Below are positions 1 to 64,000 of a stretch of DNA of 64,000 bases, in pieces. Location: assembly GCA_000004985.1 (NCBI GenBank), contig GG738845.1. One strand, given 5' to 3'. Below the pieces are notes generated by a model, which saw nothing but the letters and a program-made list of their open reading frames with translations, was not told the origin of the DNA and searched no databases. This DNA is from Naegleria gruberi. Its lineage: Eukaryota. Each line of letters begins with the position of its first letter. Within the stretch, counting starts at the first letter, position 1. The position numbers and the translations under genes were made by a program.

Positions 1-111
1 CCAAATAAAAACCCTCCTTCTTTCCAACCTCCATTGATCGATACACAATGATATCACCTGAAAATCCAGAGAGTGCCAATAGAATTTCGTGCAACATTTT
101 TTTTTATCTTT

Positions 112-123
112 TTTGGCGCCAAA
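112..123. promoter_or_regulatory. E2F-like palindrome TTTGGCGCCAAA. A second AAAGGCGCCAAA copy is at about 413..424
   Basis: Perfect 12-bp palindrome containing GGCGCC, 370 bp upstream of the ATG at 481. A related copy lies 57 bp upstream of that ATG. The same palindrome recurs upstream of three other genes. Confidence 0.45.
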
Positions 124-480
124 CCTTTGAATCACAATACAATTTAAGCTTGTGTTTGTGGTGTCTGAGAAATGACATTTAATGTTGCTGCTAGTTTCAA
201 ATAGTCGATCAATCTGAATCAGTTGACTTGGAATGCTTAACCAAATTTATTAAATCTGATTCTAGATTTGCTTATCAAGATTTCATGATCAACCAAGTAG
301 AACACATTGTCAAATTACTTGAATAACTGAAAATAAACTAAAAAATTTGTCAAAGCTCACTATTAATAAACCATTGCATCTCACACAATTAACCTCAAGA
401 AGGAATTCCTTCAAAGGCGCCAAACATTTCTTCTTGTAATCACACAAGAATTAAAATCAAGAGCTGCTCAACGAAAAAAA

Positions 481-1686
481 ATGACAAAGAAGAGAAACAC
501 TGCTTCAAAGAGAAAGGCCGAAGAAGAAGAAAAGACAACTCCTACTGAAACCAAGGAGGAAGAAGAAGAAGTAGAAGTGTACAAAAAGAAGACAAGTACT
601 GGTTCTAGAAAGGGCATCCGTAAGGCTGTTGCTCCTCTCTCTTCCGAAGAAAAGAAGGAAAAGGAAATCAAGGCACGCAAAGAATCAGTAGAAGCCAGAA
701 AGAAGAGAAAGGTTGAAAAGACCGTAAAGAAGAAGCACAGTGTTGTTGAAATTGAAAATTTATGGCAAGGATGGAAGGAAGTTTTCCTCGTTGGTACTGA
801 GTGGAATTGTTATGATTTAGTTTATAATGTGGATTGGGATTTTGAACATCTTCATGATTTTTTATTCTATGATGAGGATAGTGCAACAATTAGTGGAGAA
901 GGAGAGGAAGAACAAAAACCACCAGAACATGTTCTTCCAAAAGGAAAACAATGTTTTGTCTTTGGATGTACTGAACCACAACTTATTGATAATGAAATGG
1001 TCTACATTCCAGCTCTTGTTGCCGTTGTTAGTGATCTTGCTCCACCAACCACTATCGGTATTAAATCCGTTCAAATGGTAAATGAAGAAATTGTGGATAT
1101 GAAGAAGCTTAAAATGTCTTGGGTTCCATTCATTCCAAGAGAAGATAAGAGTCAAAATATTGGACAATCCAATATTCCAAAAGTCTTTGCTTTGCATTGC
1201 AACTTGAGAAGAAATTTGCTTTCCAAGATGAAGGAAGAAGATGTCAGAAAGTATGAATACTGTCTGCCATATTGTTTCAGACCAAATCGTGTAGTTGAAG
1301 AAATCAAGAAAGATAATGAAGGAGCTATTGAACTCTTATACGTTCTTGACAAGTCTGGTAGTGTTCAATTCAGTTTTGATCCAAAAGAAGATGACATTGA
1401 TACAATTATTGAAGAAGTTTGTGAAGACAATGATTTGGATGCTGATGTTTACAGTGCAAAATTAAAGACCTTCATTAAGGATGAAGTCAAGAAACACAAG
1501 GAAACTGTCCAAAAGAAAGTCGAAGCCAAGGAAGAGGAAATCAGCAAATTGAGCGAAGAGCAAAGAAAATCTTTGAATGAAATGAAGGTCTACAAATTCT
1601 ATCCAAAGAATACCAAACCAGATTTGTCATCATTCAAGGTTGCCTATGTTAATAGATATTACGGAAAGGCTGATGTTACATTGTAA
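481..1686 (+). CDS. Hypothetical protein with a lysine/glutamate-rich N-terminus, 401 aa
   Basis: Uninterrupted ORF with ATG at 481. The N-terminal 100 aa are K/E-rich low complexity. The C-terminal region is charged and coiled-coil-like. No family recognised. Two GGCGCC palindromes lie upstream, at about 112-123 and 413-424. Confidence 0.55.
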   Translation: MTKKRNTASKRKAEEEEKTTPTETKEEEEEVEVYKKKTSTGSRKGIRKAVAPLSSEEKKEKEIKARKESVEARKKRKVEKTVKKKHSVVEIENLWQGWKEVFLVGTEWNCYDLVYNVDWDFEHLHDFLFYDEDSATISGEGEEEQKPPEHVLPKGKQCFVFGCTEPQLIDNEMVYIPALVAVVSDLAPPTTIGIKSVQMVNEEIVDMKKLKMSWVPFIPREDKSQNIGQSNIPKVFALHCNLRRNLLSKMKEEDVRKYEYCLPYCFRPNRVVEEIKKDNEGAIELLYVLDKSGSVQFSFDPKEDDIDTIIEEVCEDNDLDADVYSAKLKTFIKDEVKKHKETVQKKVEAKEEEISKLSEEQRKSLNEMKVYKFYPKNTKPDLSSFKVAYVNRYYGKADVTL

Positions 1687-1950
1687 TCTGTGCCACACAC
1701 AATAAAAACAAAATTTTCACTTAAACCCACTCTCTCTTTCGACCAAGAAGAAGCGAATATGCTTTCCAGTAAACAATTTTATTGAAGATTAAAATTAATT
1801 GAACATCAAAATCAAAAAAAAACCAGCATAAAAAAAATCCTTGTTGAACATTTTCAATTTTAATATTCGGAATTTTTTATTGGCAAAAAGACAAGAACAA
1901 CAATTAACAACAACAAGAACATCCGATCAATTTAACAAATAATTTGGAAA

Positions 1951-4676
1951 ATGGAAGGATTTGACAATTTTGTTCAACGTTTAAAGGGTAACGCCTATGA
2001 TATGGGTGCTGAAGAGGAAAAGTATAGAAAAAAGGAAGAGGAAAGAAAAAAGAGAAAGGAAACAGCCTTTGCAAAATTCGGACTTTCTCAACTCTTATTA
2101 AAACAAATTAAAAGATGTGGATTTTTCAATCCAACACCAATTCAGCAAAGTTCGATACCTGTTATTACACAAGGAAGAGATGTGATTGCTATGGCTAGAA
2201 CTGGTTCAGGTAAAACTGTTTCTTACCTTTTCCCTCTTTTTGAGAGATTGGATTATAAACACTCTTCAATTGTTGGAGCTAGAGCTGTCATTATTGTCCC
2301 AACTAGAGAACTTGTATTGCAAGTGAATAAGGTTATTTATGATTTTATTGGTAAAACATCTGATTTGAAAACATGTATGCTTTTTGGTGGTAAATCAATG
2401 GAAGGTCAATTTGAAAGATTGAGTGCCAATCCAGATATGTAAGTAGATGATGAAATTCTATATGTTTTTTATTCATTTCTTTCAGAATTATTGCAACACC
2501 TGGTCGTTTGTTGCACATTATTTTAGAAACTGGTTTGAGTTTAAAGAGAGTGGAATATGTAGTTTTCGATGAAGCTGATCGTTTATTCGAAATGGGTCTT
2601 TCAGAACAATTATATCAAATTATTGCCAAATTACCAACAACTAGACAAACACTTTTATTCTCTGCAACACTTCCATCAGCTGTAGCTGAATTTTCTAAAG
2701 CAGGATTGACTTCACCTGAATTGATTAGATTGGATTCAGAAGTTAAAGTGAGTGATAATATTAGATTGAGTGGACTTTTTGTTAGATCGAATGAAAAAGT
2801 TGCTGCCCTTCTTTACTTGTTAAATAGTGTAATTTCTCATCGTGAGACAACTATAATTTTCATTCCAACTAGACACCACGCCGAATATTTCCTTACATTA
2901 TTTACTCATTACAAGATTGAAGCAACAGTTGTTTATGGTAGTATGGATCAACAAGCTCGTATGGAAAATCTTGACAAGTTCAGAAATGGAGAAGCTAATA
3001 TTTTACTTGTAACAGATGTTGCTGCTCGTGGTATCGATATTCCTGATGTGAACAATGTCATTAATTACAATTTCCCAGGTAAACCAAAGTTATTCGTCCA
3101 CAGAGTTGGTCGTGTTGGTCGTGCTGGTAAAGTTGGTACTGCATACTCACTGATAGCTCCTGATGAAGTTCCATTTTTCCTTGATCTTGAATTATTCTTG
3201 GGAAGAAAATCAAGAAATGTTGTTATGGAAACAATTTATGAGGATGAAGATTCTAGGCAAGTTCCTGCTGATTTATCTGGTAGAAATTGGAGAGAATTTA
3301 TTGATGGATATATTGGAATTATTCCTCAATCAATTCTTGATAGAGAAATTGAACACTTGGCACATTTGGAAAGGATTGATGGTGGCCTTTTGAATGAAAA
3401 GGAAGTTTGTGATAGAGCTTTAACACTTTATAATAGAACTAGAGGTGATCCAAGTGGTGCTTCTATTGGAAGATCTAAGGAATTGCACACTCTTGCTATT
3501 CACCCAATGATTAAGGTTTTAGAGGTCATAACAGATGAAGAAGAGGAACAACATGATATTATTGCACAAATGAAGGATTACAGACCTGGTCAAACAATCT
3601 TTGAATTTAAAGAAAAGGAAAAGAGTGCTGAAGCTGAAATTATGAAAAAGAGAAGACAATATTTGAAACAAGCTCAAGTTTTGAAACAAGTAAGAGATTA
3701 TTCCATTCAATCAGGAGTTGAAAGTGATGAAGAAAATGATGCAAATGCCACCAAGGAAAAACCAAAACCAAAGTCACTTGCTGAAAGACTCTTAAGTGAA
3801 GATTCTAAACAAGACAGATTTTCCAAACTGACGAATGTTGTAGCTCCAAAGAAGAAGAAGGAATTTAAGGATCCAAACTTTTTCATGGAATATACAAAGG
3901 AAGATCAAGTTCAAGATCCATCAGAGGATCACTATGCTCTTAACGGTGCCTCCTCAAAGAAGAAACAATTGACAAGTGTCGTCTCAAGTGAATTTAATGA
4001 AATTCCACAACAAAGTATCAGCGATGCAGTTATGGATATTGGAGGTGAAACTAGAGAAGAATTGAATAATCAAAGAAAGAAGCAAGGTATGATTTGGGAT
4101 AGAAAGAAGGGTAAATATGTTGTTGGTACAATGGGTATTGATGGTAAGGTCAGAAGAGATGATAATAAGAAGAAGGATACTCTCAAGACAACTGATGCCT
4201 ATGCCAAGTGGAAGAGAAAAACTCACGGTAGAATTCAAGGTGTTGGTGAATTGGAAGAAAAACAAGACTTTGTCAAAGCTAGAAGTCAAGACGATGATGA
4301 AAATGGTGGTTTTGGATTTGAATCATACAGAGATGAAGGAGAAGAAATTACACTTACCAATAACAAGAAGAGGAAAAAGGCTCCTTGGGAAGAAAAAGAC
4401 GAGCAAAAATCTTCCAAGAAACGTAAGAGTGCAATTAAGGAAGGTAAGGGTGGTAAAGATGAAGTCAAGACAGAAGCTCAATTGGCCAAGATTAGAAATG
4501 ATAAGAAGAAACAACAACAACACAACAAGGTCAAGTTCATGATGAAGAAACATGGTGCTGCTTCCGTTTTAGGTTCACTTCAAAGAAAGGGTATGATGAA
4601 AGCTTTGGAAAACAGAAGTGCACTTCCAAACAAAAACTCAAAAGGTCAAGTTCGTCTTTTCAGAAAACGAAAATAA
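1951..4676 (+). CDS. DEAD-box ATP-dependent RNA helicase, DDX54/Dbp10-like. Two exons, about 1951..2438 and 2486..4676
   Basis: Exon 1 carries the Q motif (FNPTPIQ), motif I (ARTGSGKT) and PTRELV. Intron: GTAAGT donor at about 2439 and TTTCAG acceptor ending about 2485 (47 nt, phase 2). Splicing recreates motif Ib as ...SANPDIIIATPGRLLH. Exon 2 has DEAD (VVFDEAD), SAT, HRETTIIF, ARGID and HRVGRVGR motifs, followed by a long basic C-terminal extension typical of Dbp10/DDX54. Confidence 0.85.
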
Positions 4677-4821
4677 ATTATATTCGTATTAATTTAATGT
4701 ACAAATAATAGCTTATCCATATCAATTGGGTTATACTCTATATTTCTAAAGAAGAAAAATTCTATTAATTAAATAATTTGAAATAAATTCAAACTTCCAA
4801 CATTCCACACAAAATATTTGT

Positions 4822-5238
4822 TTACAAGATACCTCTTTGTGACTTGAATTTTTGAACCAAATCAGGGAATAATTCTTCCAAAAATTTAACTTGCTCCTCC
4901 TTGGTCATGGAAAATGATGCAACATTTGATTGTTGATGATTTAATGGATAGAGAGAAACTACAGTATCCCTCAATGGAACATTCTTTTGCATTTCAGTCT
5001 TTAAATCCAAATTTAATTTTTCAATTTTTGCTTTTCCTCCCTTCTCGCATTCTCTCTTCCACGAGTATAAACTTTGAGAATTGATAACCTTTTCCGAATT
5101 GGCTCCTCCTCTCACAAAATAGTTGGATGTCAACCAAACAACAATCGGAGCAGAAATTGTATAGAAAATATAGTATCTGTGAACGTGCATTTTAGCAGCA
5201 CGAAAACGTTTATGCCAATCACTTTCAATTTCAGGCAT
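4822..5238 (-). CDS. Small single-pass membrane protein, 138 aa, possibly COX16-like
   Basis: ORF with a basic N-terminus followed by one hydrophobic helix (YYIFYTISAPIVVWLTS). It loosely resembles the COX16 layout of a basic stretch, a transmembrane helix and a conserved region. Confidence 0.35.
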   Translation of the reverse strand: MPEIESDWHKRFRAAKMHVHRYYIFYTISAPIVVWLTSNYFVRGGANSEKVINSQSLYSWKRECEKGGKAKIEKLNLDLKTEMQKNVPLRDTVVSLYPLNHQQSNVASFSMTKEEQVKFLEELFPDLVQKFKSQRGIL

Positions 5239-5306
5239 TTTTTAATAATGATAAAGAAATATTGAAAATCATTTTTAAATGATAAAAGAAATAATTATTA
5301 GTTTAT

Positions 5307-6658
5307 TTAATCTTGTTTCCTTAATTTATGAACAACACCTTCGAGTAATGCATCAATATAGTTCAATACAACAAAAATACCAGCACATACAGCCATCAAG
5401 TCAACAATGAAATGAGTGAATGGCATACCATTTTCTTCATAGGTAATTCTGATAGGTTCAAAATTGTAAACAAAAAAGACACCTGGAAGCATCATCATCT
5501 TGGAACTATCAAATGGCATGACGTGTTTTGTGAAGGAGAATTGATAGGTATTAATAGTACTGGAGAAGTATGAGGAACCAATGTATGTTGTTGGAACAGC
5601 CTTAATGAAATATTTGAAAAGAGCTGTCTTTGGAGCTTGAGCATCACTTTCCTCAATCTTTGGAATGATACCAACAGTTTCATCGAGTGGATAAGTAACA
5701 TGTGGAATTCTCAAACCAAATGAAAGTGAGTGAATAATATGAGTACTATTGTATCTATCAACGAGAATTGGATTAAATTCGTGAATGTGATGAACTCTGG
5801 TTTCATATTCTTGAGAGAATGAACGTCCAGGAAGGAAGTGGAAATTACCATTCACCTTTTGTACATCCAATGTACCATAAATGTTACATCCAGGATGATT
5901 CTTAGAAGCATCAAATAAACATTGTTCAACATCCTCAACTCGTGGAGCTGGCAATCCATTTCTCTTATAAACTTCCATAACATCTTGGCAAGTATTACAA
6001 CATTCCCCTCTTCTTTGCTCAACATAACAGGTGCCACAATACATAATACTATGTGGATCTTTTGTTGGATCGTACTTATCTTGTGGCATTTCAGTTCCGA
6101 GTTTTGTTTTATGTTTTGGTGATTCCAAATGAGTAATTCTTCCTGATGAATCGACTGGAACTTTATGAATGTGGTGAGCAACATCAATGGCAGCATCTCC
6201 ACTAGCATCAACAGAATCCACATGAAGATCGTAACATTTTAAATCAGGGAATGAAATATTAAAGAAAATAACAACTCTATCCTCAACTTGAATATCAACA
6301 GAGAGTGTATCCCGTCTGTTAATACTAAGATATCGGATCAAGGCTGATCCAACAAGAAAAATTATAATAATGAGAGCCAGAATAGAAACTATTACGATCA
6401 TCACTATTACTGTATAGTATATTTTAACTTACCAACACCACCCAATGAAGTTTTCTTTGTTGCTATGGAATCTGTTTTTGAATACAAATCAAATGATCGT
6501 ATACTTTTCATAATTTTACTCTTCATTTCCGTTTTGGATTTAATTTCGCTAGCATAGTTTGATGATGAATAGCTATCGGATGTTCCAGGTCGTCTTCTAA
6601 GACCATCATTAGGATTTCCACCATATGAATAGTTGGGTGTTGATGATGGTTGGAACAT
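5307..6658 (-). CDS. ERGIC3/Erv46-family ER-Golgi cargo receptor. Two exons on the minus strand, about 6658..6433 and 6409..5307
   Basis: The upstream ORF encodes the N-terminal ...IRSFDLYSKT... (FDAYPKT-like) motif. A 23-nt intron (GTAAGTTAAAATATACTATACAG, phase 1) joins it to ...GGV-VIVMIVIVSILALIIII..., which is transmembrane helix 1. Exon 2 has the ERGIC_N and COPII-coated ERV domains, including the CNTC cysteine cluster, a C-terminal transmembrane helix and a KLRKQD tail. The true start Met may be internal (MKSKIMKSIRSFD). Confidence 0.75.
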
Positions 6659-6867
6659 TTTTTTAATATTTTCTCTTCTTGTTATTCATCATATGATGAT
6701 GTAATTTTCGAAAATACAATTTCATTTCTATAGTATTAACAAACTACTAGCATATAAATTTCCAATATTATTATTATGAAATCCGTTCTTTAATTCCTTC
6801 ATATTACACGCATCATGTAATCGACAATAAGAATGTGAAAGCATTCAAATAAAGAGTTGAAAAAAAA

Positions 6868-8796
6868 ATGTTCATCAAAAAAGGACCAACAACAGTCACT
6901 AGCAATGGTGGTACTAGTAAAACCGAAAATAACAAGAAGAATTCCTCTGGTTCTACCACTCCAAAAAAGAAGATTGAAAAGATTACACCACAAAAAGAAG
7001 AAATTGTTCCTGATGAAGATATGATGATTTCGGATGATGAAAATGTTGCTTCTGAAGAAACAACAAAACAGAAACAACAACCAAGTCATCACAAGAAAGT
7101 TAATGATAGTTTGACAAGTATTCTCTTTGGTGGATATAAATCAGCAGCAAAGGATCTTTCAATTAATTTATTTAATTCATCAGATGAGCTCAATCTTCAA
7201 AAGATAATGACTGATGATGAATTAATATTTGGTGAAACAAAAGCTAAGGTTTCTACCTTCAATGAATTGAAATCTGACATTGAGCAACAAGATGATTCTG
7301 ATTTATTCTATGTTGAAAAGCCTTCTATTCATCAAAATGATGAAATGTTGGATGAAGGTGAAGTTTCTAAAAAGAAGATGAAGCTTATTAAATTAAAACC
7401 TGCTTGGGAAGATGTTTATACAAAGGAATTACGTATTGCCAATGATGATGACGAAGAAGAAATTGAGGAAATTGACCAAGATGGAATTACTCAAAGTCTT
7501 GTTCAAGGATTTTTAAAGAGAAAGAGAGATGGACAAAATTCTTCAATTTTATTAGGTTCAGAATATGAAAAGAAGATGAGAAAGATTTATACACACTTAT
7601 TCCCAACTCCTCACTGGGCAAAACTCAAAGTTAAACAATATGAAAATGAAAATCAAGATGGAACTGTATCAATTAGAGAAGAAATCATTGATGAAAATAA
7701 TTTGAATCAAACTGCAGACGAAATTTTACAAAAATCCTCAGAAAAGACCATTGTAGAATCATTGAATAATCTTGATAGGTTTAAACTTGCCTATCAAAAG
7801 CTTAATGATATCAATGGACAAGAACGTGTTGGACAAGTTTTCAGCATTGCATTCCATCCAAATCTTAATATTGCTGCCGTTTTGAACTCTGATAAGAAGA
7901 TTAGAATTTTCACTGTTGATGGTGAACTCAACCCAATTTTGGACAGACTGCAAATAACCAACCAAGGTGATAATGACTTGAAGAGTATTGCCTTCACAAA
8001 GGATGGTAAATCAATTATTTCATTCTTGGATAAATCAGCCTACTTCCTCATGACAGATATGGACAGTGGTAAAACAAGAAGAACTCAAAAGCTATTCTCA
8101 CGAAGGAGACGTGGTGATGAGAAGGAAGGTGGTAAATTCCTCTTACACAATGCCTTTGATGTTTCAAATGATAACAAACTTATAGCAGTCGCTGATGATA
8201 TTGGTAGTGTCTTGCTCATTTCTCGAAAGACTCTCAATATCAAACATACATTCACATCCAACATGACACAAGTTTCTGGTGTTACATTCAGTGAAGATTC
8301 CAAGACTTTGTTTGTTGTGGGTAAGGGTGGTAAGGTATATGTCTATGATGTAGAAAGTGAAAAGATCAAACATATTTTCGCTGATCATGGTTCCATTCAT
8401 ACTCATTCTGTTGCTGTTTCTCCTGATATGCAATATATTGCCACCGGATCAACATCTGGTGCTGTGAATCTCTATCGTTGGGCAGATGTTTTCAATGGAC
8501 AAGCTCCAAAACCTCTTGGAACATTTATGAATTTGACAACCACTGCCAATTATTTAAGGTTTACCTCTGATTCTCAATTGTTGCTTTTTGCTTCCACTGA
8601 AAAATCGAATGCATTCCGTTTTGCTCACATTTCCTCCCTCTATGTCTATTCCAATTTCCCTGGTGAAATTAGTATGAAGAAACAATATTCTTTCAATTCA
8701 ATAACTTTGAGTTCATCATCGAGTTTCCTCTCATTGGGTTGTCAAAGTGGACCAGTCATTCTTTTCAAACTTCCATACTATGCTAATAAACAATAA
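6868..8796 (+). CDS. WD40-repeat nucleolar protein, UTP18/WDR50-like (SSU processome)
   Basis: 642-aa ORF. It has an acidic N-terminal region with a KPAWEDV...DDDEEEIEE motif, followed by WD repeats (FHPNLNIAAV...IRIFTVDGELN; FTKDGKSII; FSEDSKTLFVVGKGGKVYVYDV; ATGSTSGAVNLYRW). Confidence 0.5.
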   Translation: MFIKKGPTTVTSNGGTSKTENNKKNSSGSTTPKKKIEKITPQKEEIVPDEDMMISDDENVASEETTKQKQQPSHHKKVNDSLTSILFGGYKSAAKDLSINLFNSSDELNLQKIMTDDELIFGETKAKVSTFNELKSDIEQQDDSDLFYVEKPSIHQNDEMLDEGEVSKKKMKLIKLKPAWEDVYTKELRIANDDDEEEIEEIDQDGITQSLVQGFLKRKRDGQNSSILLGSEYEKKMRKIYTHLFPTPHWAKLKVKQYENENQDGTVSIREEIIDENNLNQTADEILQKSSEKTIVESLNNLDRFKLAYQKLNDINGQERVGQVFSIAFHPNLNIAAVLNSDKKIRIFTVDGELNPILDRLQITNQGDNDLKSIAFTKDGKSIISFLDKSAYFLMTDMDSGKTRRTQKLFSRRRRGDEKEGGKFLLHNAFDVSNDNKLIAVADDIGSVLLISRKTLNIKHTFTSNMTQVSGVTFSEDSKTLFVVGKGGKVYVYDVESEKIKHIFADHGSIHTHSVAVSPDMQYIATGSTSGAVNLYRWADVFNGQAPKPLGTFMNLTTTANYLRFTSDSQLLLFASTEKSNAFRFAHISSLYVYSNFPGEISMKKQYSFNSITLSSSSSFLSLGCQSGPVILFKLPYYANKQ

Positions 8797-9026
8797 TTTG
8801 TTGTTCTTTTAAGATTTAGATTTAGTGATTTTTCACTCCGAGTTTTATTGGATCAATCCCACAGTGACTATATGGATGTTTTTACATAAATAATTTTAAG
8901 TTTTTAAATTGTGTGTTTGCTTATTCGACAGCTCTTTCTCCTCTCATCAATTTACTATTTGTTCCATTCATGCATGAAAATATTGATGCAGAAAATATTA
9001 GCTAAACTTTGAAAATCATTAATACT

Positions 9027-9568
9027 TACGCTCTGACTTCTCTGATGGTCTTTTCATCAACAGCGTGTGTATACTTTTGGACCTTGTCTTTGCATTGTCT
9101 GATGACATCAACACCGTGTTTATACCAACAATCTTCGACATCCTTTCGCAAAAGTTCAACTTCAGCAGTGTAGACAGTCCATTCTCTGGCAACCCAAGTC
9201 TTGAATTCAATGAGTTGGTTAGCGCTTGTACATTCTCCCCTGTTGTTTTATAATTATTATTATTGACAAAGAAATAAATCGCCATCATAAAATCCACATA
9301 AATTCCACAACAATTTGTCATCATCATAATTATTTAAATTAATCCAGCAATTATTATTCATTATCATCACATCATCCACACAGAATATATCCTCCTAAAT
9401 TTTCAACACTTACTTTAAACATGGTGAAACTTCCAATGGATTCTTTCTGAGACGGAGTGGTTTATTACCAGTTCTCCACTTATCGGCATTCAAAAATTGA
9501 TAATTTGGTGCTGATTCTTCGTATTGGTTATTGACTTTAGGGGTATCGACTTCAGGGGAACCGCTCAT
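9027..9568 (-). CDS. Small 2-exon protein of about 120 aa, unassigned. Exons about 9568..9414 and 9239..9027
   Basis: ATG at about 9568 (MSGSPEVDTPKVNNQYEESAPNYQFLNADKWRTGNKPLRLRKNPLEVSPCLK). A GTAAGT donor at about 9413 and an AACAG acceptor at about 9240 give a 174-nt phase-2 intron. Exon 2 reads GECTSANQLIEFKTWVAREWTVYTAEVELLRKDVEDCWYKHGVDVIRQCKDKVQKYTHAVDEKTIREVRA then stop. Four conserved Cys are present. The ORF track shows only the fused 9019..9327 read-through. Confidence 0.5.
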
Positions 9569-9739
9569 TTTTATTAAAAATTTACAAGAATATTTTTAGG
9601 TTTTTTAAAAATTAAAAAAACAAGTCGTTTGCCAGTTTTTGTATTTCAATACATTATCTTGCACTATTAGGAAGAAACCTTAGTATTGAAGGAATCATAG
9701 TAGGAACAGCTATATATATTAATTTTATAATTGTCGGAA

Positions 9740-11137
9740 ATGAGGAAGCGAAATGTTTTTGTGGATCAGGATTTAATGATGCTTTCCAATACAATGGAAT
9801 TTAGACCACTTGTTATTGACCAAGGAACAGGAATGACAAAGGTTGGATTTGCAGGTGATGATATGCCACTATTGTTGCTGCCAACGGTAATGGCACCTGA
9901 TGAGCTTCATTCCGATCCTCATCACAGCAAGTTTGTAGGCCAAAAGGGATCTCAAGCAACCTCAACAACCAATAATCCAGATGCTAAAAAAGGAGGGCAA
10001 GAAAAAACGCCAGAAGTCAATGTCGCCACAAGTGAGGAGGATGTAAACTACTTGATTGGTGACGATGCTATTGGAGTGGATCGTTCATCTGGAGCCATAT
10101 CTAGATCAGCAAAATATTTTTCTTACAACTCTAACAATTTCAAGAATTTCAATGAAAAAAGGGACATGAGAATGTTGAGCAGTCTTCATTTTCCAATGGA
10201 GAGAGGTGTTGTGGATGATTGGGATATGATGGAAAGAATTTATGAGTCTATTTATGTGAATCAGAAAATTAATACAGCCCCAGAAAACCAACCTCTACTC
10301 ATTTCAGAAGCTTGTGAAAACCCAAAAGAAAATAGATACCACATGGCCGAAATACTCTTTGAAAAATATAAGGTTCCATCAATATATATTGCATCTCAAC
10401 CAGTACTTTCGCTCTACTCAACTGGTAAATCAAGTGGACTTGTTGTGGAGATTGGACATGGAGTTTCTCAAACAGTGCCAATCTTTGAAGGATTCCCACT
10501 CTACCACGCTATTGTCAAATCAGAATTTGGTGGTCTTGACATTACCAACTATTTGAGACAATTGCTCGAGAAGAATAAGCGATATGAAGAGCTGATCAAT
10601 TACAATACTATTGCTGGATATAAGATTTTAACAGAAATGAAAGAAAAACTATGTTACATTTCACAAAACATTGCCGAGGAGCAGTACAACGTAGGCCTCT
10701 CTGAATATGTTCTTCCAGATAGAAAGGTTATTCAAATAACTCATGAAGCTTACAAATGCCCTGAAGCTCTCTTTTACCCAAAACTGGCTGGAAAAACAAA
10801 CATGTTTGGTGTTCATGAGGCTCTTTTCCATGTCTATGACAAATCGGATGATTACATCAAACAAATACTGATGGACAATATAGTTCTGGCTGGAGGTTCA
10901 ACTATGTTTACTGGATTTAAGGAACGCTTAATTGCTGAATTCTCAAGAATACTCACCGAAAAGACAGGAAGCTCAAGAATTACCGATAAGAATGTCCGAG
11001 CAGAAAATGACAGAGTTTTTGGATCATGGATTGGTGGCTCAATACTTGCCTCTCTACCAACGGTTCAAAACTTGTGGATAACAAGACAGGAATATGACGA
11101 GCATCATGATGCTATTTTCAGTAGATGTTATGGTTAA
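9740..11137 (+). CDS. Actin-related protein, Arp family, with a roughly 100-aa insertion
   Basis: Actin fold signatures are present (LVIDQGTGMTKVGFAGDD; GLVVEIGHGVSQTVPIFEGF; DITNYL; VLAGGSTMFTGFKERL; WIGGSILASL). The start is uncertain: ATG at about 9740, or at about 9794 (MEFRPLVID). Confidence 0.75.
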   Translation: MRKRNVFVDQDLMMLSNTMEFRPLVIDQGTGMTKVGFAGDDMPLLLLPTVMAPDELHSDPHHSKFVGQKGSQATSTTNNPDAKKGGQEKTPEVNVATSEEDVNYLIGDDAIGVDRSSGAISRSAKYFSYNSNNFKNFNEKRDMRMLSSLHFPMERGVVDDWDMMERIYESIYVNQKINTAPENQPLLISEACENPKENRYHMAEILFEKYKVPSIYIASQPVLSLYSTGKSSGLVVEIGHGVSQTVPIFEGFPLYHAIVKSEFGGLDITNYLRQLLEKNKRYEELINYNTIAGYKILTEMKEKLCYISQNIAEEQYNVGLSEYVLPDRKVIQITHEAYKCPEALFYPKLAGKTNMFGVHEALFHVYDKSDDYIKQILMDNIVLAGGSTMFTGFKERLIAEFSRILTEKTGSSRITDKNVRAENDRVFGSWIGGSILASLPTVQNLWITRQEYDEHHDAIFSRCYG

Positions 11138-11726
11138 TAGAGATTGAGTTTTAAAAAGATTGAGTCATGTTTCGATTTGAACAATTTCCTAAAGATTTTC
11201 ATAGGTGTCATTCCAGCTACGTATCGTAAATTAAATTAAAAACAATTTTTTGTAAATAAACTTATTGTCATGCAAAAAATTGCTGAAAAAGTAATTTCAT
11301 CCACTTCTGTAAAATTCTTCAAATAAAGAAGTTTGTCTTAAAATCGCCCTGTCCTCAAAACTTCATTCCTTAACTCCCAATCAATTTAAATCGAATTAAA
11401 TTGAAGCAATAAATTTACAACATTACAATATGTAACTCATCTACAGAAAACTATAATCCACAATTGACTGGATGTTAGATAGGAAAAAAAGAGGATGGGG
11501 ATCCTGTTTCGTACATGATAGGAAAATTTGCCTTGGGACAATTGACTTGCAATTCTTCCTCTTGGTTGTATTCTTTGTTTCACATCGGTCATGTCAACAG
11601 CAGCTTAAAGTCCCAGGCTTGCATTGGAAAAAAACCTAAAAAAAAAATTCTCCAAACACCACAACGAAAGTTAGCTGTTACTGGATTGAAGAAAATCTCC
11701 CATCATCAACACACTAATACAACAAC

Positions 11727-13007
11727 ATGAAGAATACTGCCAGACTTGTTTTGAAGAATTCCTTCAAGCCATCATGTAGATCATTCTCTACTTGCCAAAT
11801 GCAACAAGGTATTTGGGCAGGAGTTAATTATGCTCCTCTCGATGCTATTAAACAATTGACAATTAGTTTTAATCAAGACACTGCACCAAACAAGATTCTC
11901 TTGGGTGAAGGTGTCTATCGTACCAATGAAGGTAAGCCAAAGACACTCCCTTCCGTTAGAGAAGCTGAAAAGATCATCTTTGAAAAGGGTCTCGATCACG
12001 AATATCCACCAGTTACAGGAGTTGTTGATTTCTGCAAGGCAACTCAAAAATTCGCCTTTGGTGAAAACAGTGATAGAATTGCAACTGTTCAATCCATTTC
12101 TGGTACTGGTAGCTTGTGTTTGGCAGCTTGTTATATTAAGAAATTCCTCCCAGCCGACACTAAAGTTTACTTCCCAAATCCAACTTGGGTCAATCACTTT
12201 AACATTTTCCGTGCTCAAGGATTCACTGATGATCGTATCCCAACTTATAGATATTTTGACAAGAAGACTAATGGTATGGATGTTCAAGGTGCTTTAGAAG
12301 ACATTAAGAATGCTCCAGCCAAGTCAGTCATTCTCTTGCACGCTTGTGCTCACAACCCAACTGGTGTTGATCCAACAATGGATACTTGGAAGAAGATTTC
12401 CGATATCTGTAAGGAAAAGCAACACTATGTTTTGTTCGATTCTGCTTATCAAGCTTTTGCTTCTGGTGATGCTAACACTGATGCTCAATCATTCCGTTTG
12501 TTCGTTAAGGAAGGTCATCAAATCATGCTCTGTCAATCATATGCCAAGAACTTTGGTTTGTACGGACAACGTATTGGTGCTTTCAATGTTGTGACTGAAA
12601 ATGCTGAAGAAAAGAAGAATGTTGAAAGTCAACTTGGTATTATCATTCGTACTCAATACAGTAATCCACCTTTGCACGGTGCTAGATTGGTCACAACTGT
12701 TTTGAATACACCAGAATTGAAGGCTCAATGGGAAAAGGATGTTAAGGAATTGGCTGACAGAATTAAATTGATGAGAGCTAAATTGGTTGAAGAATTGAAG
12801 AAGGTCGGAAGCACTCGTGACTGGTCACACATTACCAACCAAATTGGTATGTTCGCCTTCAGTGGTTTGAATGAACAACAAGTTACCAAATTGAAGGAAG
12901 AATACCACATCTACATGACTAAGGACGGTAGAATTAGTATTAGTGGTTTGAACACTAACAATGTTGCTACTGTTGCTAAGGCCATGCACGAAGTTACTAA
13001 GAACTAA
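11727..13007 (+). CDS. Aspartate aminotransferase, mitochondrial-type (GOT2-like)
   Basis: 426-aa ORF. The N-terminus has a presequence-like stretch (MKNTARLVLKNSFKPSCRSFS). AAT class-I signatures are present (ILLGEGVYRTNEGKPKTLPSVREAE; SQSYAKNFGLYGQRIGAF; YSNPPLHGARLV). Confidence 0.9.
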   Translation: MKNTARLVLKNSFKPSCRSFSTCQMQQGIWAGVNYAPLDAIKQLTISFNQDTAPNKILLGEGVYRTNEGKPKTLPSVREAEKIIFEKGLDHEYPPVTGVVDFCKATQKFAFGENSDRIATVQSISGTGSLCLAACYIKKFLPADTKVYFPNPTWVNHFNIFRAQGFTDDRIPTYRYFDKKTNGMDVQGALEDIKNAPAKSVILLHACAHNPTGVDPTMDTWKKISDICKEKQHYVLFDSAYQAFASGDANTDAQSFRLFVKEGHQIMLCQSYAKNFGLYGQRIGAFNVVTENAEEKKNVESQLGIIIRTQYSNPPLHGARLVTTVLNTPELKAQWEKDVKELADRIKLMRAKLVEELKKVGSTRDWSHITNQIGMFAFSGLNEQQVTKLKEEYHIYMTKDGRISISGLNTNNVATVAKAMHEVTKN

Positions 13008-13169
13008 ATTGTGAATATTATAACACCTTGTACTATTAAATAATACCTTGATAATTTATTTAAATACTATCTCAATTATTTTCATTTTAGCTTTGGAAAC
13101 TTTCAAATGTTCTGACCTTTAGTTTGAAAAATTAAGGGTAATCTTATTATAAAGTACAAGTAGTTAGTT

Positions 13170-13720
13170 TTATTGAGTGTGCTTATCCATCATTTGCACA
13201 GTTTCCAAAATGTTTGTTCTATTGGTTTCAGTAATACATCCATTAGCAACCATTTCTTCAACAATAAAGTGGGCCTTTTCAAGATTGAACATTACATCCA
13301 ATTCACACTGTTATTTAGTCACACAATTAATTTAATTAACATTTCAGTTATTATCGTCATACATACCACATTTTCAAAATATTTATCAAAAGTTTCTACG
13401 AGGCAGTGAATAAATTCCAAAATTGCAAGCTCATTTTCATGACTATCAACTCCAACAATAAAGAATAGAGAGGCATATCTTCTGTAAATTAATTTATACC
13501 CCATATGTTCAATGAAGGAACACTAATTTCCGTTATTATTAATTCTTTTTTAACAACTCCACATGATCGGAACAGTACCTACCTGATCTTCATTTCTACT
13601 CAAACACTTTCTAACAATTTCTCCTTCCAAAGCAGTTCTTTCATTAATTGTTTTAAATCTAGTATATTGGGCAAGCCTGGTTTGGCCTTGTTTATTTACA
13701 AGAAGAACAAATTCGATCAT
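13170..13720 (-). CDS. Adaptor-protein complex sigma subunit, most similar to AP-4 sigma. Three exons: 13720..13583, 13522..13367, 13307..13170
   Basis: Exon 1 reads [19 protein letters not shown]...[13 protein letters not shown]. Intron 1 is 60 nt (GTAGGT...AATTAG). Exon 2 reads [52 protein letters not shown]. Intron 2 is 59 nt (GTATGT...AACAG). Exon 3 reads [35 protein letters not shown]... then stop. The 143-aa product is collinear with sigma-adaptins, especially sigma4 (KSCLSRSNEQCSFIE and GCIVETNR motifs). All introns are phase 0. The ORF track shows only the middle exon. Confidence 0.75.
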
Positions 13721-13853
13721 TTTTTAATAATAAAATTAATTTAAATTTGATGATAATGCATGACTTCATCATCTATGATGTAACACAACAACTGTAACAA
13801 CAATGGGTTATTCATCAATAACTTGGTATTTGAAACAATTTAATAAATATTTA

Positions 13854-15590
13854 TTATATCTCTTCTTTCAAGAATGGATGTTTAAGCATTTGTTGAGCAG
13901 TGGCTCTCTTCTCTGGTGCAATTTCCAACATGGGAAGAAGGAAATCAGTAAAATCCTTAGCGGCCTGATCTGTGAGGCCATACTTTTCCGAGAGATTCTG
14001 TTGAATGGATCGTTGTTTGAGTTTCTTGATACGAATCAAATCACCCTTAGAGGAGAAGAATTTAGTGGAACGAGAACCTCTCGAAATGAATTCATGAGGG
14101 AATGCTCCAAGAGTTTCCATAATGAGAGCCAAGTGATCGTCCTCTCTGGTATACTTCTTACCTGGTTGTGGATCGAATAAAAAGACTCCAGTTGCTAATT
14201 CATAAGCCATGCATCCAGCACTCCAAATGTCAGCTGCTGTGAAATATTTGGCACCAATAATAACTTCAGGAGCTCTGTATTGTCTAGTTTGAATTTCATC
14301 AGTAATTTTAAGATCTGTAAAACAAGAATTACCAAAGTCAGCAATTTTAACTCGAACATTAGTCAAATCAATTTGTTCATTCTTTGGTAAATTCTCAAAC
14401 TTTGGAGCATTACAACCATCTTCAGAGATTTTACCTTCCTTTTCAAGGATTGAGACTTTTTCTTCCAATTCTTGTAATGCTTCCAATTTTCCATCATTTT
14501 TGAGTTTTTGTTTCAGTTTCTTAATTTGTTTTCTATTGAGTGTTGAAACATCGCGTTCTTCCAATGGTTTATCCAAATCAGGTGGTTGATAATGTTCTAA
14601 ACAATTTTGTCAATTAATGTACTCAATAAATTACTTGCCCATTATATATTTAATCTTGGTATTACATTCTTCAATGAGAATATTTTCAGGTTTAATATCT
14701 GTGTGAATAATTTTACATTGAGTATGTAAGAAATCCAATCCTTTTAAAACATCTCTCATAATAGTCTTGACAATATCAAGTGGAATTCCCTTAAAATCAA
14801 ATTGTTCGCTCAATTTTAACAAGTTAGAACCCATCACTTCAAATCCCATACTCATATGTGTTCCATTATTTCCTCTCACTACAAAATTATCAAACATGCC
14901 AACAATCCTTAAATTGCTATAATTAACATTACCATCCACTTGATTGAGTTCTCTATATTTCACCATAACATGATTCAATAACTTGATTTCATCCTGTGCA
15001 GCATCAGTAAAATCTTTAGAACTCTTTTGAATCTTGATAGCTCTAAAGACCTTTTCAACATAATCATAACACAACCATACAGTACTAAAATATCCCCATC
15101 CCAATTTATGAATAATAATATATCTATCATTACCAATTCGATCTCCTAAATTTACTGGATGATATCCTCCTTTTTTATATTCACTTTTTGGCTCATTTTC
15201 AGTGTCAGAATAATCCTTATCTTCATGTGTTGAAGATGCAGGTGAAGGTTGATGAACACTACTGGAAGCAGTAGCATTGGTCTTTTTGTTTACAACTTTA
15301 ACTCCTCCTTTTTTTTCCTTGATTCTTTTCATTAACTGTTGAGCAATGAATGCATCAGAGTGGGTACCCGAAGCAGTCGCATCGGAGGATGACTTCTTTT
15401 TACTTGAAGGTTTTTTACTAGTTGTTGAGGAAGAGTTAGTTATTGATGGATTTGTTGCATCAGATATTGATGATGATGCTGATGATGGTAATTGTGATTC
15501 TTCAGATGATACAAGATTACTATCGGATGTCGTCTTGTCAATGGTTTCTTCACTGTTTAAACATTGTTTGGTTTCTTGTTCGTTTGACAT
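13854..15590 (-). CDS. SRPK-family protein kinase (SR-protein kinase/Sky1-like). Two exons, about 15590..14639 and 14596..13854
   Basis: The upstream ORF carries kinase subdomains I-VIb (HPVNLGDRIGNDRYIIIHKLGWGYFSTVWL; AIKI; HTDIKPENILI). The downstream ORF carries the spacer, DFG to the C-lobe (KIADFGNSCF; TRQYRAPEVIIG; DIWSAGCMAYEL). The only in-frame junction uses a GCAAGT donor and a TTTAG acceptor, giving a 42-nt phase-1 intron. Confidence 0.7.
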
Positions 15591-15712
15591 TTTTTTTTTC
15601 AAATTTCCAGAACAAATAAATATTTGAATTTTAAATATGGCAAATTGGATTGTGTATCATGATGGTGCTCAGAGAGAAAATATTAGATTAAGGAACGACT
15701 AGTTCAAATGGT

Positions 15713-17546
15713 TTATTGAGTTGGGTAAAAGGAAGGCATTTTCAAAGTGTATGGAACTTTATACTTTTCACACAGGAGACTTGTTACAATTCTGGCAGAT
15801 TCCATGATAGTAGGAAGTCCTGAACCTGGGTGCGTATGACCTCCAGATAAATAGAGATTATCGAGTTCGTCGAATTTGTTTCTAGGTCTAAAAGATAAAC
15901 TCTGGAATAGAGTATTACTCATTGCAAATACTGCTCCAAATTCTATATTCTTCTCACTCTTCCATGTTAATGGTGTTGAAAGTTTACAATCCTCAATATG
16001 ATTTCTCAAATTGGTAAATCCACATTTTTGTTCCAAAATATCAAAGGCAAGTTGCTTGGTCTTTTCAATAGTTTGTTGATCTGTCCAGTCAATTTTGCCA
16101 ACCTGTAAATTTGGAACAAATACCATTACAAATAAACCTGATTTGCCTTCCTTTGATACAGTTTTATCGACAGTACATGAATTTCTTACATAAACACAAA
16201 TATCAGAATTCCAATCTCCATCCTCCATTAATTTGTAACTCTTCTTAATATCTTTAGGGAATGAAATTACATGTGTTGTCACATTATCATATAATTTATC
16301 CAAAGAAAGATACATATTAAATCCACTACAACTAAATTTCTTCTTGTCAAACGTAGATGGTTTCCATGTAGAAAATATTTGATCAGCATTTGGAATATTA
16401 TTCCTTATTACATAGGGTATATCAGCGTTGCAAATAATTTCGTCAAATTCATATCTTGTTGTTTGTTGTGAATTTCCATGTCTCACTTCAATGCTATTAA
16501 TTAAACGTGAACCCTTCTCAATATTGAGCTTTTCTACAGTTGAATCGAGATGAATCTTTGCACCAAATTCATTGGTTAGAATGTTGGCCATTTGTTCTGA
16601 AATTTTAGAAAGTCCACTAATTTTTTGTCAAATTATGACACATCAGACAAAACTATATTACTTACCCCTCGACATGGTATATGCCAAATTGATACTCAGC
16701 ATAGGGTATGAGACCATAAACAGATGGAGCCTGCCATGGACTCATTCCTAAATATTTAGCCTGATATGAAAGGATTATTTGATTCATTGGATTTTTAAAA
16801 TACCTTCTCAACATGGTTGCCATTGATTTATGTAAACCAACATACGGAAGTGCTTTGATAGCATCCCAATTAATAATATCCAAATGTGAAGAATAAATCT
16901 TTTCCAATAATTTCATAGTATAGGGATACCTCTTTTCTTCAAATTTAAGCCACTCATGAAATCCCTTCACAGCATCCTTTCCAAAAACTCTATCAATTTC
17001 ACTCTCCAATGCTTGTCGATGGTCCAAATCGTGACAATCAATGTGAGTCCCATCATGAAAAACAAGTCTATACATGGGATCCAATCGAATAAATTTCAAA
17101 TAATCATCAACATTCCTTCCAGCATCTCTAAAAACAGCTTCCAATATAAATTTCATTATTAACAAGGTTGGTCCTGTATCAAGTGTACTTTCTCCAACTT
17201 GGAGTGGAGCATTTCTACCACCAATCTTGCTTCCTTTTTCAAAAACAGTCACTGGAAAACCCTTTGATGCCAAAATGAGAGCACTAGACAAACCTCCTGG
17301 TCCACCTCCAATAATACCAATACTTGGTTTTCCATTTGTCTTGTTATGATTGGTTGAAGTGTTGATGGATGAATAGTATCGAATGATCGGAGTAGTGAAA
17401 TTATTACTCAATGAATGAAACATTTGAAGGAGACCAACAACCCCTTTACTAGTAGTAGTGTTTGATGAATACTCGGACTCTAAACAACAGCATCCTCTCT
17501 TAGGATTGTTAACAAACAAAGTGGATCTGATTGTTCTCTTTAACAT
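15713..17546 (-). CDS. FAD-dependent oxidoreductase of the phytoene-desaturase (CrtI)/PYROXD2-like family. Two exons, about 17546..16666 and 16616..15713
   Basis: N-terminal dinucleotide-binding motif (IGIIGGGPGGLSSALILASKG...FEKGSKIGGR). A 49-nt intron (GTAAGT...AAAAATTAG, phase 2) restores ...YHVEGGGLSKISEQMANIL (the G-x-W-x-P-x-GG region). The C-terminus has YLSGGHTHPGSGLPT, typical of the CrtI family. The N-terminus may act as a targeting peptide. Confidence 0.6.
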
Positions 17547-17627
17547 TTTTTTTTAATTGATTTTCATCCTTGAACTTAATTGTTGCTATTGGAATTAAAG
17601 CCAAGACTTGTCTTTGAAGAAAAAAAA

Positions 17628-18656
17628 ATGCTCAACAATAGGTTTGATCAAAACCAACCACTCAAACATCGTTCCGTTACAAGTTTGGCGGGAAATTCTT
17701 CCATGCTGCCAACAATACCATCATCGTCAACAACAACAGGAGGATTCTCTATGAATAAGTCTAAATTATTGCCAGTTTCACTGACACATCAAACAAGTAC
17801 TTCTTATTCTGATCAAACTTTTGGAAAGGAAGAAAGAATCAATGAACGATTATTGTCATCATCATTATATAGAAAAAGCGATTTAATTCCGAGCGAGCAA
17901 AATAATATTATTGATACAGAAGTACCACCAGCAGAAAGTATTTTGGATGATGGCGAACCAACAAGATTGACAAAAAGTCTTGCTGCTCATTCTTCTTTTA
18001 TTTTCGGTGGCAAGCCTAGAGATGAAGGAATAATTACAGATTTTATGATGACACCACTATCAATCAAAAACTTGGACAGGAAGAGAAATTTCTCAACACC
18101 AGGTACATTGGAACAATCTGTACTAAAGAGAGGAGTCTTTACATCACCATTGCGAACTGATCCATTCTTTGAAGTTGATGATGACAAGCTTAAAAGTAAT
18201 ATTAATGATATTGTAAAGGAAACAACTTGGGTGACAGTATTTGGATTCCCTCCAAGTAAGGCCTCTTACATTCTCAGACAATTTTCAAATTATGGAATGA
18301 TTATTAATCACAAGATTATGAATGGAAACTTTATGCATATTCAATACAAAGCCAGAATTCAAGCTGATAAAGCTCTAAGCAAAAATGGAAAAGTCTTCGA
18401 TGGAGTTTTAATGGTGGGTGTAGTAGAATGTTTAGATACTGAAATTTTGAGACAATACGAGAAGGAAAAGCGATTGGTTGAAGAAAAATCAAGCAAAAAA
18501 AGAAATATCTCGTCTATATCCAATGATGATGATATTCAATTTAATGGTGGAATCTCATATCGTCATAAATTGGAACTACCACTAGAAAAGAAGAGAAAGC
18601 CAGAGTCTTCGAATTCTTTCTTTTCCAAACTTTTTGATTACGTTTTTAAATTCTAA
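17628..18656 (+). CDS. Nucleoporin Nup35/Nup53 family
   Basis: The C-terminal half contains the RRM-like MPPN domain, near-collinear with metazoan NUP35 (WVTVFGFPPSKASYILRQFSNYGMIINHKIMNGNFMHIQYKARIQADKALSKNGKVFDGVLMVGVVEC). The likely start is the ATG of MLNNRFDQ. Confidence 0.75.
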   Translation: MLNNRFDQNQPLKHRSVTSLAGNSSMLPTIPSSSTTTGGFSMNKSKLLPVSLTHQTSTSYSDQTFGKEERINERLLSSSLYRKSDLIPSEQNNIIDTEVPPAESILDDGEPTRLTKSLAAHSSFIFGGKPRDEGIITDFMMTPLSIKNLDRKRNFSTPGTLEQSVLKRGVFTSPLRTDPFFEVDDDKLKSNINDIVKETTWVTVFGFPPSKASYILRQFSNYGMIINHKIMNGNFMHIQYKARIQADKALSKNGKVFDGVLMVGVVECLDTEILRQYEKEKRLVEEKSSKKRNISSISNDDDIQFNGGISYRHKLELPLEKKRKPESSNSFFSKLFDYVFKF

Positions 18657-18665
18657 TACAATTCT

Positions 18666-21600
18666 TTATTGTTGTGGTATTGTCTTTAAACTTTCCATTG
18701 TTGTTTCAATAATACTCTTCTTGGTTACAAGGTCTTTAACGCTAGAGGATTTTCTTTGCTTGGCCAATTCTAATTCTTCTCTCTTTGAGGAAACAATCTT
18801 CTTTGATTGATCAAATCTATTTCTAGCCTTTTCTAAATTTTGTTTGATTTCCTTTTCTCTTTTTGTTGCTCTTTCAAGGGAGTTTTTGGCTGCTATTACT
18901 TTCTTGTCTTCAACTACAACAGAATTGTTTGAAACAATAGCATTGGATTGAATAGATTGCTTTGGAGTCTTTTGTAAGTTCAAATCCTTTTGGTTGGCAA
19001 CATCGGCTGGTGTTTCTTGCTTTGCTGAATTTCCCTTTGTCAAGAATTCCAAAAACTTTTCTCTTATTTGGTTCTTTTTCTTGTCCATTTCTTCTCTCAT
19101 GAGCTTTTCTCTGAGAATATATTCCATTCTTCTTCTTTCCTCTTCCATAAAGAATGGTTGCATTGGAGAGCTAAGAACTGGAGAACCAACAACAAGTTGG
19201 GCACCAACAATACCAGAATTTTTTCTACACTTGGATTGCTTCTTTTGGTGTTTCTTGTGTGGTTTCTTCTTTTGAGACTTGGAAATGCTCTTGATAAGCT
19301 TTCTGAGCTTGCAATATGTGCATTTCTTCTTACCTCTCTTTACCTTCTTTGGCTTTTTGTGATGCTTCTTATCTTTCTTAGAACCAGTTGTAATTCTTGT
19401 TTCAATGTTAACAACTCCAATATTACCAGAAACGTTAGTGCTTGTTTGGATTGCAGCTTGTCCTGGTTGAGGATTTGGTTGCACAGGTGGTTGCACAGTT
19501 GGTTGTGCTGGTTGTGCTGTTGGAGGGGTTGATTGTTCCTTATTAACAACATTAGAGTTTGCATTGGCGATTTGTTCAACAATTTTTCTGTACCATTCCT
19601 CTCCACACAATGGATTAAGAGATTCATCTTCAGGTGTAGAACATGAGCTTCTTGGTACACCAATTTCTCCCATAATTGAATCCAATCTCTCAAGATCGCT
19701 TTCTTCAGCCAACATTGGATCTGCACTTACAATAGCTTCAGCCAATTCTCCATATTCAGCGGAAGTTAATGGTTCAACTTCCTTTCCTTCTTTAGCGTCA
19801 GTGAATTCAGTACAGTATGGATTGGCAAGAAGTTCTTCCAAAGTAGAGCACTTTGTTACCTTTGCCACACTATCAGATTTAATTTGGACTGGCTTAACTG
19901 GATCGACTGATTTAGTGTCCTTATTGACTTGCTTTTTGTCCTTCTTAGTATCTGACTTCTTTCCCTTGTTAGCCTTCTTATCAGATTTGGTGTCTTTCTT
20001 GAGATCTTTCTTGTTATCTGATTTCTTTCCCTTATTGTCGGATTTTTTATCCTTCTTATCAGACTTGGTGTCTTTCTTGAGATCCTTCTTGATTGGTTTG
20101 ACTGATTGAGAATTATTAGCATTGGTACCCTTGTTGTCTTTAGACTTTTTATCATTATTGGTTTGCTTGTTAATTGGTTTGATTGGCTTGTTTTCCTTCT
20201 TGTTAACATTCTTATCAGATTTGGTGTCCTTCTTGAGATCCTTCTTGTTAACTGATTTCTTTCCCTTATTGTCGGATTTTTTATCCTTCTTATCAGATTT
20301 GGTGTCTTTCTTGATGTCTGATTTCTTTCCCTTATTGTCAGATTTGGTGTCTTTCTTGGTATCTGATTTCTTTCCCTTGTTGTCCTTGTTGTCCTTGTTG
20401 TCAGATTTGGTATCCTTCTTATCTGATTTGTTGTCCTTCTTGATATCCTTATTGGTTTGCTTATTAATTGGTTTGACGTTCTTGTTATCCTTCTTGTTAA
20501 CCTTCTTATCGGATTTGGTGTCTTTCTTGAGATCCTTCTTGTTATCTGACTTCTTTCCCTTAATGTCTGTATTGTCAGATCTTTTTGGCTGTCTTTCTTG
20601 GTATCTGATTTCTTTCCCTTGTTGTCAGATTTGGAACCCTTCTTATCAGATTTGTTGTCCTTCTTGATATCCTTATTGGTTTGCTTATTAATTGGTTTGA
20701 CGTTCTTGTTATCCTTCTTGTTGTCCTTCTTATCAGATTTGGTACCCTTCTTGAGGTCGTTCTTCTTGTGTGATTTCTTGGTATCCTTCTTAGCAGACTT
20801 GGTCTTATCCTTCTTAGTATCTGACTTCTTTCCCTTGTTAGCCTTCTTATCATATTTGGTGTCTTTCTTGAGATCCTTCTTGTTTTCTGATTTCTTTCCC
20901 CTATTGTCGGATTTGTTATCCTTCTTATCAGATTTGGTATCTGATTTCTTTTCCTTGTTGTCAGACTTTTCTTTCTTTGATTCAGTTTTCTTTTCTTCTG
21001 ACTTCTTTGGTTGTTCTGTCTTTGATTCAGTCTTCTCATCTCCAGTATTTGGGACTGCAGTTTGGATGTCTGTCTTTGGAGTAATATTGTCTTCAGATTT
21101 CTTGCCAATAGCTTGCTTATTTGAGGTTTGAGTCTGGGTAACAATTTCAATACCATTAGCATTTTGAGCACTTGAACTAGACATCATTGTTTTTTCAACA
21201 CCATTGTCAACCTTTGCAGATTGTTTCTTGGATTCATTTGAAACATTAGAGATTGCTGGTTTAATATCAGTCTTGGAATCAGCTGTAGAAGCCTTGCTGT
21301 CATTTGCAGTGGATGATGGCTTGACTTCAGTCTTGGTGTCACTCTTGGAAGGGATATCCATCTTTCTATACCATTGTTCTTTGCACAAAGGATGAGTGTA
21401 ATAACTATCCAAAGATCCACATACATGATCTCTTCCAGAGCTGAGCTTTGAATTAATGGCATACTTTTGTTGTTCGTTTGGACCATAGCTGAGAGATTTG
21501 ACATTCAAAACATTGCAATCACCATCTACATTGAGCTTGCACTTCAAAACATTACCAGAACTAATTGGCTTTTGATTTGGAAGTTCAACTGCAGTTTTCT

Positions 21601-22270
21601 TATCAGATGGAGTAACAACTGCAACGCCAGCCTTCTTTTCAACTTCCTTTGTTGTAATAGTGTTGGCACTATCAGTCTTTGGTTGTTCCTTTCCAGTATT
21701 TGAGTCAAGAATCGTTTTTTTATCAGTAGACTGAGTATTCATTGTTGGAACAGAATTAGTACCGGTAACAACAACTGGAGCGGTTTGAGTTGGAGTGGTT
21801 GTTTGACTGCTTGGAGTAGTTGTTGGTGTTTGAGTAGAGGTTGTTGTGGAGGCAGTACTACCTTGTGTTGTACTGGTTGGAGTGGTCGCAAGAGGAGTGT
21901 TGGTTGTTGAGGGAGTTGTAGTAGTGGTTGGCTTACTAGTCTCTCCTTGTTCCAAAACAACTCTTCTGTATTGCATCTTTCTGTACCATCTCTCCTTACA
22001 CAATGGGTTAGAGTAATAGCCAGAAACTGTGCTACACTTGATGGACTTGCTGCCTGTTGAAGAACGATATTTTGGTATTTCCTTGGGATCATAGGAAAGG
22101 GCCAACTCATCAAGATAAGACACAACACTACAGTCACCATTTCTATTGAGAGTGCAACCTAGGGCCTTATCGCTGCTTCCTTGAGCGAGAGTTTGGGTCA
22201 TTAAAAAGATGACCAAAACAACAAGGGTTGTTAGTTGGGCAAGCTTGCTTTTTAACAACTTTGATTGCAT
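18666..22270 (-). CDS. Secreted, mucin-like, lysine-rich tandem-repeat protein with a repeated 4-Cys module. Probably one gene spanning ORFs 19856..22270 and 18666..19868, interrupted by a frame change at about 20580
   Basis: N-terminal signal peptide (MQSKLLKSKLAQLTTLVVLVIFLMTQTLAQG). Two copies of a roughly 65-aa Cys module ending in YYxxPLCKExWYRKM, a Thr-rich linker, and a second Thr/Ser stretch. The next roughly 1.1 kb is KSDNKGKKSDTKKD-type repeats. The K-rich frame is minus frame 2 above about 20582 and minus frame 0 below it. I checked that frame 0 is open with no stops from 20624 down to the stop at 18666. Downstream come a third PLCGEEWYRK motif, a Q/P-rich and basic stretch, and a coiled-coil tail. 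The frame change coincides with a variant repeat carrying +5 nt (gtcagatCTTTTTGGCTgtctttc instead of gtcagatTTGGTgtctttc). Confidence 0.55.
19880..21000 (-). repeat. Coding tandem repeat array of imperfect 42-45 nt units encoding K/S/D/N/T-rich peptide repeats
   Basis: Visible periodicity on the plus strand (cttcttatcagatttggtgtctttcttga...gatttctttcccttattgtc...). The same DNA yields long spurious ORFs on the opposite strand and in shifted frames (LSDLVSFLRSFL... and RRISRKTPN... translations). Confidence 0.8.
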
Positions 22271-22491
22271 TTTTTTTTAAGGATGAACTGTCCACTACAG
22301 TCCAAGTATCGTGAGAGCATCCAGCTGAAGCATCCCTAGTGTTAAATCGTTTTAAAAATAAAATTTATACACAAGCCAAACCTTCCATTAAGATAAACAG
22401 TTTTGTGCTTTCTTTGCATCTCTATTGTATAGTTGGGTGACCACAGAATCAGGTAACAGTACTTTAACAGCGCACAACATCATCTATTAAT

Positions 22492-25400
22492 TTATTGGAA
22501 TAGTCTTCTATTAAGATTTTCCAACAAGTATCTTGGATAGATGGGGGTGCCATTTACAAGAACTGGTGAACGTTGAGGAATGATAGAAGGTTGAGATGGT
22601 GGTTGAATGATTGGAAGTGTTGGTGGTTGAACGGTGGGTCTTTGAATTGGTATTTGAATCCTAGGAATGGATGGCATTTGTGGAGGTAGGATATTTTGTG
22701 TTATAGGGGGAGGAGGAGTTTGAACAGTTGGGATAGGAATCGTTGGAATAATTGGAGTAACGATTGGAGGAGGTTGACTTGGAGTAAAAACCGGTGGATG
22801 TTTCTTTTCAACTTGTTTTGGTTGACTTGGAGGTAACATCTTAATGATAGGAAAAGGATCAGAAGTATAGACAAAATTAGAGAGTGATTCCGGAAGCATC
22901 CATACACCTTTCCAGAAACTTCTTTGTAGAAATCTCTCAGGACTATTATTGAACTCTAAAACAGACCTGGTATAGTGAGGATTATTTGATCTATCGAGTT
23001 GCATCTTGAGGTAGAGTAATTGTAAATCTTTGAAACTTCCGTTCCATGGTACTTCAGGAAACACTGGAGTAGAAGGATGGTTAACCATATTGTCGGATTC
23101 TAACTGTGATCGATTGATATCGAATACTTTCAATGTCAACTTTTCATACTCTCCCTTTTCATTTGCTGTTGTATCAAGTTGTAAGGCATTATCGTCCTTC
23201 AAGTAGTGAGGTGAGACTAGTAATGTAGCTGATTGCTCTGACTTTTCTCTCCATTCTTTAAGCCTTTTAGTCATTGATTCTTCGAATAGTCTTTGGAAAT
23301 ATGTTAATTGGCCAAAGGTAAAGTAATCTAATGGAGATTTTTGTATAATTCCAAACAACGGATCTTCCTTACTCTCCTCCACAGTAATAATATTATTAGT
23401 ATTGTCTGCTGATTTTTTGGAGAATTTTTTCACTATAGCCAACCTCTCCTTCTTGAATAATTTTTGAATATCATGTTGGTGAGATACTATTGAATAGACT
23501 TCATCTTTTGTGAGCTCATTCTTAAAAATATCATGTAGCAGTTTATCCTGTAGAGCTGGATCCGAGTTGTCTAGTTGATTTACCATAATGGATTGAGTAT
23601 AGTTTTCGTAATTATATACCTCTCTAAGTTTTTTTTCATTAGCATCAAGCTTTCTATGCTTTGATAGGAGTTTGGTCTTGTATCTTTGATCAATTCCATT
23701 CTTTTGAATGAATGCTCTTGTTATAACTCGAATTTGATTGTTTTCTTTTTGGTAAGATTCCAATAAAAGTTTAGCTAGCTCAGTGTTGTAATTTTTTGAT
23801 TCTATTGACTTTTTGGAAAGGGCTGTAGAGATGAAAGAGAAGGTTTCTGCGAACTGGGCACTTTGCATCATTCTTAACACAGAGTTGACAACGTTTTCAT
23901 ACGATTCGATTTTGGATTGTTTTCTAAACTCCTTCTCGAATGATATTTTTTCTTTTAGAGTCAATGATTGCCACTCCTTCATTGATGAATCCTTTCTTAC
24001 CATTTGATTATAGTAGGACCTTAGTTTTGAATAGTTTTTGATAGCATCCTGGTGCAATTGTATGATAGAATTTTCAGTACCATTTGGCTTGTAGGAAAGA
24101 ACTTCTCTCCTTTGTTCCCTATTCATTTGGTCGAGTAATTGATCAAGTATTCTGAACTCTCTGTCAATGATTAAATCTCTTTCCAATTCTAGCAAATCTT
24201 GGGTATTCTCCTTGTTTTGTTTTGCTGGTATATTGAGCAATTTGACAGATTGTTGAAAAATTCCTAAACTTTCCAATTTAGATTGTTCGAGTGGTGATAT
24301 TGTGTCGGTATAAATTACATTTTCGAGGCGCTTTCTCTCCTCTTCCAGTTTCTGCTTTAAAGTTTGAAGAGACTTTTTCTCTTCTTCACTTGGCTCGATG
24401 CCTGACAGAGATTTGGTGGCAATATTACTTTCTATTTGTACAACTGTCTGTTCTAGATGAAGTAAGGATATTTTATCAAAGCGTTGCTCTTGTATTTCAC
24501 TAACTCTAGGTAGTATGTTTTTTTGAATCTCTATGGTTTTCATTGTTGGATAAAACAACTTGTTAGCATTAAAATTATCAGGCATATTGGCAAGTTTAGA
24601 GAATTCATTAAATGACTGGTTTAGGCAATCATTTCTTATAGAGTTAATCTCCTTCGCAACATCCAATCCTTTAGAGAGTTGAATTAACTCTCCCTCTTTC
24701 CAAACATTCTCATCAACGGAAAAAGTATTGGAGAGGTAATGAGTTGATGTTGTAGAATTGTTATTCTCCATAATATTTTCACTCACATGTGTCTGAATCA
24801 AAGTATTTTCCTTCTGATTTTGCTCTGATTTCTGTTGAAGGGATTTTTTCCCTTCATTAATAAATGAAAAACTATTATTGAATGTATTTTCTTCCAGTGC
24901 TGAATGTTTAGAATCCTCCCTAACTAATTCATGGTAATATTGTTTGTGGTCTTTTTTCGAGAAGGATTTAGGAGATTTTTCAGTTGAGGTGCTGGAATTA
25001 GTCTTGAAAAATAGGTTTGCTATTTTGCGCGTTTCCATTAGTGCATATTTGGTGGAAATATGACTCTTCTCTACAAGATAAGAATATAATTCACCAAGTT
25101 TGAAAGAGTAGGGAGAAACTTCTGCATTCTCATCTTCGTTTAGTTTGGTACCAAGGGTCCAATCATATTTGTTTCCATCACTTGGGGACACACCAAAAAA
25201 TTTAAATCCAATAGTCGACTTTAGAATGCCATTCTTCAAGTGCTTATACTTATCCGTAAGTGGTGCGAAAATAGGTAATTTCAGCTTGAATAAAGAAGAG
25301 TCTAATCTTGTGATTGGAAGACTTGTTAATTCGTCCAAATTACTCCACTTGGTATCAGACTTGGTTACTTTTTGGAGAGCTCCCAATGAAGATAATTCTC

Positions 25401-26676
25401 GATTTTCAATTTTGGGAGTACTATTTTTCACAGAAAATCCCTTTTCTTCAATCTGCTTTTTGACATCTTTCATTTCTTCATAAGCGTTCTTATTATTTCC
25501 AAAATCTAACGTATTAGATAAACCATTCTTCCAAGAATTTACAGTAATGTTTGCATTTTCATATGTATTCTCTAAGAGGATATCTTTTGAAACAGGCTCT
25601 TCAACAAGCTGAGGTTTAGGTATATTGAACTGATCACTTGGTATTTCAAGTACTCTTGGAGTCTCTGAGTGAGTATTATACACCTCTAATCTTTTCCCAA
25701 TATCCCCAACTAATTCTTCTAATTCTTTCCACTGATCTTCACTCAGATCTTCTAATATGTTTTGGGGTTCCATTTTTTTGGAAGAATCTTTCAAATAGTT
25801 GACAAGATTTTCTATCCACTTGAACTCCTCCTTATTGGTGGCATTAACAAGTTTGATTTCGAGATTCCTCATTTCGTTTTCTATTGCTGTTTTTCTTTCC
25901 TCTAGAGTTGCATCCATAAAGAGACCAGACTCTAGCAGGTAAATAGGAGAAAAATGGTCAACTAGTAAGCTTTCCGCATAACCTGTAGTTCCATATAATA
26001 GCTTTAAAGCCTTTAGTTTGGCAAGAGCATTTCTCTTCTTGTTTCCTGGAATGTTGGTATTAGAAATGTTTGACTTGTTGCCTTCTGCCCATCTAACTTT
26101 CGCAGAGTTCTTTTCATTACTTATTGGGTACAATTCTTTCAAATAATCCGCTTCAGAGCTATCTGTAAGATTTTTTCCAGTATCTGTTTTGAGCTCAAGA
26201 TTATTCTTATCAAGAATGATTTTCCTAATGTAATTTTTAAAATGGATCCAACTCTCTTCTGACATGTCAATACCAAAGAATGTCTCTATTTTTTGTTTTG
26301 TATTGGATATTTGGGAAACAGCCCTTAAAGAGCCTCCATTTTCCAAGTCCCCACCAACTATTATATCTTTCAAGTGTTCATAAAAATTAGTTCCCTCATG
26401 ATACTTATCTATATGTTTTGAGGTAGAGTACACTCTATGAGATTTAGTTATTATTTTTTGCTTGTCTGTTGAAGCAGTAGTTCCATTGGTGGTGCCAGAT
26501 GTGTAATTGCAAATCAATACATCTTTTATGTAGGGGTTGAAAGATTTGGAATTATCTTCCTCATCTGAAGAGTCTCCATTGTTGTTGAGTAAATAGGAAT
26601 CATTGGAAAATTCAGAAACTAAACTTTCCTTGTTTTGAATCTTGTTGATAGATGCTGCTGGTACAATACAGTTCAA
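22492..26676 (-). CDS. Large hypothetical protein of 1394 aa with a proline-rich C-terminal tail
   Basis: Uninterrupted ORF. The last roughly 100 aa are PP/PxxP-rich (PPVFTPSQPPPIVTPIIPTIPIPTVQTPPPP...). No family recognised. It may be continuous with the adjacent ORF at 26708..27334. Confidence 0.5.
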   Translation of the reverse strand: MNCIVPAASINKIQNKESLVSEFSNDSYLLNNNGDSSDEEDNSKSFNPYIKDVLICNYTSGTTNGTTASTDKQKIITKSHRVYSTSKHIDKYHEGTNFYEHLKDIIVGGDLENGGSLRAVSQISNTKQKIETFFGIDMSEESWIHFKNYIRKIILDKNNLELKTDTGKNLTDSSEADYLKELYPISNEKNSAKVRWAEGNKSNISNTNIPGNKKRNALAKLKALKLLYGTTGYAESLLVDHFSPIYLLESGLFMDATLEERKTAIENEMRNLEIKLVNATNKEEFKWIENLVNYLKDSSKKMEPQNILEDLSEDQWKELEELVGDIGKRLEVYNTHSETPRVLEIPSDQFNIPKPQLVEEPVSKDILLENTYENANITVNSWKNGLSNTLDFGNNKNAYEEMKDVKKQIEEKGFSVKNSTPKIENRELSSLGALQKVTKSDTKWSNLDELTSLPITRLDSSLFKLKLPIFAPLTDKYKHLKNGILKSTIGFKFFGVSPSDGNKYDWTLGTKLNEDENAEVSPYSFKLGELYSYLVEKSHISTKYALMETRKIANLFFKTNSSTSTEKSPKSFSKKDHKQYYHELVREDSKHSALEENTFNNSFSFINEGKKSLQQKSEQNQKENTLIQTHVSENIMENNNSTTSTHYLSNTFSVDENVWKEGELIQLSKGLDVAKEINSIRNDCLNQSFNEFSKLANMPDNFNANKLFYPTMKTIEIQKNILPRVSEIQEQRFDKISLLHLEQTVVQIESNIATKSLSGIEPSEEEKKSLQTLKQKLEEERKRLENVIYTDTISPLEQSKLESLGIFQQSVKLLNIPAKQNKENTQDLLELERDLIIDREFRILDQLLDQMNREQRREVLSYKPNGTENSIIQLHQDAIKNYSKLRSYYNQMVRKDSSMKEWQSLTLKEKISFEKEFRKQSKIESYENVVNSVLRMMQSAQFAETFSFISTALSKKSIESKNYNTELAKLLLESYQKENNQIRVITRAFIQKNGIDQRYKTKLLSKHRKLDANEKKLREVYNYENYTQSIMVNQLDNSDPALQDKLLHDIFKNELTKDEVYSIVSHQHDIQKLFKKERLAIVKKFSKKSADNTNNIITVEESKEDPLFGIIQKSPLDYFTFGQLTYFQRLFEESMTKRLKEWREKSEQSATLLVSPHYLKDDNALQLDTTANEKGEYEKLTLKVFDINRSQLESDNMVNHPSTPVFPEVPWNGSFKDLQLLYLKMQLDRSNNPHYTRSVLEFNNSPERFLQRSFWKGVWMLPESLSNFVYTSDPFPIIKMLPPSQPKQVEKKHPPVFTPSQPPPIVTPIIPTIPIPTVQTPPPPITQNILPPQMPSIPRIQIPIQRPTVQPPTLPIIQPPSQPSIIPQRSPVLVNGTPIYPRYLLENLNRRLFQ

Positions 26677-26707
26677 GAAATATAGTAGGAGCCGATTTAC
26701 TACACGG

Positions 26708-27334
26708 TCATACTTGAATTTTGTCTCTTCTACTTTTCTTTAAATGTGAATTAATTTGTGACAGTAACTTACCATCATTCTTTCTAAAAAACAATTTTTT
26801 CTCTTTAGATCCATCACAATCCGAAAATGATACAATCTTCTTTAGCAATTCTCTTTCTTTGTGAGCAATAAAAAGCTCAAGTAAAACTAATTCATCCTCT
26901 TCCTTTTCTAAATCAATTATTTTTCTATTAGCCTCCAACCACTCTCTAAAGGAATCATAAATTATACCCTCCTTCTTTTCTATTTTTTCTTCATTATTTT
27001 CTAAGTTTACAAGTGATGAGTTATTATTTTGATTTGTTAACGTATCATTAATCTTTTCCGATACCAATTCTTCTTTTTGTAATGGCTGATTTTGTTCAGC
27101 AACATTGCCCTTGTTTGATAATTCTTCGAGGAATTTTGAATTTAATTCCTCTCTAATTTTTCCAAAATCAACTCCCGATAGTGATTGATTACCCTTTTGT
27201 TGATTTTCATCATTTTCTAAATCTCCAATAGTCAAATCCTGTATTAATTGTTCGAATAATTCATCATCCTCTTGGGTCCAACTGGATCTTCGGCTTGAAA
27301 TATTTGAATGATGTGGGGCTTCATTATTCATCAT
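26708..27334 (-). CDS. Hypothetical acidic protein of 208 aa. Possibly a 5' exon of the downstream large gene
   Basis: ORF with ATG and an acidic, low-complexity centre. It ends 32 nt before the 1394-aa ORF on the same strand. A canonical splice joining the two was not found with confidence. Confidence 0.35.
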   Translation of the reverse strand: MMNNEAPHHSNISSRRSSWTQEDDELFEQLIQDLTIGDLENDENQQKGNQSLSGVDFGKIREELNSKFLEELSNKGNVAEQNQPLQKEELVSEKINDTLTNQNNNSSLVNLENNEEKIEKKEGIIYDSFREWLEANRKIIDLEKEEDELVLLELFIAHKERELLKKIVSFSDCDGSKEKKLFFRKNDGKLLSQINSHLKKSRRDKIQV

Positions 27335-27547
27335 TGTTTCATTTTTTCTTTATTATTAAAACTTAAAATATTTTACAACATGAAGGTGCATGATAAAAGG
27401 ACAATTCATAATTTCTTTTTAAATCCAAAGAGCGTTCAGAATTAACCTGATCAAGATGTTTCAAAATTGTTATAATCTCTTTGAATTTTTGAACCCATTA
27501 TTTTCCCAATCTTTTTGGATGAATAATTGGTTAAATCAAAAAAAACA

Positions 27548-28351
27548 ATGCAAATCATAACATTGATTTGTGTGGTATTGTTGGTCTTGGCTCTTGTCAT
27601 TCCATTTGGAGATCATGTAAATGCAACTCTCGGGGTAGACATGAGTTTGCAACAATGTCAAACAGCAACTCTTGAACATTGGAAGTGTTTGAAAAGAAGT
27701 GGATTTGATTTTGGTAGGTTGATTGTTGAATTTCAGTATTATTAATTTTGTAAAGCAATCATTGAAGTATGGAATGGAGGATATCAATTTAATGACAATA
27801 TTAAAAAATGTATTGATGATGCAAAACTGGCTGGATTCCTCCATGTTGACGTTTATGCTTTCCTCTGCCCTAATTGTCGAGGTAACAATAATGCTGGTGA
27901 AGCCATTGAAAGAATGTTGTATTCATTACACAAGATGAATGCCACCTATGGTGGTTTATGGATTGATGTGGAACAATGTACCAATTGTTGGTATAGTGAC
28001 CTAAATATGAATACAAATTATCTTTACAATGCCTCAAAAGCAGCTCAAGAATTTTTCAGTAAAGAAGGTAAAAATCGTAAAGTTGGTATCTACTCATCAG
28101 TTTACGAATGGAAAATTACTGTTGAAACGAATGATCTATCCAGAAAATTAAAGTAAGTATTAAGCATGAATTGAAATTAAATAATCGAAAATTCAAGTAA
28201 TTTGCAATTATGGTATGCTCATTATGACGGAGAAAGTAACTTTTCTGATACATGGGCCTATTCATTTAATGGGTGGACAAAACCAAGTATTAAACAATAT
28301 AATGATCATGGTCCTTCGTGTGGTGTAGATGTTGATGTTAATTTTTATTAA
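27548..28351 (+). CDS. Secreted GH25 (Chalaropsis-type) lysozyme/N-acetylmuramidase. Three exons, about 27548..27712, 27755..28152 and 28198..28351
   Basis: Signal peptide (MQIITLICVVLLVLALVIPFG). GH25 N-terminal motif GVDMS...W...SGFDFG. Intron 1 is 42 nt (GTAGGT...AAAG, phase 1) and joins to AIIEVWNGGYQFNDNIKKCIDDAKLAGFLHVDVYAF. Intron 2 is 45 nt (GTAAGT...TTCAAG, phase 2) and joins to NNLQLWYAHYDGESNFSDTWAYSFNGWTKPSIKQYNDHG...VDVDVNFY, the GH25 C-terminal motif. Confidence 0.75.
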
Positions 28352-28481
28352 CATTTTTGATAATCCTTAAATAAATTATTAAATAAAGTTTTTAGAATAT
28401 GATATTATTAGATTATTCTTAAAAAAGAGCTCAATAATTGTATTGAAATTTAAAAATAAATTTTTATTGATTCAATAAAAA

Positions 28482-28772
28482 ATGCAAGGATCTAAAAAGC
28501 CTGGCCAAATTAAGAGCAAAACACAAAAGACCAAGAACGCTCCAACCAAGCGGGGTATTGTCAAGAAGTGTAAAACCAAGCAAGAAGCCCTCAAGAGAGA
28601 AATTAAAAAGCAATGTGTTACATCTATGAGCGCCGTCATTGAAAGCGAGATGGTTGCCAAAATGAAAAAGGACGGAAAACCATTGCATGTTTTGGCTGGC
28701 AAGGCCGATGAAACTCCAGCAACAACCAAGCCAAAAAAATCAACAAAAAAGAAGACTAACAAGAAGAAGTAA
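28482..28772 (+). CDS. Small basic protein of 96 aa, UPF0390 (Leydig-cell-tumour 10 kDa, L10K)-like
   Basis: It starts MQGSKKPGQIKSK... and is lysine-rich with a conserved central block (KREIKKQCVTSMSAVIESEMVAKMKK). The overall pattern matches the UPF0390 family. Confidence 0.4.
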   Translation: MQGSKKPGQIKSKTQKTKNAPTKRGIVKKCKTKQEALKREIKKQCVTSMSAVIESEMVAKMKKDGKPLHVLAGKADETPATTKPKKSTKKKTNKKK

Positions 28773-29099
28773 TATTATTATTTTGTATTGACAATATTGG
28801 ACCATCAGAGAGGAATGAAATGACTTTTTTCTGGGTCAACAAAGGAGAAGATTATCGATTTAATTTGATAGTGCTTTAATGTTGTTGGTTTCCAAACAAT
28901 AATTAAAAGATCATTCTTGTATGATATTGTTGGTGATTCTTTCAAAAGACCTGCCGAATGAATTAGCTTTTTCTCAACTCATGAGATTTTTAGTGAAAAT
29001 TTTCTAAAGTCATGCATGAATTTGATCATGAATCTCATCAAATGTACCCATCCAGATTATTTTAAAAAAATTAATAAATAAGAGGTATTGCAAATTGTG

Positions 29100-32000
29100 A
29101 TGAAATCTTACCTCTTCAATAAACTTGGACTGGGTAGACTAAACACATCTCCAACTCCAAACACACCAACAAAATCATCAAACTTTGGAGGTTTGGATTC
29201 TCCATTATCAACAACAGGATTTAATTCACCAATAGATAAAAAGGACGAAGATGAATATAAGCGATACGAGGAAGTTTTTCTTCATCCCTTCTCAACACTT
29301 ATAGAAATTAATTTTGAAAGTGAAGATTTAGTTAAAGCTTGGAATAATTTTACAGTAAATCTTTCAAAAGAGACTTTACTGATTTCACTCGAAGACGTTA
29401 GTATTTATATAATTTACTTTTCCGATTTAATAATTTTATAGTCAAAGATCTCATCATTTGAGACATTTATTCAATTATTTAAAGACAAGTATTATGATTG
29501 GTATCCACCACAACATATTCTAGAGATTACCAATACACAACAACAGTTAACATCATCAAGACCAAGAAGTAGAGTCGTGACAACAACATCATTATCAAAT
29601 TCAGATGAAATTTTACATTCACTACAATCAGGATCTGTCTTTGATTCGACAAATCATTCTATTGTCAAAATTACAGGATTTTCTGGTGTAATTGGACATC
29701 CTATCGATGTGTTATCGATAATTTGTTCATATTTCCAACAACAAGTACAACATGTATTGAATGGTAGGTATTTAACATTCTAGATAATGTACAATAATAT
29801 TAAATAATAATAATAATAATAGGAAGAGGAGAATTTGATTTCCAAAAGACAAACAAATATAATCCCAAATCACTCTACTTATTGGAAGTGATTGAAATTT
29901 TAACCAGATCTCACCATAATAGATTATTGATGAAAGATTTTAATGTTCTTCCTTTTGTATCAAGTTTACTAAAGGTGGCATTACTTAAACTTCAACTTAC
30001 TATTGCAGATAAGAGATTTAGTGATAAGGAAATATCAACTCTTTCATTGGAATTAGCTGCTGAAGTGGAATTGGAAATGAGGACAACATTGGATTTTGTA
30101 ATATATATTCTATCAAATTGTATCCAAATATTTTCACATTTTTGTGAGGCTGGCAGTATTGTTGGAAATTCACAAGCATCAACAAGTACCAATAATGCAA
30201 CTAATACTTCATCAAACAACAATTCGGATACTCTTACTATTAGTACATCAAGATTAACAATAACATCATCAGAGGGTATTAAAAATTCTCCTAATACTTG
30301 GTCACAAAATAATAAGAATTATAGAAAACAAAAAATATTGACCTATATTACATCTAGAGAAGATGTTGATTTTATGAATATTATTATTGATATGCTTACA
30401 ACTTTTAGAGATTCAATTTCAAAACAATATGATGGACATTTCCATAGTGAACATTACTATGATAATTGGAGTTTTTTATTCAATTTTCAAGAGGCAACAA
30501 TGCAAATAGTTAGATCTGTTGTATGTACTGATAAACTAAAGTATGCTGGTCAACTTGCAGAGTATCAATTTAGAGATTTATTTCTGTCACGTGGTGGTTG
30601 TGACGTTCTTGTAAAATATCTTGGGTGGCCTATTGAACACGTCTCTATTCTTCAAGATGTTGAATGGTATGAAATTGATATATTATCTCTGGACAATGAC
30701 AGACTTAATCATTATTTTCAAATTCAATATTTAACTATGAAAATTATTACAAAACTAATCGAGTATAATTACTCTTATTTAAGACTCTTTGGAAAACAAG
30801 GTTTTGCAAGAATAAGAGAAACTGGGTTATGGATTTCATTTTTCTTCACATTAAACAAGGATTATGATAATCAAACTCAGACCCTTAGAAATAATCCATT
30901 GCCTCAGTTGGGGTCAGTTGTTAGATCTAGGAGTGGATCTCTTGATCTGGCAAACTTTAGATTTCCTCCAACTCCAATATCCAATTCGAGTGGTTTAGGC
31001 ATTAAATCTTTCCCATGTCCTGGTTTTATCTCTAAAACTATGAATGAGAGAGTGATGCAATTTTTTGACTGTTTACGGAAATTGGTCAAACTTTCAACAA
31101 TAATTTCATTCCCAAAAACTGTCCATAGCTCAACACCAGGAACACCTTCCAATAATTTTGCATTCCCTGATACTACATTCACAACGCATCTCAACAACAC
31201 AGAACAAGATCAACATTTACAAAGAAAACTATCCAGGTTACTTTTTTCATTTTTCATAGATGAAAATGAAAAGGATCAAATGACGGACAAATCACTCAGA
31301 AAGTTAAAAATGATTAGTGATTTTCCACTTTACTTTATGGATAGTATCAACAGATTGGTTTCTGAATCTCAGACAGCTCTCGATGTTATGGTTTCAAATG
31401 GGTTATATGATGTTTTATTTTCTGAATATTTCTATCTATATGGTGGAGCACTCAATCAACTTAATAGATTTGAAAAATATTCCCAGACTGACCTTCAAAA
31501 AACAAGTGAGGAAGAAAAGTTTATATTTTCAAAAAGTGAAATTTCTTCACTTGTAGAATGTACATCTGCTGTATTGAGATCTAGTGTTATTGATTTTTTG
31601 AAATATACAGCAACTATTCGAGGAAGAAACAATGTTGAAGAATGCAGAAGGTTGATAGATATTATGCAATTATACAAGGAAAACTCCTTAGTAATTTCAG
31701 AGGTTGGGTTATGTCTGTTGGATATCATTAGACAAAATCATGACATTACACAAGAGAGCTTGTTTTCCATCAAGGCCATGTCTGTACTTTCTCATGTCGT
31801 TGGAAAGCAACATGCTATCATTAGAAAATTTGAAACAGACAATCAACAATCCCAATTTTACCAAGTTGAATATACCGAGGACCATTTGAGAGCAATCGAA
31901 GCCAGAAACATCATGCTTAATATTTTAGATTTTACCTTAACTTTTGAAAACTCTTTAACTTTAGCATTACAGAACCATAATACCCTAGAGACACTTTTCA

Positions 32001-35000
32001 AAGTTATTCTAGATCCAACATTGAAGAATTTTGTATTGGTTCACGTACGTCAACTGATGAACACAAAGAATATCGAACATTCTCACGAGTTTGAAATTTT
32101 ACTTACCTATTTTACTGAAGTTTTTCCAATTATTATGGATAATCCAACCCAACAAAATTTACAACTGCTAATGGAAATGTTAGCAGCTGTGCAGAAGGGT
32201 TTATGTGCTTCAAACAAGAAATTATTACAAACACAATTCAGGGACAAGCTTGACAAGTTTATGCACTTGCTCAACTTGGACATTCCAACAATTATTCCAC
32301 CAAATAATACAGAATTTATCACAAGGCACTGTTTAGCTATGGAGGTAATAAGAACACTTACTACACTCATTTCCGATAACTCTAAATCAAAGCACCACTT
32401 TAAAAGCATTTTAGGCTATGACACTTTCAAGAATTTGATTTTACATTGTGAGCAAAATAATCCATCACCAGAAATTTTCAATGTACTTTTTGACATGTTG
32501 GCAGATGGCGAATTTGATAGCGAGACAAAATATGCAATTCAAAATCCAGATGTAGCCCGTTTAATTTTCCATCTATCAATGCACTGTGAACTGAGCTATA
32601 TTTCTTCATTGGTGGCCAAATTTTCTTGTCTTGTTCAGAAATCTACAAACAATAGAAATATTTGTTGTTCTGTAGGGTTAATTAGCTCTCTATTAGACTT
32701 ATTGACAAGATTTGAAAAGGAATCATTCTCTGAAGAAAAGACAGTGAGCGATATCGTAAATCTTATTGAAACTATTGGAAGACATTCAATTACTGTCAAG
32801 GAATTGAAAGGGTTCCTCGGTCTTATTAAGAGACAATCAGATAGAGATCAATCAGACTTTCTGGCACTACTCTTGAAAGCCCTTAAAAATATGACTCAAA
32901 GCTCTCCTGATGCCTTTTTCGATTTCAATGGCACCAACTCAGGACTTGTCTTACCAACTATTGATAACAGAGTATGGCCTAACACTAAGGGATATTCTGT
33001 TTCTATGTGGGTGAGAGTTGAAAGTTTTGTAGAGTCTAGACCATCCGCTCCTAATTCTAATCCAATGACTCCTATTTCCTCTGTAAAGAGTTTATCGTTC
33101 ACTACAGATCTACAAAGAAAGGAATCCTTCCAATTCATTCCACGTTCAACTACATACAAACCAAGATTGATCAGCTTCTATAATTCTGAAGGTCAAGGAT
33201 TTGAAGTATATTTTGAGGAAAATTCTATGAATATTGTTGTTCAACATTCCCAAAAGAAGCAGTACATCGAGAAGTTAAATTACAAATTCGAGGAAAAGGT
33301 GTGGTATCATATTGTATTAACTCACAGTTATGGAAAAGGACCTTTTTCGTTCTCTAAGAATGAGTTGAGACTGTATATTAATGGCTTGTGTGTTGAGCCT
33401 AAAATCCAACTCAAATATCCAAGTCTTCACAAGCCTTTGGATAAATGTATGATTGGTTCTAGCTATCTGGTTAATGAGAGCTTACAACAAGGAAGCACAC
33501 CAACACATAAGCGACAAGCAAGTAGCTCTAATTCTGAAAATCCAAACTTTAATGGACAAATGGGTACTATTTGTGTATTTGATGAGACCTTACTTCCAAA
33601 CATTATTCAATTAATTTATAACTTGGGTTACAATTATATGAATTGCTTCCAACCTACAGATTCTGTTCTAGCTAAACAATCACAAGAATACCTTCAATTA
33701 TTTGATGGATCTATTACACAAAAGATCATATTGTGTTATAGTCCAAAGGCCAGAGCAAACTATAATAAGATATGCCTTAACAATACTCCTGAAGCATTCT
33801 ATCAACTTCAATTACATAATGGTTTGGTATCAGGTGTTGAAAATGTTCCACAAATCAAGTCAGATATCCATCAAGCCATGCTCAACTCGAGAATTTTGAA
33901 TGGTACTCAACTTTGTGTAACACACAATGCAAAAGATATTATTGGTTGTTTGGGAGGTATCAAAGTCTTGTTCCCTCTATTTTTACAAATGGATCGTCTT
34001 TCCCATACAGATCAAGTTATTAGCGAAAAAGCCGACCCATTCCTTGTTAATACCTTATTTTCATTGATAATAGATTTATTGAGTGCTCACAATGACAACT
34101 TGGAAGATATGGCACGTTGCAGAGGTTTTTTAGTTATTAGTTTCTTGTTGAAACAAATATCTCCTCAACATTTAACACGTAATACTGTTGCATTGATACC
34201 TTCACTTCTCTCTTGTGCTAAAGATCACTCAGTGTTGTATTCTGATATTGTGAACTACCTTGTATTTAATTTTAGATTGTGGATTTATACTGACGTTGAA
34301 GTTCAAAAACTATTATTCCAACAATTATTGGATATTTCTAATGAAAAGAAGGATAATTTCACTAAAATTAGGGAAATTTTGGGTGTTCAAAAATTGTTAG
34401 ACCTTATGAGATGGTTTTATTGGTATGAAAGAGCCAAATCTAATTCTACAGAAAGTGAATACCAGTTGGGAACAGAAAAAATTTGTAATCCAGCCACAGG
34501 AGCTGTTTTAGGTCAAAGACCAAGTCAAGAAAATATCTATGAAATCAGACAAAAGCTTACAAAACTTTTGAAATGTCTGACATCAAAATCAGCAGAAATT
34601 GTTATTGTAAATAATGATGAAAGACTAACAACCACAACAGGTACTGTACTCACTACAGCAACCTCTATTTCATATCCAGAACTAGAAGCCATCATTAACT
34701 TATTGGCTGATTGTAATGATAATATGCAATATTCAGATGTAGTTATCTTTGTTTTGGAGCTTTTACTTTCTCCTGATGGAGTTGTAATTGCAGACATGTT
34801 AGCGAATATGAAAGCCTACCAAGTTTTTGTTCAATTACTCTATACTCATCACGAACCAACAAGACTCAACATTCTGAAATGCATCGGCCAAATGTTAATA
34901 CTCAATCCAAAACTAAGACAAAGAGTTTTTGCAGAGACTTCTTATGGTTTTTCTACTATTACCAATATTCTTACCATTTTCAATATTACCATTCAGACCT

Positions 35001-38000
35001 ACGGAGTTTTGAGGGATATTTTCCTTGGATGTATTTCTTTGAATCAAAGGGATATCCTTGAATTTGATGGTTTTGAACAAACAGAACAAAGCTACAAAGT
35101 ACAAGCAGTGCTCCAACCAATATTCAGATTACTTGTTAATACCCAACCAAATGTCAAGCATCATATTCTTCAAAATTTTAAAATTGTTCTCAAGTCTAAT
35201 AGAGCCAAGGACTGTTTGCTACAACAAGTCGGATGGCAAGAGTGGTTGTTAAATATTATTTGTGTTTCAGGTATTTCTGATGCCTCTATTCCTTCTGATG
35301 TTGGTCAGTCTGCTCAGTTTGAACTTTGCAAAGATATTGTTATTGAACTTATTGCTATTTTGCTTTATCACTCTTTAAAAACTGTCAAAAAGGGATGGAG
35401 AGATATAGAAGATACAATTTGTCAAGTTATTCTTTTGAAAGATAGAGAGGATATTGAAGGTATAGAAGAAATATTGGGAAGTATTTATAAGAGAATTCTT
35501 GATGAATACATTTCTGACATTCAAGGAGAGAGAATTATTGCAAACTATAATGATAGAAATTCTCCAATACTTGACAATTTTGTTCACTTAGCTACATTCA
35601 TTGAGGAATATATGTTTTATTTTGATGCTATTTATCAAAGTGTCTCTGGTACATGGATGAGAAAGACAACAGAATCTGGTACAGGAGTTCTTGGCACACT
35701 GAGGAGTATTGTTGTGGGTGCTAACACAAATCGAGCTCCACAAGAGCCTGGAATTATGCCATTATCACAAGCAGCTCAACAAAATCAAGAAGATTTCGTT
35801 GTAATTGATACTAGTTCTGTGTCTGTAGGTTCTCATTCAGAAATTATTCCTTCAACTCCTGAAAGTAAGAGAGGTGATCAGTTATCATCCAATAGTCCAT
35901 CTACTGCTTCAAATCCACTGACATATAATGTTGAAGATGAAATCAATACTAGAAGAGATGAAAATAATAATTGGATTGATCTTCCAATAGCTGAAAAGCT
36001 TATAACAATACTCAGTGCTTGGAAACTCAATACAGTATCCAACTATAGTTCTCTTAGAAGTGTTGTTCAAGGAGGAAAAAGATTGAGAGATGGAGGTACT
36101 CTTAGAATAACGCTCAGACTCATTAGATATTGTTTGAGAGAGTCTCCTTCATTAGACTCATCTCTTTTAGACTGTATAAAGCGAATCAACCAGAGAGATG
36201 TGGAGAGTGAGAAGGAAATTTTAAGATTTTCTGAACTTTGGGCTGTTACTGGCGATATTGAGAATAATGATGACTTCCATACTCGTTTAATGTTTATTTT
36301 GGCCTTCTTGTTTGATATTTTAAGTAGACTTTTGGAAAAGAAACAAGAAAAGGAAGCTCTATTTGTTTTTATAACAATAAGAGAAATTTTCATGACAAGA
36401 AAAGAGTATTTGGAACAAGCGCTCACCACCGATGATGATAAATCTATTTTGACTGATGATCCTGTATTTTCCACAAAGAAGAAGGCTGATTTATCTGACT
36501 ATCTTCAAGTTATTCATTCAAAGAGCTGGAAATTTGCTTGGACAAGATTTTTCGTTCCAGCAGTGAGACTAACAGAGAAACTTGAATCTGCATTCCTGGA
36601 AGAAATTATTGTAAGAAGAAAATTCACTCTACACAGGCTTTATGATCAAATAAGGGAGGTAGAATCAGCAATGTCTGACTTGGATAAGAAAATGGATTCA
36701 GAAATCAGATCTACTTTGGAAAATATAAGAAGAGCTGAAAGAGAGAGAATCAAAAAAGAAAGAAGTTCCTATGAGGAGTTTGACTTACTAGCCTCTCATT
36801 ATTGGAAGCAAACCATGAGAAATGTGGCTGACGAAAGAGGTATTTGGGGTGGTCAAAAAGATTCAGTGAAATGGAAATTAGATAAGTGCCAAAACAGTAA
36901 ATTTATTAGAACAAGATTGGTAAGAAATTTCTCAGAAATAGACCACAAGGATGCTACCATCAAAAAGACTGACAAATCTGTAATTGTTGAAAATACTATT
37001 ACCAATAGATTATTGGAAATTAAGGAAAAAGGAAGTTTCTTTATTCCAAAACTTTCAATTATTAACAATGAAACTGAAGATGCTTCTGAAGATGGTACAA
37101 GTGAGATTACTGCCGCCACTATTTCAACACAACAACCATCCACCACCAATATTTCTGAAGATATACAAATCAACCAAAAACCAGTTGAAAGAGAAAAAAC
37201 TATTCTCAAAGATGTTGAATGTGACCTGATAAGTCCAATGGCTGGTTTCTCAGGAAAAATGGAAATTACAAGTAAGAGAATAACCTGGACACCAGATAAG
37301 GAAAATCATGCTTTGAATTTTGGTCTTGATAGTGAGAGAGTTTCCAAGTTGATTAAAAAACCAACAGAAAAGACATTCACACTTGACTCTATTGTAGAAA
37401 TTAGAATTATGAGATACAGACTGAGAAAAACAGCACTTGAATTTATTTTTGTTGATGAATCTTCCGTATTGTATAATTTTAATGTAAATGAGAGAAACAA
37501 AATATTCAACAAGATTATTTCTCAAAAGTGTCCAAACTTGAGAAATGTTGAAAAGTCCTTCTCTCCAATGGAAAACATACAAAGATCTCCATGGACTAAA
37601 AAGTGGCAGCTTGGAAAGATATCCAATTTTGATTATTTGATGATTCTAAACATGTACGCAGGAAGGACATTCAATGATCTCTCACAATATCCTATTTTCC
37701 CTTGGGTTATTGCTGACTACACCAGTCCAGTACTTGATTTTTCAAAGGAATCTACCTTTAGAGACCTCTCAAAGCCAATGGGTGTGCTCAACCCAGATAA
37801 GGTCAGAATTGTGGAAGAAAAGTACCAGACACTTGCCAGCGATACTTACACAACTCCATACCACTATGGTTCTCACTACTCTACATCAGCATATGTTACC
37901 TACTACTTAATTCGTTTAGAACCTTACACAACACATGCCAGAGTTGTTCAAGGTGGTAAATTCGATCATGCCGATAGAATGTTTGAGTCAATAACTCAAA

Positions 38001-39673
38001 CATTTGATCACTGTTTGAATGGTGAAGGAGATCACAAAGAACTTATACCAGAATTTTTCTACATGCCAGAATTTTTAAGAAAACCTCAAGATTTAGAACT
38101 TGGTGAAAAACAGAATGGAGTCCATATTAGTGATGTTGTTTTACCTGCATGGGCAAAAACACCTGAGGATTTCATTAGAATTCACAGAGAAGCCCTTGAA
38201 TCCGAATATGTTTCACAACATTTAAATGAATGGATTGACCTGATTTTTGGTTATAAACAAAGAGGTCCTGAAGCCATAAAGGCATATAACGTTTTCCCAA
38301 AGCTTACCTATGAAGGAAATATTTCATTTGATCCTCAAGAATTTTATCAAAATATGGCTACCATTGATAGTTTTGGTCAAACTCCATCCCAATTATTCCA
38401 ATCATCTCACCCAAAGAAGTCAATAACCAGAAAAGACAAACACGAAACACTTCTCTCCTTAACTGTTCAATGCTCAAAACAAATCAATACTTCCAAGGTT
38501 TCTCCAATTGTTTTAATCAAGTTATTCCATTCAGAGAATAATATTACAAGATTATGTGTTGTGAATGAGGATGGTTTTATCTATACAACCAAAATGACAA
38601 ATATTACCCTACAAACCATTCTCTCAGAGTATACTTTATTCAATAATTGCAAGACTATTGGTTTCCCATTGGATGATCCTGTTGGTTTACTTTCGTCCTC
38701 TACTGAATCTAATAATTTTGTTCCAGTTAATAGCAACAATAGTACAAAGCAAAGAAGATCACTTGCCTCACTTCCAAAACAATTATCAGGTATCAGAAGT
38801 AATGTATCTGCCTGTAAGACTGCATTTGCAATTCCAAGTTCAACAAATCCAAACTCGGTTAAAGATATCACACTCATTTCATGTAGACATCATGATAACT
38901 CTTTCAGAATTTCAAAACCATACACACAACCACTCCAAACAAAGATTACACTCTGTCAACAAAATGCCATTTGGAGACACAAGGATTTGGTCACTTGTTG
39001 TTCAATTTGTGAAGAGGATAAATATTTAGTGACTGGAAGTAGAGATACAACAGTAATGGTTTGGGATATTTTGACCAATGACTTTTTCACTTCTCAACAG
39101 CCATCAACAATTTTATATGGACACGATGATGAAGTTACTTGTGTGGTAGTTTGTAATGACTTGGATAATGTTATTAGTGGAAGCAGAGATGGAACTATCA
39201 TTATTCACTCATTAAGAAGAGGAAAATACATTAGAACAATCAAGCATCCAAATGGAGGTTGTATTAACTCTATTGCAGTTGCAAGAGAGTGTAAGATTAG
39301 CCAAGATATTGAGGTTCTTGGTAGAATTTGTGTGTATAGTAATGATGATATGATTCTATACTTGTACAGTGCTAATGGTCAATTATTGGCCAAAGCTGAA
39401 ACTAATGGAGTTTTACATTGTATGATGATATTTGATTCAAAATATGTGATTTATGGAGGAGATCACTCCATAGTTGTTAGAGATTTACATTCACTCAAAG
39501 TAATCCACAAATTCACACTCAGTGAATACATGTCTCCAATAAGAACTATTGAAATTTCCAAGGATGAACAATTGCTCTTTGCTGGTCTTGATTCTGGTCA
39601 ATTAGTAGTGTTAGGTATTGATTCAACACTCAGTAATTCCATTGCTCCACCTTCTCCAAATCAAAACCTTTAA
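29100..39673 (+). CDS. Giant BEACH-domain protein (LYST/LvsA/neurobeachin-like), about 3450 aa. At least 3 exons, about 29100..29394, 29448..29767 and 29828..39673
   Basis: The main 3263-codon ORF contains a PH-like region, a canonical BEACH domain (WQLGKISNFDYLMILNMYAGRTFNDLSQYPIFPWVIADY...PYHYGSHYSTSAYVTYYLIRLEPYTTH...WIDLIFGYKQRGPEAIKAYNVFPKLTYEG) and C-terminal WD40 repeats. The two upstream ORFs (29088.. and 29577..) join in frame. The first junction uses a GTTAGT donor and a TTTTATAG acceptor, phase 0. The second uses a GTAGGT donor and an AATAATAG acceptor, phase 1, giving ...VLNG-RGEFDFQKTNKYNPKSLYLLEVIEIL.... Confidence 0.8.
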
Positions 39674-39714
39674 ATAAACAATTTTTTCAATAACTTCAAA
39701 ATTCAACATTAAAA

Positions 39715-40410
39715 ATGAAAAAAAGTTCAAACAAGGTATCTACACCCTCATCAACAACAGAAGATGATAAACCAAAGAAGCAACTCTCATCGTCGATAGC
39801 TTCCCTCAGGTTTATGAATCGGAATAAGCCAGCAACAAATTCCGATTCAACAAATCAATTACCTTCTCCTGCTCTTTCTTTCAAATCAGCAACTTCTCGT
39901 GTAGTAAAATCATCATCCAATTCTTCATTATCGAATAAAAACAATAGTAGTAGTGCCACTCCTGTTCCTCCCCAACAATCTGCTTCACCAAGTGTAGCAT
40001 CTTCATCAATTCAAAATACAGCAACACCAAAGAATCACAAAGCAGAACAGTGGAGTTATGCACAAGAAGGAAAACTAGATCAAGTCATCAATAATACCTT
40101 GTCAAACTATTCACTGAGTACAAATCAAGATACTCTGTTATCCTCAAACTCTTATGCCTGTCAAGAAGACAATGAATCAATTTATTCTTTAAATTTCTAT
40201 AGACATTTGGAAGGAGAACCAACAGAGGAAACAACTTCGGATTATGTAAGAGGAGGAAGACTTAAATTCGGAACTTATAAACAAGAGGAAATTGCAATCA
40301 CAACAGAAATAGATCCAAGTAGTGCACTGAAAAGAAAGAAGGATGATAATATTAAATTACCTATTGGAATTAGCTCCACTCAAAATAAGAAAAAGAAACA
40401 TAAAAAATAA
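39715..40410 (+). CDS. Hypothetical Ser/Asn-rich low-complexity protein of 231 aa
   Basis: ORF with ATG starting 42 nt after the BEACH gene stop. Low complexity with a basic tail (NKKKKHKK). Confidence 0.4.
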   Translation: MKKSSNKVSTPSSTTEDDKPKKQLSSSIASLRFMNRNKPATNSDSTNQLPSPALSFKSATSRVVKSSSNSSLSNKNNSSSATPVPPQQSASPSVASSSIQNTATPKNHKAEQWSYAQEGKLDQVINNTLSNYSLSTNQDTLLSSNSYACQEDNESIYSLNFYRHLEGEPTEETTSDYVRGGRLKFGTYKQEEIAITTEIDPSSALKRKKDDNIKLPIGISSTQNKKKKHKK

Positions 40411-40518
40411 ATTTGTAAATATCTTGAATAGAGATTCAAATAATTTGAAACAAATGAAGTTCATTACATTAACTTCTACTATGGTAAGGAGTTGAGAAAT
40501 CAATTGCGAATCACTTAT

Positions 40519-41565
40519 TTACAATTCAACAAGCAATACCTCCAGTGCTGATATCTCCTCGGCTGACAACATTGGATTGTCCTTAATCCAAGTACTAATT
40601 TTCTTAATGTATTCCTGTTTCTTCTCTGTCTGTTGAGTTGTGTTTTGTTTGATATGGACAGAATTAGTAATGGAGAAAAAGTGGTTGGCCTCTTGAAAAC
40701 TGTTAAAGTGGGAAGGAGAGGATTGTGGAATAATTGTTTCTGCTAAATACTTGAGCATTTTCAACTCCATGTCTGTTGCATTGAGTACTAGTTCATTAAA
40801 TTGTGCTACAACTTGATATCCTTCATATAGAGGTGGTAAAATCTTCCATTGAGAGCAGAAAATTGTTTCAAGTGTTGTTTTATGAGAATTCATCAGGTAG
40901 ATCCTGTATGGAGAGGTCTTGACATATGGCCATATTTCAACCATCATTTCTGTAAAGCGTTCAAAGAAACGAGATTTTCTTTCAAGAGGAATTGAAGTTC
41001 TTCCATTATAATATGCCAATGAATCCAGAATATAAATTAAGGCTCGGTTCATTATAAATTTGTGCCATCTCGCTTCTACATTAACTCTTTTCTCCATCAA
41101 CAAACTGACAAATTCCTTCAAATAAATACAAGTATTTTCCAAATCTCTATATTTCATTCCATACAATTTCACTTGAGCTTGTAAAAAGGATAACCTCATT
41201 AAATCACAATTTCTCAAATATTTTTCAATCAACACTTTCAATATCTCCTCCTCATTAAAAAGATTTTCACATGTAGTATCCAATAATTTGAGGTTCAAAT
41301 CTTTAAAAAACTCAATACTCGCTCTAGGATAATAAATAGTAACATGTCTTGGCAGTTTCCTCCGATGACGAAGAAACAATCTTTTTCTCCTCGAGTTTGG
41401 AGGTTCCATTCTTATCTGTCTCTCCAACTCTTCATTATTGGACAACATTCTCTCACGAACAATAAAAAACCAAGATTTAAAACAATATCCAATCCTCACA
41501 ACATCTCTCTCCTGCATAAATGAGGCAACATTCTCTAACATTTCAATCGGTAATTGATCAAGCAT
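40519..41565 (-). CDS. F-box domain protein
   Basis: N-terminal F-box consensus (LPIEMLENVASFMQERDVVRIGYCFKSW). The rest is helical with no other recognised domain. Confidence 0.5.
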   Translation of the reverse strand: MLDQLPIEMLENVASFMQERDVVRIGYCFKSWFFIVRERMLSNNEELERQIRMEPPNSRRKRLFLRHRRKLPRHVTIYYPRASIEFFKDLNLKLLDTTCENLFNEEEILKVLIEKYLRNCDLMRLSFLQAQVKLYGMKYRDLENTCIYLKEFVSLLMEKRVNVEARWHKFIMNRALIYILDSLAYYNGRTSIPLERKSRFFERFTEMMVEIWPYVKTSPYRIYLMNSHKTTLETIFCSQWKILPPLYEGYQVVAQFNELVLNATDMELKMLKYLAETIIPQSSPSHFNSFQEANHFFSITNSVHIKQNTTQQTEKKQEYIKKISTWIKDNPMLSAEEISALEVLLVEL

Positions 41566-41719
41566 TGTTTCTGTATTTTTTTATTTTAATTAAATTTAAA
41601 AAAAATTGTCTAACGTTAATTGGGTACCCACCATTCCGTTATCAAATTTGTGATCATCACACTATTACGACTCGTACGAGTAGACATTTTAGCAACTCTG
41701 TAAATAATTTATTGTTCCA

Positions 41720-43420
41720 ATGAAGAGAAAGCATCAAGTGAACGATGACTCGGATTCTGATTCCGATGAAGATTATTATGAAGAACCAAAAAAGCAAAGA
41801 CATAGTACTGGTTCGGCTTTTATGAATGCTTTTAATTCTATTTTGTCTGATTCAATTATACTTGATAATTATTCTAATTATGAGAATTTACCATTAGGAA
41901 TTAAATTTAAAGTGGTTCTTCGAAGTTTTAGACAAATGACAATAATTGAAAAGTTCTTTATTTTCAACAAATTACATAATATTAGTTATAGTACAATTCG
42001 TGAAGCGGATTGTATTGCTCTTTTAAGTCTAGGATTTTCACAAATAACTGAAGATGAAATTGGTAATTTACAAACATATTTCAAAAAAAAGGGAAAATCA
42101 TCTAATTACAATGATACTAAATATACATTACTCGATTTTGAGAATAATGACACTAGATTGTATTGGCAATTGTCATATCAAACTTGGGTTACTTTTTATC
42201 ATGATATGGTGGATTGTTATACAACTAGATACAACTCGAGAAATCCAAATGAAATTCCATCAAACTTTAATGAAACATTAGAGCAAATATCTAGAGATTC
42301 TAATTTCTATGCGAAAGCTATTCATGTCATTAGAAAAAAGTTGAGACATATTCCTGGGAAAACTTCTGGAAGCCAGGATATGAGCAAATTGTACAATAAT
42401 TTAACTGATGTTCTGTCCACAATGGAAGAAGCTAGTATGGAGAAAGTTGATGGTATTCATATGATTAATGAAAAGATACTGTCTGCTAACTTTTTCTTCC
42501 ACTTTTTACAATCTGAGGAGGATAAGAAATCTCAACTTGGAGCCTTTTTACTGAAAAAAGCAAGAATTATAGATGATATGGAGATTGTAAAGGTTTTATA
42601 TCCAATCAATACCAAAACCTCCTTTACTTCGCTCCCTATTTCAATACTCAACTTGGAGAAATCTATTCTATTTTTTAATGAGTTTATCAAGGCAAGAGAG
42701 ACTTCACTTATAAAACCAATAAGGGGCACACATATCAAAACAAAATTCTCTAACTATGGTAGAAAGGAACAAGATGTTACAGAGGTAGAACCAACCACCA
42801 CCACCATTAGCGAACAACCAAAAGAAAAGACTGTGATGATCCCTCATCAACAAGTCTCGACACCTTCTAAAGAAAGTCCTAGTGTAGCAGCATCTAACAC
42901 TAAGAATGGAAGCTCATCATCAGAAAATGTAAAACAACAACCTCCAAGTGTTGAACCAGCAACAGCAGCAGCAACGATTTCAACCCCAACTCTTCCACAA
43001 CAAACAAAACCAATTACAGCTACAGTAACTACTACTTCTTCATCAGCAGCCTCATCAGCAGCAACCAATTCTGATACTGCTACCATTACTTCACCACCTA
43101 GAGAACAACAAACCAGTAAACCAAATGAAATACCAGTTATTGACCTAGAGAATGACAAACTTGATGCAGCTGGTGTATTTAGAAATTGGTGGGTTGGAGA
43201 ATACAGGAACTTTGACTTTTCAAAACATCAAGCTGTCCTTTCAGCTAAAAGGTTATTACAATTCTTCAGTACTGCCATGAGACAAAAAGATCCAACCTTT
43301 CACATTGACAGTTCTCATACTTCTTGGAGAGTAATAAGAAAGGCTATTGAAAAGGGAGAGATTCATGGATTAAGAGTTGAAGGAGAAGGAGGTAGATCGT
43401 TTAAGGTTATTAATCAATAA
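41720..43420 (+). CDS. Hypothetical protein of 566 aa with an acidic N-terminus and a Ser/Thr/Ala-rich linker
   Basis: Long ORF with ATG. The N-terminus has DSDSDSDEDYYEE. Around residue 400 is a mucin-like TTTSSSAASSAAT stretch. The C-terminal 90 aa form a conserved-looking globular region (NWWVGEYRNFDF...). Confidence 0.45.
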   Translation: MKRKHQVNDDSDSDSDEDYYEEPKKQRHSTGSAFMNAFNSILSDSIILDNYSNYENLPLGIKFKVVLRSFRQMTIIEKFFIFNKLHNISYSTIREADCIALLSLGFSQITEDEIGNLQTYFKKKGKSSNYNDTKYTLLDFENNDTRLYWQLSYQTWVTFYHDMVDCYTTRYNSRNPNEIPSNFNETLEQISRDSNFYAKAIHVIRKKLRHIPGKTSGSQDMSKLYNNLTDVLSTMEEASMEKVDGIHMINEKILSANFFFHFLQSEEDKKSQLGAFLLKKARIIDDMEIVKVLYPINTKTSFTSLPISILNLEKSILFFNEFIKARETSLIKPIRGTHIKTKFSNYGRKEQDVTEVEPTTTTISEQPKEKTVMIPHQQVSTPSKESPSVAASNTKNGSSSSENVKQQPPSVEPATAAATISTPTLPQQTKPITATVTTTSSSAASSAATNSDTATITSPPREQQTSKPNEIPVIDLENDKLDAAGVFRNWWVGEYRNFDFSKHQAVLSAKRLLQFFSTAMRQKDPTFHIDSSHTSWRVIRKAIEKGEIHGLRVEGEGGRSFKVINQ

Positions 43421-43432
43421 ACTAAATTTATT

Positions 43433-44668
43433 TTACAATTTAGACAACCTAGATTCATCACGTTTGTATTTTGATAATTCAGTTCTTCTCTTCCACTTTT
43501 CCAAGTCAGTATAGATGGGTATTCTTGGACCACGAGCATCCAAATCTTGCCATTGATATTGGAAAAAGTCAGCTGTAATTGGAGGATAAATTTCTCTAAA
43601 AACTGAGAATAATAATTCCATTGTCCAACATTTCAGTTTAAATCTTGGAACATGTCTTATTGGTTCTGTAGACTTGATTTTACATCTATCATCTTCAACT
43701 TCCAATGAAAGTAAAAGTAAATCGTCACAGTACATGGCATCCTCATCAGTACAAACAGGTGGTTGAATATATTCGTAATCAACAACACAAAAACCAATAT
43801 TTCTCATAATCTTGTGTCTGTCTTCCGATTTCATGACACCATCATCAACTCCAATAGCATTTGTTTCAGCAAAAAAGTAAAATTCGTCATCTTCTTTTTC
43901 AAGAACCTTCTTCAAATTAGAATCGCTTGCTTTAACGCGAGCATCATCCAAACACAATTCAATATATTGTTGAGCAAATTGAAGTTGACCTTTTTGAGTT
44001 TTGGTTAATTGAAGAATAGTTTCATCACCAACATTCCAATTTCTTACATGCATTAAAGCATTATTAAGTGCTTCCCATCTGTTCGGCTTTCTTTTTGCAT
44101 ATAATTCATATTTGCAATATTCATAAGCTTGATAAACAAGAGTTTTTCCCAAACCATAGTTTCTATATTTTTCACAAACGACAAAGTATGTGAATAAAGC
44201 ACATTGAGACATTTCATAATACTCAAAAACAGAAATGCCTGCAATATTTTCATATCTCATCTCCTTATCGTCCTTTCCATTAACTTCATATGCAACCATA
44301 ATGTGCATAAGTGGAACAAAAACACGATTACCCTTGTGAGTCAAATTGTTAACCCAAACTTCTAAAGGATCTAATTCGGATTCAATAGGAAAATTTACCA
44401 TCATAATTTCATTATAAATTTTAGTAATTAAAGCAAGAGAAAAGTAATCTCTTAGTGAAATAAATCTAAATTTCTTATCCTTTACAGTGTAGAAGAAATC
44501 TGAACCTTTTCCGTCCTCCTTAGACAAGTCTAAATTATATTCCGCAGCATCTGATGATACATTGTTGTCAGCAGTAGCAACACTAGAAGATGTATTGTTT
44601 AATTCCAACAAATTGTTTTGAAAATGGAATTGTCTTTTTAAATGTTTTTTTATCATTTTATGAATCAC
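43433..44668 (-). CDS. Putative GNAT-fold acetyltransferase-domain protein
   Basis: Central region has a beta-strand plus motif-A-like segment (IAGISVFEYYEMSQCALFTYFVVCEKYRNYGLGKTLV), i.e. the R/Q-x-x-G-x-G/A signature. Its size (411 aa) and layout are Hat1-like, but the assignment is weak. Confidence 0.3.
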   Translation of the reverse strand: MIHKMIKKHLKRQFHFQNNLLELNNTSSSVATADNNVSSDAAEYNLDLSKEDGKGSDFFYTVKDKKFRFISLRDYFSLALITKIYNEIMMVNFPIESELDPLEVWVNNLTHKGNRVFVPLMHIMVAYEVNGKDDKEMRYENIAGISVFEYYEMSQCALFTYFVVCEKYRNYGLGKTLVYQAYEYCKYELYAKRKPNRWEALNNALMHVRNWNVGDETILQLTKTQKGQLQFAQQYIELCLDDARVKASDSNLKKVLEKEDDEFYFFAETNAIGVDDGVMKSEDRHKIMRNIGFCVVDYEYIQPPVCTDEDAMYCDDLLLLSLEVEDDRCKIKSTEPIRHVPRFKLKCWTMELLFSVFREIYPPITADFFQYQWQDLDARGPRIPIYTDLEKWKRRTELSKYKRDESRLSKL

Positions 44669-45004
44669 TTTGATATAAAATCCAATGTTGTTTTTTTATG
44701 GATAATAGATAGGATGATGATATTGAGTGTTTGATTGAATGCCGAATGTTGGCCTGTATTGTAGCAGTGTGTGTCAGCCTGTAAAAATAATAATATTTTT
44801 TTCTTTCAAATTTTTCAACACAACGTTTGTCTCGCAGCTGAACTCTTTAACAAAAGCATTTACCAGTCCTTTTATGATCTCATTTCTCCAAAAAGTGGCG
44901 GGTAGATAGTAATTGCATAACGTTTATCTTGGTCTTGTTTGAGTCGCCCTCAATTCTTACCAAAAGATGTTGGTGATTGCTTTTCAACAATAATTTATTG
45001 ATCA

Positions 45005-46015
45005 TCAATAAAGATATTGTCTTCTACGAGATCTTTCCAAGCAAGAAGATGTTTCGTCTCTATAGGTTGGCTTTTTAAGATTTGGATTCAGTTCCATTTC
45101 AAATTGACCCAATTGATTCGAAAATCCCTTGTTTGGTTTGACAAATTTTCTGGCTTGTTTAGTAATGTTATAAGCTTCTTGCAGTGTCAATCCTTCTTCG
45201 GCAATCAAATAGGCTAACACAATAGATGCTGATCTGGAAATACCTTTTTGACAGTGGACGAAAACCTTTTCACCATTCTTCTTACACTCCTTAATGTATT
45301 CAATTGCTTGCGAGAAGTGTTGTTTAATGTCCATGGTTTGATGGTCCACAATTTGAATTTGAAAATCGCCATACTTTTCCAAGACTTGATTTTCATGAGG
45401 TTCAGGTGTAACGTTAACAATTTTCTTAATACCTAACGATTCTAACAACTTTGGAACATAGGCGTGAAGGTAAGCTCCAAGGAAGAGGAAATCTGGTATA
45501 ATTTCATTTGGAAGGAGTGTTGAGTCTCTTTCCATGGTTTCTGGATATTCAAAATCGGAACAAATTGAATTAGAGTACTTTCTGTTCATTTCATCTAATC
45601 CGCCTTCGAGAGATTTCAAACTCTTAATGACAATGTTTCTTGGGAAGAGAGGAATAACTTTTTGGATGAACTGATCGACAACTTGTTGCGATAGTGATGA
45701 TTGGCCATAAATTACAAACATTTGATTCGAGTAGTTGGCCTTTCTGAAGAGACTTTGTTGGAATCCCTCCAAACCTGGATTCTTCTCAAGCAAATCCTCC
45801 CATTCTGTGGTACCTTCATCAATTTGTCTAGTGATTGCTTCGATATCTACATTCGTAGCCGCCAGTAAATGGCTCTTTTCATACAAATCACTAGAGCGAA
45901 GATCTACAAGAGCAAAAGTAAGCTTAGGACTTTGGCAAGGGGCCAATGAAGTCATATCGAGAACTTCATTGTAGAGGAAAGTACAAGTGATGGTTTCGTT
46001 GTGTAAAGAGGACAT
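45005..46015 (-). CDS. Dual-specificity (MAP-kinase-phosphatase-like) protein phosphatase with an N-terminal rhodanese domain
   Basis: Catalytic loop VHCQKGISRSASIVLAYLI (HCxxGxxRS). The N-terminal rhodanese/CDC25-like domain reads LVDLRSSDLYEKSHLLAATNV. The likely start is MSSLHNET. Confidence 0.75.
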   Translation of the reverse strand: MSSLHNETITCTFLYNEVLDMTSLAPCQSPKLTFALVDLRSSDLYEKSHLLAATNVDIEAITRQIDEGTTEWEDLLEKNPGLEGFQQSLFRKANYSNQMFVIYGQSSLSQQVVDQFIQKVIPLFPRNIVIKSLKSLEGGLDEMNRKYSNSICSDFEYPETMERDSTLLPNEIIPDFLFLGAYLHAYVPKLLESLGIKKIVNVTPEPHENQVLEKYGDFQIQIVDHQTMDIKQHFSQAIEYIKECKKNGEKVFVHCQKGISRSASIVLAYLIAEEGLTLQEAYNITKQARKFVKPNKGFSNQLGQFEMELNPNLKKPTYRDETSSCLERSRRRQYLY

Positions 46016-46337
46016 TGTGATGATATATATATACAAAATTGTTTGGTTGTAATACTAAATGGTATCTAGTTGGAGGTGAAGATGTTTCGTACCCGACTAA
46101 GTGTTCTTGTAGTGATTTTTGAAAATAACTGACAAGAAAACGCGTTGCTGGCGTGCGTTGTTGTTAGGAAAGGGGAGTTGGAGATGATATTTTTTTGTCT
46201 CTAAATATGTTTTGTTAGTCGTTTAAATAAAGATGTATAGATAATTTAGTGCCTTTTGAATTTTGAAAATTCAGATAGTTTCAATTTGACGCTAATTGGA
46301 AGCCGTTCAACAGCAAAAAGTGGATGACGAGAATTTA

Positions 46338-49300
46338 TTAAAACTGGTTTGATGTTGTTTGGCTATTAATTTTAGAGGAAACATGATATTTTCTGACGTT
46401 GGCAATGGCGTTGGCTGCACTCAATTGTAGAGCATCATTTTTGGCACTCAACAGTCTAACCAACAAGTTTACGGTATTACAAATTCGCAACGTTTTAGAG
46501 ACAATTTCATTCTCTGAAAGAACACTTAATGCGTATGAAGTGTTTCTGAAAATGTGATGATAGTGGCAATCGATATCAGATGGTGTAACACCATTGGTTG
46601 GTAAATTCTCATAAAGCTCATCAGTTGCTTCTCCATCTTTGTTTGGTGTTGATGAACTTGATTCCAGTATTGACAAACTTGTAAGCGCGTTTGTGAGGTT
46701 AAGGTATGGAGCACAAACCAGGCTGTGACAAACGAAAGGGGAAATTTTTGATTGAGACTTTTTAAAGCTTTTTTCTTGTAATGGTTGTTGTCCGTTTTGT
46801 TGAATTGAGGAATGACCAAAAGTAAAACTAGCACTTTTTGTCAATTGGTTTTCAGTTGTTGATTTGTTTGGGTTTGCAATAGATAAAATTTCAACCATTG
46901 CTGTATTTTCATAATGCTTTCTATGATTAGAATCATAGTGCTTTTGCAGCATTCTTTGGAATTTGATATTCTCAATGAGAGGATCTACTACTCCCTTTTC
47001 AAAGAAAGAAAGGGAATTATGTTGATGTTTTCCCAATTCTGCAATTGCCAAAGCAGCCATTGAACGTAAGTAGAGATTTTCATCGAGTCTCTGGTTGTAA
47101 TTTGGATTATCGTAGACCAACTTTTTCTTCTCCCCACTTTCAGTTTCATACGTACACATGGAAAAATCATTTGTTTTTGGCTTTGTTGCCATCTGAATCA
47201 TTAATTCGTCAATCCACTTTTGAGTATTTTTCAACATGTTTGCGATGTGAGTACAGGCACCTTCCTCAGTGAAAATGGCTCTGTTAATTGGGTTCTGACT
47301 CATTTTAGCAATGGCAAGGCAAATATTGGCTAGAACAAAAATATCTTTAGAGGATTCCAAAACTCTCACCAGAACACCAATTCCACTAACATATGTCTCA
47401 CCAATTCTGGCAGCAATATCAGCATTGTGGATGCAATTTGAAATGGCCATAGCAGCTGCAGCCTGAATTTCTGGTTTTTCATTTCTCAACATTGACCACA
47501 TTGCCTTCATAGCACCCTGTTTCAGCATGCTGTCAAGGACAGAGTTACAGTTACAAATTCTTCCTAGTATATCTAGACAGTGAACAATTAAATCCGTTTT
47601 GGATGACGAAACCAAGAGAGGTGAGATGTAATCCACTATTCCAGATTTGAAAATCAGCAATTTGGTCCAAGGGAGTTTTGCACAATTGGCAATAATTCCA
47701 GCACACCTAAACTTGATTAATTCATCTGATTTTTCTACAGATTTTGTTTTGAGAAGGCTACTGATATAGTTGGAATCAACAATGACTTCCTCAGGTTCAT
47801 GTATTTCGGATTTTCTTCGTCTTCTGGATGGAGAAAGACTTGCAGAAACATTAACTTTTGGAACTGGTGGCGGCTTTACTTTCTTTTTAGGAATGAAATT
47901 AATATCCAGAAAGCCAGTCAGTGAGGGTAATAATCCTAGCTCGAAAATCTTCTCAGAGTTTTCCATAGAGAATGACGCATTGTACATGGCACCAGTAATG
48001 TATTCCAATAAAATTAGAGATCTCTCTGGATCATTTTTCGATTGTTTCTCACACCTCTTTATCCAACTTCCCATAATTTCAAGGATTGTATTGATCTGTT
48101 CTCTGACATATTCTGTTTTTGTTATTGAGAAAAATGAGGCACAACAGTAAATACTTACTCTCAACTGTTAGATTGAATAATAGTCCAGCCATTACAATTA
48201 GTAAATCTATATGGTACGTATTGGATTTAGTCATTATGTTATTAATCGACGCCACCACTAGTAAAAGCTTCTTAATCATGTTTGAGTTTCTCATTTGAGT
48301 TCGAATATTTTCTAAGAGAAATCACTTTTTAGGGGAGAGTATAATCAAACTTACCATTTTCAGCACAGTGCATGAATGACCCGATCACTGGAACTAAAAG
48401 CTTGTAAGGTCCAATAACTGACGAATCAGCCTCATTTCCAAAATCCTTCAAATAGGTGAACAAATGATCGAGATATATATCTAGTATTGAAATTCCAATA
48501 TCACCTCCAATTTTCACATTTAGAATATCCTCTTGATTAGACTCTTCAATGTTGGTTGCAGTGAGAAAAGTGTTGAAACTTACTTCTTTTAGATGCAGTC
48601 CAGATAACTCGTAAAGAATTGTAAATTATAGAAAGTGCTTCAGAAGGAGTTGAATTTTGTAAAGCCTGTGAGGCAACACTAAACGGCCTGGAAATGGCCA
48701 TTGACTTGTTTCTAAAATGTTCAAATATATTTACAGGTGAATTAGATGATCCATCAAAGAACCCTTTACAATTGTAAAGGAATTGGAACATTTTCTTAAT
48801 TCCTTTTGATTTGGTTATTATTTTTCTAACAGCTAATCTCTCACAACAATTAGCAATTACCTCACAAACTAGTTTTTGGAAAGATATTTGTGCATGTTTG
48901 TCTATCTTCACTCTCGATTGTCTGGTTAGTTCGGAGCTACCCATATTCAATGCTCTTAATAGAGAGGGAATGTTTTCAGCAATAGTAAGTTGAATCCTTG
49001 CTATTTTAATTGTTTGTTAACAACATCTCATCAATACAGGTTCAATACATACAATTATTTGATAAGTGAGATAAAATATTGGCTGCTCCCACACGAATTC
49101 TTTCATCTCCATTATATTCGAATAATTTAATAAATGTGGGTATACCTCCACATTCCACAATTGCGTATTGGTTACTCACTAATGAAAAAATGATTAGATT
49201 AATCTAAACTGAAGAACTTACCATCCCCCATATCTAAATCTTGGAAAAATGAAATTGCCAAAATGATATTTCTTTGAGATGTAGTTGAGATTGTGGTGGC

Positions 49301-49390
49301 TGAAGAGGTTGTTGGATGACCCACCTGTTTTGTATCCTTTTCTTTAAAATCACTCTCTGGGGTATTCTGTCTAACAACCTTGACCATCTT
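46338..49390 (-). CDS. Armadillo-repeat protein, multi-exon (at least 4 exons), possibly a ciliary ARMC3/ARMC4-like protein
   Basis: Exon 1 (about 49390..49207) ends ...DMGDG with a GTAAGT donor. Exon 2 (about 49168..49035) encodes the ARM repeat VSNQYAIVECGGIPTFIKLFEYNGDERIRVGAANILSHLSNN. A GTATGT intron leads into ORF 48546..48950 (SRIQLTIAENIPSLLRALNMGSSELTRQSRV...CEVIANCCERLAV). Further exons include ORF 48329..48517 and the 608-aa ORF 46338..48164 with many ARM-like repeats (AGIIANCAKLP; AMAISNCIHNAD; ANICLAIAKMS; AANAIANV). Confidence 0.55.
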
Positions 49391-49439
49391 ATTGATTCTG
49401 GCAACCAATGGTGAGACATCATCTTGACAAGGCAGGTCA

Positions 49440-50534
49440 TTAACAAATGAAATGGTGAAACTTACGATTTTTGGGTAAGGTAACAGCTATCGACTCTTCT
49501 TCATCGCTCGAGTCAGTTGTCTTTGTAAACATGGTGCTTTTCTCAAGCTCCTTTACCTTGCTTTTGGTTAGATTGTCCTTTTTTAAAAATCTTGGGTCAG
49601 TAGATATTCCTTTCTGTTCCAAGAGAAAGGAGTAAGTGAAGATTTCCTTCTTTTTCTTTTGTTTTGGTTTTGATTCCTTTGGTGGCATCATAACTGGAGA
49701 CGGGGTCGAACTGATTCTGCTCAATGCATCAAGATTATTCCCATTATTAAGTGTTTCATATCTATCTGTTGGAATATTCTGGTTAAAAGTTACGGACATT
49801 CTTCGTTTCCTTTCTTCTAAATTTATGTTATCTGACATCGTTAATTCCTTTGGAGTTTCATTGGCTGCAATCAGTCTAGATTGGGATCTGAGTCTGGACA
49901 TTGTTGTGTTTCTAACTAAACTATTTGATCTTTCCCTTCTTCTAAAAGCAATAAAATTTGAAAAGAGGTGGAGTTCGAATTGAGCTATAAAATTATTAAA
50001 TTGAAGTCTTCGGAACAAATCTGATTCTTTAACTTTGGCATTTTCTTGCTCAATCAGATCTTTTATGGTGTCTTCAAATTCGTTAAGATTTTTACTAATA
50101 TCTTCCTCCACTGTCAAGTTTTGATTATTTTTCCCAGAACTCAATAATAATAGTTTCTTATTGTTTTGTAAAAATGATTTCATTTCCTGAAACAATTTAC
50201 CCCACTTTTCTGCGTTTTCTAAATGATTTAAAAAGGAATAAATAGTTCTAAACTCCACTGCAGATGATTTTTTCTCCAACTCTATTCCCATTTGATCTCT
50301 TGACAGACATGTCTCATATCTAATCACTAAATCATTCGGAAGTATCAAATGAAACAACTCCATAAAGGCAGATTTTTGTATCATTCCTTTCTGGTATTGT
50401 TGTTGTTGATTTTGGTAATCCACAAATAAATTATGTAAGGCATTTCCGATATACTCTAACACGTGAATATGCTGTTCATTAGACAAATCCAATGCAGTTA
50501 AATTTTTAAATTGTGCCGAAACAAAATTGCCCAT
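49440..50534 (-). CDS. Hypothetical protein of 364 aa with an N-myristoylation-type start (MGNFVS)
   Basis: Long ORF. A TTTTGGCGCCAAA palindrome lies about 65 bp upstream of its ATG (50599..50611). No family recognised. Confidence 0.45.
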   Translation of the reverse strand: MGNFVSAQFKNLTALDLSNEQHIHVLEYIGNALHNLFVDYQNQQQQYQKGMIQKSAFMELFHLILPNDLVIRYETCLSRDQMGIELEKKSSAVEFRTIYSFLNHLENAEKWGKLFQEMKSFLQNNKKLLLLSSGKNNQNLTVEEDISKNLNEFEDTIKDLIEQENAKVKESDLFRRLQFNNFIAQFELHLFSNFIAFRRRERSNSLVRNTTMSRLRSQSRLIAANETPKELTMSDNINLEERKRRMSVTFNQNIPTDRYETLNNGNNLDALSRISSTPSPVMMPPKESKPKQKKKKEIFTYSFLLEQKGISTDPRFLKKDNLTKSKVKELEKSTMFTKTTDSSDEEESIAVTLPKNRKFHHFIC

Positions 50535-50598
50535 CCTTGTCTAAGTTTTTCATTAATCAATTTTTTTTTAAATGAAAAATTGTAGTGTTGGCGGTGGA

Positions 50599-50611
50599 TT
50601 TTGGCGCCAAA
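50599..50611. promoter_or_regulatory. E2F-like palindrome TTTTGGCGCCAAA
   Basis: Located in the 130-bp spacer between two minus-strand genes, about 65 bp upstream of the ATG of the MGNFVS gene. Confidence 0.45.
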
Positions 50612-50663
50612 GTTTTGAAAGATTTACTCAAGTTCTGAATAACATCATTTTATTGCTCTAATC

Positions 50664-52307
50664 TTATATCGATAGAGAGATGATTGTTCTTCCTTTGTAT
50701 TTCTTTCCAGATAAACCTTTTTGGGCGGCTTCTGCAGATTGTGTGTCTGCAAATTTCACTAGAATTCTTCCATTATTTTCTCCATAATTATATGTATTAG
50801 GTTCTGATTGATCGAATGGTATTGTGATTTGTAATACTTTCCCAAAAGTAGAGCACTCATTTTGAAAATCTCTCTTAATTTCTTCAAATCTTGATACGTC
50901 TTCTGGAAGGTTCAAACAGTTTAGGAAAACTACAGTTGAACTGTGTTGAGTTGACTTATTTTCGTGGAGTGGCACCTGCTGTAAGGCAATGTCATATTTT
51001 ACATTGAGATCTAACACTCTTCCAATAGCAGCCTTTTTTGGGTCGGCATCCAATTGCTGTCTATATTGTTGTTGAATTTCTATAACTCTGTCACTCTCTG
51101 TTAATTCAAATTTTGCTTCACATGGGGCTCTCTGAACCAGTAAAAATGTGTTATCAGAAATTTTTTGGAAAATTCTACTAAAGTCCTCTTGAGATATTAA
51201 CCCCATACTTTTCATTTCTTCCAATAATTGTCTTTGGGTTACCTTGTTCATTTCAGCTGTTACTTGATTGGTATTACCATAAAAATCACAGAAAATAAAT
51301 CCATCATTACCATATTGGTTGTCAGTTTCAAATATTCCTTTAGGAACATGAATGGATTTAAGTGCAGAAATATTCTGATTCTTTCTTGCTAAATATCCAC
51401 AAATTTGTTTCAAACTCAATTCTTTAGGCAAATTACCAATAAAGAGCTTATTTGGTGAATCGAGAATAAAACCATTTTTGCTAGGCATAACATCTATAAG
51501 TACATCATTGACAATTTGATTGGAAATAGCACTTCCACTTGATTTTCCTCCATTTGCTCTATTGTAAGTATAGCAAATTGTCACTTGAGGATCTACAAAA
51601 TCCTTTGGTCTATTGATCTTTAGTATAGATCCTCTGAATTGAGTACCATTTAAACAATTAACACAATAGGTTGCCTCTTGTGGTGTTCTAAAATCTACGA
51701 AAGCATAACCCTTGTGCATGGAAATTTGAATGACATTGTCATCAGTAAATTGATATTGTGAATTGTATCCACTGTTTGCATTTGAAGCACCTGTAGACAT
51801 GATCAACAACTCCAATGAATTTGCTGGTTGAGGATTGTATTTATGATTCGTATAGTCCATTCCAGCTTTTCTTAATTGAATAGTAAAGAATTCTATAATA
51901 TCCCTTTCACTTGAATTATCGGGTATACCTCCAACATAAATTTTACGAAGTTGTTTATATTGTGGATCTGTTAAACTAATTCCTGATGAACCTAAAAACA
52001 AGCCAGCACCCGATGTATTAATTTGTTGTGCTGAAACTCCTAGATTATTCTTGTTAACAATATTGGCATTATCATTCCTATTGACAATTCGTTCCATGTT
52101 GTTATTAAAGCTTGGTAACTTGACAATACCATACAATGTACCAGGGATAGCATCCTTCATCAAATCTTGTGGTGTCATATCGAATAGAGATTTTTGTACT
52201 TTTGTATTCAGTTGTATTGATTGCGAAATTTGTTGTTTCATCTTGTTTAAAATCGATTGATTCAAGTGCTCCGATGAAGGAACAGAGGAGTTATTATTTG
52301 ATGACAT
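50664..52307 (-). CDS. U2AF65-family splicing factor with three RRMs including a C-terminal UHM
   Basis: RRM1 (KIYVGGIPDNSSERDIIEFF...KGYAFVDF). RRM2 (KLFIGNLPKELSLKQICGYL). C-terminal UHM (STVVFLNCLNLPEDVSRFEEIKRDFQNECSTFGKVLQITIP...GRILVKFADTQSAEAAQKGLSGKKYKGRTIISLSI). The start is probably MSSNNNSS, so the ORF-track N-terminus is over-extended. Confidence 0.6.
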   Translation of the reverse strand: MSSNNNSSVPSSEHLNQSILNKMKQQISQSIQLNTKVQKSLFDMTPQDLMKDAIPGTLYGIVKLPSFNNNMERIVNRNDNANIVNKNNLGVSAQQINTSGAGLFLGSSGISLTDPQYKQLRKIYVGGIPDNSSERDIIEFFTIQLRKAGMDYTNHKYNPQPANSLELLIMSTGASNANSGYNSQYQFTDDNVIQISMHKGYAFVDFRTPQEATYCVNCLNGTQFRGSILKINRPKDFVDPQVTICYTYNRANGGKSSGSAISNQIVNDVLIDVMPSKNGFILDSPNKLFIGNLPKELSLKQICGYLARKNQNISALKSIHVPKGIFETDNQYGNDGFIFCDFYGNTNQVTAEMNKVTQRQLLEEMKSMGLISQEDFSRIFQKISDNTFLLVQRAPCEAKFELTESDRVIEIQQQYRQQLDADPKKAAIGRVLDLNVKYDIALQQVPLHENKSTQHSSTVVFLNCLNLPEDVSRFEEIKRDFQNECSTFGKVLQITIPFDQSEPNTYNYGENNGRILVKFADTQSAEAAQKGLSGKKYKGRTIISLSI

Positions 52308-52461
52308 TTTTTTTAATATTAAATTGATTTTTATTTTCTTTATTATTTGAACCTGAATGTTGTTAGTGGCATCATTAAAACCACATTGGACCAACATAAT
52401 ATCAATAATTAAGCAATGTTAAAATCTCCCGCCGAGATGTATCGTAGTTAACATCAAAAAA

Positions 52462-54018
52462 ATGGATTCACCTGGACGAGCAAATCACAGCACATCAAAC
52501 AATTCAAAAACAACATCATTAAATAACAACAACGGAGGGCCTTTACGAATAAGCGTTCAAAACCAAGGATCTTCAAACAATTTTTCTTCTCCTGTTAGTC
52601 CATCATCGGGAAACCTTGGATCACCTTATAAAATGCAGAAAAAGTTTGATTCATATGAAACAGCCCTTAACAGCAAATTGAGACTGGAAACTCCACCAAC
52701 CGAAGAGGATTTAAAGTCAGAAATACCCAGTCAAAAAAAGTATGATCAAATATTACAAAATGTTGAGAATGTTGTAAAACAACAAACATCGTTTATGAAT
52801 TCGGATTCAATCACTGGCAATGTTGCTACATCAAGGCCAGAAACTAAGTTGAAACAAAAAAAGAAAAAGAAAGGAAGTGCTCTGTATAATCCAACAGGGG
52901 CTAGTGAAACCAGTTATATGGAATTGTATAATAATTTAAGAGAAAAATATCAGACGCTACTTGCTGAAAATCTAAGACAACAAGAAGTATTCAAATTGAG
53001 GCACGATACATTTTTGAAACGAGAGCAACAATCTAAGGAAATAGAAACTGAGCTACATGAGAAAATGAGAGAATCCATGATTGCTAGGGGAGCTGCTGGG
53101 GATCATATGCAACATTTAGTATTAATGAAAGAAAAAATTCAAGAAGGAGTAACTCTAATGAGATTGGAAACTCAAAGACTTTTGGATGGAAAAGAAAAAG
53201 AATTTGGAAGAAAAATAGAGGAAATGATTAGGAGATTCGACAGAGATCTTGCTGATGAAAAGAAAATTAATACGTCAGGAGAACGAGAGTGGAGGGAAAA
53301 GAGTAAATCTTTGAAGAAAGAGTTGGATAATTCAACTGCTCAAGTCATTAAGGTTGACCAACTCAATCATGAGCTGATGAAGGAAAACCAAAAATTAAAA
53401 ATTCAATTTGCAGCCCAAGAAGATGACAGAAACTATCTAGCAAAACATATTGCAAAAACTAAAAGAGACAATGAAAAGCTAAAAGAGGAAACCAAAAGAC
53501 TTCAGGAAGAACTTCAAAGATGCAATAATATAATTAAGGAAATGCAACTTTTAAAACCAATGAGCCCTACAACTCCATCTTTTGCAAATAACAAATCTTC
53601 AATAACCAGTCCTAGAGATAGGGACTCTTCTTCAATCTACACAGTGAATCACTTATCAATTTTGGAACCAGAAGAAAAGGAAAGAAGATTTTTAGAGGCA
53701 AATAACAAACTAAAGAAACTTCTTGATCAAGAAAGGAGAAACATTAGGCAAATTAGAGCTCAAAATATAAGAATATTAGAGGAAAGAACAGAATTAGAAA
53801 TATTCTTAAAGAGTTGTATTGAAGATGTAAAAGAAGAAGTGCGAAGAATGAAGGGAGAAAAGGGAGATAATGAATTCCATAAAAGGGATAGAATGAGAGT
53901 GATAGAGTTACTTCTTTCAAAAGAAAGAGTCATCAAAATACTGTATGAAAGAATGTTTGACAAACCACCAGAAAAAGATTTTGATGTAGAAAGTCAACAC
54001 CAACAGTTTACAGAATAA
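52462..54018 (+). CDS. Coiled-coil protein of 518 aa, possibly ciliary/basal-body associated (BBOF1/CCDC176-like)
   Basis: Ser/Asn-rich N-terminus, then continuous heptad-rich sequence. The C-terminal block is conserved-looking (ELEIFLKSCIEDVKEEVRRMKGEK...RVIELLLSKERVIKILYERMF). Confidence 0.35.
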   Translation: MDSPGRANHSTSNNSKTTSLNNNNGGPLRISVQNQGSSNNFSSPVSPSSGNLGSPYKMQKKFDSYETALNSKLRLETPPTEEDLKSEIPSQKKYDQILQNVENVVKQQTSFMNSDSITGNVATSRPETKLKQKKKKKGSALYNPTGASETSYMELYNNLREKYQTLLAENLRQQEVFKLRHDTFLKREQQSKEIETELHEKMRESMIARGAAGDHMQHLVLMKEKIQEGVTLMRLETQRLLDGKEKEFGRKIEEMIRRFDRDLADEKKINTSGEREWREKSKSLKKELDNSTAQVIKVDQLNHELMKENQKLKIQFAAQEDDRNYLAKHIAKTKRDNEKLKEETKRLQEELQRCNNIIKEMQLLKPMSPTTPSFANNKSSITSPRDRDSSSIYTVNHLSILEPEEKERRFLEANNKLKKLLDQERRNIRQIRAQNIRILEERTELEIFLKSCIEDVKEEVRRMKGEKGDNEFHKRDRMRVIELLLSKERVIKILYERMFDKPPEKDFDVESQHQQFTE

Positions 54019-54066
54019 ATTGGAAATATTTATTTTAGGACAACATTTGAAATATATTATTCTATA

Positions 54067-55630
54067 TTATGATATTTCCAAAATTCTAGAAATAAACGCA
54101 CACCATTCATTTCTTTCATTTTCATTCTTAGCAGTAACATTGATTGACTTTTTCCTCTCCTTTCCAATCTCACATACAATCTCAAAAATGGAAGTGTTTT
54201 TAGAACTAATCTTGAGAGTGGCACAAGCTAGACTGAAACACGAAATCATACTCTTTTCGCCTTCATCGGTAAATATACAAATTCCAGAGTTTGAAATTTT
54301 AACCCATTTATCCTTATTATCAAAGTAACTAGTGGTTATCCTTAACCATCCCTTTTTGGTAACATGAGCTCGCTTCTTTCCACCTGTTGCGAAAAAATCA
54401 TCCAAACCCAGCTCGTTAATAATTTTCTTTTGCAAGATTGCATAGCTCATTTCCATAGATGAGGAATCATTTTCAGAATTATTCAAAGAGGTTTGAGAAA
54501 CAAGACCTGTCATACCACTCAAAACTGAAGACAACTCGTCAAAACAATTGGATATCGATGCCGAATCTTTAAGAAATTGAGTCCTAAAGTTTCTCAACTC
54601 TCTATTGCATTCTGTGGCGTCGTTGTGTGCCTTTTTAATCTTGCTGGGTGGTTGTTTTTTCTCAAGCATTTCTTTTAACTTCTTTTCGTTTTCCTGTAAT
54701 TCATCCATATTTTGTTTCAACTTTTAAAGTAAATTGAAATTCAAACACTGTGAAAATACAAACCTCGTTAATTCTAACTCTGGCTTGTACATGAGCCATA
54801 TCTCGTTCTGCTTGATATTTTTCCATCTTTTGTTGTAAATCATTGATTTGTTTCTTTAAAAATTCGACTTCTGTTTTCTCACTTTTTTCTGAATTTTTTC
54901 TCAAAAGATCTGCTTTCTTCTCCTCGTTCCTTTCCTTTTCTTCAAAACTCTGTATAATGGTTTTAAGTTTTGAAATTTCATCTTTCATATCCTCTATTTT
55001 ATATTTGTACTCAATTGACTGTTCTTTGATTTGGGAAAATTTCTCCAATAAGCATTCTTTTTCGTGTGCTTCTTGTTGAAGTCTTTACAGAGTTAGAATA
55101 TTTTTAATCAGTAGGAACTTACTTTTCGATTTCTTGTCCCAATTCTTTACAAGTATACTGTAACTTGTTTCTTTCCTTTCGAGAATCATCAATTATCTTA
55201 TCCAAGTCAATAAATGATAAAATAATAAACTCCATACCTCCTCCAAGTTTTCAATTCTATGTTTCAGTGCATCATTATCCTCCTCTAAATATCCTTTTGC
55301 TTTTTGATATTCATCCTTCTCCGTCCTCTCCAATGCTAACTGATTTTCCAAGTACCTCACTCTTTTCAATAGTTTTTGTCCAAATTCCACTGCTTTTATC
55401 ATTTCCTGTTCTCTCTGGGCATATAATTGTGCCAATGGAATATCACAATATTCATCCTCATTTGTATTACTATCAGATGTTTTTTCCGTCATTGATGAAT
55501 TAATTTCTACTACATTTTCCTGATTTTCTTCAAAGTATTCATCATCCTCAAGATGTCCATTTTCCCTTAGACTACCAATATTTCCAGAAGAGCCAAAACC
55601 CTTCTCTACAAGATTCAAACTTGGTATCAT
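54067..55630 (-). CDS. Coiled-coil protein with a C-terminal PH domain. About 4 exons on the minus strand
   Basis: Exons include ORFs 55630..55193, 55048..54701 and 54720..54067, joined by short GTATGG, GTAAGT and GTTTGT introns. The C-terminus has a PH-like fold (KKGWLRITTSYFDNKDKWVKISNSGICIFTDEGEK...LKISSKNTSIFEIVCEIGKERKKSINVTAKNENERNEWCAFISRI). Confidence 0.5.
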
Positions 55631-55891
55631 GATGATGATGATAATATTATATTGTCGAGTAGAGTGGTGTTGTTGGATACGGTCAAATTAAGGCAATTTT
55701 TCGCAGTAGATTCTTGAAAACTCCTGTGTTATATTTGATTGAAAGGGTGATTGTTCAATCTCTATCATGATACCTATTGAAGTTAGTTTTTATTGACAAA
55801 CAAAAACAAATAAAAAGAAATCTCTCTTTGCATCAATGAAGAGAGGGTTTAAAGTTGATTACTTTCCACTAATAAAAACTTGGTGGCAAAG

Positions 55892-55904
55892 TTTGGCGCC
55901 AAAA
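55892..55904. promoter_or_regulatory. E2F-like palindrome TTTGGCGCCAAAA in the CDC27/APC3 promoter
   Basis: 28 bp upstream of the CDC27 ATG (55932). Flanked by TTGGTGGCAAAG. Confidence 0.5.
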
Positions 55905-55931
55905 TTTTATTGATTTTTAAAATTAAAAAAA

Positions 55932-58367
55932 ATGGAAACATTCATCAGGCATTTTGTTCATCAATCCTTGTCCTTCCATCTTCATGAAAATGCAATTTTT
56001 CTATGTGAAAGATTGTTTGCGGAAAGCCCATCAATCCCTCACCTGTTATTGATGGCCCAAACATATTTTGAGTCGGGACAATATAGTGTTGCTTATCACT
56101 TGCTAAAATTTCATTCTTCAAAATGGGATGTTCCCTTTAGAACCAACACTTTATCATCGGATCCAGAATTGTCAAAAAGTTTCTTTGATTTTATGGATCC
56201 ACAAGAAAGTATCTTTTATTTATTTTCTTTATGTTGTATTAAATTGGAACACTACAGTGATGCTGAAAGATATTTGAGGAAATGTCACGAACATAATGAA
56301 AATAACGCTATTATTAATTATTGGCTTGGAATAGTCTACAAGTTGACTTGTAGAAAAGAGTTGGCAATTTATCACTTCCATAGAAGTGTCACTCTTTGTC
56401 CAATGTTATGGACTGCCTACGAACAACTAACCCAACTAGGATATGACAAAGTAGAATCGGATGGATTGTTTGATTCCAACAAGGCCACTTCACTTTTTGA
56501 AAGATTTTCTCAAATGTATTCTAATTTAACTGGAAACCAACCAAATAGTCTTACCAATATTCCTTTGATGCCCAATTTTAATTTTACTCCAATGCAAAAC
56601 ACAGGCACTGAATTTAATTCTAATCCACTTATTGATCGTGACACAATTATGGATCAGCCATTTATTCAACTTTCAAATGATCATGCAGGAATTTCATCTA
56701 CCCCAAGCAAATCAAAGTAAGTTTCGAATTTTATTTAATTGTAAGAATATTATGATTTTAGATCAGGAAATGACTTGATAAGCTCCAATATAATCAATAC
56801 ATCCACTGCTAAAACACCAAACATCTCATCAACTAAAAGCAAAACTAGAACTAGTATAGGAAGTGCTTCAAGAAGTAGTTTAGGAAATGATCTACTCAAT
56901 AGCACTTCAACACAACAAACTCCAAATTCATTCTTCTATAGAACTCCTTCTCCTCAACAGTCTCCTTCCTCAATTATTAATCACCCACCAGTGTTAGCTC
57001 AAAAACCAAAACCTCCAAGAAAGAGCCAAACCATCACTGGAGTCACAACAAAGAAAATATCATTCGACTCTGCCGATAAAAAGCTAGGAAGATCAAGTAT
57101 TACAAGCTCGAGTAGCGAGTCAGAAGAATCTCCATTCCTTCTCTATCCAACCCAAACATCTCATTCCTTCTCTAAAAATTACAGAGCATCTCCACAAAGA
57201 CCATACCAAAGAGATTCTCTGCCTAATCAACCAGAATTAATTTTGAGTGCAACAACACCTCTTCCATCAATTCCTTTGGATCCAAGTTCTGTATCATTCC
57301 CTTCCTTCAGCACATGGCAGTCAACATTTTCATTTAATTATAAGAAAGTTACTGTAAATGATGTAAGGGCAATACTCTCCCTCCTTTATGCACATGCCAT
57401 ACCATACAAATTCTTTTCCCAATACAAAGGAAAGGAAGCCATAGAGGCTTTCGAAAGACTTCCTCCAAAACATTATCAAAGTGGGTGGACGTTACAACAT
57501 GTGGGAAGATCTCATTTCGAGATGGCTCAATATGAAGATGCAGAAACTGCATTCGAAAAGATACAAATGAATGAGCCATACAGATTGGAAGGATTGGAAA
57601 TATACAGCACCATATTGTGGCACTTGAAAAAAGATAAGAAGCTCAGTTATCTTGCTCAACATATGAGTGAAATTGATAAAATGGCACCACAAACATTGTG
57701 TGCCATCGGTAACTGTTTCAGTCAACAAAAGGACCATGAGACAGCCTTAAAATTCTTCGAACGAGCTACAAAAGTTAATAATCTTTTCACCTATGCCTAT
57801 ACATTAGCTGGCCATGAAAGAGCTGCAAATGATGATTTGGATGGTGCATTACAATGCTATAGACATGCAATTAGAATAGATGACAGACATTATAATGCAT
57901 GGTATGGTATTGGCACAGTTTACTTTAGACAGGAAAAGTATCAATTGGCTATGTATCATTTCTCCAAAGCCATCAGTATTAATTCTAAGAGTTCAGTACT
58001 CTATTGTTATGCGGGTATGGCAGAAGCTGCCTGTAATCACTTTGAGTCAGCAATTAAAATGTTCACTTGTGCCATCAAGATTCATCCACAAAACCCAATG
58101 CCCAAATTTAAGAAAGCTAATGCCCTCATATCACTCCAAAAGTATAACGAAGCACTGGAAGAATTGAAAGAACTGAAGCATATGGTTCCAAAAGAATCTC
58201 AAATTTACTTTACATGTGGTAAAATTTATGCCTCCAGAAAGCAGAAAGACCTGGCTTTGTATGAGTTTAATATTGCTCTCGATTTAGATGGCTCTAAAGA
58301 AAATCCTCTCATTAAAGAAGCTATTGCAAAGCTCTATGAGATGGATGATGAAAAACTTGAAGAATAA
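55932..58367 (+). CDS. CDC27: Anaphase-promoting complex subunit CDC27/APC3. Two exons, about 55932..56718 and 56763..58367
   Basis: N-terminal TPR region. A 44-nt intron (GTAAGT...GATTTTAG, phase 2) joins ...PSKSK to SGNDLISSNIINTS. The C-terminal 330 aa are near-collinear with metazoan CDC27 TPRs (YNAWYGIGTVYFRQEKYQLAMYHFSKAISINSKSSVLYCYAGMAE...NPMPKFKKANALISLQKYNEALEELKELKHMVPKESQIYFTCGKIYA...LALYEFNIALDLD). A TTTGGCGCCAAAA palindrome lies at 55892..55904, 28 bp upstream of the ATG. Confidence 0.85.
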
Positions 58368-58390
58368 AGACTTTTTATATCATTGTCAAA

Positions 58391-61300
58391 CTAATGCACT
58401 TCTTCTGCTGTTTCATCTGAAAATCCTAGTAATTTTTCTGCAAACTCAACTGAGGTAAATCGCTCTTCCAAAGAAGCAACCGTCACAGTGTCTTTGAGTA
58501 ATTTACAGAGGCAATCATTGAGTTCATTTTCACTCATTCTTTCGCCCATCGTTTTAAGTTTTTGGAACAAATCAGTTTTGTTGATGAAACCAGTGATTGG
58601 TTCACTGCCTAGCTTGATAAATGCTTCCTCAATATCCTTTCTCTGAATTCCAAATACTGGTCTGTGATTTACATAAATTTTCACAAATGCATTGAAATCG
58701 ATGAAAATTTCGGGTTCCTTCTTTGATTTTTTCTCAAGGTTGGAAGAACTGTTCTCAGCTGGGTCCCCAACACCCTTAATGACTCTCAATTCATAAATCA
58801 TATTTTGAATTTCCCATTGGGTTGCATAAAATCCTAAAGAACGAACTAGATCTGGCATTTGATTAATTGGTACACTGCCTGTGATTTTTCTTTCACTGGT
58901 AGTAATCTCGCCTTGACTTCTAATCTGGGCATAGTAGAAATATTGTTGAACCTCTTGGAAAAATTCACCTTCTTCTCCTCCTTCAATCAAACTCACATAT
59001 GGTGCAATACCCTCATCAACTTGCCTGTTTCTATCGAGTGGCGTACCAATAATCTTCCATTGGTTGACCATACAATCCGATCCTCCAGCAGTGAACAAGT
59101 ATTTACCATCTGGAGACACAACTGAGGCTGTGATTTCTCCAGCATGAGCAACCAACCCCATATGATGCTTTGGATTGCCATCTAAAGGTAATGCAATTAA
59201 TCCAATTACTTTTTCATGTGTAGAGTAGCACATGTATTTTGGTGGTCGAAGTTCTGGCAACAAGGAAGAGGATTCCTTAACATAATTTGGAACTATCATT
59301 AGTCTATTGAGAGGTCCTCCATATGTTGGGCTGAGAATTGTTCTATTACACCTGGTGTCTCTGTGGCCATAAGGTGTTATGAAGGAAGTTATCTTGTATT
59401 GGTCATTGGCAAATAGAATACCATCGAAATACTTCTTCTCATTTGGATAAGTTTCAATTACGTTTTCATCTCTTGACCATAAAAATGCTGTTGGAACTGC
59501 ATCTTGACTGATTCTGTGGATTGTTTTGACTTTAATGCCTCCTTGAATTGAGCTGCTTTCTAAATCGTACTCAATCAGTCTTCTGTCTTCTGACACCGAC
59601 ATTAATCTAGGAATGTCACCATATGGTTCAATTCCAAACTCCAATCCTGTAATTGCTCTCTTATGAGATTTATATCTACCCAAATACATCCATTCATCCT
59701 TTCCCATACCTTTCTTTTGTGGATTTGGCATGAACTTGAAAATACCAACACAGCTGATTGTTTGATTATCAAAGAATATTGTTAGATAAATGACTTACTA
59801 ATCAGTATCATAAAATGCTAAAAACAAGGAATCGTGAGAAAATTTTAGGGATTGGATACATGCTTTGGATGGTCTATAACCAAAATGAACTATTTCAGTA
59901 AAAAGTACTGCATCGAAAAATTTTACATAACCATTCGAACATCCAACAGCCAAATATTCACCTCTATTGTCAAATGCCAAACTTGAAATATATAATCCTT
60001 TTAGAACCAGAACTTTAAGAACCTCCTTCAGTTGATAATCCCAAATGTGTACATAGCCTGAAAGGCCAGATATTGCAATGTATGGTTTTGTTGGATGCAC
60101 AGCTAATGTTTGAATTGATTCATTTTGACTAGTAACAATAATTCGACCCTTCATACCATCAACATCATAATCGTGAAAGGAAGATGATTTAGCCTTTGCA
60201 ATAAAACCAGACTTGGTTTGAATCATAAAGTCTGGACTGTAGAAATCCCTCTTGATAGGACCATCCGTTGATTCAATAGTGCTCTTTTCCTTTGTTGCTT
60301 TATCAAACGAAATGGAAATGATAGATCCAAGATTAAAGTCCTCAAACCATGCCTCTAATCGCAGTTTGTGATCTAAAAATTTAACAAATCCATCACTGCC
60401 TCCACTTACAATGAAAGGTCCAGAACATGTAATGTAGTTAACACTGTACCCTGTATGAATTCTATCGATCCTTAATAAGAAAATGTTATTAATTACTTAC
60501 TTGACCACTTTCATTGCTTCCTTTTCAATTTCCTTTGCTTCTCTGTCTGGGAAAATCTTCCTCTCCCAAAGAACAATTTCACCATCAGAAGTTCCTGAGG
60601 CTGCCATAGTTGTATTATCTACAAAAGTTGTTTGAATAAATTCACTTGATGCCTGCCTAAAGTCGCTTTTTGCTGTGCTAGGACAAAAATATTCTAAGGA
60701 ATTGTTGTCTTCATGATTTTCCCAAAACACAACAGATTTTGGACCGCTAGTCAAAAAAATTGTTGGATTGGCAAAATGGCAAGTTAGAGAAGTCTGAAGC
60801 TCATTATTAGGGACCAAGGAGGAAACTTTGGCACCTTCTAAATCTTCAGTCCATTCCCAAACTGAAACCTGTTGCTCCCCTTCCTCATTAGGTCTACTAA
60901 CGCTGTAAATTAACATAGAGTCGCAAGAAATGTCCACTGACTCAATTCCAACCGGATGAGGGTCAAAAATTGTTTTGACTGGAATACCCTTATAACTATC
61001 CCAAATGACAATCATATTTTCCTTTCCACTATCTGCAGTTACAATCCATTTCTTGTCCCTACTGACTGCACAGCATGTTATCATGTTTGTCTATTTTTAA
61101 TTGAATAATAATTTTACATTCATTTTCAATCAATTCGTATTCCTTACAAAAACTTACATGACCTTGAAGTAATATTTGTTCCTTTGACTCGTATCTGAAA
61201 ATTATTCCAACATTTCCTGCAACATAAAATACCTCCTTTCTGTAATCGTCACATAAATTGTGCATGCCTCCCAAAATGTCCTTATTCATTCCAAAAATCC

Positions 61301-61771
61301 ATTTCAAATCGAGAGTGGAATCCTCATCTACATTCTCTGATTGATCATAAAAGCTATCCTCTCCTTCATTGTCCTCATTATTTCTTCGAATATCTCGATT
61401 ATCATATTCATCTCCAGCATCTGAATGTTCATCCATCTCAACCTTTGATTCATCATTTTCATTTACTTCGTGTTCCTGAACGTGGTGATGTAGATTTTCT
61501 TCATCATTTTCCTCACCGTCATTTTCTGGATCTTCCTCTTCATGAACCTCCTGATTATCCTCCTCTTCTCCATATTGTTGATTTTCTTCATCATCAGCCT
61601 CTTCTCCTTCTTGGTTCTCATCTTCCTCAATCAAAGGAGTTCCATGATCCCTATTTTCATTCTCATTTTCCTCTGTCATTTCCTCCTCTGCGGAATTGTC
61701 CACCATCAAAGTTTCTTCTGGATCTTCGTTGGCTGAAATATGTGTATCCTCATCTGTTGTTGGTTCCATTT
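58391..61771 (-). CDS. WD40-repeat ciliary protein, CFAP251/WDR66-like. Four exons, about 61771..61158, 61090..60498, 60467..59801 and 59755..58391
   Basis: Glu/Asp-rich N-terminus. Multiple WD repeats lie across ORFs 61059.., 60497.., 59798.. and 58391... Introns are 67 nt (GTAAGT...AAAATAG, phase 0), 30 nt (GTAAGTAATTAATAACATTTTCTTATTAAG, phase 2) and 45 nt (GTAAGTCATT...AATCAG, phase 2). The C-terminus is EF-hand-like (FIKLGSEPITGFINKTDLFQKL). Total is about 1080 aa, similar to WDR66. A TTTTGGCGCCACAA element sits about 30 bp upstream of the ATG. Confidence 0.5.
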
Positions 61772-61796
61772 TTTTTAAATTGTAGTCTACAACCAA

Positions 61797-61811
61797 CTTT
61801 TGGCGCCACAA
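61797..61811. promoter_or_regulatory. E2F-like element TTTTGGCGCCACAA upstream of the CFAP251-like gene
   Basis: About 30 bp upstream of the minus-strand ATG at about 61771. Half-palindromic. Confidence 0.4.
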
Positions 61812-62232
61812 TCCAAAAAACACCTTACCCGATAAAAATTCTCTCCAATTTTAAAGTAATTATTGTCAGATGAACTCCTTGTCATCATTATAACAAGTTA
61901 CAATTAATGATAAGTTGAGGTTGAATTTAGGAAGGAACATTTAGTAACATCACCATCGATGAAGGTTTCTATTGGAGATTGGTACGTTAGAGAGGAGTTT
62001 CTCAGTCAACGACAAGACAATTTAAAAAAATATCATCAAACCGCTACTACCTCTGCGAGTTTCATAGTGAAAAATCGTCTCAGGATTGGCATTGATTATT
62101 TTCTTCTTCATCATTTAACCCATCCCTCCTCCTTTCGAAATAGTAAATTGGTCGTCATTGAATCGTCGCCTATTATTATATTCCTCTATTCAACTGTAAA
62201 AAATCTAAAATTAAATTAACCACTATTATAAA

Positions 62233-63071
62233 ATGTCTAGCGACAGTGTAAATCCTAATGCCAAGTCGGTTCCTTTCAAACTCGTTTTACTTGGGGAAAG
62301 TTCTGTTGGTACGTTAGTAGTTATTTTTCATAAGTATTTAGTGATCATCATTTGTGGTAAACAGGTAAATCATCCCTCGTTCTCAGATTTGTAAGAGGAC
62401 AATTCTTTGAATATCAAGAAAGTACGATTGGTGCTGCTTTTTTGACTCAAACAGTCCCTTTGGGCGACACTATTGTCAAGTTCGAAATTTGGGATACGTA
62501 GGTTTAAATTACGAATTTTTAATAGTAATAATCCATCTTATTACCATCATGATTATAATACTTGAAATCTGCATCATATATTAATTTTACAACAACAACA
62601 ACTATTCTCGAAACTGAACAATTATTTGGATCAATTAGTGCCGGACAAGAACGTTACAAATCTTTAGCACCAATGTACTATAGAGGAGCTGCTGCAGCAA
62701 TTGTTGTGTACGATATAACTAGTGCTGATTCTTTCCAACGTGCTAAGAATTGGGTTAAAGAACTTCAAAGACAAGGAACAACAAATATTGTGATTGCTCT
62801 TGCTGGTAACAAAGTAGATCTTGAAGATAAACGTCAAGTGGAATCAGCAGAAGCTAAATCTTATGCCGAAGATAATGGATTATTATTTATGGAAACATCT
62901 GCGAAGGCAGCCACTAATGTTAATGAACTCTTTGTAGCCATTGCACGTAAATTACCTTCAAAGGAAACTGATAATAATAATAATGTAAATTCAGATCTTA
63001 CTCCAGCCATCATTCCTAAACCAGGCGACCAACCACCAGAACGAAAACAAAAAGGAGGATGTTGTAATTAA
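62233..63071 (+). CDS. RAB5: Rab5-family small GTPase. Three exons, about 62233..62308, 62365..62497 and 62639..63071
   Basis: Exon 1 reads [32 protein letters not shown] intron (phase 1) leads to [46 protein letters not shown] 141-nt intron (GTAGGT...CAATTAG, phase 2) leads to [46 protein letters not shown]...GNKVDL...ETSAK...GGCCN. All G1-G5 boxes and a C-terminal CC prenylation motif are present. Confidence 0.85.
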
Positions 63072-63193
63072 ATCATTAATTGGAATTCGAGAATCTAATA
63101 ATAATATATTTATTGTAAAAACTGTTTGTACAATTAAAATAACAATTTTTTATTTGAATGTTGTTGACATTCTTAATAACTTAATGTGGTAGC

Positions 63194-63960
63194 TTAGAGG
63201 TTTAACTTGGAGAGTTCCATCAAGTAAGGACCAAGAACTGGAACTGGAGGAGGAGAACCTGGGAAAACATAAGGAGTATTAACCAAAATCCAGTGATAGA
63301 AGAAGAAAATAAAGAAGAAAATGTGAATGACACAGAAACCTTCGAGAACATGTTGCATGAATGGTTTGTTAGAAACATAATCTCTACAGAAAACATTTGG
63401 AGTTTCATACCACAATCTACCAATGATAACAATTGGGAAAGTGACATAGAGTGAGTAGGCAACCAAAAATTGGAACTTGTTAACAGCTGTTCATTCATTG
63501 TGTAAATAAAATAATCATATGGGAAAAATCACTTACATTCATAACCTTCACCACCATACATTCCGATACCAATACAGACAACTAAACTATACAATAAAGA
63601 GGTGGCATGAACAATTCCGAGAGTTCTAAATGATCTCCATCCAAAAGTGAAAGCCAATGCCATAGCAGCATTACCAAAAGTCATAAAAACAACATTAATC
63701 CATTCCATGATTTGCCAAAAGTGTGGATTGGTGATCATGACTGGGTCAATTTGTTCACCCCAAATTCTAAAAGCAGTTTTAGTGAATTGTGCAGGTGGCC
63801 AATCCAATGGTCTCTTAATATCCTTATCAATTAAATCTCGGACTGTAACACCAAGAGCAGGAGCCAAAACATTGTGATAATCAAAGAAAGCTGTAGAAGC
63901 AATAAAGGTCAAATAAAAAGCAATGATAATAATATCGAAAGGTCTCTTCCAGACAGACAC
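63194..63960 (-). CDS. Multi-pass membrane protein, possibly EXPERA/TMEM97-like. Two exons, about 63960..63530 and 63478..63194
   Basis: Several hydrophobic helices. A GTAAGT donor after ...GMYGGEGYE and a GAACAG acceptor (phase 1) join to SVNKFQFLVAYSLYVTFPIVIIG.... The family assignment is weak. Confidence 0.35.
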
Positions 63961-64000
63961 AGATGGGAAGGACTCGGCTATTTGTGAAGAAGTAACTTTT

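Follow-up and report, generated by a model that had tools for sequence, protein, structure and literature searches.

Two adjacent open reading frames (ORFs) on the minus strand of a Naegleria gruberi contig raise the question of whether they encode two proteins or are the separated parts of one. In the window (the whole 64,000-nucleotide stretch of DNA that we analysed), the ORF list contains an upstream ORF at 19856-22270, of 804 amino acids (aa) with an ATG start, and a downstream ORF at 18666-19868, of 400 aa with a GTG start at 19868 ('MAKVTKC'); the two overlap by 13 nt. Three-frame translation shows that the lysine-rich reading begins in the frame of the ATG at 22270 (first base 22300; translation KSDNKGKKSDTKKD...) and is kept to about 20586, below which the lysine-rich pattern moves to the frame with first base 22298. 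This second frame, one base back, carries it from 20624 to the stop at 18666-18668. The step at the junction is thus −1, equivalent to +2. The downstream frame has no stop in the 652 codons from 20624 on, compared with 67 stops in the 548 codons upstream of 20624, and the addition of a single base at the junction yields a product of 1201 residues with one terminal stop.

18666..22270, minus strand: whole gene, ~1201 codons, with a frameshift at ~20581-20590 (ORF list and three-frame translation)
20625..20627, minus strand: last stop codon of the downstream frame, which is open thereafter from 20624 to 18669
19856..19858, minus strand: stop of the upstream frame; a frameshift that is real and unbypassed would give an 804-aa protein with a 242-residue Arg-rich out-of-frame tail (RRISRKTPN...)

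The initial annotation had placed a switch of the lysine-rich frame near 20582, had found the second frame open from 20624 to the stop at 18666, and had noted that it runs into the 'MAKVTKC' ORF, whose apparent start it took to be only the first GTG. We reproduced each of these observations, and its factual statements hold throughout.

Codon usage follows the same switch. With 23 other ORFs of the window as the training set, log-odds scores in the upstream frame lie between +0.4 and +0.66 as far down as 20770; from 20590 on, the downstream frame scores +0.3 to +0.68 and the upstream one is negative. The change falls at ~20600, between the windows starting at 20680 and 20590, and the positive score then holds in the downstream frame to the end of the gene. 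The spacing of tandem repeats points to the same place. Spacings between copies are multiples of 3 in 22 of 23 cases for repeat family D1, in 7 of 8 for D2 and in 2 of 3 for D3, and the three exceptions (116, 59 and 224 nt) are each 2 mod 3. The 116- and 224-nt steps cross the junction, each linking a copy below it with one above, and in the 59-nt step both copies overlap the junction. The coincidence of the frame change with the codon-usage switch and with the only spacings that are not multiples of 3 is far beyond chance. The 224-nt step separates two long copies that encode the same peptide only when they are read in different frames:

20610..20779, minus strand: copy 1 of the higher-order repeat, coding in the upstream frame; 89% identical to 20386-20555, start-to-start distance 224 nt (2 mod 3)
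20386..20555, minus strand: higher-order repeat copy 2, giving the Lys-rich peptide only in the downstream frame; KKDNKNVKPINKQTNKDIKKDNKSDKK is present in both copies

From copy 2 to the next copy (20092-20261) the spacing is 294 nt, again a multiple of 3. Where repeat copies differ, the change is at a third position of the lysine frame in 10 of 16, 12 of 18 and 17 of 34 cases, on both sides of the junction, and synonymous changes (5 of 13 and 5 of 14 in the lysine frame) number zero in the Arg-rich frame. These comparisons include pairs whose two copies lie on opposite sides of the junction.

The features of the protein also continue from one ORF into the other. The full product would comprise, in order, a signal-like N-terminus, a first four-cysteine (4-Cys) module, a Thr/Pro-rich linker, a second module, a 370-residue array, a third module, a basic Lys/His/Cys cluster and a charged C-terminal region, making up ~1201 aa:

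22181..22270, minus strand: signal-peptide-like N-terminal segment MQSKLLKSKLAQLTTLVVLVIFLMTQTLAQ; the top Kyte-Doolittle 19-residue window (1.93) is at residues 10-28
21962..22162, minus strand: 4-Cys module 1 (C-x7-C ... C-x9-PLC-x-E-x-WYRK), from alignment and motif scan
21776..21940, minus strand: Thr/Pro/Ser-rich, mucin-like linker (SKPTTTTTPSTTNTPLATTPTSTT...), from translation
21347..21547, minus strand: 4-Cys module 2, 48% identical to module 1 by alignment, also found by motif scan
19899..21007, minus strand: Lys/Asp/Asn/Ser-rich tandem-repeat array, 370 aa with 39.5% Lys in the repaired protein
19569..19871, minus strand: 4-Cys module 3, from alignment; starts 4 codons past the downstream ORF's GTG 'start'
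19218..19379, minus strand: basic Lys/His cluster with 4 Cys (KKDKKHHKKPKKVKRGKKKCTYCKLRK...KCRKN), from translation
18669..19150, minus strand: charged, E/K/R-rich C-terminal region, from translation

The hydrophobic segment at the N-terminus, which is preceded by lysine residues, is the one feature that suggests secretion of the protein. The Thr/Pro/Ser-rich linker may be O-glycosylated, and the C-terminal region, judged from its composition, is probably helical or coiled-coil. Units of the array are 12-78 nt long, with tandem periods of 9-78 and higher-order units of about 224-294 nt. Alignment of the three modules gives C3, C11, C43, P53-L54-C55, E57 and W59-Y60-R61-K62 as invariant positions. 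The PLC-E-WYRK module occurs in only three copies in the 64-kb window, two upstream and one downstream of the junction, and BLASTP of the N-terminal part against the C-terminal part recovers it with E values of 7e-6 and 8e-5. An AlphaFold2 model of the module from a 3-sequence alignment reached a pLDDT of 47, too poor for a fold search. The first in-frame ATG of the downstream ORF is at 19715, inside module 3, and there is none between 20624 and 19715.

The locus therefore contains a frame change, a coding signal that continues across it and a module shared by the two sides. Five independent lines of evidence (codon usage, repeat spacing, third-position differences, the shared 4-Cys module and the lack of a usable downstream ATG) support the view, already taken in the initial annotation, that the two ORFs are one gene for a lysine-rich repeat protein of about 1200 residues. 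We are confident that this single gene is interrupted by a frameshift in the DNA that is not programmed.

The interruption maps to one diverged unit of the array. On the plus strand, positions 20574-20597 read GTCAGATCTTTTTGGCTGTCTTTC where sister units read GTCAGATTTGGTGTCTTTC, a net gain of 5 nt, as the initial annotation had reported for one repeat unit; a further in-frame extra of 9 nt adjoins it, so that the odd unit is 14 nt longer than its closest sister.

20581..20590, minus strand: frameshifting patch AGCCAAAAAG, with an A5 run at 20582-20586; sister units have ACCAA; net +5 nt
20562..20570, minus strand: in-frame 9-nt extra ACAGACATT (T-D-I), beside the +5 patch; supplies the ACAG of a candidate splice acceptor
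20567..20637, minus strand: candidate GT..AG interval of 71 nt whose removal would restore the frame; not regarded as an intron
20612..20618, minus strand: G GGA AAG heptamer, read in the upstream frame in the stretch where both frames are open; generic in K-G-K units

The assembled sequence at the patch reads AGCCAAAAAGATCT, and the frame is restored there by one more base or by two fewer; one A added to the A5 run gives the peptide ...KKDSQKRSDNTDIKGKK... The sequence flanking the patch on both sides translates sensibly into repeat. The odd unit and its sister differ in three places within 30 nt, and of the 36 10-mers that start at positions 20598-20563, 34 occur only once in the array. When the patch was checked for the kind of tract found in contingency loci, only the A5 run was found, which is shorter than typical slippage-prone tracts. 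As a source of the odd unit we also considered a deletion at ATCT microhomology between an N-K-K-D-L and a T-K-S-D-N unit (19 nt, 1 mod 3). Its phase fits, but it stays only an idea because three extra substitutions would be needed.

Three readings would dispense with a lesion or circumvent it. That the locus holds two separate genes, with the 804-aa protein and its Arg-rich tail as the intended product and the downstream ORF expressed alone, is very unlikely, even though both ORFs are open as they stand and the Arg-rich frame runs for 242 codons without a stop. That openness is a consequence of the A/G-rich composition; the Arg-rich frame has codon-usage scores of −0.2 to −0.7 and lacks synonymous variation between repeat copies, the downstream ORF would have neither a conventional start ahead of its own Cys module nor a signal peptide for a disulfide-type module, and the 13-nt overlap leaves no room for a promoter. 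Since the organism is an intron-bearing eukaryote and introns had been left out of the initial annotation, we also asked whether a short spliceosomal intron removes the frameshift. N. gruberi genes of the window do carry short introns (44-67 nt), and the best candidate, 20637..20567, which would join ...DKK to DIKGKK..., is a GT..AG interval of 2 mod 3 length with a branch-like CTGAC placed 9 nt ahead of ACAG, in the manner of real introns (TTGACAAAA..TAG). Its donor, GTTCCA, however, matches GTAAGT at 2 of 6 positions, whereas the six verified introns of the window match at 6 of 6, and it is 13% T (49% A) against 32-49% T in those introns. The interval is moreover in-phase Lys-rich repeat, with a sister copy at about 20390-20340 that is read as exon. 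Pairs of GT and AG that would restore the frame number 156, as expected by chance from the abundance of AG dinucleotides in this composition, and none matches GTAAGT at more than 4 of 6 positions. The candidate was rejected on donor sequence and composition; an intron is poorly supported and, like a second gene, very unlikely to be the answer. Ribosomal slippage, programmed or tolerated, by which some full-length protein would be made from the frameshifted gene, had been thought the least likely cause in the initial annotation, and we agree in giving it the smallest chance of all. The shift needed is indeed −1, the heptamer G GGA AAG (20618-20612) fits the pattern X XXY YYZ, is in the right frame and comes just past the last stop of the downstream frame, and at a second candidate site, CAA AAA G (20588-20581), the A5 run would let tRNA-Lys re-pair one base back in single-tRNA slippage. 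At the phase-change point itself (CAA AAA GAT), however, there is no slippery heptamer, and G GGA AAG lies 30 nt upstream, so that slippage there would insert the off-pattern EIRYQERQPKR ahead of the repeat phase change. This sole canonical heptamer is part of every K-G-K repeat unit and so not site-specific (of the array's 8 copies of AAGGGAAAGA, 3 lie upstream and in frame), and it ends in G, a poor slippery context in eukaryotes. No stimulatory structure was found in 90-nt and 141-nt folds (minimum free energies of −7.7 and −12.4 kcal/mol, z = −0.97 and −1.23). A single stem lies nearby, of 7 bp with a 23-nt loop, but it starts 31 nt after G GGA AAG, and there is none 5-9 nt downstream of the heptamer. 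Nor does anything mark the site in the upstream frame, which stays open for 242 further codons, and the protein collections searched yielded no orthologue that would show the site conserved. Programmed frameshifting was accordingly rejected on the absent structure and the non-specific site. Luteoviruses and poleroviruses shift by −1 at G GGA AAC followed by a pseudoknot 5-9 nt downstream; the present locus resembles those sites in the shift needed and in having G GGA AAG in frame within the overlap, but differs in lacking a downstream structure, in a heptamer that ends in G, recurs in every repeat unit and precedes the phase change by 30 nt, and in being a cellular gene without conserved relatives.

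What separates the other two readings is whether the frame is broken in the organism or in its assembled sequence. If the frameshift existed only in the Sanger draft of strain NEG-M, as a one-base consensus error or a mosaic of two haplotypes, the 1201-aa protein would be made, and we regard this as a serious contender, though one that falls short of being favoured. The 652 downstream codons are intact, without a second lesion and with normal codon usage and third-position variation, which counts against a real lesion since a sequencing or consensus error would give exactly the same. Sensible repeat is restored by one added base, and an A5 run adjoins the lesion in a low-complexity array where read placement is hard. 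The left half of the odd unit resembles N-K-K-D-L and the right half T-K-S-D-N, as a hybrid consensus of two haplotypes would. The three differences within 30 nt, which may reflect a mosaic of two haplotypes, also count against a real lesion. Sanger reads, on the other hand, rarely miscount runs of 5-6 A, and the junction, with its unique sequence and sensible coding on either side, does not resemble low-quality sequence. A simple repeat-collapse misjoin, one of the causes put forward in the initial annotation, is unlikely, because the junction consists of unique 10-mers and does not look like two canonical units fused out of phase; had canonical repeats simply collapsed, a repeat length would be missing, and all other array spacings are multiples of 3. 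The order of causes proposed there remains reasonable, but its repeat-collapse item is weakened. The N. gruberi assembly is a scaffold-level draft (N50 160 kb, 1,977 scaffolds), which favours an error; the reference genome was Sanger-sequenced and heterozygosity has been reported for N. gruberi, which we count toward a real lesion (PMC9928731). Given the sensible translation on both sides of the patch and the unique junction, we lean slightly toward a lesion in the organism. Taken together, a single gene with a non-programmed frameshift and a lesion that is real are an even call, as our confidence in the second of these is itself only a little better than even.

The explanation we prefer, a genuine frameshift allele of strain NEG-M that is evolutionarily very recent or haplotype-specific, would run as follows. 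The break in the reading frame would lie in the DNA itself, at AGCCAAAAAG (20581-20590) within a single diverged array unit, and would owe nothing to a programmed device. The odd unit is one base short of frame, and the simplest event would be the loss of one base from a short run, either an A (A6 becoming A5 at 20582-20586) or a T (TT becoming T in GAT(T)CT); we infer this single-base origin from the patch. The frameshifted copy would yield the 804-aa protein, ending in the Arg-rich nonsense tail and without module 3 and the C-terminus.

As it stands, the case is a routine matter of gene model, allele or sequence quality and involves no new mechanism; one would be implied only if the frameshift proved real and bypassed. 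It is improbable that the frameshift is real in NEG-M and full-length protein is nonetheless made, by slippage or by splicing of an 'intronized' 71-nt segment, or that indels serve as a haplotype switch. In the case of slippage, low-level −1 shifting would occur on an A-rich message of Lys codons, at G GGA AAG or CAA AAA G; in the case of splicing, a newly 'intronized' piece of repeat, 20637..20567, would be removed; and in the case of a switch, out-of-frame indels of the array would turn the C-terminal half on and off between haplotypes of a polyploid amoeba. If recoding were true, the junction peptide would read ...KKDSQKRSDNTDIK... from a genome that carries the frameshift.

Searches for relatives returned nothing for either part of the protein. 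Neither the C-terminal nor the N-terminal part matched any of 5.8 billion clustered proteins, and the C-terminal part had no match by full phmmer among 1.84 billion representatives, the protein itself being absent in both cases. A scan of metagenome contigs yielded no relative, a Pfam search gave nothing at E ≤ 1, and a literature search on Lys-rich Naegleria proteins gave nothing relevant. Since neither half matches any protein searched, itself included, the published protein set of N. gruberi appears not to include this locus. The window is nuclear DNA of N. gruberi, and a neighbouring gene in it is 100% identical to the aspartate aminotransferase of this species; at the aminotransferase locus of N. 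fowleri there is no synteny at the target position and, by tblastn, no relative. The Naegleria repertoire thus gains an orphan, extremely Lys-rich and probably secreted protein, with a 4-Cys module that was previously undescribed.

In annotation, the locus should be one gene of ~1201 codons flagged as frameshifted, rather than two genes or none. Frameshift-interrupted genes in draft eukaryotic assemblies, whether split models or unitary or allelic pseudogenes, likewise appear as adjacent same-strand ORFs, and as in those, coding signal, repeat phase and domain content continue here across the frame change and the downstream ORF lacks its own start. The present case differs in that the lesion lies in a coding tandem-repeat array and the wrong frame is open for 242 codons. 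The composition of the array keeps that frame open, which explains why there is no premature stop near the lesion and why an ORF finder returns two large, plausible 'genes'. A/G-rich coding repeats can hold a wrong frame open for hundreds of codons, and ORF-based tracks then show two false but convincing genes.

In its architecture, the protein is comparable to secreted and surface proteins, mucin-like or with charged repeats, that amoebae and other protists make. Dictyostelium spore-coat and prespore proteins, for example, which we mention as a lead only, combine Cys-rich modules with Thr/Pro repeats. The Naegleria protein differs from amoebal mucin-like proteins in resembling no protein or Pfam family in sequence, in its 4-Cys PLC-E-WYRK module, which is without a match, and in its extreme Lys content (39.5% over 370 residues). 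It shares with these proteins a signal-like N-terminus, Cys modules, a Thr/Pro linker and a long, low-complexity charged repeat.

On the minus strand, the locus comprises two open reading frames:

22270 (ATG) to 19858-19856 (stop), minus strand, upstream ORF, 804 aa
19868 (GTG) to 18668-18666 (stop), minus strand, downstream ORF, 400 aa

Three-frame translation finds a lysine-rich text (…KSDNKGKKSDTKKD) in the first frame, that of ATG 22270, down to about 20586, past which this frame reads as arginine-rich text (LTIQTLRERSQITRRISRKTPN…) and the lysine-rich text goes on one base back, in the second frame (…SDNTDIKGKKSDNKKDLKKDTKSD…). The initial annotation had placed this change of frame near 20582 and had described the downstream frame as open from 20624 to the stop at 18666. 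Both statements were confirmed: the second frame is interrupted by 67 stops in 548 codons upstream, of which 20627-20625 is the last, and is free of stops over the 652 codons between 20624 and 18669. We conclude that the locus holds a single gene, about 1201 codons long, which a non-programmed frameshift interrupts at 20581-20590. Codon usage, repeat spacing, the differences between repeat copies, a shared module and the lack of an ATG support the single gene model of roughly 1200 aa proposed earlier and contradict a reading as two separate genes.

By a codon-usage log-odds score, for which 23 other ORFs from the window served as training set, the first frame is positive between 22210 and 20770 (+0.2 to +0.66); from 20590 onwards it is negative, and the second frame has positive values (+0.13 to +0.68) through to the end. 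For the ungapped repeat families, all start-to-start spacings are divisible by three apart from 116, 59 and 224, each of which is 2 mod 3. The spacings of 116 (20482 to 20598) and 224 (20386 to 20610) link copies on opposite sides of the junction, the first below and the second above it, and that of 59 nt (20464 to 20523) separates two 156-nt copies, about 62% identical, which both overlap the junction. The higher-order copies at 20610-20779 and 20386-20555, each 170 nt long and 89% identical to one another, both encode the peptide KKDNKNVKPINKQTNKDIKKDNKSDKK only if a different frame is used for each. Where copies differ, the changes lie mainly at third positions of the lysine-rich frame (10/16, 12/18 and 17/34); synonymous changes number 5/13 and 5/14 there and 0 in the arginine-rich frame. 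The sequence past the junction has therefore evolved as coding sequence of the lysine-rich frame.

Both ORFs also share a PLC-x-E-x-WYRK module with four invariant cysteines, which is present in three copies in the 64 kb (similarity by BLASTP, E = 7e-6):

21962-22162, minus strand, module 1, within the upstream ORF
21347-21547, minus strand, module 2, within the upstream ORF
19569-19871, minus strand, module 3, within the downstream ORF

The downstream frame has its first ATG at 19715, inside module 3, and the GTG "start" of the downstream ORF is four codons ahead of this module's first cysteine. If the A5 run at 20582-20586 is extended by one A, a single 1201-aa ORF results, which reads …KKDSQKRSDNTDIKGKK… at the junction. 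Module 3 also contains, in frame, a perfect donor hexamer GTAAGT (19725-19730, minus strand; …AIVSADP…), which is probably coding sequence and a chance hexamer because module 3 aligns ungapped to module 1 there.

The junction unit reads GAAAGAC-AGCCAAAAAG-ATCTGAC vs GAAAGAC-ACCAA-ATCTGAC in its sister units, the net +5 nt originally reported. It also holds an adjoining in-frame extra of 9 nt (ACAGACATT, 20562-20570) and is 14 nt longer than its closest sister unit. No 10-mer starting at 20598-20563 other than ATCTGACAAT recurs in the array, and the junction is flanked by 10-mers occurring 3-8 times. Because the junction 10-mers are unique, the odd unit is a diverged one with a separate history and not an out-of-register junction of two canonical units. 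The suggestion that a repeat-collapse assembly error caused the shift thus fares poorly, at least in its simple form, given this unique sequence and the fact that every other unit spacing is a multiple of three. Relative to its sister higher-order copy, copy 1 has in-frame deletions in its tail (-12 and -45 in our own alignment) as well as the +5 patch, and only the patch breaks the frame. Since the sequence on either side of it translates into sensible repeat text, a single event suffices, the simplest of which would be a one-base deletion (A6 to A5, or GAT TCT to GATCT). Just 3' of the patch lies a perfect 7-nt inverted repeat, ATCTGAC/GTCAGAT (20574-20580 and 20544-20550, minus strand), whose two arms are made up of normal repeat codons (S-D and K-S-D); it forms the sole predicted stem of the region, and the fold is no better than shuffles.

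Two alternatives would have the frame restored in the cell. N. gruberi has short introns, and those verified in the window provide a usable local splice-site model, with lengths of 44-67 nt, T-rich bodies (32-49% T), the donor GTAAGT in 6/6 and often a TTGAC/CTGAT-like motif 8-12 nt 5' of the AG:

2439-2485, plus strand, verified short intron
6389-6432, minus strand, verified short intron
16617-16665, minus strand, verified short intron
56717-56761, plus strand, verified short intron
59754-59798, minus strand, verified short intron
61091-61157, minus strand, verified short intron

A spliceosomal intron removing the frameshift would be best placed at 20637..20567 (71 nt, giving DKK|DIKGKK), and it keeps a slim chance because of a branch-like CTGAC 9 nt ahead of its AG. 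However, its donor is GTTCCA (the best donor among the 156 frame-restoring GT..AG pairs matches GTAAGT at 4/6 positions), its T content is 13%, and it consists of in-phase repeat sequence, the sister copy of which is exon, so that we regard such splicing as very improbable. For a programmed frameshift, the shift required is -1, and a G GGA AAG heptamer stands in frame at 20618-20612. Yet this heptamer is common to every K-G-K unit (the array holds eight copies of AAGGGAAAGA), ends in G and is positioned 30 nt ahead of the phase change, and the structure 3' of it is not significant (z = -0.97 and -1.23), the sole stem starting 31 nt downstream. With a heptamer so generic and no significant structure downstream, the initial judgment that recoding was the less likely cause is borne out.

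A non-programmed frameshift may be a real mutation or a sequence error, and the 652 intact downstream codons fit a very recent or allele-specific mutation and an error alike. The sole published N. gruberi genome is the NEG-M Sanger draft (40.9 Mb, 35% GC, scaffold N50 160 kb), and heterozygosity is reported for it (PMC9928731). Because of the Sanger chemistry, the sensible flanking sequence and this heterozygosity, we lean slightly towards a real, possibly haplotype-specific allele over an error; a serious alternative is that the consensus is a mosaic of two haplotypes differing in repeat structure.

From N- to C-terminus, the repaired reading consists of:

N-terminus, hydrophobic and signal-like (Kyte-Doolittle 1.93 over residues 10-28)
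module 1, Thr/Pro-rich linker, module 2
370-residue array (Lys 39.5%, Asp 16.5%, Asn 11%, Ser 10%)
module 3, Gln/Pro-rich stretch
basic Lys/His cluster containing four Cys
weakly hydrophobic stretch (1.13, below what would count as a membrane span)
charged C-terminal region

The protein is presumably secreted, its linker may be glycosylated and its C-terminus helical. At most, it resembles a polycationic protein with a structural or adhesive role, either secreted or surface-associated. For the Cys module, the predicted structure had a pLDDT of 47, below usable quality. Opposite the array are three Ser/Leu/Phe-rich ORFs of 177-181 aa, which are open solely through repeat composition and are likely to mislead ORF-based gene tracks:

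19564-20109, plus strand, ORF opposite the array
20122-20667, plus strand, ORF opposite the array
20598-21131, plus strand, ORF opposite the array

Neither a word-indexed search of 5.8 billion clusters (with either half) nor exhaustive phmmer against 1.84 billion representatives returned a protein match, self included; Pfam gave no family match and metagenome contigs no relative. In the collections searched, the gene thus has no detectable relative in N. fowleri, Willaertia or elsewhere. The neighbouring ORF 11727-13007 matches aspartate aminotransferases of N. gruberi (NCBI, 100% identity), N. fowleri (87%) and Willaertia (75%), which places the locus in nuclear DNA of N. gruberi. With this neighbour present in the same collection and no self-match for the target, the locus appears to be missing from the N. 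gruberi protein set as published. Frameshift-interrupted genes are a familiar class, and the only special trait of this one is that its A/G-rich repeat leaves the wrong frame open for 242 codons, so that two large ORFs result. What it adds is an unannotated orphan gene with a 4-Cys module not described before, and little else that is new.

The window has a G+C content of 34% and is dense with long ORFs split by short introns. At the N. fowleri aminotransferase locus (VFQX01000012.1, 687674-708957) the aminotransferase gene has kept its actin-related neighbour and the remainder is unlike the N. gruberi window; because only this neighbour is retained, synteny is lost within about 5 kb. A phytoene-desaturase-like FAD oxidoreductase gene (15713-17546, minus strand) is divided by a 49-nt intron and has an N-terminal extension resembling a targeting sequence. 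Only 10 nt separate the stop codons of a Nup35/MPPN-like gene (17580-18656, plus strand) and of the target gene, which means that the two 3' untranslated regions must overlap. On the other side, the upstream neighbour is a 1394-aa ORF (22492-26676, minus strand) with a Pro/Ile/Gln-rich tail of about 100 residues at 22492-22800 (…PPVFTPSQPPPIVTPIIPTIPIPTVQTPPPP…).

Follow-up and report, generated by a model that had tools for sequence, protein, structure and literature searches.

The window (the whole 64-kb stretch of Naegleria gruberi DNA analysed here) is about 85% open reading frame (ORF). The remaining 15% is non-coding and the AT-richest part, and it holds every copy of the hexamer GGCGCC. 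The genes next to these copies, and next to those of the related hexamer GGCGGG, are listed with their coordinates in Table 1. They comprise genes of division (APC3, Nup35 and a probable GCP4), the axonemal gene CFAP251, an ARM-repeat gene, a HEAT INTOLERANT 4 (HIT4)-like gene and genes of uncharacterised role.

Table 1. Promoter sites and adjoining genes in the window.
Feature	Position	Strand	Context
TTTGGCGCCAAA	112-123	palindrome	14 nt upstream of minus-strand ATG 97 (probable GCP4); 357 nt upstream of the HIT4-like ATG
AAAGGCGCCAAA	413-424	+	56 nt upstream of ATG 481, HIT4-like gene
TTTGGCGGGAAA	17684-17695	+	canonical non-palindromic E2F-type site; between the amine-oxidase/phytoene-desaturase-like gene and Nup35
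Nup35 gene	17580-18656		
GGCGGG core, context GTGGCGGGTA	44897-44902	+	~240 nt upstream of minus-strand 411-aa GNAT-like gene
ARM-repeat gene, multi-exon, ~1,390 aa	46338-50534	-	first exon is the MGNFVS ORF
TTTGGCGCCAAA	50600-50611	palindrome	65 nt upstream of minus-strand ATG 50534 (MGNFVS...)
CCCGCC core, context TCTCCCGCCGAG	52428-52433	+	64-nt divergent promoter: RRM gene (ATG 52397, -) / 518-aa coiled-coil gene (ATG 52462, +)
TTTGGCGCCAAA	55892-55903	palindrome	28 nt upstream of CDC27/APC3 ATG 55932; 261 nt from divergent PH-domain gene (ATG 55630, -)
CDC27/APC3 gene	55932-58367	+	two ORFs, 55932-56720 and 56775-58367; Pfam ANAPC3 + TPR
CFAP251 (WDR66) gene, axonemal protein	58391-61769	-	phmmer against PDB CFAP251 chains, E 1.6e-95
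TTTGGCGCCACA	61799-61810	-	reads TGTGGCGCCAAA in CFAP251 sense; 29 nt upstream of minus-strand ATG 61769
GGCGCC cores	115-120, 416-421, 50603-50608, 55895-55900, 61802-61807		

On the minus strand, an ORF extending beyond the left end of the window starts MLHEILLALSGFSGDII, and its first 20 residues align to the first 20 of solved GCP4 chains (E ~0.5). This match is statistically weak and position-specific, and we regard the gene with its ATG at 97 as a probable GCP4. The product of 481-1686, previously described only as K/E-rich, is a homologue of plant HIT4 and is identical to an N. gruberi predicted protein except for one gene-model gap. The site upstream of Nup35 stands 7 nt before the ATG at 17703, and would be part of the ORF with 17628 as the start; it is 137 nt from the ATG at 17546 of the amine-oxidase/phytoene-desaturase-like gene on the minus strand.

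The preliminary description had placed one palindrome upstream of a gene beginning MGNFVS. The position was right, but this minus-strand ORF is only the first exon of the ARM-repeat gene: tblastn of N. lovaniensis ORFs against the window gave gapless homology from 50534 to 46371, and the gene models are 1381 aa long in N. fowleri and 1390 aa in N. lovaniensis. Among solved structures, the ARM part is closest to ODAD2/ARMC4 (PDB, E 1.5e-16), a partial match of ~165 residues. Pfam and PDB searches gave no matches for the MGNFVS exon or for the 518-aa coiled-coil protein. The identifications of CDC27 and CFAP251 both held. The CDC27/APC3 protein has 79% identity to N. fowleri FDP41_007193, is related to APC3 across eukaryotes and contains the Pfam domains given in Table 1, and the CFAP251 orthologue of N. 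fowleri (1073 aa) is at the syntenic position.

GGCGCC occurs five times in the window, where 0.40 copies are expected, and none of 100 dinucleotide-preserving shuffles reached five. All five copies are intergenic and upstream of an ATG, as had been reported. The chance expectation given before (one to two copies) was too high, so that the excess is larger than claimed. The distances to a start had been given as 28-370 bp; the nearest ATG is 14, 56, 65, 28 and 29 nt away, in the order of the cores in Table 1. Two copies had been assigned to the gene at 481. This is correct for the one at 413-424, but the nearest ATG to the one at 112-123 is that of the probable GCP4.

The full palindromic 12-mer TTTGGCGCCAAA is present three times, and the two imperfect copies are AAAGGCGCCAAA and TTTGGCGCCACA. 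Oriented by the nearest gene, the five copies all share GGCGCCAAA, and whenever a copy deviates it is the 5′ half that is imperfect. A degenerate second copy, TTGGCGGTGGA, lies ~13 nt to the left of the palindrome at 50600-50611. When the five copies were aligned with 40 nt of flank, the only features in common were GGCGCCAAA (9 nt) and the A-run that precedes each ATG, and they are therefore not copies of a dispersed repeat. An origin from a repeat or MITE was rejected on the same ground. A role at the RNA level was also rejected, as a perfect palindrome of 12 nt cannot fold into a looped hairpin.

An unbiased ranking of every 6-mer by over-representation over the 9.4 kb of intergenic DNA of the window (30% GC) put three words at the top: GCGCCA (9 against 0.33 expected), GGCGCC (5 against 0.07, P 1e-8) and CGCCAA (10 against 1.0). 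The strict E2F consensus TTTSSCGC gave nine strand matches at six loci, against 1.16 expected. G/C-only hexamers number 18 in all in the window, and the only ones that are always non-coding are GGCGCC (five copies) and CCCGCC/GGCGGG (three copies). These last three, at 17684-17695, 44897-44902 and 52428-52433, had been missed in the preliminary description. Together, the GGCGCC and GGCGGG sites are intergenic in 8 of 8 cases, and every one contains the core SGCGS. For seven of the eight, the distance to an ATG is 7-65 nt, which probably puts the sites at the transcription start or close to it; the remaining one, at 44897-44902, is ~240 nt away and is the weakest of the eight. Roughly a quarter of the promoter regions in the window, which contains ~26 intergenic regions, bear a site, a high fraction for a narrow regulon. 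GCCGCC, which resembles a GCC box, was rejected as a member of the family since its four copies in the window are all coding, and ACTACAAT was rejected as a second element because it shows no overall enrichment (3 copies, 2.9 expected). Thus the motif is genuine: it is strongly enriched, and it is found in promoters only.

For comparison with other species we used the HIT4-like regions of N. fowleri and N. lovaniensis, the regions of both species that are syntenic with 46-64 kb of the window, and the HIT4-like locus of W. magna. Over a 179-kb set consisting of the window and six loci from Naegleria and Willaertia (16% intergenic; ~115 kb from other species), whose syntenic loci were picked for being motif-bearing regions, GGCGCC/GGCGGG was found 17 times in intergenic DNA and never in genic DNA (binomial P 4e-14). 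TTTSSCGC was found 11 times in intergenic DNA and once in genic DNA.

The syntenic block of N. fowleri has no GGCGCC and four copies of GGCGGG (0.99 expected). Each of the four is intergenic, and each falls in a different one of the promoter regions that have a site in N. gruberi: those of the ARM/MGNFVS gene (at -75), the coiled-coil gene (-40), CDC27 (-160) and CFAP251 (-33). At CFAP251 the N. fowleri sequence is ATGGCGGGTT, at the same distance as the N. gruberi site. The counterpart of the site at 52428-52433 is at the same position in both species, as CCCGCC in N. fowleri and GCCGCC in N. lovaniensis. N. lovaniensis retains sites at three of the four orthologous promoters; its ARM/MGNFVS promoter has the canonical TTTTGGCGCG together with ATGGCGCC, its CDC27 promoter has CCCGCC, and its CFAP251 promoter has AGCGGG only. 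The ARM/MGNFVS promoters of the three species can be aligned on AAAGTTT, and the N. lovaniensis site is displaced by a few nucleotides. Judged from the alignment, this displacement is turnover with compensation, as would be expected of a functional site.

Sites are thus present while their sequence switches within GGCG[CG][CG], which is the degeneracy of E2F, and the palindrome is therefore not obligatory. Its description as ‘unusually rigid’ does not fit these data, as GGCGGG variants exist in the window itself and the orthologous promoters of N. fowleri have GGCGGG where N. gruberi has GGCGCC. Several N. fowleri sites match in the core SGCGS only: the T/A flanks are missing in GGCGGGTTTT and TTACCCGCCTAGG, and GGCGGGGAAA has one G too many. 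The suggestion that the element is conserved stands for the orthologous promoters of N. fowleri and N. lovaniensis, but not for the HIT4-like promoter: neither GGCGCC nor TTTSSCGC was found upstream of this gene in N. fowleri, N. lovaniensis or W. magna. The GCP4-like N-terminus was not found in the HIT4-like loci of these three species either, and the left neighbour there is a different one. At the CDC27 locus of Acrasis kona, whose genome has 41% GC and many background matches, TTTTGGCGCCAC is found 780 nt upstream and is separated from the gene by an unannotated ORF. Overall, the comparison shows that other Naegleria species retain sites at the same promoters, where the substitutions are of a kind that E2F tolerates.

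An E2F-type site is also found upstream of RPA1, one of the classic targets of E2F, in five heterolobosean genomes. The sites of N. fowleri and N. lovaniensis were seen first: the sole GGCGCC in the HIT4-like locus of each species is upstream of RPA1, as TTTTGGCGCCAAG in N. fowleri and TTTGGGCGCCAAAA in N. lovaniensis. These were then used as a prediction for three more genomes. In W. magna, the single TTTSSCGC of the 13-kb locus (0.10 expected) is 64 nt before the RPA1 ATG. In a metagenomic heterolobosean TTTSSCGC occurs twice (0.06 expected), each time within the 358 nt upstream of RPA1, and in a Naegleria-like assembly CCCGCCAAAAA is found at -77.

What reads this element? The E2F family consensus is GCGSSAAA, with the GCGC core read by an RRXYD helix (Medina et al. 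2016). As the preliminary description had proposed, the sites fit this consensus, and over its full 12 nt TTTGGCGCCAAA equals the human E2F1 HT-SELEX/JASPAR consensus. The sequences of the N. gruberi E2F, DP, DEL (E2F7/8-like) and RB proteins are given in the supplement of Medina et al. (2016), so the organism does have the E2F and DP homologues whose absence would have spoken against the proposal. In a Pfam scan of NgruE2F, NgruDP and NgruDEL from that source, the E2F_TDP domain scored 99, 69 and 107 bits, respectively. The E2F_CC-MB and DP domains were matched as well, and NgruDEL has two E2F_TDP stretches. The C-terminal end of NgruE2F, EGVSDLFL, resembles what we take to be the Rb-binding tail of animal E2Fs.

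We consider it likely that the GGCGCC palindromes and the GGCGGG sites are E2F-family binding sites in compact promoters. The candidate readers are the single E2F, DP and E2F7/8-like DEL of N. gruberi, which would be partnered by an Rb pocket protein. TTTGGCGCCAAA can be read as a pair of GCGSSAAA half-sites that overlap in inverted orientation; its central GCGC would then be contacted by the RRXYD recognition helices of E2F and DP, with the T and A runs flanking it. E2F/DP (or DEL) would occupy the sites and, through Rb, may couple the genes that bear them to cell-cycle entry. Where a promoter is divergent, one site may serve both genes.

Known E2F systems agree with this reading in several ways. 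Animal and plant E2F/DP sites include a palindromic optimum, that of human E2F1, identical to the Naegleria 12-mer; they have the same core degeneracy (GGCGCC or GGCGGG), are promoter-proximal and are found at RPA1 and mitotic genes, and the cognate E2F, DP, DEL and Rb proteins, with the RRXYD motif, are present in N. gruberi too. The differences are that the host is a heterolobosean amoeboflagellate, distant from both animals and plants, that the sites come as close as 7-14 nt to the ATG, and that the targets include an axonemal gene. In addition, with three perfect 12-mers in 64 kb, the fit to the optimum is much closer than that of typical metazoan sites. In Dictyostelium, the Rb orthologue RblA jointly represses S-phase and mitotic genes, including those for gamma-tubulin, spindle and APC-related proteins. 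Because this repression acts on both classes as one wave, a mixed S/M target set in Naegleria is unsurprising. The two cases would be alike in that a single Rb/E2F axis in an amoeba controls S-phase and mitotic genes, which matches the set of RPA1, CDC27 and the probable GCP4. They differ in that the Dictyostelium network was defined by expression in a mutant, with a consensus E2F element mentioned in passing, whereas the Naegleria case consists of a cis-element and its conservation.

A related possibility is that the main reader is not E2F/DP but the atypical, DP-independent NgruDEL, with its two tandem DNA-binding domains, or a DREAM-type Rb repressor complex, so that the element chiefly silences genes outside a narrow time window. 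The two E2F_TDP stretches of NgruDEL are in keeping with this, and the two equal half-sites of the palindrome would suit a protein with two equivalent domains; the Dictyostelium Rb orthologue is likewise a repressor of S and M genes. From sequence, however, E2F/DP and DEL are indistinguishable because both bind GCGSSAAA-type sites. The DREAM complex of animals (E2F4-DP-p130-MuvB) acts on G2/M genes through CDE/CHR elements, to which the Naegleria promoters are similar in having a GGCG element upstream of mitotic genes and, after two of the five GGCGCC copies, a CHR-like TTTGAA exactly 5 nt beyond the core. We rejected a CDE/CHR element all the same, as the spacer is 5 nt and not the canonical 4 nt, both of the TTTGAA copies are on the far side of the core as seen from the nearest ATG, and the orthologous promoters are without it. 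Moreover, a CDE is a weak site, whereas the full palindrome with T/A flanks is by its sequence a high-affinity E2F-type site. We therefore regard silencing by DEL or a DREAM-type complex as unlikely.

The element might instead belong to the differentiation of amoeba to flagellate, or to a microtubule-organelle programme, rather than to the cell cycle, in which case its readers could be E2F-family proteins or others. CFAP251 is genuinely axonemal and its site is at an equal distance in N. gruberi and N. fowleri, the closest solved relatives of the ARM-repeat protein are ODAD2/ARMC4, and the probable GCP4 would act in microtubule nucleation. Naegleria is without RFX, FOXJ1 and XAP5 (2025 review), and certain axonemal genes are up both in mitotic synchrony and in differentiation (Kennard et al. 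preprint). Against this, RPA1, CDC27 and Nup35 are non-flagellar, the ODAD2 match is partial (the ~165 residues of ARM repeats), the CFAP251 site of N. lovaniensis is degenerate, and only two genes in the sample are possibly flagellar, all of which makes such a role decidedly unlikely. A different and possibly lineage-specific protein could also read GGCGCC/GGCGGG, with the likeness to E2F a coincidence of a short GC-rich word. The link of the sites to E2F does rest on sequence, and E2F-type flanks are missing at several N. fowleri sites. The SMAD1/5 GC element and abutting NFI half-sites (TTGGC/GCCAA), which are metazoan and unrelated, have GGCGCC as their core too. To our knowledge, however, the MH1-domain factors (SMAD, NFI) are confined to animals, and the geometry of an NFI site is not found here, the half-site spacing being 0 nt and not 5 nt. 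The equality with the E2F1 optimum extends beyond the hexamer to the full 12-mer, the two bases after GGCG, CC in one species and GG in another, differ exactly as the S-S positions of the E2F consensus allow, and strict TTTSSCGC recurs at RPA1 in three further genomes. We thus find an unrelated reader very improbable. That the sites are due to chance, to composition or to remnants of dispersed repeats is scarcely credible: the sole point in favour is that the core is short, and against it stand the shuffles and the intergenic enrichment of GGCGCC, the restriction of all copies to the non-coding and AT-richest 15% of the window, the lack of any likeness longer than 9 nt between copies, and the conservation of site positions across species.

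Within the preferred reading, that of E2F-family sites, the association with flagellar genes is a lead and not a result. In vertebrate multiciliated cells, E2F4/5-MCIDAS/GEMC1 control centriole amplification and cilia genes (2025 review). The similarity is that E2F sites are tied to centriole or cilium genes, which in Naegleria are CFAP251, possibly the ODAD2-like gene, and the probable GCP4. The axonemal genes sampled in Naegleria differ in amounting to one confirmed and one possible case. Geminin-family cofactors are, as far as we know, an animal feature. Naegleria builds microtubules for mitosis and for the flagellar apparatus only. One E2F/DP/DEL set could conceivably drive a shared ‘microtubule organelle’ programme of mitotic (APC3, GCP4), replication (RPA1) and axonemal or basal-body (CFAP251, ODAD2-like ARM) genes, a reading of the gene set that we think rather improbable. 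If it were true, the link between E2F and centriole/cilium genes would be ancient, and vertebrate E2F4/5-MCIDAS would be a descendant of it or a parallel.

The E2F family, its specificity and its antiquity are already well known; what is new is such an element in Naegleria. In the literature searched we found no description of an E2F site, or of any promoter motif, in Naegleria, and the preprint of Kennard et al., which reports RNA-seq of synchrony and differentiation, has no discussion of promoters or motifs. Almost nothing is known of the promoters and transcription factors of Naegleria and the Heterolobosea, and the element is a concrete cis-regulatory candidate. A site of 12 nt at less than 70 nt from the ATG can be mutated in reporters, and its definition allows the regulon to be predicted across N. 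gruberi, N. fowleri and N. lovaniensis. The CFAP251 site, conserved in N. fowleri, is one candidate answer to the question raised in the 2025 review of how cilia genes are regulated without RFX, FOXJ1 and XAP5. More broadly, the findings support control by E2F/DP/Rb, with an unchanged DNA specificity, back to the last eukaryotic common ancestor.

Between 46 and 64 kb of the window, four promoter regions in a row carry the site, the E2F-type motif with a GGCGCC or GGCGGG core (see table). The same four consecutive promoter regions each contain a site in N. fowleri. In the remaining 46 kb of the window there are 4 sites in about 20 promoter regions. Genes bearing the motif may therefore be clustered.

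Features recorded around the sites and elsewhere in the window, with loci of other Naegleria species where indicated
Feature	Position	Remarks
Run of site-bearing promoter regions	46-64 kb	ARM/MGNFVS; RRM/coiled-coil; PH/CDC27; CFAP251/Rab5-like
GGCGCC + 5 nt + TTTGAA	115-131; 50603-50619	GGCGCCAAACCTTTGAA; GGCGCCAAAGTTTTGAA
Degenerate second copies	50587-50597; 55879-55890	TTGGCGGTGGA; TTGGTGGCAAAG
Word ACTACAAT or its counterpart	50579-50586; 61779-61786; L005 (syntenic with 46-64 kb) about 4335-4345	
Perfect 12-bp palindrome ACTCGTACGAGT	41670-41681	divergent promoter
Conserved block TGGGGAAAAYTGCGGGYAAAYTCCG	L001 (N. fowleri) about 9760-9800; L004 (N. lovaniensis) about 8590-8630	
Tandem repeats, periods 21, 45 and 78 nt	19966-20754	within ORF 19856-22270, minus strand
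Lysine-rich ORF, 96 aa	28484-28772	surrounding stretch otherwise ORF-free
A-run before ATG, examples	473-480; 55924-55931; 61770-61777	

Some sites are accompanied by further short elements. Two of the perfect palindromes in the window each have a degenerate second copy, 12-13 nt to the left, which suggests a paired arrangement here. TTTGAA follows GGCGCC after exactly 5 nt in two of the five copies in the window, reminiscent of the CHR that accompanies E2F-type CDE elements in animal G2/M genes; it is absent at that spacing from the remaining three copies and from the orthologous promoters. Between site and ATG, the promoters of ARM/MGNFVS (an ARM-repeat gene) and the axonemal gene CFAP251 both contain ACTACAAT, with the counterparts CACTACAACAATT in N. 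fowleri and GCTACAAAATT in N. lovaniensis. This word, which is not enriched over the whole window (3 vs 2.9), may be a start-site element.

The palindrome ACTCGTACGAGT, located between the ATGs at 41565 (minus strand, F-box-like gene) and 41720 (566-aa gene), occurs once in the window, with 0.10 copies expected for its 10-mer core, and could be the site of another factor. To the left of the HIT4-like gene, before the next gene, N. fowleri and N. lovaniensis share the conserved block TGGGGAAAAYTGCGGGYAAAYTCCG, which may be promoter or coding sequence and includes an E2F-like GCGGG-N-AAA.

The tandem repeats encode a K/T/S/D-rich repetitive stretch of an 804-aa secreted-looking protein, and the region shows an extreme AT skew (-0.42) and numerous overlapping ORFs on both strands. 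The 96-aa ORF, shorter than the ORF-length cut-offs used in the analysis, contains both GC-rich hexamers of the otherwise ORF-free stretch.

Most genes in the window have 6-10 A residues directly 5' of the ATG, and in the N. gruberi genome this A-run appears to provide a strong context for translation initiation.
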